Shown one piece after another: positions 1 through 24,000 of a stretch of 24,000 nucleotides of DNA; within the stretch, counting starts at the first letter, position 1; each line of letters begins with the position of its first letter. The stretch is taken from assembly GCF_900100885.1 (NCBI RefSeq), contig NZ_LT629692.1, forward strand, positions 1,809,966 through 1,833,965. Reading direction: 5' to 3'. The translations under genes were made by a program, and so were the position numbers. This DNA is from Microbacterium pygmaeum. Lineage in GTDB: Bacteria > Actinomycetota > Actinomycetes > Actinomycetales > Microbacteriaceae. The notes beneath the pieces are model-generated. The model saw nothing but the letters and a program-made list of their open reading frames with translations, did no database searches and was not told the origin of the DNA.

Positions 1-328
1 GAGAATCCAGAGCGCGCCCCCGATGCCGAACCGTCATGGCGAAGGCGGCGCCGAAGGCGGCCGCGATGATGACCGGACGGCGGCCGAACCGGTCGGACAG
101 GCGGCCGAGGAATGGGGCGACGACAAAGGCGCAGAGTCCGTTGATCGCTTCGAGTACGCCAACCCAGATCGCCAGGTCGCTCTCGTTGCCGACGTACTGC
201 AGCACCACGAACGGAAGCACCGGCAGGACGACAGTCATCCCGATGACGGTGAGCATCGTCAGCACGATGAGCATGACCCAAGCGCGCTGGGCGTCGCGAC
301 GCGGGACGGAGGGAGTACGTGAAGTCAT
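1..328 (-). CDS. MFS-type efflux transporter, N-terminal part (the rest of the gene lies beyond the window start)
   Basis: My reverse-complement translation from ATG (328-326) gives MTSRTPSVPRRDAQRAWVMLIVLTMLTVIGMTVVLPVLPFVVLQYVGNESDLAIWVGVLEAINGLCAFVVAPFLGRLSDRFGRRPVIIAAAFGAAF. It has hydrophobic TM segments and the MFS loop 2-3 signature G-x-L-S-D-R-x-G-R-R. It is absent from the ORF track because it runs off the window. It is divergent from a TetR gene, the classic efflux/repressor layout. Confidence 0.8.
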   Translation of the reverse strand, partial: MTSRTPSVPRRDAQRAWVMLIVLTMLTVIGMTVVLPVLPFVVLQYVGNESDLAIWVGVLEAINGLCAFVVAPFLGRLSDRFGRRPVIIAAAFGAAFAMTVRHRGRALDS

Positions 329-384
329 GCCATAACTGTATCAATACCAACTTCGGTGTCAAGACAGTTTCAGACTGAGTTCGC

Positions 385-390
385 TATAAT
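385..390 (+). promoter_or_regulatory. Consensus -10 hexamer TATAAT 6 nt upstream of the TetR ATG (leaderless-type promoter). An imperfect inverted repeat at 335-368 is a candidate TetR operator.
   Basis: TATAAT at 385-390 and ATG at 397, with no Shine-Dalgarno sequence between them. ACTGT (335-339) and ACAGT (364-368) are the outer arms of an imperfect palindrome in which 11 of 17 positions pair. The palindrome lies inside the 68-bp MFS/TetR divergent intergenic region. Confidence 0.45.
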
Positions 391-396
391 GAGGGC

Positions 397-1008
397 ATGT
401 CGAAAATCGAGCCGATCGGACGCCGCGAACGCAAGAAGGCCGCCACCCGCAAGGCGATCTCCGATGTCGCGACGCTCTTGTTCCTCGAGCGCGGGTTTGA
501 CAACGTGAGCATTCGCGAGGTCGCCGATGCCGCTGACGTTTCGCCGACCACCGTGTTCGCACACTTCGCGCAGAAGGAGGCGCTCGTCTTCGACGAGGAT
601 GACGAGCAACGGGATCGATTGGTGGCGGCGGTACGTGATCGTCCCGCGGGCACCACGATCAACGCCGCGCTGGAGAGCTTCTACGCGACCGAGATCGAGG
701 TGAATGTCCAGGAGCACGGTGATGAAGTCGCCCGCACGTTCATGACCTTCCTCAACGCAACGCCGGCGCTTCGCGATTACGCGGCGAAGATGTGGCTGCG
801 GCACGAAGACGCCCTTGCCGAGGCCATCGCCGACGAGCTCGGTCTGGGCGAGCCCGCTAACGAGATCCGCGTGTACGCCCGGTTCGTGCTCCAGATGCAG
901 TCGCTGATCAGCGAGAGTGGAGACCAGCAGGCGACGCTGCGTGCCGGCTTCGCGATCCTCGAGAGCGGCTGGGCGCCGGTCGAGGCTCGCCTGGACGACT
1001 CGGCCTGA
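397..1008 (+). CDS. TetR/AcrR family transcriptional regulator
   Basis: 203-aa ORF. The N-terminus RRERKKAATRKAISDVATLLFLERGFDNVSIREVADAADVSPTTVFAHFAQKEAL is a canonical TetR_N helix-turn-helix. The gene is divergent from an MFS transporter. Confidence 0.9.
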   Translation: MSKIEPIGRRERKKAATRKAISDVATLLFLERGFDNVSIREVADAADVSPTTVFAHFAQKEALVFDEDDEQRDRLVAAVRDRPAGTTINAALESFYATEIEVNVQEHGDEVARTFMTFLNATPALRDYAAKMWLRHEDALAEAIADELGLGEPANEIRVYARFVLQMQSLISESGDQQATLRAGFAILESGWAPVEARLDDSA

Positions 1009-1065
1009 CGCCTGGCAGCAGGGGTACGTGGTCGTGGTGGGTCGAGCGCACGCACTGAGCCCCGC

Positions 1066-1082
1066 CCCGGCCGCCCGCCGGG
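1066..1082. terminator. GC-only hairpin between convergent genes (candidate bidirectional terminator)
   Basis: CCCGGC (1066-1071) pairs perfectly with GCCGGG (1077-1082) around a 5-nt loop. It lies between the TetR stop (1008) and the stop of the 897-aa gene (1084). There is no U-tract. Confidence 0.3.
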
Positions 1083-1083
1083 A

Positions 1084-3777
1084 TCACCGCAGGAACTGGT
1101 ACCGGATCTCCACCTGGATCTCGGTGAGCCCCGAGACGTCGAGTCCGGCGTTCTCGCGTGCGCCGACGACCGAGACGCTCCAGTCGCCGCCGATGCCGCG
1201 ACCCCAGAACGCGAGGGACAGCGGTGCAGTCAGCGGGACATCGACCGTTGCGTTCTCCTCCGGGTCCAGCGGCGTGAGCACCGCGCGTCGGGTGCTCGTT
1301 CGTGCCTGGAGCAGCTGGACGTCGATGGACCCGTCGGCGCGACGCTGCTCGTACCGACCGCCGTGTCGGATCTCGCAGGAGACCGCGCCCGTCGGATGCG
1401 CGGCGCCGACCAGGGCGAGCCGCACACTTCGGATCTTCGCGTCAGCCCGGCCCTCGGGAATCCTGGCTGCATCCACGAAGAAGCCGAACCGACCTGTCTC
1501 GCGCAGCTGCTGGAACTCGCGGTCGCCCGGGCGGAAGATCCTGCTCAGCACGTCCTGGTCATGGGCGCGCTCGAAGTAGGAGAGGTAGTCCTGCTGGATG
1601 TTCAGCGGCTTCAGCATCTTGCCCCACGAGGCGGTCAGGGCCTCGGCGAGCTGGTTGTCGGTGATGCGCTTCTCGTAGTAGTCGAGCCATGTCTCGGGGC
1701 TGAGCACCCCGGCATCCAGTGCGATGTTCTGCGCCTGCGGCAGCAGCGTGTAGATCTCCACCGACCGTGCAGCGCGGAACGCCATGCTCGTCAGAGACTC
1801 AGCGGCCGACTGGGCGATGTTGATCGCGAGCAGCCCGACTTCCTTGACCGATTCGGCATCGACATGGAGTCGCTTCTGGAGCGCCTCGGCCTGCGTCGCC
1901 TGCTCGGCGGCCCGCGCCGACCGGGACTGCGCGGCTTGCACGCGCTGCTGCGCGAGCTCGACGCGGTTGTTGGCGATGAGGAGCTGGTGAGCGAGCTCGG
2001 CGCCACGGCGCACGAGCGCGACCTGCTTGGCGTTGTCGGGCGTCGATGAGGCGGTGAGCTTTTCGATGACCCCGACGAAGTTGACGATCGTCTTGCCGGC
2101 CGCGATGACAGCATCCGCTTGCTTGCCGACCTTCTTGTACGCGTCCTCCACGGCCTTCGTGTCGGCCTTCGTGCCGGCCAGCAGCGCCTGAGCGATCGGC
2201 TGCGCCTGCGCCGTCACGGTGTCGACCAGGCTGACCATCGCGGGAACCAGGGCGACCAGGCTCGCGCCGGCGGTCGGAATGGCCGCGATCACGCCGACGA
2301 CGGCGCTCGCGACGCTGGCGACCGTGCCGATGATGTCACCGATGCCGAATGACGTGTCCTCCATTTCGGACATCGCAGCCTCGAGGTCGGTGGTCGCCTC
2401 GTCGAGTTGCTTCTGGATCAGGCTCGCTTCGTCGATGGCGATGTCCTTTTCGGATGCCGCAAGCCGCACGTCGTCTTCGAAATTGTCCCGCGCGGCCTCG
2501 GCGGCCTGCTTCTGCGATCCGACGATCCCCTCGAGCGCCGCGGTGGTGCCACTGGAGAAGACTGTGCTGAGGCCGCTGAGCAGGAAGTCGGTCGCGAGTG
2601 TGCTGAAGCCCTGGAACGCCGAGATGTAGGTGTCGAAGCTCGGCAGGATGTCGAGCTGGGGGGAGAGGCCGAGCACGTTCGTGCCGCCGCCCACCCAGAC
2701 CCGTTGGCCGGCGATTTCCTGCGCGACGCCGACGAGCTGAGCCTGCAGTTGCAGCCCGTAGCCGTTGTCGGGTTGGAGTTCGAGGCCACGGGCGATCTCG
2801 CTCGCCGCGCGCTCGCCGTCCTCGCCGGGATCTGACGCGCTCGGGTTGAACCGGTGGTAGTGGTACTCGCCCATGGCGATCCGGAACGGTGCCCAGTAGT
2901 TGGCCCACGACGGTCCGGTGGAATCCAGGAGAGGACGCATCCCCGCGATGAAGTCCTCTTCCGACACGTTGGTCCGCGTCACCGAGCCCGGTGTGCCCCA
3001 CTCGCCGGGTGCGCCGTCGTAGCCCGGAGCGGCCGTACCCGCGCTGTACGCGCCATCCGGACCGGCGACGCCCGCGGCGCCCCCGCCACCCGGAGTGCCT
3101 CCCGCCGCCGCGAGCACCGGTTCGGTGTCATCGGCGACGGAGGTGAACACGATCGCGCCGCCGCTGCCGCCGGACCCTCCGTTGCCTCCACTGCCGCCAT
3201 TGCCGCCGGGATAGCCTTCGACCGTCTCCTCCGGGACGGTGTACTCCTCGTACTCGAAGTCGTAGGGGTCGCCCGGGGTCAGGTCGCGCTGCTCGGTGTG
3301 CTCGGCCGTGTGCCAACCGGTCGCGCCTGCGGTGCCGTTACCGCCCCGTCCACCGCTGGTTCCGTTCCCGCCCGAGGTGTTGATCTTCGCGTTGATCGTC
3401 CGCCGCGCGTAGATCGTGACGGCGACGCCGTTCGCGCCCGACGCACCCGCACCGCCGTGCTCGCCGGGATTGCCGCCGGAGATCGGGCGACCGGCGGGGG
3501 TGTAGAGCTGCGTCGGCGGTACCGGAACGCCGTTCTGGCCATTGCCGCCGACGGCGGTGGCGGAGGCGCCGAACGCATCGATCGTGAAGCCCGCTCCGTC
3601 GAAGAGATCGGCGACGATGACGAGCGGCCGCGCGGTGATGCGCAGGTTCTTGCCGAGCCGAACCACCCTCCCGAGGAGGAACACCGGCCCGTCGCCGGCG
3701 TAGTCGTGGCAGATGTCTTCGATCTCCTGCGTGACGGTGATCTCATCGCGGATGAAGGGGGAGGTGTACACGGGCAT
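1084..3777 (-). CDS. Large hypothetical protein with an N-terminal Gly/Asn-rich repeat region, central coiled coil plus hydrophobic helical hairpin, and a C-terminal beta-rich domain (possible pore-forming or toxin-like protein)
   Basis: 897-aa ORF with very strong G/C third-position bias, and all overlapping ORFs look like antisense artefacts. It has GGNG-type repeats (GGNGGSGGNGGSGGSGG, SGGNGTSGGRGGNGTAGATG). A ~40-aa uncharged stretch, IIGTVASVASAVVGVIAAIPTAGASLVALVPAMVSLV, is flanked by long Ala/Gln/Glu-rich helices. No signal peptide is visible. Confidence 0.85.
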   Translation of the reverse strand: MPVYTSPFIRDEITVTQEIEDICHDYAGDGPVFLLGRVVRLGKNLRITARPLVIVADLFDGAGFTIDAFGASATAVGGNGQNGVPVPPTQLYTPAGRPISGGNPGEHGGAGASGANGVAVTIYARRTINAKINTSGGNGTSGGRGGNGTAGATGWHTAEHTEQRDLTPGDPYDFEYEEYTVPEETVEGYPGGNGGSGGNGGSGGSGGAIVFTSVADDTEPVLAAAGGTPGGGGAAGVAGPDGAYSAGTAAPGYDGAPGEWGTPGSVTRTNVSEEDFIAGMRPLLDSTGPSWANYWAPFRIAMGEYHYHRFNPSASDPGEDGERAASEIARGLELQPDNGYGLQLQAQLVGVAQEIAGQRVWVGGGTNVLGLSPQLDILPSFDTYISAFQGFSTLATDFLLSGLSTVFSSGTTAALEGIVGSQKQAAEAARDNFEDDVRLAASEKDIAIDEASLIQKQLDEATTDLEAAMSEMEDTSFGIGDIIGTVASVASAVVGVIAAIPTAGASLVALVPAMVSLVDTVTAQAQPIAQALLAGTKADTKAVEDAYKKVGKQADAVIAAGKTIVNFVGVIEKLTASSTPDNAKQVALVRRGAELAHQLLIANNRVELAQQRVQAAQSRSARAAEQATQAEALQKRLHVDAESVKEVGLLAINIAQSAAESLTSMAFRAARSVEIYTLLPQAQNIALDAGVLSPETWLDYYEKRITDNQLAEALTASWGKMLKPLNIQQDYLSYFERAHDQDVLSRIFRPGDREFQQLRETGRFGFFVDAARIPEGRADAKIRSVRLALVGAAHPTGAVSCEIRHGGRYEQRRADGSIDVQLLQARTSTRRAVLTPLDPEENATVDVPLTAPLSLAFWGRGIGGDWSVSVVGARENAGLDVSGLTEIQVEIRYQFLR

Positions 3778-3883
3778 GCGGCGTCCTTCTGCCAGGTCGG
3801 TGATTCGGTCACCGCGAAAGAGTCAGGCGCGGTCGTTCGTGATACGTCGAGGCGGATACGCGGAAGCTAAACTTGACGAGCCA

Positions 3884-3955
3884 GCCTCTGTAGCTCAATG
3901 GAAGAGCAGTTCCGTCCTAAGGAAACGGTTGGGGGTTCGAGTCCCTCCAGGGGCA
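3884..3955 (+). tRNA. tRNA-Arg (anticodon CCU), CCA not encoded
   Basis: Hand-folded cloverleaf. The acceptor is GCCTCTG/CAGGGGC (one G-U pair). The D arm is GCTC-AATGGAA-GAGC. The anticodon arm is GTTCC-GTCCTAA-GGAAA (T33, CCT at 34-36, A37, with a 27:43 G-A mismatch). The variable loop is CGGTT, the T arm is GGGGG-TTCGAGT-CCCTC, and the discriminator is A. The overall shape resembles E. coli argW as I remember it. The anticodon assignment is less certain than the tRNA call. Confidence 0.75.
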
Positions 3956-3970
3956 CAGTGCTTTTTTGCC

Positions 3971-4005
3971 TCTGACCAGGGATTTCTTCTGTGGTCAGAC
4001 CACAG
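3971..4005. repeat. Overlapping inverted repeats just 3' of the tRNA, including a perfect 17-bp palindrome
   Basis: CTGTGGTC-A-GACCACAG (3989-4005) is a perfect palindrome. TCTGACCA (3971-3978) is also complementary to TGGTCAGA (3992-3999), so two mutually exclusive hairpins are possible. The position fits a tRNA terminator or an att-arm protein-binding site. Confidence 0.6.
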
Positions 4006-4014
4006 AAAACGTCA

Positions 4015-4034
4015 TTTTGCCCGTTTTTTGCCCG
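4015..4034 (+). repeat. Direct repeat TTTTGCCCG x2 (period 11) in the tRNA-integrase spacer (candidate integrase arm-type or IHF-like sites)
   Basis: TTTTGCCCG occurs at 4015-4023 and 4026-4034, and a third partial copy TTTTGCC occurs at 3964-3970. Nearby are two copies of the palindromic octamer GGCGCGCC (4051-4058 and 4094-4101), flanked by CAAG and CTTG. The region is unusually AT-rich for this window. Confidence 0.45.
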
Positions 4035-4163
4035 CATTTCTCAAACTCTGGGCGCGCCGACAAGCCGCTTCAAGGCCCTTCGTTGGACGTCTTGGCGCGC
4101 CGAAATGAAGCGTTTCGCACGGGATCCTGCCCGCCGAAAAAGTGAGCAATCTGCTCTGCGCGG

Positions 4164-5303
4164 TTACTGCAGTCGCTGGGGTCGGGCGTACCGAGTCTGA
4201 GGACCCGAAGGCAGCGCCACCAACGGCATCTGCTCATTCAGTCGCGTCGCGACTTCGTCCAGATCGTCCTCGAAGAGGTCGGCGTACGTGTCGAGCGTCA
4301 TCGCGGCCGACGCGTGGCCGAGCATCCGCTGCACGGCCTTCACATTTGCTCCCGAGCTGATCGCGAGCGACGCGGCGGTGTGACGGAGGTCGTGCGGAGT
4401 GAGCCGCGGAATCGATGGGTCGATCTCCTGCGCCCGCCGGACCGCATTCGCGAACCATCCCTTGTCGCCCGAGTTGCGCATGTGATTGAGTCCGTCGCCG
4501 AACAGCAGACCCTCCGGGCCCTTGCCGGCGCACGCTTGCTCGATCATCGGGGCGAGGCGCGCGGGATACGGGACTGAACGGCGTTCCTGCGTCTTGGGTG
4601 TGCCGACGTGGATCTCGTAGGCGATCATGACCGCGTTCTCCTCGATGACGAAGCGCCGGCGCAACCGGTTCACGCTGCGAACCCGCAGCCCTGTCGCCTC
4701 ACCCCATCGCAGACCGCAGTAGGCGAGTGTGAGGACGAGCGTCGGATGCGCGGAGCACGCCGCCAGCGTCGCCACCTGGTCATGTGTGAGGTAGATGCGT
4801 CGCTTGCCCGGTCCGTGCCGCGGAAGGTTGCGCACGTTGCGGGCCGGATTGCTTGCGAGGCGCCGATCGTCGATCGCAACGTCGAGGATGCCGGCCAGAA
4901 TCCCCAGCGCGCGAAGGACCACCGTCCGCGACTTCGTCGTCGCGAGAGCTGACACCCAATCCTGGACTTCAGAGCGCCGGATCGACGAGATCTCACGGTC
5001 TGCCCAGACAGGAGCGACGTGATTGTTCCAGGCTCGCTCGAGTGTCATGTAGTACGAGGGCTTCGACATCGGCGGCTGCTTGGATCGCAGCCAGCTGTCC
5101 GCGAACATGCGAACAGGAACTCGCGACGATGAGGGGTCGATGTACTCGCCCTTCGACTTCGACACCGTGACCATCGACAGGTAGAGCTTCGCTTCGCGCA
5201 TCGTTGTGAAGCCGCGCTTCTCTGCCTCGGTGCGATCCGGCTTGCGATAGCGCACGCGGTAGCGGCGGCCCTTCGCCGTCTCGTACGGGGTGATGTAGCC
5301 CAT
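4164..5303 (-). CDS. int: Tyrosine recombinase (phage/ICE-type integrase)
   Basis: I trimmed the 481-aa track ORF to the ATG at 5303, which is preceded by GGAGG 6 nt upstream. The N-terminus MGYITPYETAKGRRYRVRYRKPDRTE is a typical arm-binding domain. Catalytic residues are visible in LRWGEATGLR (R), HDLRHTAAS (H-x-x-R) and LGHASAAMTLDTYADL (H...Y). The gene sits next to a tRNA 3' end. Confidence 0.92.
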   Translation of the reverse strand: MGYITPYETAKGRRYRVRYRKPDRTEAEKRGFTTMREAKLYLSMVTVSKSKGEYIDPSSSRVPVRMFADSWLRSKQPPMSKPSYYMTLERAWNNHVAPVWADREISSIRRSEVQDWVSALATTKSRTVVLRALGILAGILDVAIDDRRLASNPARNVRNLPRHGPGKRRIYLTHDQVATLAACSAHPTLVLTLAYCGLRWGEATGLRVRSVNRLRRRFVIEENAVMIAYEIHVGTPKTQERRSVPYPARLAPMIEQACAGKGPEGLLFGDGLNHMRNSGDKGWFANAVRRAQEIDPSIPRLTPHDLRHTAASLAISSGANVKAVQRMLGHASAAMTLDTYADLFEDDLDEVATRLNEQMPLVALPSGPQTRYARPQRLQ

Positions 5304-5345
5304 CTCGACCTCCGCTCGCGCCGGCTCGACAGTGGAGTATTGACA

Positions 5346-5360
5346 CAGTGTCGGACACTG
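5346..5360. promoter_or_regulatory. Perfect 15-bp palindrome upstream of the integrase start (candidate operator)
   Basis: CAGTGTC-G-GACACTG at 5346-5360, 43 bp upstream of the int ATG. A TTGACA hexamer abuts it on the + strand at 5340-5345, but I could find no matching -10. Confidence 0.35.
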
Positions 5361-5632
5361 GCCCGGGTCGTCAACGCGGAAGACGACAGATGTGGATAGA
5401 TGACGGAAGACGTCGTCAACTGGCGTTGGGGTGGAGGGATAGCGCCCTCCGACGCAGAGAGTCCGGCGATCGTTCGCGCCTCTCACTCCTTGCAGACTCC
5501 GTGCTGGCGCGCTCCGCTCAGCAGCCGTTCGATGACAAGCATTGCGCCGCGCCCGATCGCCGAGTGGGCCGAACCTCGGTGCGATAGCGCTTTCGCTGAA
5601 GCTCACCATCCGGGCAGCTGCTCATGGATCGG

Positions 5633-5659
5633 CGCTGACGTCGAGTCGCTGACGTCGAG
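5633..5659 (+). repeat. Tandem 13-bp direct repeat CGCTGACGTCGAG x2 immediately upstream of the MazG-like gene
   Basis: Identical copies at 5633-5645 and 5647-5659 separated by 1 nt. Each contains the GACGTC palindrome. The second copy ends 17 nt before the GTG start at 5677. Confidence 0.5.
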
Positions 5660-5676
5660 GCTGATAGCTTCGCATC

Positions 5677-5997
5677 GTGGTCACCGATCAGACGCGCCAA
5701 GCGATTCGAGCGTTCACGGACGAGCGAGAGTGGGACCAGTTCCACTCCGCGGCGAACCTCGCCAAGAGCATTTCGATCGAGGCTGGCGAACTGCTGGAGT
5801 GCTTCCAGTGGACCGACGACGCCGATCCCGAGCAAGTGGCTGAGGAGTTGGCCGACGTCCTGACATACTGTGTTCTGCTTGCGGACCGCCTCGGAGTGGA
5901 TCTGGACGCCATCGTGCTCGGCAAGCTTCGCGCATCGGCGGCGAAGTATCCCGTGGACAAGGCGCGCGGTAAGAGCGCAAAATATGACGCCCTTTAG
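5677..5997 (+). CDS. MazG-like nucleoside triphosphate pyrophosphohydrolase (small all-alpha NTP-PPase)
   Basis: 106-aa ORF with a GTG start directly after an in-frame TAG at 5665. The sequence REWDQFHSAANLAKSISIEAGELLECFQW...PEQVAEELADVLTYCVLLADRLGVDL shows the paired E-x-x-E / E-x-x-D metal-binding helices typical of the MazG/dCTPase-like family. Confidence 0.8.
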   Translation: MVTDQTRQAIRAFTDEREWDQFHSAANLAKSISIEAGELLECFQWTDDADPEQVAEELADVLTYCVLLADRLGVDLDAIVLGKLRASAAKYPVDKARGKSAKYDAL

Positions 5998-7711
5998 CAT
6001 CGAGAAGCTCGGTTTCGACGTAGCGGCGATCGCCGCACTAGCGCGGGGCGATAAGCGATACTCCAACTGGCCCGTAGTGTACGTGTTGGACGGCCGGGCA
6101 CAGACTTCGGTCTACGTCGGCGAGACCGTTAACACAGTCGCCCGCATGCGCCAGCACCTGGCTTCGCCGTCGAAGTCAGGGCTGAGCACGATCCGCGTCG
6201 TCGTCGATGACACCTTCAATAAATCCGCGTGCCTCGACCTCGAGTCGCACCTCATTCGCTGGCTCGCAGGCGACGGTCGATTCACGGTTCTTAATGGCAA
6301 CGAGGGCATCATCGACGCTGAGTACTACGACCGCGCCCTCTACAGAGAATCGTTCCGCGACATCTTCGAGCAACTGCGCGCGGAGGGTGTCTTCGGGCGC
6401 AGCATCCCCGAGATCGAGAACGGCGACCTGTTCAAGCTGTCGCCGTTCAAGGCGCTGACGCCCGATCAGGCGATCGCTGTCGAGGACATCCTCGAGGGCT
6501 TGTTCGTCGATCTTGCCGCCGGTACGGGGTCGACGGCCGTCATCCAAGGGCAGCCGGGTACAGGCAAGACCATCATCGGGATCTTTCTGCTGAAGCTTCT
6601 GGCGGACATTCGCGACTACGACGACTTGGACGATGTTCAGCCTGACTCGATCTTCTCGGAGCTATTCGTGCCCGAGCACCGAGCGCTGCTCGACGGCTTC
6701 CGCATGGGTCTGGTTGTGCCGCAACAATCGCTGCGCGAGTCGATCCGGCGAGTCTTCAAGAAGACACCAAAGTTGCATCCGGGGATGGTCCTATCGCCCT
6801 GGGACGTCGGGCTCGGCGGTGGAGACTATGACCTCCTCGTCGTTGATGAGACTCACCGGCTGAACCGACGTGCCAATCAGTCCTCCGGGATGCGCAACCT
6901 CGACTACCAGCGCATCAACGAGAAGCTCTTCGGCGCAGATGACTATGCGAAGACTCAGCTCGACTGGATCAAGGCCAAGAGCCGCCACCAGCTGTTGCTC
7001 GTCGACCGTGAGCAGAGTGTCCGCCCCGCCGACCTCCCGGACGCCATCCTCCGCGGAGAGCTGGAGGTCGCCCGTGCAGCGGGGCGTCGCTATCCACTAA
7101 CGACGCAGATGCGCGTCCGCGCCGGCACTGACTATGTCGACTTCATTCGTCGCCTCCTCCGTGGCGAAGCGGAAGAGGGGGCTCGCCCCGACTTCGGCGA
7201 GTACGATCTCCGCTTTTTCGACGACGTCGGCGCCATGCGCCGCGCGATCTTTGCTCAGGATGCGTCCCGCGGTCTCGCCAGACTTGTCGCGGGCTACGCG
7301 TGGGACTGGGTGAGCAAGAAAGATGTCGACGCATCCGACATCGTGCTAGACGATGTCTCGATGCGATGGAACAGCAAGGACACCGATTGGATCAACTCAC
7401 CGGGGTCGCTTCACGAAGTCGGCTCCATCCACACCGTGCAGGGCTACGACCTCAACTACGCGGGCGTGATCATTGGTCCCGACCTGCGCTACGACCCGAC
7501 CTCGGACCAGCTCTTCGTCGACCGTGATTCGTATCGTGACAAAAAGGGCAGCGAGAACAATCCGCGCTTGGGTATCACTTTCACCGACGAGGAACTACTG
7601 CAGTACATCCGCAACATCTATGGGGTGCTACTGACGCGCGGGATGCTCGGGACATTCGTCTACGTCTGCGACCCAGCGCTCCGCGAGTATGTGCGATCTC
7701 GGTTCGCCTGA
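5984..7711 (+). CDS. GIY-YIG nuclease-like domain fused to a DUF2075-type P-loop NTPase (SF1-helicase-like, Schlafen-C-terminal-like)
   Basis: I trimmed the track ORF (5870) to the ATG at 5984, which overlaps the MazG-like stop by 14 nt. The N-terminus VYVLDGRAQTSVYVGETVNTVARMRQH...LESHLIRWL...LNGNEG fits the GIY-(x10)-YIG, Arg, Glu, Asn order. Walker A is GQPGTGKT and Walker B is LLVVDETHRL. C-terminal SF1-like blocks are HTVQGYDLNYAGVIIG and VLLTRGMLGTFVYV. Confidence 0.8.
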   Translation: MTPFSIEKLGFDVAAIAALARGDKRYSNWPVVYVLDGRAQTSVYVGETVNTVARMRQHLASPSKSGLSTIRVVVDDTFNKSACLDLESHLIRWLAGDGRFTVLNGNEGIIDAEYYDRALYRESFRDIFEQLRAEGVFGRSIPEIENGDLFKLSPFKALTPDQAIAVEDILEGLFVDLAAGTGSTAVIQGQPGTGKTIIGIFLLKLLADIRDYDDLDDVQPDSIFSELFVPEHRALLDGFRMGLVVPQQSLRESIRRVFKKTPKLHPGMVLSPWDVGLGGGDYDLLVVDETHRLNRRANQSSGMRNLDYQRINEKLFGADDYAKTQLDWIKAKSRHQLLLVDREQSVRPADLPDAILRGELEVARAAGRRYPLTTQMRVRAGTDYVDFIRRLLRGEAEEGARPDFGEYDLRFFDDVGAMRRAIFAQDASRGLARLVAGYAWDWVSKKDVDASDIVLDDVSMRWNSKDTDWINSPGSLHEVGSIHTVQGYDLNYAGVIIGPDLRYDPTSDQLFVDRDSYRDKKGSENNPRLGITFTDEELLQYIRNIYGVLLTRGMLGTFVYVCDPALREYVRSRFA

Positions 7712-7742
7712 GGCTGGAACCAACGCGCGTGTGCTCGGTCGG

Positions 7743-9314
7743 TCAGCCGACCACGACGCGTTGCACATCTTCGAGCGTCACCTCGCGTCCGACGCTCAGA
7801 AGCGCGAGGAGCATTTCGGCATCAACCCGTCCGTCCTGCGCATGCTGAATCAATGCAATCCATGCTGTGATGCCGACAGCGGACCCTGGGACGCCCGTTT
7901 CATCAACGATCTTTCGTAGACGGGGATTGATGCTTGCGCCGAAGCTGGAGGAGATAAAGACCCACGCTTTAAGCTTCGGCGACTTCTGAGCGTAGGCGGC
8001 CACATACTCCTTCATCGCTCTCTCGTCGCTTGCAGGGAGGGTGTATCCGTTCCCGTGCGCCTTCGTGTCGACGATGATTCGCCAAGAGTTGTTGTTGTCG
8101 ACTACCACGTCGGGTTCCCTCCCAGCGCCTCCAACGTGCCGGGCATCAAGTTCGAACACGCGCTTGAAGACATCTGTCGTCGCAAGCTCGAAGTCCCGCG
8201 CGCGCTCGCGACTCGAGCGAGCCATCTCCGCGTAGCCGAGAAGGAACTGATCCAGCGTGCGAGATCGGTCCGGCATCACGCGGCCCAGTGCCGCGCTGAC
8301 GGACGCCGGACTAAAGCCGGTGGATGCCGACACGCGCTCCAAGAATTCGGCAGGAGGGACCGCGACAATCATCTCGGTGCGGGCAATGCCAAGGACAACC
8401 GTCTGAACACGTAGGTCGATCGCTTCTTCCCGAGAAAGCGCTCGCGACCCCGACAGATTTCTGGTGTCCTTCGATCTTCCGGGGGGCAAGCCGTAGCGAC
8501 GCTGGAATTTCTCTTCATTCTGCGGGTCAGGGATGAGGGCCGCCCCGCCGTGTTGCTCAATCAATTCCTGAGCGAGCGTCTCGCGTCCAGGAGTGATCCA
8601 GATTTGGTCGTCCTGCCGCTCGACGAGGTTGGTATGCTGCATCCAGTTCATCGCCGTGTTCGCAATGTCGGCGAGTGCTTCGCGCAGCCGGTCAGGTCTT
8701 CCTCGATTGGAGCAGAAGCGCGTTGAGAAGTCCGGCTCAAGACTCGAATCGCCGTCTTCGCGATATTGCAGGATGGCCTCGACGACCTTGTCCCGACCTG
8801 CAACGGTGTGCCGGTCACCGAGGGTGATCACTCGCAGAGCAATCTCTTCCTGGGCTAGGTAGCCAACGCGATCGTCAAGGAGTAGTCGAAGTAGCAGAAC
8901 CATCGGCCTTAGCTGGAACCGTCGGTCGACATCGACATTTCGGCCGACGGAGTAGGGCGACGGGAACTGATACTTCAGGACCTGATTTCCGAGAATCGGC
9001 GCCGGCGGCTCTCCGTCGGCGAGCGCTTCACCAGCCAGCGTCAAATACATCCGCTCGTCCGCTTCGCGCTCGAATGCAAGTCCCAAGCTGCGCAGAAGGC
9101 TCGCGTGCGTGCGGCCGCCCGACCCTCCAGCGTCTCGCCTGTCACCCTGGCGCTTGATGGACTCACGTTCAAGGACCTCTTCGAATGCGATGTGCAACTC
9201 TCTTGATCCCGACCATGGCCGACCGTAAGCCACCTCTCGAAGCGCAGCGACTGACTGCGGCACGCGGTAAAGCTTGCGTTGTGGTCGCGTGAAGAACCAA
9301 TACGGCAGAGTCAC
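7743..9314 (-). CDS. Type IIS-like restriction endonuclease with a FokI-type cleavage domain
   Basis: 523-aa ORF with a GTG start. The C-terminal block FELATTDVFKRVFELDARHVGGAGREPDVVVDNNNSWRIIVDTKAHGNGYTLPASDERAMKEYV aligns residue by residue with the FokI catalytic domain as I recall it (..GGSRKPDGAIY..GVIVDTKAYSGGYNLPIGQADEMQRYV). This includes the D...D-x-K catalytic residues. The N-terminal ~350 aa (LPYWFFTRPQRKL...) is presumably the recognition module. The gene lies 93 bp downstream of an m5C methyltransferase on the same strand. Confidence 0.85.
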   Translation of the reverse strand: MTLPYWFFTRPQRKLYRVPQSVAALREVAYGRPWSGSRELHIAFEEVLERESIKRQGDRRDAGGSGGRTHASLLRSLGLAFEREADERMYLTLAGEALADGEPPAPILGNQVLKYQFPSPYSVGRNVDVDRRFQLRPMVLLLRLLLDDRVGYLAQEEIALRVITLGDRHTVAGRDKVVEAILQYREDGDSSLEPDFSTRFCSNRGRPDRLREALADIANTAMNWMQHTNLVERQDDQIWITPGRETLAQELIEQHGGAALIPDPQNEEKFQRRYGLPPGRSKDTRNLSGSRALSREEAIDLRVQTVVLGIARTEMIVAVPPAEFLERVSASTGFSPASVSAALGRVMPDRSRTLDQFLLGYAEMARSSRERARDFELATTDVFKRVFELDARHVGGAGREPDVVVDNNNSWRIIVDTKAHGNGYTLPASDERAMKEYVAAYAQKSPKLKAWVFISSSFGASINPRLRKIVDETGVPGSAVGITAWIALIQHAQDGRVDAEMLLALLSVGREVTLEDVQRVVVG

Positions 9315-9407
9315 CGGGCCAGACTATGGCCTGCCTGTCGACGGCTACCCTCATATGGCGCGACACGCAGAAGCCGATGTTTCAGAGGTGACGGGGAGCC
9401 CGTCCGG

Positions 9408-10565
9408 CTAGCTCGCCTCCGCAACCATCTCTCGGAGGTCGGCGACGCGTCGGGGAGGCACTCGGTGATGAAGGTTCGGCTCGAGGCCGACGTAATCGAT
9501 GCCGGCGAATGATTTTAGAACTGCCTCGAAGACGATCCGAGCCCCTTCCACCGGCACCGCCATACCGATCTGCTTCCGGACGCTCTCCTTGCCTCCCTTG
9601 AACTCGAAACGATCCGGGAAGGTCTGGATGCGGGCCCGCTCACGGTTGGTCAGGGCGCGGTCCTCGGACCAGTGGTAGACGTGGGTCCCACCACCGCCGG
9701 AGCCGGTGATCGTGTAACACGGCTTATCTGCTTCCAGTCGCTTGTAAATCTGGCTGATCCGCGCGCCCGCAACGTTGAGTCGAAGGTCTGCAGGGAGATC
9801 CGCGGTGAACGCGTTTTGGCCCGGTTTGATGTGCTGCAGGCGGCGCACGACGTCCTCACTCTGCTTGGTGAGCTCTTGGTTGGCCGCCCAACCCGGGATC
9901 TCGCTCAGGGCAAGCCGAACGGAGTTGTCACGGTCAGCAAACATCGCTGGCGATGGCACCCTGAACTCCACGTCCAGGTCATCTCGGATTCCCACGATGA
10001 GGATCCGGTGCCTGCGCTGAGGAATTCCGTACTCTTCAAACTTGTAGAGGTGAGGATATAGGCGGTAGCCGGTCCAGGGAGCTGGACGGCCCTCGCTGTC
10101 AGTTTCGCCTCCCGCGTGCTGGAGCCTATCGAGGATCATCTCGAATGCGGTGCCATCGTTGGAGTTCCGAAGTCCTCCCACGTTTTCGGCTACGAACCAC
10201 TTTGGCGAGTAGGTGTCAATGACGCGAGCGCCGTACTCGTAGAGGGGTCCGAACTCCCCAGCGATCCCCTTACGCTCGCCGACGTTTGAGAAGTCGTTGC
10301 AGGGGAATCCGAAAGCGAGGCCATCGATCGGCGACAGCTGCCCGGCGATGTCGAGCTTCCTGACATCCTCATGAATCACCCGAGCGCCGGGGAAGTTGTG
10401 CTTATAGGTATCGCACGTGTCGCGGTCGTAGTCGGTGGCCCATGCATGCGCGATGCGGTACCCCTCCACGGAACCGGCGGCCTGTCGTGCGCCCTCGGCG
10501 ATGCCGCCGGGCCCACTGAACAGTTCGCCCAGTCTGAATACTTCAGTGCGATCGCTGACTGACAC
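9408..10565 (-). CDS. DNA (cytosine-5)-methyltransferase
   Basis: 385-aa ORF with a GTG start preceded by GAGAGG. The m5C MTase motifs appear in order: I FSGPGG, IV GFPCNDFS, VI AENVGG, VIII QRRHRILIVG, IX NRERARIQTFPD, X GMAVPV. Confidence 0.93.
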   Translation of the reverse strand: MSVSDRTEVFRLGELFSGPGGIAEGARQAAGSVEGYRIAHAWATDYDRDTCDTYKHNFPGARVIHEDVRKLDIAGQLSPIDGLAFGFPCNDFSNVGERKGIAGEFGPLYEYGARVIDTYSPKWFVAENVGGLRNSNDGTAFEMILDRLQHAGGETDSEGRPAPWTGYRLYPHLYKFEEYGIPQRRHRILIVGIRDDLDVEFRVPSPAMFADRDNSVRLALSEIPGWAANQELTKQSEDVVRRLQHIKPGQNAFTADLPADLRLNVAGARISQIYKRLEADKPCYTITGSGGGGTHVYHWSEDRALTNRERARIQTFPDRFEFKGGKESVRKQIGMAVPVEGARIVFEAVLKSFAGIDYVGLEPNLHHRVPPRRVADLREMVAEAS

Positions 10566-10693
10566 TCACGGACCTCTCGTTGGATACTTGGGATCAGGCT
10601 AGGCAAGCTTCTCCCAAGGGTCCGACACCGTGGCGGCGTGTTGCTGAACTTTCCCGCTAGTAGTCGGATCTATATTCGAATGGTTCGATCGAC

Positions 10694-11155
10694 ATGAGCT
10701 CAGCGCAACCCGCTTCATGGGCCAGTAGCGAGACGGCACGCCGGACCATGCTTGCCAATCGCTCGAAGAACACACAACCCGAGTTGGCCGTCCGGAAAAT
10801 CCTTCATGCCGGCGGTCTTCGGTACCGCGTGAATATGCGCCCGATACCGCTTCTGAGGCGCACCGCCGACGTCGTGTTCACCCGAGCACGAGTCGCTGTC
10901 TTCATCGATGGATGCTTCTGGCACAGCTGCCCTGAGCACTCCTCCCGGCCGAAGTCGAACAGCGACTACTGGGGGCCCAAGCTTCGTGGCAACGTGGAGC
11001 GAGACCGACAGACAGATCGCGCGCTCGAGTCAGCGGGGTGGCTTGTGTTGCGCTTCTGGGAGCACGAATCCGAGGTCGAGGTCGCCGAGGCGATCGCGCT
11101 GGCTGTGCGGGCCCAACACTCCTCGTCGTTGGATGCCTCGGGTGTCAAAGATTGA
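10694..11155 (+). CDS. vsr: Very short patch repair endonuclease (T/G mismatch-specific)
   Basis: 153-aa ORF. The sequence NRSKNTQPELAVRKILHAGGLRYRVN...PDVVF...VAVFIDGCFWHSCPEH...NSDYWGPKLRGNVERDRQTDRALESAGWLVLRFWEHE is the canonical Vsr motif set. The gene is divergent from the m5C MTase. Confidence 0.92.
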   Translation: MSSAQPASWASSETARRTMLANRSKNTQPELAVRKILHAGGLRYRVNMRPIPLLRRTADVVFTRARVAVFIDGCFWHSCPEHSSRPKSNSDYWGPKLRGNVERDRQTDRALESAGWLVLRFWEHESEVEVAEAIALAVRAQHSSSLDASGVKD

Positions 11156-11903
11156 GATTTTCGCGGAAGCTTTCCTCGACAATCTGAAAGAGCTCTGCCT
11201 CCGGAAGCGTGCCCAGCGCGCGGCGACCGGCGAGGTAGTCGAGATCCTCGAGGAACGAACGCACCCCCACTCGGTCGTAGGGAGTTTCCTGGTTCACCAG
11301 GTAGTTGGTGAGCACGCTGAGGAGCGCTCGGGCGAGAGCCGGGACCGTCGCGAGGCTGGGTCGGCCGAGCACCTGAACTGACAGATCGCTGTTCGAGAAG
11401 AACGCCTGCAGGGCGGGATTCAGGTCGCTCGGATCGGCAAATCGGCGAACATACGAACCGCTCCACCAGAGCCGGGCAATGGCGTGATCCCGCTCTCGCC
11501 GCCTGTCCGTGCTCGCAAACACGTGATTGATGACGTGATTGCCGAGCGCGTCATCGCTAGCCGGCCAACGATCCCGCGTGTAGTTGCGAAAGTAGCCGAG
11601 TGCCAGCGTCACCCAGAGGCGCTCGTCGACCGCGTCAGCCGGGGTGAGGTTGGGCAGAACGCGAAGAATAAGTCGAGCGTTCGCCGCGTCCAAGTCACCT
11701 TGCCGGGTGTCTCCGTCGGACAGCTGGAGCCCGCAGTTACCGTCAACCTCGTATTCCGACTCAATGAATCGCAGGTCGAGGGTCTTGACTAGTGCGTCCA
11801 AATCGTTGTTCCAAACTTCAGCCGCCTGGGACCCGGCCGCCATCACTCGCAGCGTGTCAACGGAATCGGCGGTGAGAATGCGCAACTGTTGCATCTCAGA
11901 CAT
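11145..11903 (-). CDS. Hypothetical protein, fourth and last gene of the GHKL-ATPase operon
   Basis: 252-aa ORF. Its ATG overlaps the upstream stop by 8 nt (ATGTCTGA). Codon bias is good and the protein is mostly helical and Trp/Arg-rich (ERLWVTLALGYFRNYTRDRW, IARLWWSGSYVRRF). I recognise no catalytic motif. Confidence 0.75.
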   Translation of the reverse strand: MSEMQQLRILTADSVDTLRVMAAGSQAAEVWNNDLDALVKTLDLRFIESEYEVDGNCGLQLSDGDTRQGDLDAANARLILRVLPNLTPADAVDERLWVTLALGYFRNYTRDRWPASDDALGNHVINHVFASTDRRRERDHAIARLWWSGSYVRRFADPSDLNPALQAFFSNSDLSVQVLGRPSLATVPALARALLSVLTNYLVNQETPYDRVGVRSFLEDLDYLAGRRALGTLPEAELFQIVEESFRENLNL

Positions 11904-12738
11904 CTGCGACCTCGACCTTCTTGATTCCTTTCGCGCTCACGAGAAGCTGTGCGGAGATCTCCTGATACTCAGGGTCGTCCGGATCGAGCGCGCGCCCAAG
12001 GTCTTCCAGGCGACTCATCAAAGTACGGCCCCACGGCAACTCCGTGTTCTCGCCGTCCTCCTCACGTGCGAGGTAGTTCAGCGCGCCGGCGATGCAGTCC
12101 TTATAGACGCTCATGAACAGGTACGGCCGCGTGGACCGATCGGCGCGCATGTGCCCGATGGCATCGCGGAGACTCTCGCCGGCGATGATGATGATGCGCG
12201 GGCCGTCGTACTGGAAGCGATAGATGTCCGTGTCCGACTCTTCGGTCGAGTACTTGATCGTCACCAGGTCGCGGTCGAGTGTTCGGGAGAACTCCAGGTC
12301 GACGGTGACCGATTCGCCGACGCCGAGGATGTCGCCTTCACGAACACCGAACACAGATGTCCCGAACTCTTCATTGATTCCATCGGGCCGATATGTCTGG
12401 TTCGAGGAGCTGGCAATGATGAGCGGCGTGAGCGTGGTGCTGCCGTACAGCTGGCCATCGTCGAACACGAGCTGACCCTTCCACCCGTCCAGGTCGACAT
12501 ACTCTCTGAAGAGAGTCGATCGGCACTGAACGTCCATCACAATGCGCGCATTGCCGTCGAGGAAGTATTCGTCCATCCACGCCACCGACTGAGTGATGTC
12601 GTATGTGACGACGAGCTGCTGCGATGTGTCTCCGCCCATCTCAGCTTCAATTGCGGCGTGAAATTTGGCATCGCTTCCGAAGTCGTCGCTGAACGAGGAG
12701 AGGACTGGGTACGGGTATGCCTTGGCTCGATAGCTCAC
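11896..12738 (-). CDS. Hypothetical protein, third gene of the GHKL-ATPase operon
   Basis: 280-aa ORF with a GTG start in a GTGA overlap with the ATPase stop. The N-terminus is SYRAKAYPYPVLSSFSDDF. It has an acidic, beta-rich middle and a helical C-terminus. I recognise no motif. Confidence 0.75.
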   Translation of the reverse strand: MSYRAKAYPYPVLSSFSDDFGSDAKFHAAIEAEMGGDTSQQLVVTYDITQSVAWMDEYFLDGNARIVMDVQCRSTLFREYVDLDGWKGQLVFDDGQLYGSTTLTPLIIASSSNQTYRPDGINEEFGTSVFGVREGDILGVGESVTVDLEFSRTLDRDLVTIKYSTEESDTDIYRFQYDGPRIIIIAGESLRDAIGHMRADRSTRPYLFMSVYKDCIAGALNYLAREEDGENTELPWGRTLMSRLEDLGRALDPDDPEYQEISAQLLVSAKGIKKVEVADV

Positions 12739-14660
12739 GGTTCGAGTCGCCCTTCAATCGCATAGTCGAGGTCTGCTGGGTGGAAGACGAGGCGGAGATG
12801 CTTGCGCGCGGTGGCGCTTAGCTCTGTGAATTCGAGTGAAGTGCGCCACGCTGAGCCCGCGGCCACTTCCTCCTCGGTCCGGAACTCCAGACGCTCAGTC
12901 TCCGAGTCGCCCGAGCGGAGCAGGACGAGAGTCTTTCGCGTCCCGTCCACCGGCGTGAAGGCGACATCGGCTACACCTGATCCTGGTGCCGTCCGAACGA
13001 CGCGAAGGTTTCGAACGGGGAGGCCGGTCCGAAGCGCGCTCTTCGCGGAACCCGAGCCATCGCCGGGGAAGGTTCCACCCTTCGACTTGTGCTTTCCTGG
13101 GCCGCCGTTGGATCCGCGGCCGGACGTGTCCGCATCGCCGGTGAGTTCGGTCTGCCTGTTCTCTCGATGTGAGCGAGCCTTCTTGAAGGCGATCCGCAGG
13201 GTTCGGTTCGGCTCGCCCTTCTCGTTGTCAACGCCAGCGCCTAGATCGCCCCGGAACCAATCGTCCAAGTCGTCGACGGACACCTCTTCTTCAATCTGGA
13301 TAGAAGCATGCTCTCGCAGGAGGCTCCGCACGCTCGATTGGAACTTGTAGTAGGCGGCTTCCGCGGACTTTCTCTCCGTCATGTCGCTGATTCGATCAAA
13401 CGCGAACTCCGTGTGCTCTGGGTTCTCGAGCTTTCGCAGAAGCTCCGAGCCCTGGTCTCCTGACACGCAGACAAACAGGTCGAACGGCTTCAGACCCGGA
13501 AAGCGCTGCAGCTTCTCTGCTGCTCGTGTGATCAGCATCCCGTTGCCGCGGGCGACGCCCACGTGACGCCCGACAACTCCATCAAGGCGGAGATACCAGT
13601 TGATCGTTCCGAAGTCCTCCAGTTGGAGTGTTCCGGAAAGATCCTTCTTGCGCACGGTTCGCGCGGATTCGAGTCGCTCGACGACCTTGTCTGTCGGCTT
13701 GAGTATGTTGATCAAGTCCGTTTCGACCACATCGTCGAATGCCTGGGCAACGCTGTCGGCGTCGATGCGTTCGTGCTCGCCCAGATGGACCACCAACTTA
13801 TTCGTAAGCACGGCGAAGTAGAAGTTTGCGACGACTGCGAGCTTGACTTCCGCCCACAGCAACTCTTCTTCCTCTACCCCATACGGCTCTGGAATGTACA
13901 CCGACGTGCCAACGCTCAACGCATCCCGGTCGAGCTCTGGTCGCGCCTGAATCGCCCATCGTGGCACCTCGCCGTCTGTGAGGGGGAGGCACTTCGTCCG
14001 AATGCCGAAGTACCCGGTGGCGACGCACCACTCGGGGGCACCGGTCACTTCGGTAAGGGGGACAGATTGAAGGATGCTCTTCCCTTGGAACCTCGTCTCG
14101 AGCGAACCCTCGTGCTCGATGCGGGAAAGGTAGAAAAGGGTGCGGAGCTCTGACATGGCGAATGGCGCCCGCGACCCATGCCCGAAGGAACCTAGGGCGG
14201 AGCTACTCTCCTTGAAGGTCATGCCAGCCCCCTTCACCAGGGCAAGCCATGGCCCTGATTGCGGATTCTCCGGCGGATCAAAGGTGGGCCCGGTCAGCCC
14301 TCTCGTGTTGTAGTCGTGGACCCCTAGGAACGTGACGTGGCCGTCAGCGACCTGATCGATCGCTCGCTGGTAGAAGCTCTTGCCGGCCTGAGTGTGTTCC
14401 AGCTTGTGCGCTGCCTTGAAGTAGCGAGCGAGCTCATCGAATCCCGTGTCGTCGAGGTCGGACGTCGTGTCGAGCGTGAATCGCACAATGACTGGGTCAC
14501 TGGTCTTGTCCTGCGCGTCGAGCGAGTTCTGGATCATCTCGCGTACGAGTGCTTGAAGGCGCTCGCTCTTGAACATGTCGATTGCCGACACGTTGAATCC
14601 CTCTCGAGTCCCGTCGTTTAGGAACGGAAACTTCCAACCCACATCACTTGTCATGCTCAC
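12735..14660 (-). CDS. GHKL (Bergerat-fold, HATPase_c / MORC-, sacsin- or Hsp90-like) ATPase with a long uncharacterised C-terminal region
   Basis: 641-aa ORF. The N-box is LVREMIQNSLDA, the G1 box is GVHDYNTRGLTG, and the G2 box is LGSFGHGSRAPF, all within the first ~170 aa and in the canonical order. Next come ~330 aa I cannot assign and a low-complexity linker (TGDADTSGRGSNGGPGKHKSKGGTFPGDGSGSAKS). The protein ends in a ~100-aa beta-rich C-terminal domain. Confidence 0.85.
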   Translation of the reverse strand: MSMTSDVGWKFPFLNDGTREGFNVSAIDMFKSERLQALVREMIQNSLDAQDKTSDPVIVRFTLDTTSDLDDTGFDELARYFKAAHKLEHTQAGKSFYQRAIDQVADGHVTFLGVHDYNTRGLTGPTFDPPENPQSGPWLALVKGAGMTFKESSSALGSFGHGSRAPFAMSELRTLFYLSRIEHEGSLETRFQGKSILQSVPLTEVTGAPEWCVATGYFGIRTKCLPLTDGEVPRWAIQARPELDRDALSVGTSVYIPEPYGVEEEELLWAEVKLAVVANFYFAVLTNKLVVHLGEHERIDADSVAQAFDDVVETDLINILKPTDKVVERLESARTVRKKDLSGTLQLEDFGTINWYLRLDGVVGRHVGVARGNGMLITRAAEKLQRFPGLKPFDLFVCVSGDQGSELLRKLENPEHTEFAFDRISDMTERKSAEAAYYKFQSSVRSLLREHASIQIEEEVSVDDLDDWFRGDLGAGVDNEKGEPNRTLRIAFKKARSHRENRQTELTGDADTSGRGSNGGPGKHKSKGGTFPGDGSGSAKSALRTGLPVRNLRVVRTAPGSGVADVAFTPVDGTRKTLVLLRSGDSETERLEFRTEEEVAAGSAWRTSLEFTELSATARKHLRLVFHPADLDYAIEGRLEP

Positions 14661-14681
14661 CCATTCGTGGTCTGTCTTCTT

Positions 14682-14924
14682 CTAGTCCGTCAATCGAAAG
14701 GACCGGTCGCGTCCCGATGAAGCATCGGCGAACCTTGCCTTCACCGCTCGCACTTCGTTCTCCAACGCCCTGATGATTTTGCTGACCTCGGCGTCGGTGA
14801 ACTCGTAATTTGAGCGGTTTGACAGATTGCCAATCAGGCGGATCGCACTCAGTGCCTTATCCGTTCGCGCCTCAGCGAGGGAGATGAATCGCTCGCGACG
14901 GTCTCTCACGAGAATTCCAAACAT
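14682..14924 (-). CDS. Small helical hypothetical protein, first gene of the GHKL-ATPase operon (possible regulator or adaptor)
   Basis: 80 aa from the ATG at 14924: MFGILVRDRRERFISLAEARTDKALSAIRLIGNLSNRSNYEFTDAEVSKIIRALENEVRAVKARF... The track ORF starts at an upstream GTG at 14942, so the start is ambiguous. The gene ends 21 nt before the ATPase start on the same strand. Confidence 0.55.
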   Translation of the reverse strand: MFGILVRDRRERFISLAEARTDKALSAIRLIGNLSNRSNYEFTDAEVSKIIRALENEVRAVKARFADASSGRDRSFRLTD

Positions 14925-14990
14925 TCGGCCCACATGACACACATGGTACGCATTGCTTGCCTACATTCGCAACCTGTATGCAGATGCGTG

Positions 14991-15007
14991 CTTGTGTAGC
15001 GCACAAG
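14991..15007. promoter_or_regulatory. Inverted repeat CTTGTG-TAGCG-CACAAG in the divergent promoter region between the GHKL operon and the PD-(D/E)XK gene
   Basis: Perfect 6-bp arms (14991-14996 and 15002-15007) with a 5-nt spacer. It lies 49-67 bp upstream of the minus-strand operon start and ~85 bp upstream of the plus-strand nuclease gene. Confidence 0.35.
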
Positions 15008-15089
15008 ACCTCCTCCTTTGGCATCGATCGCCACGAGAGCCAATCGCTCCGGAATGTGGGGATTCCGTTGGCCCATACCGCCGTCGAAA

Positions 15090-15698
15090 ATGGTTACGCT
15101 CGGCGGCATGGAAGCTTTCGAGCAATTTGTAGCTCTCGCGATGGAGCAGGAGGGTCTCGTCGTCTCCGGAGCGTTGAAGTTTCCGGTCAAGGTGCGGACT
15201 ACCAAAGCTGCCTACGAGGAGTGGCAGACCCACGGTTTCGAAGTGGACCTAGTCGGTGCGCGCTCAGACCGCCTCGTGCTCGCGACGGTGAAGTCTTTCT
15301 TCGGCTCGCGAGGTGTCGTCGCCGAGCACGTCCGCGGTGACAGCCAAAACAAGGTGTGGAACGCGAAGTACGCAGTGATAAACAACCCCCGGATCCGAGA
15401 TGGTGTCGTAGCAGGGGCAGCGGCCCGATTCGGATACTCGATCGAGCAGGTGCAACTACGCCTCTATGTAGGCAGATTCGCTGGGGTGGCTCACGAGTCA
15501 GAAGTCCGGGCGTGGTGCGCGAGCCAGACTGTGGGCGCCGGTCCGATTTCGGTCGTCGGCGCCGCTGACGTCGTTGATGTTGTGCGCGCCGTCGCCAGTT
15601 CCAAGACATATCGAGACAGCGCCGTCCTCGCATCGCTCAAGGTTCTCGACGCCGCCGGAGCGCTCCGGCCAGTCGGTGGTCCAGCCGCCCACGCGTAG
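15090..15698 (+). CDS. Stand-alone PD-(D/E)XK (Mrr-cat/restriction-endonuclease-like) nuclease-fold protein
   Basis: I trimmed the track ORF (15018, TTG) to the ATG at 15090, and an ATG at 15108 is equally possible. The sequence MEAFEQFVALAMEQEGLVVSG...HGFEVDLVGARSDRLVLATVKSFF has the helix-E...(E/D)-hD-hh...h-x-K layout of the restriction endonuclease-like fold. The C-terminal ~110 aa are unassigned. Confidence 0.65.
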   Translation: MVTLGGMEAFEQFVALAMEQEGLVVSGALKFPVKVRTTKAAYEEWQTHGFEVDLVGARSDRLVLATVKSFFGSRGVVAEHVRGDSQNKVWNAKYAVINNPRIRDGVVAGAAARFGYSIEQVQLRLYVGRFAGVAHESEVRAWCASQTVGAGPISVVGAADVVDVVRAVASSKTYRDSAVLASLKVLDAAGALRPVGGPAAHA

Positions 15699-15959
15699 TC
15701 CTGACGGCGTCCCATTCGTCCCCGACATCGGTTCATGGCCGGAGCGGGGCGGTCTACCGCGGGCGCTGTCACTTAGTCGCCAACAGTCGTTCTTGGAGAG
15801 TCCACTCAGCAATCGTTTCGTGAATCGGTGTCGGTGACCGCGAGCACTGCAAGTTCGTCAGACGAGGCTCATCAAACTCGCAGGGCGTCTCGTAGTCTGA
15901 GAACCGGTACCGAAGCCCGATCCTCGCTCGACCCGGAAGCTACGCGCAATGGGGCGGTC

Positions 15960-16196
15960 GTGTCTCACCCACCCAGCGGCGACATCATCGCTGCGCACCG
16001 GTCCGCCGAGAATAGATCCGTGAGATTCGCCGCGAAGGAGCGACATTTGATCGAGACCACGCCTAGGCCAAACGGCCATCGGTCGACCGAGGCGTGCTCC
16101 CTCGTCGACTGCGTAGTGGCCGATACGCGGATCCCAGGCGCCAAGGCCATCGAGCGAAGCGGGCGCCGGCTCGAGAGCTGGGAGGAAGCACGGTGA
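15960..16196 (+). CDS. Possible small ORF translationally coupled to the downstream gene (start uncertain)
   Basis: The 3' half of track ORF 15828..16196 has good G/C third-position bias. Its TGA (16194-16196) overlaps the GTG start (16193) of the next gene as GTGA. No motif is recognised, and the Arg/Ser-rich 5' half looks non-coding, so I placed the start at the internal GTG at 15960. Confidence 0.3.
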   Translation: MSHPPSGDIIAAHRSAENRSVRFAAKERHLIETTPRPNGHRSTEACSLVDCVVADTRIPGAKAIERSGRRLESWEEAR

Positions 16197-16861
16197 GGTG
16201 GCAAGACATGCTGGTGGAGGTTCCCGTGCTTTTCGCTGACATAGAGAATGACGAGCGCCAGGCGATCCACTGCACGTACTGCGGCGTTGGAGACGACGAC
16301 CCGTACTACCGCCGAGAGGAACTGTGGATCATCCGCCACTGGAACCGCGAGTCGCCCGTCGAGGGCCGCGAGAGCGGCCACTGGACCATCTATTGCGCGG
16401 ACCACCTCGCGAGCGCCAACCTGCCGTGGAAGTGGAGCCACACTGCGCCGGACCACCTGAAGCCCGAGGTGTGGCCAACAACGCGCTACACAGCAGACCA
16501 GGAGAAGGTCATTGCGATCGTCCAGCAGCTTGTCGAGAAGCCGCTGTGGACCACGTATGGCGACCTTGCGACGGCCGTTTACGGCTCGGTATCGGGTGCG
16601 CGCGGCGTGGCCAGCCTGCTGATGCTATTCCCGCCATCTGACCGCTTCAAGGCTCACGTGCGGATGCAGGATGGCTCCTTGGCCAACAACGTCTTGAGCA
16701 CATCCGACGACGAGAACACCCACTGGGGCGAGGTGTGGACTCGCTGGGCCAAGGAAGACGGCATGCTCGTCACGTCGAAGGGCACGGCGCTGGCGATCCA
16801 GCGCGCGACGCCTCAGCAACTACGCGAACTGGTCGACGAGGATGAGGACGGCGACCAGTGA
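16193..16861 (+). CDS. Protein with a Cys/His-containing N-terminal region and a C-terminal MGMT/ATL-like (methylated-DNA-protein-cysteine methyltransferase DNA-binding fold) domain lacking the PCHR active site
   Basis: GTG at 16193 is preceded by GGAGG at a 7-nt spacing. The C-terminal LWTTYGDLATAVYGSVSGARGVASLLMLFPPSDRFKAHVRMQDGSL parallels the MGMT pattern TYGeiA..iG.p.aaRAVG.a...N...(PCHRV)...G.l, but KAHVR replaces PCHRV. The N-terminus contains HCTYCG...HWTIYCADH. Confidence 0.6.
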   Translation: MRWQDMLVEVPVLFADIENDERQAIHCTYCGVGDDDPYYRREELWIIRHWNRESPVEGRESGHWTIYCADHLASANLPWKWSHTAPDHLKPEVWPTTRYTADQEKVIAIVQQLVEKPLWTTYGDLATAVYGSVSGARGVASLLMLFPPSDRFKAHVRMQDGSLANNVLSTSDDENTHWGEVWTRWAKEDGMLVTSKGTALAIQRATPQQLRELVDEDEDGDQ

Positions 16862-17116
16862 GCGTGCCGTGCGCACCCACGACCGCCCATCACCCAGGGA
16901 TGGTTGACTGACGGGCAGCGTGAGGCCTCGTATGCCCGTAGCGCGCGAGATCATGGAGCACCCAAGAAAGGACCGTTGCTGTCGGGGGAAGCCTCGCGTC
17001 GGCTGAGTGGTCGGCGCTAATCCCACAAGCCGGCAGATTCCCGTCGTGTTCGAGATGACCTCACCGGCAACCGCGGAGACCTATTTGGACGCGCCCGGCC
17101 GATGCAGTAAGGGGGT

Positions 17117-17854
17117 CTAGAAGGCTGAACCAAAGCCCGGTAGCACATCCTCAAGCTCCCGCCTTATCGCGTATGGCGCGTGATTACTCCTCAGTCTTCG
17201 CAGTTCGTCGGCACGCATACGAGGGTCAACTTCGATGAACTGGTTGAGGGTCACGAAATACGGCGCGACTAGCCGCGCCGTGAATCCGCGGGTGTAGGTG
17301 GCGCCCATCACTCCTGCTTCCGACCGTGCCGCGCGGACGACCGCCGTGACTTGCGAATGCCCCACCCGCGTGCCACTGACGAGGTTTCGAAGTGCCCCCA
17401 AGTCGATCGGAGGCTGGTCGGATTCACGAAGCTCCGTGGCACTAGAGCACACAAGTGCGAAGTGATGCAGACGAGATACGTTTCCGTTGCTCGTCACCAG
17501 CATTTCGTCCGGAACTCGGTAGGCACGTCCGTCGAATGTTCGCCCGGCTTGCCACAGGCGTAAGCGTGGCGGCTCGCGGTCTTGTAGACGCGCAGGCGAC
17601 AGCATTGACGAGAATCGCACCAGCGGTTCCGCGCCCTGCGCTAACAACGCTGGCAGGGAAGGACGCACACTGTTTCCGATCCCCCACAGGAACACACCGT
17701 TGCTGGAGTTCAGTTCCTCCGATTTTCTTTGCAGGATGTCATCGATGCGCTCTCCCGACTCCGTGCCGTATCGCGTCCAGCAAAATGCCGAGCCCAGCTC
17801 AACACATGCGGTAGCGTCGCCTTGAGTGCGGTCCGGGGCGTCCGTCAATGGCAT
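17117..17854 (-). CDS. Hypothetical protein, paralog A of an unknown family (see 19589-20137)
   Basis: 245-aa ORF with an ATG start. It shares ordered blocks with the 182-aa protein at 19589-20137: GERIDDILQRKSEE, VFLWGIGNS, HFALVCSS, LVAPYFVTL. It carries an extra ~45-aa C-terminal extension. Confidence 0.75.
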   Translation of the reverse strand: MPLTDAPDRTQGDATACVELGSAFCWTRYGTESGERIDDILQRKSEELNSSNGVFLWGIGNSVRPSLPALLAQGAEPLVRFSSMLSPARLQDREPPRLRLWQAGRTFDGRAYRVPDEMLVTSNGNVSRLHHFALVCSSATELRESDQPPIDLGALRNLVSGTRVGHSQVTAVVRAARSEAGVMGATYTRGFTARLVAPYFVTLNQFIEVDPRMRADELRRLRSNHAPYAIRRELEDVLPGFGSAF

Positions 17855-17896
17855 GCTGCAACCGTACCGGGCGAATCAGTAGGAACGGGGGCCACC

Positions 17897-18928
17897 ATGA
17901 CGCCTTCGTTCACATCGCCCGAGCAACTTCGTCACGAACTTCGGCAAGCTGGCTTATCGAATGACATGATCACCGCGGCTTGGCCGCAGTGGTGGTCCGA
18001 CGATGCCGTCGGATCGACCTCCGCGGAGGCCGAGCTGAGGTTCTCGCTCGCGCGCAAGCTAGGGCTATCTGCGACGTCGCTGCTCGACGACGAACCCGCT
18101 TTCGTGATGCGGGGGCGAGCGAGTTTCAAGCGAGCAACGCTCGGCCGTCAGATCGACGGACTAATGCTCACAACGGTCGGCCACTCGCTTGGGATGCTGA
18201 TCGCGGCCGCAACGACAACCCCTTACCGGCCCTTGACAGGCGCCGCTGCGGTACGCGAGGCCGTCCTCAGCTCTAGTGACTTTGTGGGGCTACAGGACCT
18301 AACGCTTCTTTGCTGGGCTTGCGGGATCCCGGTGGTGTCACAGTCCGTGTTTCCCCTTTCAGCGAAGCGAATGGACGCAATGACCGTGGTTGCCGACGGC
18401 CGCCCCGTCATATTGCTTGCCCGGCGCACCGAGTATCCTGCCTTCCTCTCATTCATGGTTGCGCATGAGTTGGGCCACATCGCGTTGGGCCACGTCACCG
18501 AGGACGAGCCCATAGCGGACTTCTCGACCGAGCACATCGACCTCAGCGACTATGACGCCGCCTATGATCAGGACGACCAGGACGAGGCGGATGCAAACGC
18601 CTTCGCCTTGGAACTGCTTACCGGTGACCCGGCATTCACCGTGAATGCTGATCGCGCTGACTTCAATGCTGCGCAGGTGGCGGCCGCTGCTCGCGAGACC
18701 GGCGAGCGACTACGCGTAGATCCAGGCTTCGTCGCACTCGCCCTGGGGCACAGCACGAAGCGCTGGCCGCAGGTCTATTCGGCGATGCGTGAGTTTGGCC
18801 ATCATGTAGACGACTTGGGTCGGCAACTAAATCAACTCGCCATAAACGAACTTGACGCTGCACAGTTGTCGGATGACTCCTGGGATTACGTGACGCGTGC
18901 CCTCGGATATTCGAGCGACGATGCTTGA
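17897..18928 (+). CDS. ImmA/IrrE-family (COG2856, DUF955) zinc metallopeptidase with an N-terminal helical, possibly Xre-like region
   Basis: I trimmed the track ORF (17729) to the ATG at 17897, which is preceded by AGGAACGGGGG. It has the HEXXH motif in FMVAHELGHIALGHV, followed by an acidic stretch and DEADANAFALELL, as is typical for this family. Confidence 0.8.
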   Translation: MTPSFTSPEQLRHELRQAGLSNDMITAAWPQWWSDDAVGSTSAEAELRFSLARKLGLSATSLLDDEPAFVMRGRASFKRATLGRQIDGLMLTTVGHSLGMLIAAATTTPYRPLTGAAAVREAVLSSSDFVGLQDLTLLCWACGIPVVSQSVFPLSAKRMDAMTVVADGRPVILLARRTEYPAFLSFMVAHELGHIALGHVTEDEPIADFSTEHIDLSDYDAAYDQDDQDEADANAFALELLTGDPAFTVNADRADFNAAQVAAAARETGERLRVDPGFVALALGHSTKRWPQVYSAMREFGHHVDDLGRQLNQLAINELDAAQLSDDSWDYVTRALGYSSDDA

Positions 18929-19613
18929 TCTGCTTGTCGACAACGATGCAGTCGTGAAGCTAGTCCGCTACAGACTCGAGAAAGAGTTCATCCGACACTG
19001 CAACGACGATCCAGCGAAGGATCCGATTGCCCTTCTTGGCACGGCGCGATGGGTTTGCGCTACGGCTTTGCGCCGCGCCGTGGCGAAGCTTGGTGAAGAT
19101 CCCGCGATCTTGGTGTGCTTCGATCAACTTCTACTCGAGGTCGACGTTGTTGAGCCAACCGAAGATGAATTGCGTCTCGCGGCGGCTCTAGAGGATCGGG
19201 CGCGGACACGCGGCCTACCGTTAGACCCGGGAGAGTCTCAACTCGCCGCGGTCGTGTCGCGCCGCCTCGCCTTTTTGCTGACGGGGGACAAGAGGGCAAT
19301 CGCTTCTCTAGAGGCGCTTCTAGACGACTTTGCCGACCTTCGGCCGCTCGTGGGAAGGGTTGCTGCCCTGGAGAACGCGATCATGTCGCTTGTTCTGCAT
19401 CTGGGCGAGCCCGACGTGCGAAACGCAGTTTGTTCGGCCCCGGGGGCAGATACGGCTCTGCGGCTCGCGTTCTCATGCAACTCGCCGTCTTCGTCATTGC
19501 AAGGACTTCTGAGCTACTTGAACAGCCTGCGCCGCGATGCGCCCCGCATCATGGTCGATGCGGACTCGCTTTGCTTCGAACCGCTGCCTCAGTCCCTCAG
19601 GAAGACCGCGTAG
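18921..19613 (+). CDS. PIN-like domain nuclease
   Basis: The ATG at 18921 overlaps the ImmA stop by 8 nt (ATGCTTGA). The acidic quartet is in PIN order: MLDLLVDNDAVVKL (D), LLLEVDVVEPTEDE (E), DPGESQLAAVV, and FLLTGDKRAIASL (D). Confidence 0.65.
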   Translation: MLDLLVDNDAVVKLVRYRLEKEFIRHCNDDPAKDPIALLGTARWVCATALRRAVAKLGEDPAILVCFDQLLLEVDVVEPTEDELRLAAALEDRARTRGLPLDPGESQLAAVVSRRLAFLLTGDKRAIASLEALLDDFADLRPLVGRVAALENAIMSLVLHLGEPDVRNAVCSAPGADTALRLAFSCNSPSSSLQGLLSYLNSLRRDAPRIMVDADSLCFEPLPQSLRKTA

Positions 19614-20137
19614 GGCGCCATTAGTGGCGCCGCTACTGAGATCTTGACCGTTGCGGCGTCCTCCGTGGGCGCGTCAACAACATCGAGACAGGCTTTGTCC
19701 AGCCGGCCGCGAATATAGTCCTTCCCGACTTTGCCTCGCGAGTCGCCTACTCCGACTCGAGTCGCACTCAGGTCTAGCAGGGTGTCAACGTCATCCAGGC
19801 TCGAGAGAACGAGCGCGTATTTCGAACCGAGGACATTTACCTCTGCGGGAATCTCCCGCCACGTTTCGCGGTCCGTCGAGTACTCGCGAGAACGCACTTG
19901 TGCCGCATTGTGATTCGAGTTGATTTCCTGCATGACGAGCGTTATCGGCCCTTCAACTCTTTCCGCAAATTCGCGCACGCGGGTCGGAAAGCAAGAGTTC
20001 CCTCCATATCCCCACATCGCGAATCCAGCTTCCTGCACCTCCCGACGCTTTCTCTCCAAAATGTCTTCGAGCGTCTCGCCGGCATGGACCCCGACTTTCA
20101 TGTAAAGAATGTGGTCTCCCGGTGCGATTTCCATCAC
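19589..20137 (-). CDS. Hypothetical protein, paralog B of the unknown family and third gene of the kinase/transferase operon
   Basis: 182-aa ORF. Its start (GTG 20137 or ATG 20134) overlaps the upstream TGA. Blocks GETLEDILERKRRE, FAMWGYGGNS, KYALVLSS and LMAPYAVFL match the 245-aa protein at 17117-17854. Confidence 0.8.
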   Translation of the reverse strand: MMEIAPGDHILYMKVGVHAGETLEDILERKRREVQEAGFAMWGYGGNSCFPTRVREFAERVEGPITLVMQEINSNHNAAQVRSREYSTDRETWREIPAEVNVLGSKYALVLSSLDDVDTLLDLSATRVGVGDSRGKVGKDYIRGRLDKACLDVVDAPTEDAATVKISVAAPLMAPYAVFLRD

Positions 20138-20961
20138 TCGTCCTCTCCCAGCATGTCAAATTCGTAGCCTCGTTGAACTCCGGCCCCATCGGGGCCGCCC
20201 TTATCGCGGACATATCTCACCCTGGGAATCTGATCGCGACCGTAGAAGTGCTCGAGGTCTACTCCGCGTCGGGGGACACTCTTGACGGGTCGACCGTTTT
20301 GAGGCAAAGAGCTGAGCACGAGGTTGCAGGACTTGAGATCGGGTGCATCGTCGAGGTGATAGGAGTGCAGTTGAGGCGACATCCGACTTACGAAAAAGCC
20401 TGCTTCCAAAGCATGTCTCTGAGTAGCGTGTAAGACCTGCTTGGGCCAATCCAAGTCTTCGTCATCGGCGATGACGATCATCCCATCTCCCTCGTATGCA
20501 AGAAGCTCGAATCCTCGTTGCGTGAAGAGTTGCACGCTCTCTCCCTTGTTGCTGGCTCCCCAGGGCGGGTTTGTATAAAAGCAGTCGAAGCGTTCAATTT
20601 CGTCCGGCACCCCGTCTAGCACGTTGTAGAGCACGGCGTCGAGATTGGTTACACCCTCGGCGGCGGCGAACCGCTTAACGGCGTTGACAATGCGCTCGTC
20701 GAAATCGAAGACTGTAATTTGTGTGGGGGACGTCTCGAGGATGTTTCTGCTCGCCAAATAGGCCACGCAAACGCTGATGGCATCTCCATCTCCGACGAAC
20801 GCGAGCCGCTTCCCGTGTGCCCACCGAGAAACGAACTCGCTCTGAAGAATCATGTCGCCAGTCTTCATATAGATCTGATCAAACTCGCGCAGCGGCTGAG
20901 GACGGTTTTGAACTACGTCTGAAACCGCGTTGATCGCTGCCCGCAAGTCGATGTCAGTCAC
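20134..20961 (-). CDS. BpsA/DUF43-like SAM-dependent transferase (aminopropyl- or methyl-transferase fold with an NPPW motif)
   Basis: 275-aa ORF with a GTG start in a GTGA overlap with the kinase stop. Motif I is RLAFVGDGDAIS, followed by VFDFDERIV and then FDCFYTNPPWG. The protein ends with FFVSRMSPQLHSYH. The order and wording match the branched-polyamine synthase (BpsA)/DUF43 family as I recall it (lGDDDlts...DiDeRl...f.TDPP.T...fn.Y). Confidence 0.75.
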   Translation of the reverse strand: MTDIDLRAAINAVSDVVQNRPQPLREFDQIYMKTGDMILQSEFVSRWAHGKRLAFVGDGDAISVCVAYLASRNILETSPTQITVFDFDERIVNAVKRFAAAEGVTNLDAVLYNVLDGVPDEIERFDCFYTNPPWGASNKGESVQLFTQRGFELLAYEGDGMIVIADDEDLDWPKQVLHATQRHALEAGFFVSRMSPQLHSYHLDDAPDLKSCNLVLSSLPQNGRPVKSVPRRGVDLEHFYGRDQIPRVRYVRDKGGPDGAGVQRGYEFDMLGEDE

Positions 20962-21530
20962 GCGTACCCCACGAATCTGAGAATGTCCGCTGTCACTTCT
21001 CCGAGGGGTCGGTCAGCGCGAATGAAGGCCACCGGCACGCCGAGGGTGATTGCATAGCTCAGCGCGAGCGAAGACTGCAGGCTTTGGTGTAAACCCATAT
21101 CGGTCTCGTCTTGCGCGCGCCTTCCCAGCGCGTTGAGCTGAACCCGCTCGCGAACCGTGGCGTGCGGCCCCGTCAAGCAAACGATGTGTGTGAAGGGAAG
21201 CTCTGTCAATTCATCCGCGCGGTATGGGACGGCACGCAAGCCGTACGATTCCGCGGTCAATGCGTGTGAATCGACGACCGTGTTCTTTAGTCCGGAGAGA
21301 CGGCACAACTCGCCCTTGATCCACTCATCCGCACCCGCCACGTCTGCCGGCGAAATTACAGAGGCTGAGCGCTCACGCAGTTCTGTTTGTGATTTCACGC
21401 GATCCGCAAGCATTCGTGTCAAGATCTCGCCGTAGCTGAGTCTAAGTGCGTCTGTCCTCGCCTCTAACTCCGTGGCGATCGATGATTTGCCGATCGCGGG
21501 CACACCGGTCAGGTACAGGGAGAATGTCAT
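20958..21530 (-). CDS. P-loop NMP kinase resembling archaeal-type adenylate kinase (AdkA-like)
   Basis: 190-aa ORF with an ATG preceded by GGGGG. Walker A is LYLTGVPAIGKSS. The blocks TVVDSHALT...YGLRAVPY and IVCLTGPHATVRERV...GRRAQDE parallel the archaeal AdkA blocks as I recall them (vvvTGvPGvGktT, vDTH...GylPGlP, ii.l....il.Rr...R.Rd.d). Confidence 0.7.
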   Translation of the reverse strand: MTFSLYLTGVPAIGKSSIATELEARTDALRLSYGEILTRMLADRVKSQTELRERSASVISPADVAGADEWIKGELCRLSGLKNTVVDSHALTAESYGLRAVPYRADELTELPFTHIVCLTGPHATVRERVQLNALGRRAQDETDMGLHQSLQSSLALSYAITLGVPVAFIRADRPLGEVTADILRFVGYA

Positions 21531-22099
21531 TGTCCCCCTAGGAGATCAATCGCAGCCCGACCAATTCGTGCGCGAGTTAGTCAGAACGTACACCGACTAG
21601 TTTTCGATACGTGGGAGCGCCGCGGCCGCCCGGTCATGTACCGGGTGTTGGTTGGTGGGCCGGCCCTGGAGTACGCCGATCTGCAGGGTTCGCGTGCGAA
21701 GGCTGCGCGAGGACACACAATCGAGCATCGGAAGTTCTAGATGGACATCGCATGTGACATTCGCCGCCGCGCTGGTGCTCGGTCCCAAAGCCGGTCCATC
21801 AGCACCGTGCGGTTCACCCACAGACCCGATCGCAGCGAAGCGTCGCGGGCGGCGGAGGGCGCGCCCAGGAAAGGCCCACGTTGCGAGTAGCCAACGCGAA
21901 GCGTCGTCCAGCAGAGCAGCGGTGAGCGGACAGTGCTCCGAAACGGAGGACAGCAGAACAGCGATTCCATACAACAATGCACGCAGGCGCCAATCGGTGA
22001 CAGCCTGATCCGCGCTTCATCCAGAAGCATCCCGCTACACGTTCCCGCAAACCGCAAAAAAGCCTGGCCAGACGCTAAAAGTGGTCATACTCTGGCGCT

Positions 22100-24000
22100 A
22101 TGCGCGGAGGCCTGCAGCGATGGAAGAGAGGCGCCGGATCCGGTGGAGTCGGGCGAGCAATCGACTACGCGGTCAAGGGGACCTGCGACGCACACCTCCA
22201 CCTTTCGACCGGGTCCGATGCACTCGAGTTGTACAGCAATGTCGCCGACGCGAGCGTCACCCGATTCGTGGTTACGAATGGCGCCATCCACGCAGACGAG
22301 CTATCGGCGAGTGCACTCCGGGTGTGGCTCACCGGACACGACCCGGTCACAGGGGAGGAGCGCGGATCCCAACGGCTCAGTGCAGACGCCGACCTCCTAC
22401 TCGATGCAACGCTCAACCACCCCAAGTCGTACAGCATCGCTGCGCTGCTCCATCCGGATCTAGCGACCGAGTTCGAGTCGCTGCAGGACCGCCTACGTGA
22501 CCGGATCCTGACCACCTGGCTAAACGAGCTCAACGCACGTCGCGGTCACGGCGGACTCATCCGGGAAGACATCACCCGCATCGAGGTCGTCGAGCTCAAC
22601 CACCGTCGCTCGCGCGCGCTCGATCCGCACAACCACCGCCACTTCTGGTTGAACGTGAAGGTGCTCGGCACGGACGGCAAGTGGTCCAACGTCGACTCGC
22701 GGGTCGCGATGAAGCTCCACACGCTGATCAACGCCGAAGGCGAGCTCGCCGCGCGCACCGACCCGCAGTGGCTTGCGGCGCTCGCTCGGCACGGATTCAC
22801 CCTCGACGGTGACGGCGAGGTCGCTGAGCTGGCGGGCGTAGTCCGACCGTTCTCACGTCGGTCGGCGCAGATCGAGGCGAACCGAGCCAAGCTCATCGCG
22901 GAGTGGAGTGCCGAGCACGAAGGCGCGAGCCCCAGCATCCGCGTCTTGACGCAAATCGACCGCCGCGCATGGGCGATGTCGCGACCCAACAAGCCCGCCG
23001 ACCTCGACGAGCAATCGTGGGAGGCGACCGTCCGCGACGAGCTTGCGAGTATCGACCCTCGCGCCGCGCTCGACCGTGCGCCAATTCTTCTCGTCTCGAC
23101 TCCGCTCGACGAACTGGACCTCGACCTGCTTGCCGACGCCGCGGTCGTTGATGCAGACGAGCGGTCAACCCGCTCCGGCGGAAGATTCAGCGCGTTCGAC
23201 CTCCGCGCCGGCGCCACCCGCGCTCTCGCGGGGAGCGGCGTCGTCGCGCCCAGGGACGAACTGACCTCGACAATCGACGCGATCGCACAGCGAGCACACC
23301 GTAAGTCCGTACGGCTCACGAAGGACGCCGACATCCCAGGTCACGTCAAAGCGTTCATGGCAACCGAGACGGTGCGCCTGAAGATGCGCCTCGTCAGCCG
23401 CTTTGACGCTCTGGCAACCCCGGGCCGCTCGCTTCTGCCGCAGGAGTTGCGTCAGGCCGCCGCTTCCGGAGACGTCGAGCAGCTGGATCCCTCACAGCTC
23501 GCCGCCGCCTGCGTCATTGCCGGGACGGGCGGCCTCGTCGCCATCACCGGTCCGGCCGGGGCGGGCAAGACCACGATGCTGCGCGTCGCGCACGAGGCGC
23601 TGCGAGGACAATACCGACGGATGCTGGTGGTCGCACCGACGCGCAAGGCGGCGTCCGTCGCGTCACGTGAGGTGGGTGCCGAGGCGTCGAGCCTGCATGC
23701 TCTGCTCGCTGACCACGGCTACCGCTGGAACACCGATGCGGCCGGCGCGCAGGTGTGGACGCGGCTGTTGTTCGGCGAGGCGGACCCGGATAGTGGGGTC
23801 GTCTATACGGGGCCTTCGCGGTTTGAGCTGCGACCCGGCGATCGGATCGTGGTGGACGAGGCCGGCATGGTCGATCTGCAGACCGCGGATGCACTCGCCG
23901 ATCTCGCGCTCCAGCATCAGGTGAGCGTCGCGATGGTGGGCGATCCGTACCAGGCGCTTCCGGTCGGGCACGCGGGAGCGATGGCATCCGCAGTGCGCTT
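22100..24000 (+). CDS. traA: MobF-family conjugative relaxase (TrwC/TraA-type) fused to a RecD-like helicase, truncated by the window end
   Basis: This frame is not in the ORF track because it never terminates. It is my own translation from ATG 22100, the first start after an in-frame TAA at 22076. It reads MRGGLQRWKRGAGSGGVGRAIDYAVKG...NHPKSYSIAALL...ELNHRRSRALDPHNHRHFWLNVKV (relaxase His-triad motif H-x-x-S-R-x-x-D-P-H-x-H-x-H). Further on it has ITGPAGAGKTT (Walker A), RIVVDEAGMV (Walker B) and MVGDPYQALPV. Confidence 0.88.
   Translation, partial: MRGGLQRWKRGAGSGGVGRAIDYAVKGTCDAHLHLSTGSDALELYSNVADASVTRFVVTNGAIHADELSASALRVWLTGHDPVTGEERGSQRLSADADLLLDATLNHPKSYSIAALLHPDLATEFESLQDRLRDRILTTWLNELNARRGHGGLIREDITRIEVVELNHRRSRALDPHNHRHFWLNVKVLGTDGKWSNVDSRVAMKLHTLINAEGELAARTDPQWLAALARHGFTLDGDGEVAELAGVVRPFSRRSAQIEANRAKLIAEWSAEHEGASPSIRVLTQIDRRAWAMSRPNKPADLDEQSWEATVRDELASIDPRAALDRAPILLVSTPLDELDLDLLADAAVVDADERSTRSGGRFSAFDLRAGATRALAGSGVVAPRDELTSTIDAIAQRAHRKSVRLTKDADIPGHVKAFMATETVRLKMRLVSRFDALATPGRSLLPQELRQAAASGDVEQLDPSQLAAACVIAGTGGLVAITGPAGAGKTTMLRVAHEALRGQYRRMLVVAPTRKAASVASREVGAEASSLHALLADHGYRWNTDAAGAQVWTRLLFGEADPDSGVVYTGPSRFELRPGDRIVVDEAGMVDLQTADALADLALQHQVSVAMVGDPYQALPVGHAGAMASAVR

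Follow-up and report, generated by a model that had tools for sequence, protein, structure and literature searches.

A MazG-like pyrophosphatase gene that overlaps a GIY-YIG/DUF2075 nuclease-helicase gene is probably part of an undescribed two-gene relative of Nhi defense systems

Results

Organization of the locus

The window, by which we mean the whole 24,000-nucleotide stretch of Microbacterium pygmaeum DNA that was analyzed, contains two overlapping genes on the plus strand, with the following features.

5677 to 5997, plus strand: MazG-like all-alpha dNTP pyrophosphohydrolase of the DCTPP1/RS21-C6 type, 106 amino acids, GTG start
5984 to 7711, plus strand: GIY-YIG nuclease joined to a DUF2075/SLFN-group-3 SF1B helicase, 575 amino acids, ATG at 5984 and stop at 7711
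5984 to 5997, plus strand: 14 nucleotides shared by the end of the MazG gene (stop) and the start of the nuclease-helicase gene (ATG), read from the sequence
6062 to 6313, plus strand: GIY-YIG catalytic domain, approximately residues 27-110, with Y33, Y44-V45-G46-E47, R54, H58, E87, and N104
6533 to 7672, plus strand: DUF2075 helicase core, residues 184-563 (PF09848, 2.4e-61; invariant columns)

The original prediction had a 106-residue MazG-like gene running 14 nucleotides into the start of a 575-residue gene, and the coordinates and open reading frames are as it described, with the overlap reading ..AAATATGACGCCCTTTAG.. in the DNA. The shared orientation and the 14-nucleotide overlap make co-transcription and translational coupling of the two genes probable. 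A scan of positions 5200 to 7900 for promoters and terminators returned nothing convincing.

The small protein

The MazG-like identity proposed for the 106-residue protein agrees with its match to Pfam PF12643 (MazG-like; 1.8e-20, 73.4 bits against a cutoff of 27) and with its best solved relatives, which are DCTPP1/RS21-C6 structures (PDB 2a3q/6sqw, 1e-17, residues 7-104). Across 106 partner sequences, conservation was at least 97% for R17, W19, H23, E35, E38, E41, W45, E57, D60, Y64, and K83. The E-x-x-E...E-x-x-D metal-binding motif is complete (E35, E38, E41, E57, and D60), and the aromatic and histidine residues align with those of DCTPP1. To judge from these alignments, the partner retains all of the DCTPP1-type catalytic residues and is predicted to be active as a dNTP pyrophosphatase. 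Since those residues are strictly kept, real catalysis on a substrate is favored over mere binding. DCTPP1 itself preferentially hydrolyzes 5-modified dCTP.

The large protein

Taken alone, the 575-residue protein scored 19.6 bits against the Pfam GIY-YIG model (PF01541), under the cutoff of 22.6, and a phmmer search of the whole protein against PDB sequences returned only spurious matches to Old Yellow Enzyme. The GIY-YIG-like module that had been proposed for its N terminus was nevertheless borne out by family-level models, by profile searches, and by predicted fold. PF01541 matched 65 of 69 diverse family members, the best at 2e-10, and when a profile of the N-terminal domain was compared with PDB sequences the ten best matches were all GIY-YIG nucleases, the matches including T4 EndoII, I-TevI, and UvrC. 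In a Foldseek search with an AlphaFold2 model of residues 1-140, the top seven matches were UvrC GIY-YIG domains, with TM scores of 0.49-0.61 on the target and weak E-values (0.035-0.15). The GIY...YIG motif pair is present as V31-V32-Y33 and Y44-V45-G46, about 10 residues apart and on two beta strands of the model (E31-36 and E42-48). Among the 69 proteins (31-52% identity), Y44, G46, E47, and H58 are invariant, as are the arginine that follows the YIG motif (R54), the catalytic glutamate (E87), and the asparagine N104, while Y33 is conserved in at least 90%.

A helical linker joins this nuclease to the SF1B-type DUF2075 helicase, and by sequence both domains are intact. The DUF2075-type P-loop NTPase that had been recognized from the motifs GQPGTGKT and VVDETHRL is confirmed by PF09848, which the protein matches with 208 bits (cutoff, 24) over positions 3-354 of the 354 in the profile. 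The two motifs are Walker A (G189-T196) and Walker B (D288-E289), and further motif residues are Q344, R377, T484-Q486-G487, and R552; G189, G192, G194, K195, D288, and E289 are invariant in the 69-member alignment. The AlphaFold2 model of the full protein (pLDDT 80.7) matched the folds of Dna2, Upf1, RecD2, RecD, nsp13, and SLFN14, that is, an SF1B-like arrangement of two RecA folds. The SLFN14 match and the current Pfam name of PF09848, "Schlafen group 3 DNA/RNA helicase," also uphold the view that this is the NTPase type found at the C terminus of Schlafen proteins.

Conservation of the pair

A representative search at E<1e-30 recovered 438 clusters (50% identity) from Actinomycetota, Bacillota, and Bacteroidota, including clusters from plasmids and from contigs classed as viral. 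Among 80 species-level loci drawn from several actinobacterial orders (52-69% identity), the MazG gene lies directly upstream of the nuclease-helicase gene in 75. The identical 14-nucleotide overlap at the ATG recurs in 60 of the 80, and other loci have overlaps of 1, 4, or 20 nucleotides. At about 30% identity, the pair is also found on plasmids of Bacillus mycoides, B. thuringiensis, and Lactiplantibacillus plantarum, and of 13 distant IMG/VR loci (23-39% identity), 9 have a MazG partner. The conservation as neighbors on which the original prediction had staked its case is thus found in actinobacteria, in Bacillota plasmids, and in IMG/VR contigs. In the reverse direction, all three MazG homologs that we looked at were followed by a DUF2075 gene, and the identity matrices of the two proteins are correlated (r=0.51, Mantel p=0.001). 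Two gene orders exist, with MazG downstream in loci L080, L098, and L100. Adjacency of the MazG and nuclease-helicase genes is far beyond chance, and a fortuitous arrangement can be rejected given that 75 of the 80 loci share the pair, which also recurs across phyla and in either order.

The pairing extends to DUF2075 proteins of other architectures, namely those with a PD-(D/E)XK-like N terminus and those bearing a C-terminal LexA-like S24 domain. The S24 domain in these relatives suggests control by RecA/single-stranded DNA signals. Longer family members carried Peptidase_S24 or HSDR_N as extra domains, and no fusion of MazG with DUF2075 was found among them; a metagenome scan with the S24-type member P0264 gave no matches. 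The partner is absent from a minority of loci, comprising 5 of the 80 as well as those of B. cereus (L085), L. amylolyticus (L087), and E. raffinosus (L088). In four MazG-less loci (L051, L063, L066, and L075), the upstream genes encode a GNAT acetyltransferase, a helicase-sigma fusion, or products with no Pfam match, and no substitute nucleotide hydrolase was found.

An arrangement of this sort is what might be expected of a toxin and its regulator. The nuclease-helicase would then be toxic to its own cell in the manner of abortive infection, and MazG, perhaps through destruction of a nucleotide that activates the effector, would hold it in check or set its threshold until infection lifted the restraint. 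The conserved coupling of a small gene to the large effector gene that it overlaps is consistent with such a scheme, as is the fact that the MazG link follows the helicase core irrespective of the nuclease domain, and expression of Nhi, a nuclease-helicase with the same type of helicase, has been reported to be costly to cells. However, the gene order is variable and there are family members that do without MazG. The strict retention of the catalytic residues is also at odds with restraint by binding, although a version based on a nucleotide signal would still fit. On balance, we think it distinctly unlikely that the pair works in this way.

Genomic context and mobility

The surroundings of the pair in the window comprise the following features.

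3884 to 3956, plus strand: tRNA-Arg(CCT) found with ARAGORN, where the island probably integrated, outside the cassette
4164 to 5609, minus strand: tyrosine integrase (Pfam Phage_integrase; 481-residue open reading frame)
7743 to 9314, minus strand: FokI-cleavage/AlwI-like restriction enzyme (Pfam, PADLOC, NCBIfam)
9408 to 10565, minus strand: Dcm m5C methyltransferase (Pfam, PADLOC, NCBIfam)
10694 to 11155, plus strand: Vsr (Pfam, PADLOC, NCBIfam)

The order is therefore an integrase at tRNA-Arg, the pair, a restriction-modification system, and then a PDC-M33 candidate system. The integrases of relatives L089, L090, and L108 are shorter (376-432 residues as against 481), so the true start of the integrase probably lies near 5300. 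No second copy of the 3' end of tRNA-Arg that could serve as attR was found within the window. The position directly after an integrase that had been noted for the pair is correct for the window, but in the family it is shared by only a few close relatives.

A homology block from 3865 to 7700 is common to the window, L089, L090, and L108, and DNA homology to related islands stops at 5660 and at approximately 7700, which mark the borders of the cassette. Beyond the cassette the cargo at 7743 to 11155 varies, with other restriction genes in its place in L089, L108, and L109. Across the 80 loci, the 737 flanking open reading frames fall into 632 clusters, so the flanks are not syntenic. Because the flanks differ and the stretches of shared DNA terminate at the edges of the cassette, inherited synteny alone can be rejected as the reason for the pairing. 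Both integrase islands and megaplasmids carry the pair.

Type IV restriction enzymes of the PLD-helicase-DUF3427 kind are the most frequent neighbors, in 9 of the 80 loci, and DUF3427 enzymes also occur near the pair in L089, L093, and L109. NUDIX and SRA_ScoMcrA genes are close by in L001 and L089, and other neighbors include GmrSD, NERD, Vsr, PD-Lambda-1, Zac, and components of DISARM, BREX, and Dpd. Such neighbors could mean that the pair is an accessory of type IV restriction, acting on modified DNA and dNTPs only together with adjoining DUF3427, SRA, or GmrSD enzymes. The frequency of the DUF3427 enzyme and the proximity of the NUDIX and SRA genes are in line with this proposal, and DUF3427 enzymes such as McaZI are known to adjoin DUF2075 NTPases (Lutz et al. 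2019, PMC6765204). Yet about 70 of the 80 loci, the window included, have no adjoining DUF3427 gene, and in the window the pair adjoins a classical m5C restriction-modification system accompanied by Vsr. We regard an accessory role as improbable.

A different possibility is that the pair belongs to housekeeping. MazG would clear damaged or modified dCTP (such as 5-OH-dCTP or 5-methyl-dCTP), and the GIY-YIG helicase would excise or process DNA with such bases or with other damage, with no part in immunity. Enzymes of the DCTPP1 and MazG types are classic housekeeping sanitizers; DCTPP1 and mycobacterial MazG (PMC3855555) are known examples. The GIY-YIG fold is that of the UvrC 3' incision, fusion of GIY-YIG to a helicase and of S24 to the family would also fit repair, and the LexA/UmuD-like S24 domain of one subclade points to SOS control. 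Likewise, members of the family abound in Microbacterium and its relatives, being present in very many Microbacteriaceae species, some immediate neighbors of the pair are ordinary metabolic genes, and some members lack the partner, all of which weigh against a role in defense. A housekeeping function, however, is hard to square with a chromosomal position that is not conserved, with carriage on integrase islands and megaplasmids, with a neighborhood dominated by restriction and defense genes, and with homology that breaks exactly at the cassette ends where cargo has been swapped. We therefore consider sanitation and repair an unlikely account of the pair.

Discussion

Our analysis favors the view that the two genes form a self-contained, horizontally mobile cassette that provides an Nhi-like nuclease-helicase defense against phages or other mobile DNA, and we put the probability of this reading at roughly 0.6. 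It is supported by the conserved pairing, by flanks rich in restriction and defense genes, by the retention of catalytic residues, and by the validation of Nhi, since Nhi and Nhi-like proteins (nuclease plus DUF2075) have been experimentally validated as phage defenses (bioRxiv 10.1101/776245; 10.1101/2022.05.11.491447). We see the pair as a probable two-part relative of these nuclease-helicases that has so far gone undescribed, and we infer from context and homology that it has a role in defense along with one in nucleotide depletion or sanitation.

By analogy with Nhi, the helicase would load on foreign or replicating DNA and translocate or unwind it at the expense of ATP, while the GIY-YIG domain would nick or cleave the DNA. 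The MazG partner, meanwhile, would hydrolyze dCTP or, like DCTPP1, preferentially 5-modified dCTP. Such hydrolysis could starve a phage of the modified dCTP that it needs to make restriction-resistant DNA. Alternatively, it could keep modified deoxycytidine from degraded DNA out of the DNA of the host. In those relatives with a C-terminal LexA-like S24 domain, the system may be controlled by RecA/single-stranded DNA signals.

A broader proposal, which we advance tentatively and hold at somewhat less than even odds, is that the pair represents an unnamed and widespread two-component immune module. Here, Schlafen-type (DUF2075) nuclease-helicases would have a DCTPP1-like (modified-)dCTP pyrophosphatase as their dedicated partner, regardless of whether the nuclease is GIY-YIG or PD-(D/E)XK and of whether a LexA-like sensor is present. 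The module would couple the destruction of foreign DNA to the policing of the modified-cytosine pool, alongside m5C restriction-modification and type IV restriction. If this is true, a common two-gene system would be added to the catalog of defenses, and some of the "Nhi-like" systems would prove to need a partner that acts on the nucleotide pool. Homologs of human DCTPP1 and of the Schlafen-type helicase domain would also be seen to act together in a bacterial setting, and a connection of nucleotide sanitation with the restriction of phages with modified cytosine could be tested. Better annotation would follow for genes that pipelines now label "nucleotide pyrophosphohydrolase" or "DUF2075 / DNA/RNA helicase domain-containing protein."

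Comparison with known systems

The original prediction had not identified the pair with any named system, and none of the systems in PADLOC v2 fits it. The MazG gene had no match, and the large protein had partial, weak matches to PDC-S14, PDC-S41, AbiO, and Nhi. Neither PDC-S14 nor PDC-S41 (31.6 and 28.6 bits) was matched over its full length. The PDC-S14 profiles correspond to the GIY-YIG region (residues 27-108, 2e-8) and PDC-S41 to the C-terminal part of the helicase (residues 371-562, 1e-7); both are single-gene candidates with no MazG component, and each match covers one domain. PDC-S14 appeared in the searched literature only as list entries. The AbiO match (2.6e-5) is confined to a short segment of the helicase core. 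In a literature search for MazG linked with DUF2075 or Nhi, no such paper was found.

Each component has relatives outside bacterial defense. The small protein shows full-length homology to the mammalian dCTP pyrophosphatase DCTPP1/RS21-C6, including the metal-binding Glu/Asp residues and the C-terminal K-Y tail, but it is minimal at 106 residues, is encoded in an operon overlapping a nuclease-helicase gene, and presumably has a conflict-related rather than a housekeeping role. Eukaryotic group III Schlafens (SLFN5/11/13/14) likewise have a C-terminal helicase/NTPase of PF09848, and SLFN14 (9jr9) is among the structural matches. The large protein, however, has no Pfam match to the Schlafen (AlbA_2) RNase core and carries a DNA-type GIY-YIG nuclease instead. 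Nucleotide-depletion defenses such as dCTP deaminase and dGTPase act on the dNTP pool and are encoded in defense islands. The pair resembles them in placing a dNTP-pool enzyme in such islands, although here the enzyme is an all-alpha NTP pyrophosphatase coupled to a nuclease-helicase, and we infer the depletion role.

The closest parallel is with Nhi (Staphylococcus epidermidis SERP2475; Bari et al. 2022) and Nhi-like proteins (Millman et al. 2022), in which an N-terminal nuclease is likewise fused to a DUF2075 (PF09848) SF1 helicase and which also reside on mobile elements or in defense islands. The PADLOC Nhi model (PDLC02372) matches the large protein weakly and only over residues 158-198 (E=9e-4, 16 bits), so that homology to the validated Nhi does not extend beyond the helicase core. 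The Nhi nuclease is of the PD-(D/E)XK type (HsdR-like), whereas that of the large protein is GIY-YIG, and the distant MazG-paired relatives with a PD-(D/E)XK-like N terminus have the Nhi-type architecture. Finally, Nhi and Nhi-like systems have been described as single genes, whereas the family examined here has a conserved DCTPP1-like partner.

A predicted nuclease-helicase and pyrophosphatase from overlapping genes

The MazG-like gene and the DUF2075 gene follow a tyrosine integrase gene beside tRNA-Arg(CCT); the original prediction had placed them directly after the integrase.

Features of the locus (window coordinates)
3884-3956: tRNA-Arg(CCT), followed by the integrase gene
4164-5609: tyrosine integrase, adjoining the tRNA gene (ORF as listed, 481 aa)
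5677-5997 (+): MazG-like gene, GTG start, 106 codons
5984-7711 (+): DUF2075 gene, ATG start, 575-codon frame
7743-11155: restriction-modification system, type IIS-like, and its repair partner: restriction enzyme of 523 aa, AlwI-like at the N-terminus and with a FokI cleavage domain (-); Dcm m5C methyltransferase (-); Vsr very-short-patch endonuclease (+)
11145-14660 (-): PDC-M33 candidate system (PADLOC), three consecutive ORFs of 252, 280 and 641 aa

The ORF listing and the raw sequence agree on the coordinates and frames of both genes. Because the small ORF ends at 5997 and the ATG of the large gene lies at 5984, the two share 14 nt (AAATATGACGCCCTTTAG), as had been claimed. We therefore read them as overlapping, co-oriented genes whose translation may be coupled; a GGAG, SD-like, is found 9-12 nt upstream of the DUF2075-gene ATG in many homologues.

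Residues 184-563 of the large protein align with PF09848 (2.4e-61), a family formerly called DUF2075 and since renamed "Schlafen group 3 DNA/RNA helicase domain." The AlphaFold2 model of the whole protein (pLDDT 80.7) has SF1B helicases as structural matches, namely, Dna2, Upf1, RecD2, RecD, coronavirus nsp13, and human SLFN14, which bears out the proposed likeness to the C-terminal NTPase of Schlafen proteins. The Pfam GIY-YIG match in this protein is sub-threshold (residues 31-94), and three tests agree on the assignment. Specifically, among 69 diverse family members (31-52% identity), 65 are hit by the Pfam model (best, 2e-10), and the ten best matches of an N-terminal domain profile to PDB sequences are all GIY-YIG nucleases, with T4 endonuclease II, I-TevI, UvrC, and UPF0213 represented. 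Furthermore, when residues 1-140 were modelled on their own (pLDDT 79.7), the seven best Foldseek matches were UvrC GIY-YIG domains (TM 0.49-0.61 on target), consistent with one another at weak E-values. In the diverse alignment, Y33, Y44, G46, E47, R54, H58, E87, and N104 of the nuclease domain are invariant or nearly so, as are G189, G192, G194, K195, D288, E289, Q344, R377, G487, and R552 of the helicase. The protein is thus predicted to comprise an intact GIY-YIG nuclease and an intact SF1B-like helicase.

The 106-aa protein matches Pfam MazG-like PF12643 (1.8e-20), and its nearest solved structures by sequence are the DCTPP1/RS21-C6 dCTP pyrophosphatases (2a3q/6sqw; 1e-17, residues 7-104), in keeping with the NTP pyrophosphohydrolase originally named. 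Across 106 MazG partners, distant ones included, R17, W19, H23, E35, E38, E41, W45, E57, D60, Y64, and K83 are each kept in at least 97% of sequences. These residues comprise the E-x-x-E...E-x-x-D metal site along with aromatic and His positions that align with DCTPP1, indicating an intact DCTPP1-like pyrophosphatase. With active-site residues conserved in both proteins, each looks catalytically competent. The overlapping genes could also be read as a toxin-regulator pair, to which we give lower weight.

Conservation of the pairing

A whole-library HMMER search with the large protein returned 438 representative clusters (50% identity) at E<1e-30, mostly full length from about residue 25 on. 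When one genome per GTDB species was scanned with the diverse alignment as query, we recovered 80 loci, which are 52-69% identical and belong to Micrococcales, Propionibacteriales, Kineococcus, and Rhodococcus. In 75 of them the DUF2075 gene is immediately preceded, in the same orientation, by a MazG homologue (tblastn, window MazG as query), 60 with the identical 14-nt overlap and ATG start and the others with overlaps of 1, 4, or 20 nt or a start codon that could not be placed. A Demequina locus has its MazG gene (40% identical) directly downstream. In the same search four loci had MazG on neither side, one being interrupted by a contig end and one truncated N-terminally. Conversely, three MazG homologues picked from a MazG search each have a DUF2075 gene directly after them, and the pairwise identity matrices of the two proteins are correlated (r=0.51; Mantel p=0.001; 73 loci).

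The pairing recurs outside Actinomycetota. On megaplasmids of Bacillus mycoides and B. thuringiensis and on an L. plantarum plasmid (~30% identity), the gene directly upstream of the DUF2075 gene is annotated "nucleotide pyrophosphohydrolase"; on remoter plasmid copies (24-26% identity) the partner is absent. The Bacillus plasmids carry an HNH endonuclease gene just 5' of the pair (L083:3399-4349 and L084:2993-3916), and ahead of the L. plantarum pair lie genes for a dNTP pyrophosphohydrolase of NUDIX type and a DEAD/DEAH helicase of 960 aa (L086:339-3636). These arrangements may be larger lineage-specific modules.

Among IMG/VR contigs (23-39% identity), MazG adjoins in 9 of 13 loci (HMM from partners), seven times upstream and twice downstream. 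In three loci the DUF2075 protein begins with a PD-(D/E)XK-like motif (..RIDCLL..IELKQWE..) rather than GIY-YIG, which is the Nhi-type architecture, and a MazG-like gene lies immediately upstream (L101:4275-6164, L105:4293-6185, and L106:4206-6080). What MazG is linked to is therefore the helicase core rather than GIY-YIG. Three others encode 747-aa proteins (L095-L097:4920-7163) with MazG directly upstream; in length they match a group of GIY-YIG-DUF2075 proteins (730-776 aa) that forms a sub-clade and ends in a Peptidase_S24 (LexA/UmuD-like) domain (P0259, P0264, P0268, P0271, P0274, P0310, P0320, P0341, and P0364). Such fusions point to RecA/ssDNA signals as regulators of activity in some relatives.

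Mobility and genomic context

The true start of the integrase ORF is probably about 100 codons later than listed. Since no second copy of the tRNA-Arg 3' end was found within the window, the far border of the island is undefined. The pair is followed by the FokI/AlwI-like restriction enzyme, whose gene converges on the DUF2075 gene with stop codons just 31 nt apart, then by Dcm, Vsr, and PDC-M33 (C, B, and A matches of 5.9e-29, 3.1e-26, and 1.4e-74, respectively; DUF6339 in the first ORF). In blastn comparisons, block 3865-7700, containing tRNA, integrase, and pair, is common to L089, L090, and L108, among the closest related loci (84-89% identity), and stops 10-20 nt short of the DUF2075 stop codon. 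Beyond it the cargo varies: L108 has Dcm with NaeI, and L089 has a restriction enzyme of the DUF3427 kind with NUDIX. Loci L109 and L001 share only 5660-7702 with the window, exactly both genes; by this homology the pair is the minimal mobile unit.

Other features of the window were noted. An 897-aa Gly-rich protein without a Pfam match is encoded just beyond the island (1084-3777, -); its region has 72% DNA identity to the corresponding L089 flank, and so the chromosomal site is one shared with a related genome. An IrrE/M78 peptidase-like ORF (17729-18928, +) has weak capP/RmrA matches, and a BpsA_C/methyltransferase-like ORF (20134-20961, -) has a weak mad2 match. GC drops to 0.56-0.58 near 14-15.5 kb and 19.5-21 kb.

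Flanks of the pair are not syntenic: 737 flanking ORFs from the 80 loci formed 632 clusters, and even the most frequent neighbour family is present at no more than 9 loci. This family is a type IV methyl-directed restriction enzyme of about 1000 aa (PLD, DEAD-helicase, and DUF3427), often accompanied by a NUDIX gene; the enzyme adjoins the pair in nine of the 80 loci (L003, L008, L009, L011, L048, L058, L062, L065, and L081) and also in L089, L093, and L109. Such enzymes have been reported next to DUF2075 NTPases (Lutz et al. 2019, PMC6765204). That the pair is an accessory of type IV restriction is a reading that we weight lower. Further immediate neighbours include GmrSD, NERD, Vsr, T5orf172/SNIPE, PD-Lambda-1, Zac, and components of DISARM, BREX, and Dpd. 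Some ordinary metabolic genes also occur there. A housekeeping module for sanitation or repair is a further reading of lower weight.

Proposed function and relation to known systems

We rate the pair as a predicted nuclease-helicase defence that resembles Nhi but uses another nuclease and has a second, conserved component. Like Nhi, the nuclease-helicase would attack DNA that is foreign or being replicated, and its partner would hydrolyse dCTP or 5-modified dCTP. Neighbours related to cytosine methylation recur (Dcm with Vsr in the window, Dcm with NaeI in L108, and DUF3427/SRA type IV enzymes elsewhere), which makes a modified-cytosine logic attractive. Speculatively, the partner might starve phages of modified dCTP, or it might keep modified dC from being salvaged into host DNA.

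In PADLOC v2 the MazG protein had no match, and the large protein had only partial, low-scoring ones: PDC-S14 (GIY-YIG part), PDC-S41 (C-terminal helicase part), and AbiO/Nhi (~40 residues only). Distant paired relatives gave the same pattern. In the literature searched, no paper mentioned MazG alongside Nhi, or DUF2075 alongside either MazG or "nucleotide pyrophosphohydrolase"; DefensePredictor lists MazG as a predicted, unvalidated defence domain (PMC13092281). With neighbours conserved, a GIY-YIG fold at the N-terminus, and no catalogued system to which the pair maps, the original prediction holds on all three points. The closest validated systems are Nhi of S. epidermidis and "Nhi-like" (Millman et al.). 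Nhi combines PD-(D/E)XK with DUF2075, whereas the large protein here combines GIY-YIG with DUF2075, and both Nhi and "Nhi-like" are described as single proteins, whereas this cassette has a conserved second component.

Follow-up and report, generated by a model that had tools for sequence, protein, structure and literature searches.

BREX systems have exchangeable modification modules, with either PglX or BrxP in this role. Dcm methylates DNA, and Vsr repairs the T:G mismatches that arise from deamination of 5mC. In E. coli, MutL stimulates Vsr. A paper by Iyer, Abhiman and Aravind (2008; PMC2292703) describes GHKL+S5 ATPases encoded in operons with Dcm and Vsr as MORC/paraMORC components of restriction-modification (R-M) systems, predicts an R-M role for those ATPases linked to DCM and Vsr, proposes that DNA is looped between recognition and cleavage sites, and cites the MutL-Vsr interaction. 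PDC-M33 is one of the 145 phage defense candidates of Payne et al., and its definition there rests on genes embedded within systems of the BREX, DISARM, or type I R-M kind (bioRxiv 10.1101/2024.01.29.577857).

The window, i.e. the whole stretch of 24,000 nucleotides of Microbacterium pygmaeum DNA that was analyzed, carries four genes, here called S, A, B, and C, among the following features:

3884-3956, tRNA-Arg, at one window end
4164-5609, integrase, at one window end
7743..9314, minus strand, type II restriction endonuclease (REase) with a FokI cleavage domain, AlwI-like (Pfam FokI_cleav_dom 4.3e-16; PADLOC REase_II 5.2e-22)
9408..10565, minus strand, Dcm-type C5 cytosine methyltransferase (Pfam DNA_methylase 1.7e-65; PADLOC MTase_II 2.8e-107)
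10694..11155, plus strand, Vsr very-short-patch repair endonuclease (Pfam Vsr 7.6e-18)
11145..11903, minus strand, C, 252-aa DUF6339 protein (PDC-M33C)
11896..12738, minus strand, B, 280-aa acidic protein (PDC-M33B)
12735..14660, minus strand, A, 641-aa ORF, GHKL ATPase by motifs and predicted fold (PDC-M33A)
14682..14942, minus strand, S, longest ORF 86 aa from GTG, small two-helix protein

As the initial annotation had stated, the four genes are packed on the minus strand, and their ORFs and overlaps agreed with its description. A and B share a GTGA overlap (ccGTGAgc), B and C share a ATGTCTGA overlap (the junction reads gcagATGTCTGAgatg), and Vsr converges on C and overlaps its 3′ end. The protein lengths given earlier stood for the ORFs and were revised for the likely products. 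For S, originally put at 80–86 aa, the ORF has 86 aa, and public gene calls and homolog alignment favor a start at 14909 or 14924, corresponding to 75–80 aa; for A, the ORF indeed has 641 aa, and the same two sources make a protein of 639 aa likely (ATG at 14654). A promoter and terminator scan gave no signal above shuffled expectation. A translationally coupled S-A-B-C operon built on a GHKL ATPase is supported.

The combination of genes had been taken to match no named system, yet A-B-C is already listed as PDC-M33 in PADLOC-DB v2 (CAS_00129). A profile scan of the four proteins gave PDC-M33 models for A (PDC-M33A, 1.4e-74), B (PDC-M33B, 3.1e-26), and C (PDC-M33C, 5.9e-29), and the three genes are consecutive and overlapping. 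A scan of species-representative genomes found relatives of A in at least 401 of them; all locus counts below refer to the best 80 species-level loci from these genomes. The order A-B-C was maintained in about 76 of the 80 loci, which represent numerous bacterial phyla as well as one archaeon, and its recurrence in so many species argues for an association beyond chance. Homologs of S were detected in 13 loci, always directly upstream of A or of Dcm-A. Thus, of the four-gene unit first proposed, the linkage of A, B, and C stood, but S did not qualify as a core member: the conserved unit is the three genes A-B-C, and S is an accessory outside the universal core. About nine loci consisted of bare A-B-C or S-A-B-C. 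The distribution of the A-B-C family is sporadic and horizontally transferred. Homologs of A were found on 21 plasmids; querying plasmids with the operon by megablast yielded no match. One copy in a temperate phage adjoins the phage integrase and has no abutting methylase.

Judged by its conserved motifs and predicted fold, A is a GHKL ATPase. The three Bergerat-fold boxes that had been read from the sequence were corroborated by an alignment of 36 sequences (33–84% identity to A of the window), in which the box residues were invariant. These residues are (i) E41, N45, and D48 of the N-box (EMIQNSLDA); (ii) D116, T119, G121, and G124 of the HDYNTRGLTG box, an atypical G1 box of the form D-x-N-T-x-G-L-x-G; and (iii) G157, S158, F159, G160, and G162 of the GSFGHG box. 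With motif IV, in which G251 was invariant and T252 nearly so (at least 90% of the 36 sequences), Bergerat-fold motifs I–IV of the GHKL superfamily are all present. A second domain, transducer-like, spans residues ~265–455 and follows the GHKL domain (~1–260); E412, P414, and H416 (ENPEH), directly after its helix 402–411, were also invariant. The remainder consists of a disordered Gly/Ser/Lys linker (470–543) and a C-terminal beta domain (545–641), as the initial annotation had anticipated. Its reading of A as having no recognizable S5/transducer domain did not survive the structural comparison. In a Foldseek search with the AlphaFold model (pLDDT 79.7), the top 38 matches in the PDB were all GHKL+transducer ATPases. 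TRAP1 ranked first (2.8e-8), followed by GRP94, GyrB-43K, MORC2/3, and Topo II, and alignments extended over ~480 columns to GyrB-43K, Hsp90 N+M, and MORC2/3. The predicted structure hence combines a Bergerat fold with an S5-like transducer. In profile searches, A matched no Pfam family at E ≤ 1, its 36 homologs matched no Pfam GHKL family (none matched HATPase_c_3 at E ≤ 10), and searching PDB sequences with HMM profiles built for A, B, C, and S yielded nothing beyond low-complexity or designed-repeat noise.

The partners of A had been reported to carry no recognizable catalytic motif, and both the profile searches and the model of B agreed with this. Searches of the four proteins against Pfam, NCBIfam, and PHROGs assigned a family to C alone, namely DUF6339 (PF19866, 1e-38). 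C has homologs in 735 cluster representatives at E ≤ 1e-3 and conserved Arg/Trp-rich motifs (DERLW and SRLWW), and no PDB-sequence match was obtained for it. A search for literature on PDC-M33 or DUF6339 by those names found none. The predicted model of B (pLDDT 80.7) displays two Ig/FnIII-like beta-sandwich domains (~26–187) and a C-terminal helical region (188–268). Conserved residues in B are few (P11, L13, D19, R78, W236, and Q264), no Pfam or PDB-sequence match was found, and the fold search returned generic beta-sandwich matches only (E ~1e-3). A role of B as nuclease or modification reader was considered and rejected, given the generic Ig/FnIII-like matches and the lack of a conserved catalytic set. 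B and C were unrelated by hhalign. S shows the conserved motif RF..LAE.R...LGNLSN..NYEY; searches of Pfam, PADLOC, and the PDB gave it no significant match, and its PHROG matches were faint and uninformative. The searches with A and B (sequence and model) and with C (sequence) revealed neither a nuclease nor any other effector domain, a result that weighs against the reading proposed below.

The A-B-C cassette lies almost always beside a DNA-modifying enzyme. In 54 of the 80 loci, a C5 cytosine methyltransferase gene lies no more than 3 kb from A-B-C, in most cases directly next to A and co-oriented with it; the commonest architectures were M-A-B-C-V (14 loci) and M-A-B-C (10 loci), whose gaps do not exceed 60 nt. 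Vsr was found within 3 kb in 26 loci, all of them with Dcm, and in most it directly followed C. Seventeen methyltransferase-less loci carried a PAPS_reduct / SspD-like gene in place of the methylase, either separate after C (eight), fused to C (seven), or upstream of A (two). In the fusions, the PAPS-reductase-like domain is attached at the C-terminus of C, and loci of this class have neither Dcm nor Vsr. Two tandem or fused C genes, considered for some of the loci, were rejected as the extra gene or domain proved to be PAPS_reduct / SspD-like. Further loci are placed within type I HsdS/HsdM units. In nine of the 80 loci, C5 methyltransferase and PAPS-reductase-like neighbors were both missing; among them are loci on truncated contigs and loci with methyltransferases of other kinds. 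The absence of both enzyme classes beside the cassette in these nine speaks against modification dependence. So does M. aquimaris, where the nearby methylase is an 85-aa fragment only.

In actinobacterial relatives, A-B-C is accompanied by Dcm and Vsr, and three arrangements of these genes occur. Identity of the window Dcm to its counterpart next to A-B-C was 78% in locus L085 and 74.5% in L086, and the window Vsr was 65% identical to its counterpart in L086. A Dcm from a Clostridia locus was 59% identical to the window Dcm, whereas A of the same locus was only 28% identical, indicating that methylase and cassette are not strictly co-inherited.

With moderate confidence, we read the PDC-M33 cassette as the executing half of an R-M-like system of self/non-self discrimination that depends on DNA modification. 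Alternatively, A-B-C, with or without S, could be a self-contained, modification-independent defense or abortive infection system, in which A senses a phage cue, the cell is arrested by B, C, or a hidden activity, and methylases cluster with the cassette as occupants of shared defense islands. The bare loci and the temperate-phage copy fit this alternative, as do the identities of Dcm and A, which are decoupled between phyla, and the lack of a detectable DNA-reading domain in PDB-sequence profiles of B and C and in the fold search of B. However, clustering in islands leaves unexplained the stop-to-start abutment seen between Dcm and A in the most frequent architectures, the position of Vsr directly after C, and the exchange of Dcm for a PAPS-reductase-like enzyme, with its seven fusions to C. 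We consider such a module unlikely. Less probable still is that A-B-C serves genome maintenance rather than immunity, as a MutL-like helper of very-short-patch repair that aids Vsr at Dcm-derived T:G mismatches. The MutL-like architecture of A, the at least 14 loci in which dcm and vsr flank the cassette, and the analogy with the MutL-Vsr interaction (PMC2292703) would agree with this role, but Vsr accompanies the cassette in only 26 of the 80 loci, the PAPS-reductase class does without Dcm and Vsr, and the family is sporadic and horizontally transferred.

For the window itself, the R-M-Vsr module had been regarded as a neighbor of the operon. Its location was correct; its separateness could not be maintained for Dcm and Vsr, which are conserved beside A-B-C in other loci. 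Since C5 methyltransferases occur near A-B-C in 54 and Vsr in 26 of the 80 loci, the window Dcm and Vsr probably belong to the A-B-C system, with Vsr probably tied to the functional unit through Dcm. Dcm is the proposed self-marking partner of A-B-C, and it may also serve the adjacent REase. The latter follows Dcm on its strand at a distance of 93 nt, and both enzymes in one locus make a type II R-M pair of candidate partners. That the window Dcm has such a conventional candidate partner is a further observation that runs against the modification-dependent reading. Comparison of loci suggests that the FokI-like REase is probably a neighbor outside the conserved system. It was rejected as a system part, together with an SLFN-type helicase and a 226-aa ORF, none of which had a homolog in the 80 loci. 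An accessory role of the window A-B-C for a type II/IIS pair of Dcm and REase, as a paraMORC-type DNA-looping motor serving the REase, would suit the position of the REase, the block S-A-B-C-Vsr-Dcm-REase common to two contigs with different flanks, the FokI-like REase also present in L085, and the looping model of Iyer et al. (PMC2292703), but is improbable given that L086 keeps Dcm, Vsr, and A-B-C without the FokI-like REase, that the L085 REase is 36% identical as against 78–85% for Dcm and A, and that the 80 loci hold no REase homolog.

The stand-alone nuclease at 15018-15698 is a putative label, as no Pfam or PADLOC match was found. The mobile-island setting was confirmed by the integrase and tRNA-Arg, and by a TrwC relaxase at the far end, seen in L082, the contig matching the window. 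Within the window, the 3′ end of the tRNA-Arg does not recur as a direct repeat. A location of the locus in a mobile, defense-rich island is supported, and S-A-B-C is a plausible candidate defense system.

If the cassette does depend on modification, the linked Dcm would methylate host DNA and thereby set the self mark. A would dimerize constitutively via its C-terminal domain, and its GHKL domains would dimerize on ATP binding, resulting in an ATP-gated clamp on DNA. B, with its tandem Ig-like sandwiches and helices, may be a scaffold or adaptor. C, an Arg/Trp-rich DUF6339 protein, may couple the clamp to DNA and/or the modification enzyme, a role suggested by other lineages in which C is naturally fused to the alternative modification enzyme. 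S may be an optional small accessory or regulatory subunit. More speculatively, unmodified incoming DNA would be clamped and then blocked (as in BREX/MORC) or passed to a nuclease, conceivable candidates being a host enzyme, a nuclease of the Vsr type, or A itself through its invariant E412-x-x-x-H416 site. Tentatively, A-B-C and its modification enzyme could even constitute a distinct, nuclease-free form of epigenetic immunity. Here, a GHKL clamp with DUF6339 and Ig-like adaptor proteins would recognize DNA without the mark, either 5mC or a PAPS-reductase-dependent modification, and trap or silence it topologically. If true, eukaryotic MORC silencing coupled to cytosine methylation would have a counterpart in prokaryotes, and that counterpart might be its antecedent.

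The cassette is widespread, with at least 401 species-level genomes of bacteria and at least one archaeon, and it also occurs on plasmids, a prophage, and integrative elements. Its near-obligate pairing with an interchangeable C5 methylase, PAPS-reductase-like enzyme, or type I HsdM provides a testable self/non-self hypothesis for PDC-M33. Should this hypothesis be correct, the cassette would represent a third architecture beside BREX and DISARM, i.e. modification-linked defense without a canonical restriction nuclease, and would offer an experimental handle on the link between MORC-type ATPases and cytosine methylation from bacteria to eukaryotes. For annotation, Dcm and Vsr genes adjoining PDC-M33 genes should not be classified by default as orphans or as a type II R-M system of their own.

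By analogy, the logic of the proposed system appears closest to that of BREX, DISARM, and paraMORC operons. MutL resembles A in joining a GHKL + transducer module to a small C-terminal domain through a long disordered linker, as well as in genomic proximity to Vsr. However, A had no sequence-level match to MutL, its C-terminal beta domain lacks the MutL endonuclease motifs, and its gene is mobile and sporadic, whereas MutL is a housekeeping gene. BREX and DISARM share with the cassette an ATPase-containing core with interchangeable modification enzymes and no obvious nuclease. They differ in their core ATPase, A being of the GHKL rather than the P-loop type, and no homologs of PglZ, BrxC, BrxL, DrmA, or DrmB are present in the cassette (the PADLOC scan of the four proteins yielded PDC-M33 alone). 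The likeness to MORC/paraMORC, as characterized in the accessible part of Iyer, Abhiman and Aravind (2008), comprises the GHKL + S5/transducer architecture of A, operon links to DCM and Vsr, and a sporadic, horizontally transferred distribution. By description only, E412...H416 of A resembles the ExxxH hallmark at the C-terminal end of the paraMORC2 transducer domain. On the other hand, A matched neither Pfam HATPase_c_3 nor MORC, partners similar to B and C are not among the operon members described in that part of the paper, and the A-B-C unit shares the methylase and Vsr links of paraMORC operons without a conserved SF-II helicase or RE-fold nuclease in the 80 loci. PDC-M33 has the same three proteins in identical order. 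It is a computational candidate whose PADLOC models, in the portion of the source available, span A, B, and C and leave out S, the methylase, Vsr, and the PAPS-reductase-like partner that the present analysis found.

Four minus-strand genes make up the locus, and all four open reading frames claimed in the initial annotation were recovered in the open reading frame listing:

14682-14942, minus strand: S, small protein, 86 aa from a GTG start
12735-14660, minus strand: A, GHKL ATPase, 641 aa; matches PADLOC model PDC-M33A
11896-12738, minus strand: B, first partner protein, 280 aa; matches PDC-M33B
11145-11903, minus strand: C, second partner protein, 252 aa; matches PDC-M33C

The claimed gene overlaps were also present, the A/B junction reading ccGTGAgc and the B/C junction gcagATGTCTGAgatg. 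On contigs that encode the identical protein, public annotation begins A with the ATG at 14654 (639 aa) and makes S 75-80 aa long. The later start of S agrees with the alignment of S homologs, because conservation starts at "RERF". Along the minus strand, the order is S, A, B, C, Vsr (convergent to C, whose end it overlaps), the C5 methylase Dcm, and a FokI/AlwI-like restriction endonuclease (REase).

A had no match in Pfam or NCBIfam, and a search of 36 of its homologs against Pfam returned no GHKL family. In an alignment of 36 sequences (33-84% identity to the window protein), E41, N45, D48, D116, T119, G121, G124, G157, S158, F159, G160, G162, and G251 were invariant, and T252 was nearly so. 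Judged from the alignment, these residues are GHKL motifs I-IV, and the ATP-binding motifs are intact. In the AlphaFold2 model of A (mean pLDDT 79.7), the core is confident as far as about residue 455; residues 470-543 form a disordered linker, and 545-641 a domain rich in beta structure. The top 38 Foldseek matches in the PDB were all two-domain GHKL ATPase regions, i.e. TRAP1 and GRP94 N+M, GyrB and ParE 43K, the Topo II ATPase, and MORC2/3 (E-values 2.8e-8 to 5e-4, ~480 aligned columns). Therefore, a transducer-type domain is present in A, although no S5/transducer domain had been recognised from the sequence. At the end of this domain, E412, P414, and H416 of an ENPEH motif are invariant in the 36-sequence alignment. 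MutL has the same overall layout (GHKL plus transducer, linker, C-terminal domain).

B had no match among protein families or PDB sequences. Its model (pLDDT 80.7) consists of two beta-sandwiches (~26-187) followed by a helical C-terminal part; with the model of B, Foldseek returned only generic Ig/FnIII-like modules (E ~1e-3; PDB and viral models). Few residues are conserved (P11, L13, D19, R78, W236, and Q264), and our reading of B is that of an adaptor without enzymatic activity. C belongs to Pfam DUF6339 (1e-38); at E ≤ 1e-3, its family comprises 735 cluster representatives. The conserved positions of C are rich in Arg and Trp (D72, W97, Y108, R112, and L145-W146-W147), and no PDB sequence matched. 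As proposed initially, the searches with B and C show no catalytic signature. S consists of two helices, carries a conserved LGNLSN..NYEY loop, and had no informative match in Pfam, PHROGs, or PDB sequences.

One genome per species was scanned; at least 401 loci encode a relative of A, and the best 80 were analyzed. These derive from Actinomycetota, Pseudomonadota, Chloroflexota, Bacteroidota, Bacillota, Saccharibacteria, Planctomycetota, Nitrospirota, Acidobacteriota, and one archaeon (Cenarchaeum). The 280-aa and 252-aa genes stay with the ATPase, a linkage proposed for checking by the initial annotation: iterated HMM searches of all ORFs found the order A-B-C in ~76 of these best 80 of at least 401 loci, across many phyla, the exceptions being truncated or broken. 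The four-gene unit stood only as a three-gene core, since S occurs in only 13 of the best 80 of at least 401, always just upstream of A or the methylase. S is an accessory gene.

Two A-B-C cassettes were noted at each of two loci (convergent in L005; divergent in L072, one being a far relative, A' 8e-47). Insertions of ~1.2-1.6 kb split A (L017) or B (L026 and L027), and apparent gene-splitting frameshifts were seen in several marine or sponge-associated MAGs (further affected loci: L015, L016, L025, L030, L031, L050, and L056). IS insertions, the decay into pseudogenes of a system that is costly, or errors of assembly could account for the split genes.

The flanking ORFs of the 80 loci were clustered, and the dominant families were then identified by Pfam. 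C5 DNA methylase (M; PF00145) immediately precedes A, and Vsr (V; PF03852) immediately follows C. Of the best 80 (of at least 401) loci, 54 have the methylase within 3 kb and 26 have Vsr, always together with the methylase. M-A-B-C-V (n = 14) and M-A-B-C (n = 10) are the commonest architectures, their genes no more than 60 nt apart; further ones are S-M-A-B-C, M~S-A-B-C, A-B-C-M, A-B-C-V-M, and, in Oribacterium, S-A-B-C~V...M, which resembles the window. Among the 26 loci without C5 methylase, 17 carry a PAPS_reduct (PF01507)/SspD-like gene, located separately after C (n = 8), fused to the C-terminus of C (n = 7), or directly upstream of A (n = 2). Other methylase-less loci lie within type I HsdS/HsdM units or beside other defence genes, with a few beside housekeeping genes. 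A candidate DNA-modifying enzyme thus adjoins the cassette in 71 of 80 loci. In these data, the cassette is repeatedly and closely linked in operons with alternative DNA-modifying enzymes. The pairing with interchangeable modification enzymes is near-obligate, and the system borders in the window were therefore redrawn to include Dcm and Vsr. If A-B-C were instead a modification-independent abortive-infection module, which we consider unlikely, both its abutment to methylases and the swap of methylase for a PAPS-reductase-like enzyme would be left unexplained.

We also noted a recurrent 320-427-aa family beside the methylase or cassette at six loci; the scanned member (L006) had no Pfam match:

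L001, 3742-5025: family member between Dcm and an AspBHI/Mrr-type REase
L004, 2489-3733: family member
L006, 6742-8004: family member
L045, 6702-7664: family member
L048, 12904-14049: family member
L073, 11413-12564: family member

The stretch that begins with the S gene and takes in the REase and an SLFN-type helicase gene was found whole on two contigs with different flanks. Two actinobacterial relatives compare with the window as follows:

L085: A 85% identical; S-A-B-C, then opposite-strand Dcm (78%); no Vsr called; FokI-like REase present
L086: A 66% identical; Vsr (65%) and Dcm (74.5%) divergent from A-B-C; no S; FokI-like REase absent

Dcm and Vsr have therefore been kept with A-B-C through three rearrangements, whereas the REase has not. 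The REases of the window (7743-9314, minus strand) and L085 (12500-14083) are 36% identical, as against the 78% of the adjacent Dcm proteins, which suggests that the REase was replaced or diverged rapidly beside a stable methylase. The operon had been described as lying next to an R-M-Vsr module; the adjacency holds, but Dcm and Vsr are probably functionally part of the A-B-C system. As caveats on this link, the window Dcm shares 59% identity with the Dcm of a Clostridia locus where A reaches only 28% identity, and M. aquimaris has only a methylase fragment near the cassette. The FokI-like REase, of which the 80 loci contain no homolog, may use the same methylation additionally or independently. 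Its absence elsewhere contradicts the idea that A-B-C acts as an accessory motor for the type IIS R-M pair next door, a very improbable reading.

The window matches a Logan contig (L082) in reverse orientation. The claimed integrase/relaxase-bounded island was borne out by a tRNA-Arg and an integrase at one end and a TrwC relaxase at the other, and its GC is lower (0.57-0.63 vs 0.67-0.71 in the flanks). Its features include:

3884-3956, plus strand: tRNA-Arg(CCT), island start
4164-5609, minus strand: tyrosine integrase, adjoining tRNA-Arg
5870-7711, plus strand: GIY-YIG nuclease and Schlafen-group-3 helicase protein, 613 aa; weak PADLOC matches to PDC-S14 and PDC-S41
17729-18928, plus strand: IrrE/M78 peptidase-domain protein, 399 aa; PADLOC capP 2.9e-11, RmrA-like
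20134-20961, minus strand: BpsA_C/mad2-like protein (1.8e-11)
~21900-24000, plus strand: TrwC-type relaxase, other island end, running off the window

From 4 to 24 kb, the window as a whole resembles an integrative mobilisable or conjugative element; a search within the window found no direct repeat of the tRNA-Arg 3' end. In the actinobacterial relatives L081 and L086, the 613-aa protein accompanies the cassette, with a MazG-like gene next to it; the 80 wider loci contained no homolog of this protein. The ORF at 15018-15698 (plus strand), initially annotated as a stand-alone nuclease, had no Pfam or PADLOC match and is at most a putative nuclease. The IrrE/M78 and BpsA_C/mad2-like proteins are further defence-regulator-like genes in the island.

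Homologs of A were found on 21 plasmids, e.g. a Deinococcus plasmid (Dcm-Vsr...S-A-B-C) and L. salivarius megaplasmids (HsdS-HsdM-small ORF-A-B-DUF6339), and in only 2 of 50,697 phage records. One of these, the temperate C. innocuum phage PV036421.1 (L092), has S-A-B-C at 1907-5986 adjoining the integrase, with a C of 354 aa and a DNA methyltransferase ~1 kb downstream; this resembles a cassette copy carried by a prophage. The distribution of the cassette is of a mobile, defence type. Such a mobile, sporadic distribution does not fit a MutL-like helper of Vsr repair, which also fails at loci without Vsr and is highly doubtful.

For a modification-linked defence system, we propose that the modification enzyme would mark self DNA, A would dimerise into an ATP-gated clamp on DNA, B would scaffold the complex, and C would connect the clamp to DNA and/or the modification enzyme, as the C-PAPS-reductase fusions suggest (a Rosetta-stone argument). 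Execution is speculative: (i) unmodified DNA being blocked or compacted as by BREX or MORC; (ii) cleavage through an unrecognised site, e.g. the ExxxH motif of A; or (iii) recruitment of Vsr-type or host nucleases.

The initial annotation had described an unnamed, new gene combination. This was overstated, as A, B, and C match PDC-M33A (1.4e-74), PDC-M33B (3.1e-26), and PDC-M33C (5.9e-29) in PADLOC-DB v2. The finding is real and biologically interesting, and the locus is a member of the catalogued candidate PDC-M33 (cassette CAS_00129, three families). PDC systems are described as 145 single- and multigene "phage defence candidates" derived from genes that lie inside BREX, DISARM, and type I R-M loci (bioRxiv 10.1101/2024.01.29.577857). 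In the literature library searched, no paper mentions PDC-M33 or DUF6339. Four points are new here: A has a transducer domain and is laid out like MutL, B has an Ig-like architecture, S is accessory, and the cassette pairs almost obligately with modification enzymes that can replace one another. The locus also belongs to a broader class, predicted long ago, of GHKL ATPases found in R-M contexts. The ExxxH motif of A points to possible membership in paraMORC2, for which such a motif is described at the end of the S5 domain (PMC2292703). For MORC/paraMORC ATPases encoded together with DCM and Vsr in R-M operons, the role predicted there (Iyer, Abhiman, and Aravind 2008) matches that proposed here for A.

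Follow-up and report, generated by a model that had tools for sequence, protein, structure and literature searches.

What does a genome gain from two diverged copies of one protein set either side of a peptidase and a putative nuclease? The question is raised by the window, a stretch of 24,000 nucleotides of Microbacterium pygmaeum (contig NZ_LT629692.1), in which a shorter protein, here called famA, and a longer one, famB, bracket an ImmA/IrrE-type peptidase and a PIN-like protein, beside a transferase and a kinase (Table 1). A sequence-only reading of this stretch had proposed that the two are old paralogues, and that the stretch may work as one larger unit or one copy may be a decoy, immunity or regulatory variant of the other. 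We examined in turn their kinship, the genes that travel with them, the enzymes of the locus, and the functions that these may serve together.

Table 1. Genes and spacer of the locus, in coordinates of the window
Feature	Position	Strand	Basis
famB, effector-half paralogue, 245 aa	17117..17854	-	ORF; AF2 pLDDT 89.3; in 77/80 loci
Divergent intergenic region famB/peptidase, 42 bp	17855..17896	.	Sequence read
ImmA/IrrE-type (M78) zinc metallopeptidase, 343 aa	17897..18928	+	HExxH and E..AD.FA..LL intact
PIN-like protein, 238 aa from GTG	18897..19613	+	Invariant acidic residues; PHROG 15597
famA, modification-half paralogue, 182 aa	19589..20137	-	ORF; AF2 pLDDT 93.2
BpsA_C-family (PF01861) transferase, 275 aa	20134..20961	-	Pfam 3.2e-20; GDGD, YTNPPWG invariant
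Adenylate-kinase-like P-loop kinase, 190 aa	20958..21530	-	AAA_17/AAA_33; NF003122 adenylate kinase 2e-6 (below cut-off)

Two ancient paralogues of an undescribed family

Both open reading frames were confirmed at the positions and on the strand first proposed. Pairwise BLASTP confines the similarity between famA and famB to 47 residues at the N-terminus (36% identity, E = 3e-7), a stretch that contains the first two of the four ordered blocks previously matched by eye, and this short reach is the one observation in favor of a chance resemblance. Against it, profile–profile comparison with hhalign, using a 56-sequence alignment per family, extends over 168 columns (97.8%, E = 1.1e-12) and pairs all four blocks, namely GERIDDILQRKSEE/GETLEDILERKRRE, VFLWGIGNS/FAMWGYGGNS, HFALVCSS/KYALVLSS and LVAPYFVTL/LMAPYAVFL, whereas unrelated families of the same cassette, run as negative controls, reached probabilities of 0.4% and 0.3%. 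AlphaFold models of the two proteins likewise show their secondary-structure elements in the same order, and the probability that the blocks reflect something other than homology is negligible. On a phylogenetic tree, famA and famB form separate clades (support 100/100) with mirrored sub-clades, which indicates one old duplication followed by co-inheritance. We conclude that famA and famB are ancient paralogues, homologous over their whole core, and that their family is undescribed. Homologues number 573 for famA and 186 for famB (by word-sharing).

Searches of Pfam, NCBIfam, PADLOC and PHROGs with famA and famB singly, and with all 56 members of each alignment, returned nothing meaningful, PDB sequences searched by profile yielded no match at E values up to 10, and Foldseek found nothing significant in the PDB (both models) or in BFVD (famA model only). 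The top Foldseek matches for both models were to YTH/PUA-like reader folds, but these were weak (E 0.17–1; best YTH matches 0.17–0.4) and were rejected as evidence because their TM-scores lie at or below 0.30; the rmsd mostly exceeds 10 Å. Two of the five core proteins of the locus thus have no relative detectable by sequence or fold.

A mobile five-gene cassette with two halves

famB, the peptidase, the PIN-like protein, famA and the BpsA-like transferase occur in a fixed order in 77 of 80 genome loci, in 38 of the 39 metagenome loci with room for them, and in all 11 other loci. They form two converging operons, the transferase and famA (with or without a leading kinase) facing famB, the peptidase and the PIN-like protein, and make up a horizontally mobile cassette of five genes in which each half has its own dedicated paralogue. 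The window's genome has two copies per cassette, separated by about 2.4 kb, as do most of the 11 further genomes that gave a match; the exceptions are one case at a contig end and two genomes in which famA occurs in additional copies. The kinase was present in 26 of the 80 genome loci. The suggestion that positions 17117–21530 may act as one unit is supported for the five genes, by their linkage, their correlated distances (below) and the pairing of the paralogues, but not for the kinase, which is accessory and leaves a core unit of 17117–20961.

In the window, the 5′ end of the PIN-like gene overlaps the peptidase stop codon and its 3′ end runs into famA, tail to tail, over 25 nt; an alternative ATG start at 18918 would shorten the protein to 230 aa. 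The peptidase–PIN overlap recurs across loci, where famA and the PIN-like gene overlap tail to tail by a conserved 15–21 nt, and bpsA and famA by 4 bp (the modal value); famA is translationally coupled to the transferase. The shorter copy closes the kinase/transferase operon, of which the kinase is the first gene. The longer copy had been described as a single divergent gene, which the sequence confirms for the window, including the 42-bp spacing from the peptidase gene; among the 77 loci, however, famB is divergent from the peptidase–PIN genes in 37 and co-directional in 40, where it heads a famB–peptidase–PIN operon. No operator-like or shared repeat was found in the 42-bp spacer and the control regions. 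Other neighbors in the window include PDC-M33 and a relaxase.

The cassette is carried by 187 of about 185,600 species genomes (about 0.1%), spread over five phyla, and by 4 of the 401 genomes in one order. Five plasmids carry the cassette, among them a conjugative S. fredii plasmid on which it adjoins an ABC-three-component system, as do two IMG/VR contigs; a tblastn search of 50,697 phage genomes with famA, famB and the peptidase gave no match. Genes near cassette loci include CBASS, HipA, reverse transcriptase and Gabija-like genes, and several loci sit among ordinary metabolic genes rather than defense genes. PADLOC-DB v2 holds no match for famA, famB or the PIN-like protein and domain-level matches only for the peptidase and transferase, and our literature search found no paper describing the cassette. 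A compact cassette present in at least five phyla is absent from the defense catalogue and the literature searched.

The two halves evolve at different rates. Mean p-distances are 0.35 for the transferase, 0.39 for famA, 0.50 for the peptidase, 0.58 for famB and 0.64 for the PIN-like protein, i.e. the transferase half is slow-evolving and the effector half fast-evolving. Pairwise distances are correlated among all five proteins, most strongly between the peptidase and famB (r = 0.91), a pattern that shared descent alone can explain. Pairs of bpsA and famA without an effector half exist in a few lineages only. Split peptidase, PIN-like or famB reading frames in four loci (L033, L047, L053 and L079) were considered as signs of effector-half decay; all four are ‘MFD’ MAGs, which we take to be long-read assemblies, so that the splits more likely stem from sequencing indels, and the argument was dropped. 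An OLD-type nuclease beside an extra bpsA–famA pair in Sphingopyxis was likewise considered as an alternative effector, but it is followed by a UvrD helicase, which makes it a Gabija-like neighbor and no evidence of a functional link.

A BpsA-like transferase with altered motifs

The transferase passes the gathering score of PF01861 (72.9 bits, cut-off 27), and its first match among PDB sequences is BpsA, the N4-bis(aminopropyl)spermidine synthase (5XNC/6J27, 7e-11), followed by METTL5 (1.7e-3), an m6A methyltransferase and its next structural relative by sequence. The matches on the methyltransferase side are weak throughout: besides METTL5, they are to MTS (2.8e-4, below cut-off), the PADLOC model mad2 (1.8e-11) and Alw26I-type methyltransferases (1.7e-3). 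RefSeq names the protein ‘bis-aminopropyl spermidine synthase family protein’.

The enzyme shares with BpsA a homologous catalytic Rossmann domain and an acid-rich motif I (GDGD here, GDDD in BpsA). In BpsA, Asp159 and Asp160 of this motif hold the aminopropyl group of dcSAM, and Asp225, within TDPPE, activates the polyamine acceptor (PMC12979288). The cassette enzyme differs at both sites: its motif I is an invariant G57-D58-G59-D60, so that the position of Asp159 is occupied by Gly, and where BpsA has TDPPE its 28 relatives have an invariant T130-N131-P132-P133-W134, the motif IV of amino-methyltransferases. It also lacks the N-terminal domain of BpsA (the PDB match begins at chain residue 129 of 371), and its family is found in mesophiles, on mobile DNA. 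Acidic residues are found at the C-terminus, with DEYxFELLE as the consensus and GEDE as the last residues of the window protein. Judged by its NPPW motif, the enzyme would act on an exocyclic nucleobase amine, carried by either a nucleic acid or a nucleotide, and given the accessory kinase and MazG-like genes, free nucleotides would fit as well as nucleic acids.

A metabolic operon (polyamine or other) of kinase, BpsA-like enzyme and famA might simply adjoin an independent ImmA–PIN toxin–antitoxin pair with an extra gene, as the RefSeq name and the loci among metabolic genes would have it. Such a coincidence of neighbors is highly improbable: it is already contradicted by the co-occurrence of the five genes in fixed order over five phyla, the paralogy ties the two halves together, so few species carry them, and the enzyme lacks the N-terminal domain, Asp159 and Asp225 of BpsA.

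An ImmA/IrrE-type peptidase and a probable nuclease

Both motifs that mark ImmA/IrrE proteins, HExxH and, downstream of it, E..A(D/N).FA..LL, are intact in the window peptidase. In its family, H190, E191, H194, E230, A233 and L241 are invariant, D234, A237 and L238 nearly so, and an N-terminal domain of 130 aa is conserved. The protein scores just under the cut-off of the Pfam M78 model (20.4 against 22, E = 4.6e-4), resembles capP (2.9e-11) and RmrA (3e-8) in PADLOC, and matches PHROG 18577 over its full length (7e-53). The peptidases of several cassette relatives match Peptidase_U49 (PF10463), the family of Lit, a protease of prophage e14 that acts as an abortive-infection effector; the window peptidase, in contrast, scores with M78 only, and nothing points to EF-Tu as a target.

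Across 34 relatives of the PIN-like protein, D15, D17, K21, G112-E113, G130-D131-K132, E159 and D185 are invariant. The Pfam PIN model matches a single one of these relatives (E = 0.013), no PDB sequence matches the family, and the PHROG 15597 match is at 1e-9. The PIN assignment of this probable nuclease rests on the conserved acidic residues only. One relative bears the JGI label ‘predicted nucleic acid-binding protein’.

An overlapping pair of this kind, with a third small gene upstream, is reminiscent of the three-component HTH(Xre)-COG2856(ImmA/IrrE)-PIN toxin–antitoxin modules and of RosmerTA (RmrT/RmrA), systems reportedly covered by Makarova et al. in 2009 and by the NetFlax work. Only the peptidase domain of the cassette protein matches the PADLOC RmrA models, no counterpart was found to the N-terminal HTH of RmrA, and the PIN-like protein matches neither RmrT nor any other PADLOC model, which leaves the cassette outside RosmerTA. 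It differs further by having famB as the upstream gene, with no sign of an Xre HTH, and by its obligatory transferase and second paralogue.

Divergence of the paralogues and candidate functions

famA and famB still have in common four helix-1 residues (E21, R29, K30 and E33), the W-G-x-G loop and S74, all in famA numbering. Around this common set the two families differ. A nearly invariant H18 and invariant C49, H76, D147, K148 and C150 are specific to famA and have no counterpart in famB; in the model, the conserved famA residues occupy the ends of strands and a glycine-rich loop that leads into a helix, as is typical of an anion or phosphate site. famA is acidic (pI about 5.8 across the family) and famB basic (about 9.0). 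The C-terminal extension ascribed to the longer copy was recovered as a flexible tail with a family median of 28 aa, which ends in Q-x-[PS]-L-[LE] in most members; the N-terminal 20 aa of famB are unconserved, and both ends have low confidence in the AF2 model. The family-specific residues, the opposite charges and the famB tail all agree with functional divergence.

Taken together, the cassette is probably an uncharacterized defense or addiction system. That it is a conflict system (anti-phage defense or addiction) built on a logic of modification versus attack is quite possible, if somewhat short of probable. The best overall explanation, in which ancient paralogues were split over the modification and effector halves of a mobile conflict cassette, comes close to probable without quite reaching it. 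Within it, famA and famB would be matched subunits for recognition, each contacting the same target or ligand by way of the site that both have kept. famA would partner the NPPW transferase, acting on the exocyclic amine of a nucleobase, and might itself be catalytic or metal-binding through its family-specific residues; famB, basic, flexible-tailed and devoid of those residues, would signal the state of the target to the peptidase, which would then free or activate the PIN-like nuclease. In this full form, with a new fold providing a matched recognition pair for modification-dependent immunity, a famA-guided enzyme methylating or aminoalkylating a nucleobase amine, and famB reading the unmodified or modified state to fire a protease-gated PIN nuclease, the proposal is tentative and on the whole somewhat unlikely.

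A different role for famB is suggested by CapH/CapP (CBASS), ImmR/ImmA (ICEBs1) and DdrO/IrrE, protease-cleaved repressor switches that use the same peptidase family beside a small partner with a flexible C-terminal region. famB could stand in for the repressor or antitoxin, of Xre/ImmR/CapH/DdrO type, that HTH-COG2856-PIN modules contain, and restrain the PIN-like toxin or its promoter until stress or infection led the peptidase to cut the famB tail, while an uncleavable famA, with the transferase, tuned or reset the system. The position of famB at the head of the effector operon or divergent from it, its basic charge and disordered tail with a recurrent end motif, the close tracking of its distances by those of the peptidase, and the resemblance of the latter to capP and RmrA all accord with such a switch, as do the Ros/MucR DNA-binding zinc fingers fused to one famB. 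Yet famB, unlike those partners, is not an HTH protein and shows no known DNA-binding fold, no operator-like repeat was found in the 42-bp control region, 14 of the 80 loci contain another candidate regulator, an AbrB/MraZ-like protein, and the obligatory, slow-evolving transferase and second paralogue would go unexplained. We regard this switch as unlikely; were it correct, control by ImmA-type proteases would reach beyond HTH repressors.

Alternatively, by analogy with the CARF sensors and ring-nuclease paralogues of type III CRISPR, the kinase or MazG-like protein, transferase and famA might produce or break down a signal, either a modified nucleotide or a polyamine-like one, with famB as the sensor controlling the peptidase and PIN-like protein. 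The accessory NMP-kinase-like and MazG-like genes do act on free nucleotides, and the placement of the conserved famA residues as in an anion or phosphate site, together with a possible catalytic set missing from famB, would suit a signaling enzyme and its sensor. Two thirds of cassettes lack the kinase, however, no known signal-synthase or sensor domain was found, and a constitutively coupled, slow-evolving transferase resembles a housekeeping-style modifier more than an infection-triggered synthase, all of which makes small-molecule signaling quite improbable.

The preferred reading, modification set against attack, has a parallel in restriction-modification, e.g. in the specificity subunit shared within Type I systems: a conserved modifying half is opposed to a variable attacking half, related recognition proteins serve both, and orphan modifying pairs exist. 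The cassette differs in having neither a member of a DNA methyltransferase family nor a restriction endonuclease, and any DNA modification by it is hypothetical. A design in which the modifying and the effector half each have a paralogue is unusual, and what both bind offers a direct experimental handle on it. If the transferase alkylates a nucleobase, the cassette would combine a new chemistry with a new reader fold for self/non-self discrimination.

True paralogy and obligatory pairing of famA and famB

The sequence-only reading had matched by eye four ordered blocks between famA and famB, the two family members that accompany the transferase and the peptidase, respectively, and formal alignment confirmed this similarity. 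BLASTP aligned the two proteins over 47 N-terminal residues only (36% identity, E 3e-7). We gathered homologues of each (573 hits for famA, 186 for famB, with 56 of each aligned), and profile–profile comparison yielded a 97.8% probability (E 1.1e-12) over 168 columns with all four blocks in register, compared to 0.4% and 0.3% for control comparisons with unrelated families of the cassette. Confident AlphaFold models (pLDDT of 93.2 for famA and 89.3 for famB) also displayed the same order of elements, namely strand–helix–strand–helix–strand, a strand-rich region, and a closing long hairpin. The profile-based E-value and matching element order rule out a chance resemblance, and famA and famB are true homologues.

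In a maximum-likelihood tree covering 21 cassettes (that of the window and 20 other loci), famA and famB separated into two clades with 100/100 support and sub-clades mirrored on either side, reflecting one duplication followed by co-inheritance. Pairing is obligatory: a joint famA/famB profile detected exactly two copies, ~2.4 kb apart, in the genome of the window and in five other genomes. Within 401 sampled genomes of one order, the family was found in four, again as paired copies, except for one case truncated at the end of a contig and one genome in which an additional famA was present. Neither protein matched family libraries or solved structures, nor did the famA model match viral predicted structures. 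Since 1,198 clusters at E ≤ 0.001 were retrieved when 1.84 billion representative proteins were searched with a profile, this family is large yet unannotated.

A mobile two-operon cassette

A scan of one genome per species identified 187 carriers across Actinomycetota, Alpha-, Beta- and Gammaproteobacteria, Acidobacteriota, Planctomycetota, and Chloroflexota. Based on profile-scored six-frame ORFs, the best 80 loci encoded famA (80), the transferase, PIN-like protein, and peptidase (79 each), famB (77), and the kinase (26); the three loci without famB all stop at a contig edge. Gene order was invariable in these 80 loci, with transferase–famA facing the PIN-like and peptidase genes on the opposite strand, followed by famB. 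Of the 39 loci from a metagenome scan (523 relatives) that offered sufficient room, 38 likewise contained all five genes, as did another 11 loci drawn from metagenomes and genome assemblies as well as one plasmid and two viral contigs. Because flanks vary between genomes, these five genes must travel as one piece. The larger unit previously suggested for this region hence stands as a horizontally mobile cassette of five genes, to which the kinase is an accessory. The usual absence of this kinase weakens a signalling interpretation in which kinase, transferase, and famA would produce a modified nucleotide sensed by famB.

Features of the window (coordinates within the window)
Feature	Position	Strand	Product or match
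641-aa protein	12735-14660	minus	PADLOC candidate PDC-M33A, E 1.4e-74
famB	17117-17854	minus	245 aa
ImmA-type peptidase gene	17897-18928	plus	
PIN-like gene	18897-19613	plus	238 aa
famA	19589-20137	minus	182 aa
BpsA_C-family transferase gene	20134-20961	minus	
Adenylate-kinase-like gene	20958-21530	minus	
Relaxase-like ORF	from 22100		

A 4-bp overlap usually joins the transferase and famA genes, and peptidase and PIN-like genes also overlap. The tail-to-tail overlap of famA and PIN-like genes (19589-19613 in the window) spans 15–21 nt in most loci and is conserved across phyla, so that the transcripts of both operons must extend into one another, making coupling by antisense or interference possible. 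The earlier description of famB as a lone divergent gene applies to the window and 37 loci, but in 40 others famB is co-directional with the peptidase gene, a few tens of bases upstream in the loci measured. Other accessory genes included an occasional MazG-like gene and, in 14 of the 80 loci (e.g. L010:10023-10655) but not in the window, a ~200-aa gene divergent from famB with a faint MraZ/AbrB-type match, possibly a dedicated regulator.

The cassette is frequently found in a defence-island or plasmid/ICE context, and the PDC-M33A match and relaxase-like ORF place that of the window in a mobile defence island. Only two IMG/VR contigs carried the cassette, and the peptidase had no tblastn match among 50,697 deposited phage genomes. 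Three of the five proteins, labelled hypothetical in RefSeq, have no model in PADLOC v2, and we found no published description of the cassette in the literature searched. Some genomes harbour two complete copies at distant sites (L038 and L041 on chromosome OZ260072.1; carrier genome G297), while one metagenome locus (L110:2067-5748) represents a four-gene form, preceded by HipA, in which the peptidase gene directly follows famA without a PIN-like gene.

Enzymes of the two halves

The transferase matches PF01861, and its nearest structures by sequence are BpsA, then the m6A methyltransferase METTL5. Its mean column identity is 73%, with GDGD and YTNPPWG invariant. In BpsA, Asp159 and Asp160 of GDDD are required to hold the dcSAM aminopropyl group, and Asp225 assists activation of the polyamine acceptor (2026 review, PMC12979288). 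Asp225 is the D of TDPPE, as counted on the alignment after correcting the 20-residue tag offset of the PDB chain. The cassette enzyme instead displays Gly at Asp159, Asn at Asp225, and Trp at the following Glu, and lacks the N-terminal domain of BpsA, hence we did not retain an assignment as BpsA. Asn and Trp at this site yield the classic motif IV of enzymes whose alkylation target is a nitrogen, exocyclic or amide, stacked against an aromatic ring. Judging from these motifs, the likeliest acceptor would be a nucleobase amine, with either SAM or dcSAM as candidate donor.

The peptidase retains HExxH intact, carries the signature of ImmA/IrrE, and resembles capP and RmrA (PADLOC); its relatives score as Lit-type U49. 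Invariant residues of the PIN-like protein (D15/D17, E113, TGD131K, E159, D185) follow a PIN-like pattern, with marginal profile support. Two PHROGs of unknown function matched the window proteins: 18577 for the peptidase (full length, 7e-53) and 15597 for the PIN-like protein (1e-9).

Putative roles of the two paralogues

Both paralogues share E21, R29, K30, and E33 of helix 1, a W-G-x-G loop after strand 2, S74, a [YF]-A-L strand, and a final P-Y hairpin (famA numbering). Specific to famA are a nearly invariant H18 and invariant C49, H76, Y141, D147, K148, and C150; specific to famB are invariant D92, W101, H131, C136, N157, and S-Q-V-T. The median pI is acidic for famA (5.8) and basic for famB (9.0; core 8.8), and famB carries a tail (median 28 residues) mostly closing with Q-x-[PS]-L-[LE]-x-x-x. 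The sole domain fusion among the longer hits examined is a famB homologue (P0353) with a C-terminal Ros/MucR zinc finger (Pfam match, residues 209-242) and, by eye, another Cys/His stretch of this kind close to the C-terminus. Evolution is slower in the modification half (p-distances of 0.35 for the transferase and 0.39 for famA) than in the effector half (0.50 for the peptidase, 0.58 for famB, and 0.64 for the PIN-like protein), and famB distances best follow those of the peptidase (r = 0.91).

We infer that famA and famB may both recognise one and the same thing, one on behalf of a protective or marking transferase and the other on behalf of a protease-gated nuclease. Shared recognition would account for each half retaining its own copy, for the shared residues forming one conserved set, and for the differing rates of the halves. 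The main alternative is that famB, whose gene position, charge, tail, and co-variation with the peptidase all favour such a role, is a cleavable partner of the peptidase. It would then replace the HTH repressor of ImmR/CapH/DdrO-type switches; however, neither a DNA-binding fold nor an operator was found, and the need for a transferase half would be left unexplained. Shared recognition and cleavage of famB could both be partly true.

In a few lineages, an additional diverged transferase–famA pair occurs without an effector half. In Sphingopyxis (L069:516-5816; also L075, L085, and L106), this second pair (54–60% identity) lacks famB, peptidase, and PIN-like genes, and is wedged between HipB–HipA and a Gabija-like OLD-nuclease and UvrD-helicase pair, 3 kb away from a complete cassette. 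In Mesorhizobium amorphae (L031:3936-5736), a tandem extra pair and a famA fragment lie directly upstream of a complete cassette, and Cys150, invariant elsewhere, has been lost from the famA of the extra pair (VDKAVL).

Follow-up and report, generated by a model that had tools for sequence, protein, structure and literature searches.

A five-gene cassette joining an ImmA-PIN pair to a BpsA-like transferase and a new protein family recurs on bacterial mobile islands

Five genes, encoding a BpsA-like transferase, a 182-aa protein of a new family, an ImmA-type metalloprotease, a PIN-domain nuclease and a 245-aa protein, form a conserved unit to which a kinase gene is optionally added. By analogy, the cassette resembles a RosmerTA-like ImmA-PIN pair, which is of a known kind, joined to a BpsA-like enzyme and a new family. 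On the basis of the observed gene content, co-inheritance, folds, motifs and genomic context, we propose, with confidence evenly divided for and against, that it is a mobile toxin-antitoxin-based abortive-infection or addiction system with a chemical-marking layer. The cassette is not recognised as a system by any PADLOC model, and the searched literature contained nothing relevant on DUF43, BpsA or aminopropyltransferases in connection with defence, phage or toxin-antitoxin; in neither source did we find an earlier description of the cassette.

The window, i.e. the whole stretch of DNA that was analysed, comprises 24,000 nucleotides of Microbacterium pygmaeum. Three overlapping minus-strand genes at 19589-21530, for a P-loop kinase, a BpsA_C-domain transferase and the 182-aa protein, had been described beforehand as one possible nucleotide-modifying or signalling module. 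The genes of the cassette and the accessory kinase gene are located as follows.

17117-17854, minus strand: 245-aa protein, paralogous to the 182-aa protein and extended at its C-terminus
17729-18928, plus strand: ImmA/IrrE-type HExxH metalloprotease, likely start at 17897 (about 343 aa)
18897-19613, plus strand: PIN-domain (VapC-like) nuclease, extended by about 80 aa at its C-terminus, start probably at 18921 (230 aa)
19589-20137, minus strand: 182-aa protein of a new family, core gene (NCBI start at 20134, giving 181 aa)
20134-20961, minus strand: BpsA_C-domain transferase, 275 aa, core gene
20958-21530, minus strand: P-loop NMP-kinase-like protein, 190 aa, accessory gene

The minus-strand genes share stop- and start-codon bases at both junctions, kinase/transferase (...GCGTGACTG, GTGA) and transferase/182-aa gene (...GAGTGATGG, GTGATG), as the preliminary description had read them, and the transferase and 182-aa genes are translationally coupled. 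The motifs listed there (TGVPAIGKSS, VDSHALT, FVGDGDAIS, DFDERIV, FYTNPPWG) are all present in the translations, and the ImmA-PIN genes named as neighbours could be confirmed by an HExxH motif and a PIN fold. The co-oriented ImmA and PIN genes overlap at the 3′ end of the former, and the 3′ end of the PIN gene reaches 25 nt into the 182-aa gene. Two convergent operons are placed tail to tail, ImmA and PIN in one, transferase and 182-aa protein in the other. Scans for promoters, terminators and inverted repeats around the cassette revealed nothing above chance.

Conservation was surveyed in 80 genomes, which represent at least five phyla, together with 80 contigs from metagenomes. The hosts of the 80 genome loci are Actinomycetota, Alpha-, Beta- and Gammaproteobacteria, Acidobacteriota, Planctomycetota and Chloroflexota. 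Among 85 loci the ImmA gene was present in all 85, the transferase gene in 84, the 245-aa gene in 84 and the PIN gene in 82; within the independent metagenome sample, loci with enough flanking sequence contained the transferase gene in 54 of 54 and PIN plus ImmA in 30 of 31 cases. Pairwise-distance matrices of the five proteins were correlated (r=0.60-0.80 versus ≤0.25 in permutations). The transferase and the 182-aa protein evolve slowly (mean distances 0.37 and 0.42), while PIN, ImmA and the 245-aa protein are fast-evolving (0.55-0.66). The 3′ ends of the PIN and 182-aa genes overlap in 59 of 83 loci (median −11 nt), and the 245-aa gene is always found beyond the ImmA gene, on the same strand in 42 loci and on the opposite strand in 42. 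In 185,579 species-representative genomes, tblastn confirmed at least 150 matches (E≤1e-3); on plasmids the cassette was seldom encountered (5 of 72,556 records).

The kinase gene is an optional accessory gene because it occurs in only 23 of 80 genome loci and 11 of the 19 metagenome loci with room for it (29-58% of cassettes), and its place varies between four positions or orientations, including the far side of the ImmA-PIN operon. The resemblance to archaeal adenylate kinases noted before holds, since adenylate kinases are the best matches (NCBIfam PRK04040, E=2e-6; PDB 9r72/7owe, E=3e-4; in addition Pfam AAA_17, E=1.1e-6), though the score against the PRK04040 (AdkA) equivalog, 27.5 bits, lies under the cut-off of 155. 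Kinase, transferase and 182-aa protein might form a self-contained operon with a modified nucleotide or a small-molecule signal as its product or substrate, as the gene overlaps in the window and 14 loci with the kinase gene directly upstream of the transferase gene on the same strand would suggest. Nevertheless, the kinase is missing from 57 of 80 genome cassettes and shows four arrangements where present, and in this subfamily the transferase and 182-aa genes almost never occur without ImmA-PIN (30/31 in metagenomes; ImmA 85/85, PIN 82/85). We regard such a three-gene operon as very unlikely. What stood of the co-conservation expected earlier is the pairing of transferase and 182-aa protein; the kinase drops out of the functional unit, and ImmA, PIN and the gene at 17117-17854 belong to it instead.

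The BpsA/DUF43 layout assigned to the 275-aa protein was borne out by Pfam BpsA_C (PF01861), which matches residues 11-203 with E=3.2e-20 (72.9 bits, cut-off 27), and by PDB BpsA 5xnc (E=1.6e-9; family profile E=8.4e-12). RefSeq names a homolog ‘bis-aminopropyl spermidine synthase family protein’. An acidic C-tail is present as well, with a mean of 6.3 D/E among the last 20 residues compared to 15.6% overall (76 members; composition only); in BpsA a flexible acidic cluster at the C-terminus is the aminopropyl carrier (PMC12979288). These features would fit a genuine branched-chain polyamine synthase with unrelated neighbours. In BpsA, however, Asp159 and Asp160 of the essential GDDD motif (Gly157-Asp160) position the aminopropyl group of dcSAM, and Asp225 of TDPPE activates the acceptor (PMC12979288). 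An alignment of 76 sequences of the transferase family revealed GDGD, TNPPWG and RPxPxxxFDQ as invariant: the GDDD position is GDGD in at least 98% of the members, with Gly at the equivalent of Asp159, and Asn replaces Asp225 within TNPPWG, so that DPPE has become NPPW while the PF01861 domain is kept. The N-terminal domain of BpsA is missing, the transferase starting at position 4 of the BpsA_C profile and matching 5xnc (a tagged 371-aa chain) from residue 129. Judged by these residues, the transferase does not count as a true BpsA, and the family annotation is probably misleading because a motif essential for BpsA catalysis has been lost. The partners SpeD and SpeE, which the preliminary description had considered, are absent among the commonest neighbour families listed (best 25 of 90; 148 immediate neighbours) and among the scanned ORFs of the window. 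Furthermore, the gene is carried by mobile islands of mesophilic hosts. A polyamine synthase is hardly credible under these circumstances.

NPPW is motif IV of amino-methyltransferases. Following the logic of restriction-modification, the transferase could mark an exocyclic amine of host DNA or RNA, the two paralogs could read this mark and the PIN nuclease could cut what is unmarked, the host not being killed. The motif itself, the strong conservation of the enzyme pair (transferase and 182-aa protein) and weak matches to DNA/RNA amino-methyltransferases agree with this scheme; the matches are PADLOC mad2 (E=1.8e-11; core only, residues 47-178 on profile positions 289-411 of 492), PADLOC MTase_II (2e-3), Pfam MTS (2.8e-4) and METTL5 (1e-3, family profile). 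But the best homolog of the transferase by far is BpsA and not a nucleic-acid methyltransferase. An ordinary N6A/N4C methyltransferase of a restriction-modification system, which had also been considered for the 275-aa protein, finds no support: besides the E-value of only 2e-3 for MTase_II, an NCBIfam DNA methyltransferase model gave 17 bits with a cut-off of 353, and the cassette contains no restriction endonuclease gene.

The 182-aa protein, noted earlier as being of unknown family, belongs to a new one without a match in Pfam, NCBIfam, PHROG or PADLOC. The family has 573 homologs, none of them with a Pfam domain, and 530 representative clusters in 1.84 billion proteins; a Pfam scan of its longer members detected no fused domains. 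Comparison of the 182-aa and 245-aa families by hhalign (probability 97.5%, E=7e-12, 169 columns), with reciprocal HMM cross-matches, identifies the 245-aa protein as a paralog at the level of sequence. Profile searches of the PDB with the 182-aa, 245-aa and PIN families found no sequence relatives. The AF2 model of the 182-aa protein (pLDDT 90.6) gave no significant Foldseek match (best E 0.15, TM about 0.2). The top non-significant matches are nearly all modified-base readers (YTH, EVE, THYN1), as the restriction-modification scheme would predict, but they stay below significance, and hhalign of both paralog families with the YTH domain of YTHDF2 gave a probability of <1%; neither comparison shows significant similarity to PUA-like readers (YTH/EVE). 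A PUA-like fold for the paralog family is a lead only. Considering also that the PIN protein is closest to VapC toxins of toxin-antitoxin systems and that lone prophage ImmA-PIN pairs occur without a modifying enzyme, we judge restriction-modification logic to be improbable.

A separate idea, that the transferase modifies the Asn in the WGYGGN loop of the 182-aa protein as HemK acts on GGQ, was dropped since this Asn is not conserved. The link to the transferase holds for one subfamily of the 182-aa proteins only, because divergent superfamily members (L092, L141, L143, L144) have no adjoining BpsA-like gene; one of them adjoins a GNAT acetyltransferase gene.

The ImmA protein matches Pfam Peptidase_M78 (E=4.6e-4) with an invariant AHExxH; at the N-terminus, a conserved domain of about 170 aa precedes the peptidase, while no Pfam HTH match was seen at E<0.1. 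PADLOC matches are capP (2.9e-11), RmrA (3.2e-8) and PD-Lambda-2_B (1.1e-7); the only solved relative is CapP (PDB 7t5t, E=0.002), and phrog_18577 is matched with E=1e-52. Validated antitoxins include ImmA proteases of the RmrA type, whose partner toxins vary and for which a link with PIN domains is on record (PMC10440598). The Xre-peptidase system PD-lambda-2 confers defence by abortive infection (PMC9519451). By analogy we assume that the ImmA protein of the cassette acts as an antitoxin or regulator.

The AF2 model of the PIN protein (pLDDT 94) matches VapC structures in Foldseek (3tnd/5ecw/1y82; probability 1.0, E=3e-4, TM(target) 0.64-0.73). Its invariant positions are D, D, K, E, GES, TGDKRA, E and D, including the acidic residues D15, D17, E91, D131 and D185 (ORF numbering), and conserved Cys residues are found in the C-terminal region of about 80 aa. 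No small VapB-type antitoxin gene was found beside the PIN gene, whose partner is the ImmA protease. More distant ImmA plus PIN pairs stand alone in 12 of 12 proviral contigs, 7 of which have the pair next to genes read by eye as phage packaging genes; homologs of the ImmA-like and 182-aa proteins were not found in 50,697 phage genomes.

The setting corresponds to the mobile actinobacterial defence island of the preliminary description. Besides a tRNA-Arg gene with an integrase, the window contains a FokI-like/C5-MTase restriction-modification system, a GIY-YIG/SLFN helicase, PDC-M33 and a TrwC relaxase, and the cassette lies between the last two; no further copy of the tRNA-Arg 3′ end, which would mark the far end of the island, was present in the window. 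The earlier suggestion that enzymes of housekeeping type have been repurposed on this island is supported. Elsewhere, the immediate neighbours of the cassette include integrases, resolvases and genes of Gabija, Zorya, Lamassu, PARIS, type III restriction-modification, AbiH and DISARM, a list that describes the cassette loci alone and is no measure of enrichment over the genome.

Because integrative mobile elements such as this island may rely on addiction or maintenance functions, these would account for the context equally well. ImmA-PIN might serve post-segregational killing, or ImmA might be a switch for excision or transfer, the role being maintenance or regulation of the element and not anti-phage defence. 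The integrase at tRNA-Arg and the TrwC relaxase of the window are in line with this, as are the relaxase, MobC, Trb or integrase genes adjoining the cassette at other loci, and the ImmA protein of ICEBs1 is an anti-repressor that controls genes of its element (PMC10440598). On the other hand, the cassette includes no ImmR-like repressor gene, its neighbours vary by locus and are often defence rather than transfer genes, and it was seen on only 5 of 72,556 plasmid records. A role confined to the element appears unlikely to us.

For the proposed abortive-infection or addiction system, we infer toxicity, a chemical mark, a target and the direction of signalling. The ImmA-PIN operon would represent the RosmerTA-like pair, in which the VapC-like PIN nuclease acts as the toxin and the ImmA-type metalloprotease as its antitoxin or trigger, with the 245-aa protein alongside. 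The other operon would couple the BpsA-derived transferase to the 182-aa paralog of the 245-aa protein. Using SAM or a SAM derivative, the transferase would alkylate an amino nitrogen, because the NPPW pocket suggests so; the transferred group may be methyl or of the aminopropyl type, and the reaction may proceed via the enzyme's own acidic C-tail as in BpsA. The two paralogs are predicted to bind the substrate or the product of this reaction. If the mark is lost or altered, for instance during infection, the protease would relay this change and the PIN nuclease would be released.

Transferase and 182-aa protein are also found together with other partners that resemble toxins, namely Xre-HipA (in some cases with an OLD nuclease) and a trypsin-like protease. 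Rather speculatively, and with more doubt than conviction, the two may be a portable ‘chemical mark’ module that places an aminopropyl or methyl group onto an amine, has this mark read by the new protein family and gates various toxins; those armed or licensed in this way would, on equally doubtful grounds, be PIN with ImmA, HipA kinase, OLD nuclease and the trypsin-like protease. If true, this would be a previously unknown gating of abortive-infection toxins and the first BpsA-type chemistry in immunity.

Should the cassette prove to be a defence system, it would be a widespread new candidate across several phyla, with a conserved core that combines an enzyme type not known to have been connected with immunity and a family that has no recognisable fold. 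It would then also illustrate how enzymatic control is added to a simple ImmA-PIN pair. With five small genes and clear point mutants, the cassette is a tractable test case.

Several known systems share single components with the cassette. AdkA (PRK04040) is the nearest family for the 190-aa kinase, which has a P-loop NMP-kinase-like fold, falls short of the family cut-off (27.5 versus 155 bits) and is optional. The Rossmann core and NPPW of the transferase are common to MADS mad2, which we take to be one of the (D/N)PP(Y/F/W) amino-methyltransferases, to type II N6A/N4C methyltransferases, to METTL5 and to HemK/RsmC, with partial or weak matches; unlike MADS and restriction-modification systems, the cassette has no other mad gene and no restriction endonuclease. 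VapBC shares the PIN fold and the set of acidic residues, but in the cassette a metalloprotease of about 340 aa takes the place of VapB, and the PIN protein has its extra Cys-containing C-terminal region of about 80 aa. CapH/CapP and ImmR/ImmA use the same protease family, whereas the cassette has no conserved separate HTH repressor gene.

BpsA (PF01861; PDB 5xnc, 6j27) has the catalytic domain, RPxPxxxFDQ and the flexible acidic C-tail in common with the transferase. It differs in GDDD, TDPPE, an N-terminal domain and a length of about 351 aa, compared to GDGD, TNPPW, no N-terminal domain and 275 aa (PMC12979288), and the transferase occurs in mesophiles on mobile islands, outside a polyamine-pathway context. 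RosmerTA (RmrT/RmrA) and related Xre-peptidase toxin-antitoxin defence systems such as PD-lambda-2 are likewise close; in them, as in the cassette, an ImmA/M78 HExxH gene is followed by a toxin-type gene in the same operon, within defence islands or prophages. The antitoxin of RosmerTA-like systems carries an N-terminal HTH, whereas the peptidase of the cassette has no Pfam HTH match, and the toxin candidate of the cassette is a VapC-like PIN protein with a C-terminal extension. To the pair found in RosmerTA the cassette adds three strictly co-conserved genes, those for the transferase and for the two paralogs of the new family.

The preliminary description had proposed that a kinase, a transferase and a 182-aa protein, encoded by three minus-strand genes, form a nucleotide-modifying or signalling operon. 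The three open reading frames were recovered in the window, and according to the junction sequences GCGTGACTG and GAGTGATGG each stop overlaps the next start, as had been stated; all motifs quoted at that time are present in the translations. The GC content is 0.56-0.58 over the operon, compared to 0.60-0.69 in the flanking DNA, and a hypothetical protein of Microbacterium pygmaeum matches the 182-aa protein with 100% identity. Nevertheless, the true unit is larger than this operon and differently composed.

Genes of the cassette, including the accessory kinase gene
17117-17854, minus strand: 245-aa ORF, paralog of the 182-aa protein
17729-18928, plus strand: 399-aa ORF, ImmA-like protein
18897-19613, plus strand: 238-aa ORF, PIN nuclease
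19589-20137, minus strand: gene for the 182-aa protein
20134-20961, minus strand: 275-aa ORF, transferase
20958-21530, minus strand: 190-aa ORF, kinase

The 182-aa family has 150 confirmed matches among 185,579 species and was used for fetching 80 loci from species-representative genomes, whose hosts belong to the Actinomycetota, Alpha-, Beta- and Gammaproteobacteria, Acidobacteriota, Planctomycetota and Chloroflexota. On a set of 85 loci, in which 5 fetched earlier were added to the 80, tblastn with the window proteins detected the 182-aa and the ImmA-like protein in 85/85, the transferase and the 245-aa protein in 84/85 each and the 238-aa protein in 82/85, while the kinase was found in 23 loci, all inside the 80 genome loci. 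Gene content agreed in 80 metagenome contigs that were sampled independently: where 0.9 kb or more was available upstream, all loci (54/54) have the transferase, where 2.5 kb or more was available downstream, PIN and ImmA were each found in 30/31, and where both sides left room for it, the kinase was found in 11/19. Of the three genes in the proposed signalling operon, an unlikely rival reading of the locus, the transferase and 182-aa genes are thus constant members of the unit and the kinase is an accessory; ImmA, PIN and the 245-aa protein belong to the unit as well.

The five cassette proteins diverge together, their distance matrices showing r=0.60-0.80 compared to ≤0.25 in 300 permutations. 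Conservation is far stronger in the transferase and the 182-aa protein (mean distances 0.37 and 0.42) than in ImmA (0.55), the 245-aa protein (0.61) and PIN (0.66). The 245-aa protein being a paralog of the 182-aa protein, the cassette consists of two convergent operons, (kinase)-transferase-182aa and (245aa)-ImmA-PIN, with one paralog of the new family in each. Without exception the 245-aa gene is located on the far side of the ImmA gene; half of the loci have the two co-oriented, the remaining half divergent. The 182-aa and PIN genes are arranged tail to tail and their 3′ ends overlap in 59/83 loci (median -11 nt; 25 nt in the window, 19589-19613), leaving no room for a terminator between them. 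The convergent PIN and 182-aa transcripts would have complementary ends.

The kinase occupies four arrangements across the loci: it precedes the transferase in 14 loci where both share a strand and lies upstream on the opposite strand in 2, while in 8 it is found beyond the 245-aa gene on either strand. It is a P-loop kinase-like protein by its Pfam matches (AAA_17, E=1.1e-6; AAA_33, E=8e-6). Its closest solved structures are the archaeal-type adenylate kinases 9r72 and 7owe (E=3e-4), and among named families adenylate kinase PRK04040 comes closest, with 27.5 bits against a cut-off of 155 bits. The former comparison with AdkA is therefore fair as to resemblance, but does not extend to family membership.

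The 275-aa protein had been placed with BpsA/DUF43 enzymes, and this kinship was supported by a match to Pfam BpsA_C (E=3.2e-20) and by the nearest solved relatives, the BpsA enzymes 5xnc, 2qm3 and 6j27 (E=1.6e-9; family profile 8.4e-12), followed by METTL5 (1e-3). BpsA enzymes require a GDDD motif, whose Asp159 and Asp160 keep the dcSAM aminopropyl group in place, acceptor-activating residues including Asp225, a flexible acidic C-terminal cluster as carrier of the aminopropyl group in a ping-pong reaction, and a larger build with an N-terminal domain (2026 review, PMC12979288). In contrast, the transferase family has GDGD in at least 98% of 76 sequences, with Gly at the Asp159 position, has Asn within an invariant TNPPWG in place of Asp225 (TDPPE), and lacks the N-terminal domain. 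Both share the RPxPxxxFDQ segment, and like BpsA with its flexible acidic cluster the family consistently ends in an acidic C-terminus (consensus DYGKAHDDEYELELLE), the last 20 residues containing on average 6.3 D or E compared to 15.6% D/E overall. Judged by its sequence, the transferase is BpsA-derived but not a BpsA. In amino-methyltransferases the NPPW motif positions an amino nitrogen, and for this reason the transferase may well move an alkyl group onto an amine, with SAM or dcSAM as the candidate donors.

True polyamine synthesis is a rival reading that the BpsA kinship brings with it. SpeD and SpeE are missing from the window ORFs scanned and from the list of the most frequent families in 148 ORFs immediately beside the cassette (76 loci), and these gene contents give no sign of a polyamine pathway around the transferase. 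A restriction-modification-like self-marking system is another rival; in PADLOC the transferase partially matches the mad2 methyltransferase core (1.8e-11) and type II methyltransferases only weakly.

The 182-aa protein had been described as belonging to no recognised family, and indeed Pfam, NCBIfam, PHROGs and PADLOC returned no match. Its AF2 model is confident (pLDDT 90.6, pTM 0.88), and Foldseek found nothing significant in PDB (best E 0.15, TM ~0.2) or BFVD. The top, non-significant PDB matches are nearly all YTH, EVE and THYN1 modified-base readers, and the first secondary-structure elements follow the order of YTH domains (strand, helix, strand with Trp, helix, strand); hhalign of the family against a YTH sequence was not significant. 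A PUA-like reader is a lead only. The superfamily comprises 530 representative clusters (E≤1e-3, 1.84 billion proteins), and its divergent members are found in different surroundings, away from any BpsA-like gene. At the fetched locus L141 (2770-4451) a divergent member directly follows a double-GNAT acetyltransferase gene, which takes the place of a BpsA-like gene. The 245-aa protein is a paralog: hhalign aligned both families over 169 columns (probability 97.5%, E=7e-12), the plain HMM profile of each finds the other, and they share the pattern E..RK..E...WGxG, then YAL, then PY.V.L.

The AF2 model of the 238-aa protein (pLDDT 94) identifies it as a PIN nuclease, matching VapC toxins in Foldseek with probability 1.0 (E from 3e-4, TM(target) 0.64-0.73). 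The window protein matches phrog_15597, and its family has the invariants D, D, K ... E ... GES ... TGDKRA ... E ... D and a C-terminal extension of ~80 aa. The 399-aa ORF, whose likely start at 17897 gives ~343 aa, encodes an ImmA/IrrE-type metalloprotease with an AHExxH motif invariant in the family. It matches phrog_18577 over its full length (E=1e-52), in PADLOC capP (2.9e-11), RmrA (3.2e-8) and PD-Lambda-2_B (1.1e-7), and CapP (7t5t, E=0.002) as its sole solved relative.

Parts of the cassette also occur separately. A distant ImmA-PIN pair (26-33% identity) stands without the other three genes in 12/12 proviral contigs (IMG/VR, L093-L104); seven of these pairs adjoin two conserved genes which, read by eye, are phage packaging genes (portal, terminase), so that the sites look like a prophage cargo hotspot. 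The transferase/182-aa pair occasionally has other partners. Three Sphingopyxis loci (L068, L074, L082; ~1400-6900) carry an Xre-HTH and a HipA kinase gene upstream of a second such pair and an OLD-family ATPase-TOPRIM nuclease gene downstream, and two metagenome loci (L145, L147) have HipA upstream, as read by eye; these HipA-linked pairs adjoin the five-gene cassette or stand apart. At the fetched locus L091 (14596-16705) a second pair, 1.6 kb from the cassette, has a gene for a trypsin-like peptidase after it (Pfam Trypsin_2, E=2.6e-5). The cassette thus unites two portable modules, and this combination is by far the commonest arrangement.

The window's cassette is carried as cargo by an integrative mobile element.

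Other features of the island
3884-3956: tRNA-Arg(CCT), left island end
4164-5609: tyrosine integrase, left island end, after tRNA-Arg
5870-7711, plus strand: GIY-YIG + Schlafen group-3-like helicase, 613 aa (PADLOC PDC-S14, PDC-S41)
7743-10565, minus strand: type IIS-like restriction-modification pair, FokI-cleavage-domain/AlwI-like endonuclease (523 aa) and C5 cytosine methyltransferase (385 aa)
11145-14660, minus strand: candidate system PDC-M33, three genes (PADLOC A 1.4e-74, B 3.1e-26, C 5.9e-29; C is DUF6339)
from ~22.1-22.3 kb, plus strand, after the cassette: TrwC relaxase fused to AAA_30 helicase

The relaxase gene runs past the right end of the window and is therefore absent from the ORF list; its presence shows that the island is an integrative element of the mobilisable or conjugative kind. 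The tRNA-Arg 3′ end was not found a second time within the window, so the right island end lies beyond it. ORFs of 226 and 255 aa (15018-16861, plus strand) and 897 aa (1084-3777, minus strand) matched nothing in the libraries scanned, and the former two are not conserved beside the cassette in other loci. In this setting, a module that maintains or regulates the mobile element is a rival reading. Elsewhere the cassette neighbours integrases, resolvases and conjugation genes as well as known defence genes (Gabija, Zorya, Lamassu, PARIS AriA, type III R-M, AbiH, DISARM, CBASS, an ABC-three-component system, ScoMcrA). It is rarely found on plasmids (5/72,556) or viral contigs (2), and was found in none of 50,697 phage genomes.

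RefSeq names the members 'ATP-binding protein', 'bis-aminopropyl spermidine synthase family protein', 'ImmA/IrrE family metallo-endopeptidase' and three hypothetical proteins. No model of PADLOC v2, an incomplete library, covers the cassette, and an earlier description is possible; three of the five core proteins matched nothing in the likewise incomplete libraries searched. Full-text literature, with incomplete coverage, yielded nothing tying BpsA/DUF43 enzymes to defence or toxin-antitoxin systems.

RmrA proteins are ImmA-type peptidase antitoxins with variable toxin partners that act in phage defence, and an association with PIN has been noted (PMC10440598); PD-lambda-2, which includes an Xre-peptidase component, works through abortive infection (PMC9519451). 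Because the ImmA-PIN pair fits the RosmerTA pattern and PD-lambda-2 provides a precedent, we read the cassette as a putative toxin-antitoxin-based defence or addiction system. PIN would be the effector and ImmA the antitoxin or trigger, with an added enzymatic layer of a BpsA-derived transferase and two paralogous binding proteins. We infer that the transferase might write a mark that the paralogs bind, and that loss of this mark might release PIN. The strong conservation of the enzyme pair, next to rapid evolution on the side of the toxin, agrees with a conserved biochemical core to which parts under conflict-driven selection are coupled. Compared with RosmerTA, the conserved transferase and the two paralogs are extras of the cassette, which would accordingly be classified as a RosmerTA-like module that carries an undescribed but conserved enzymatic addition.
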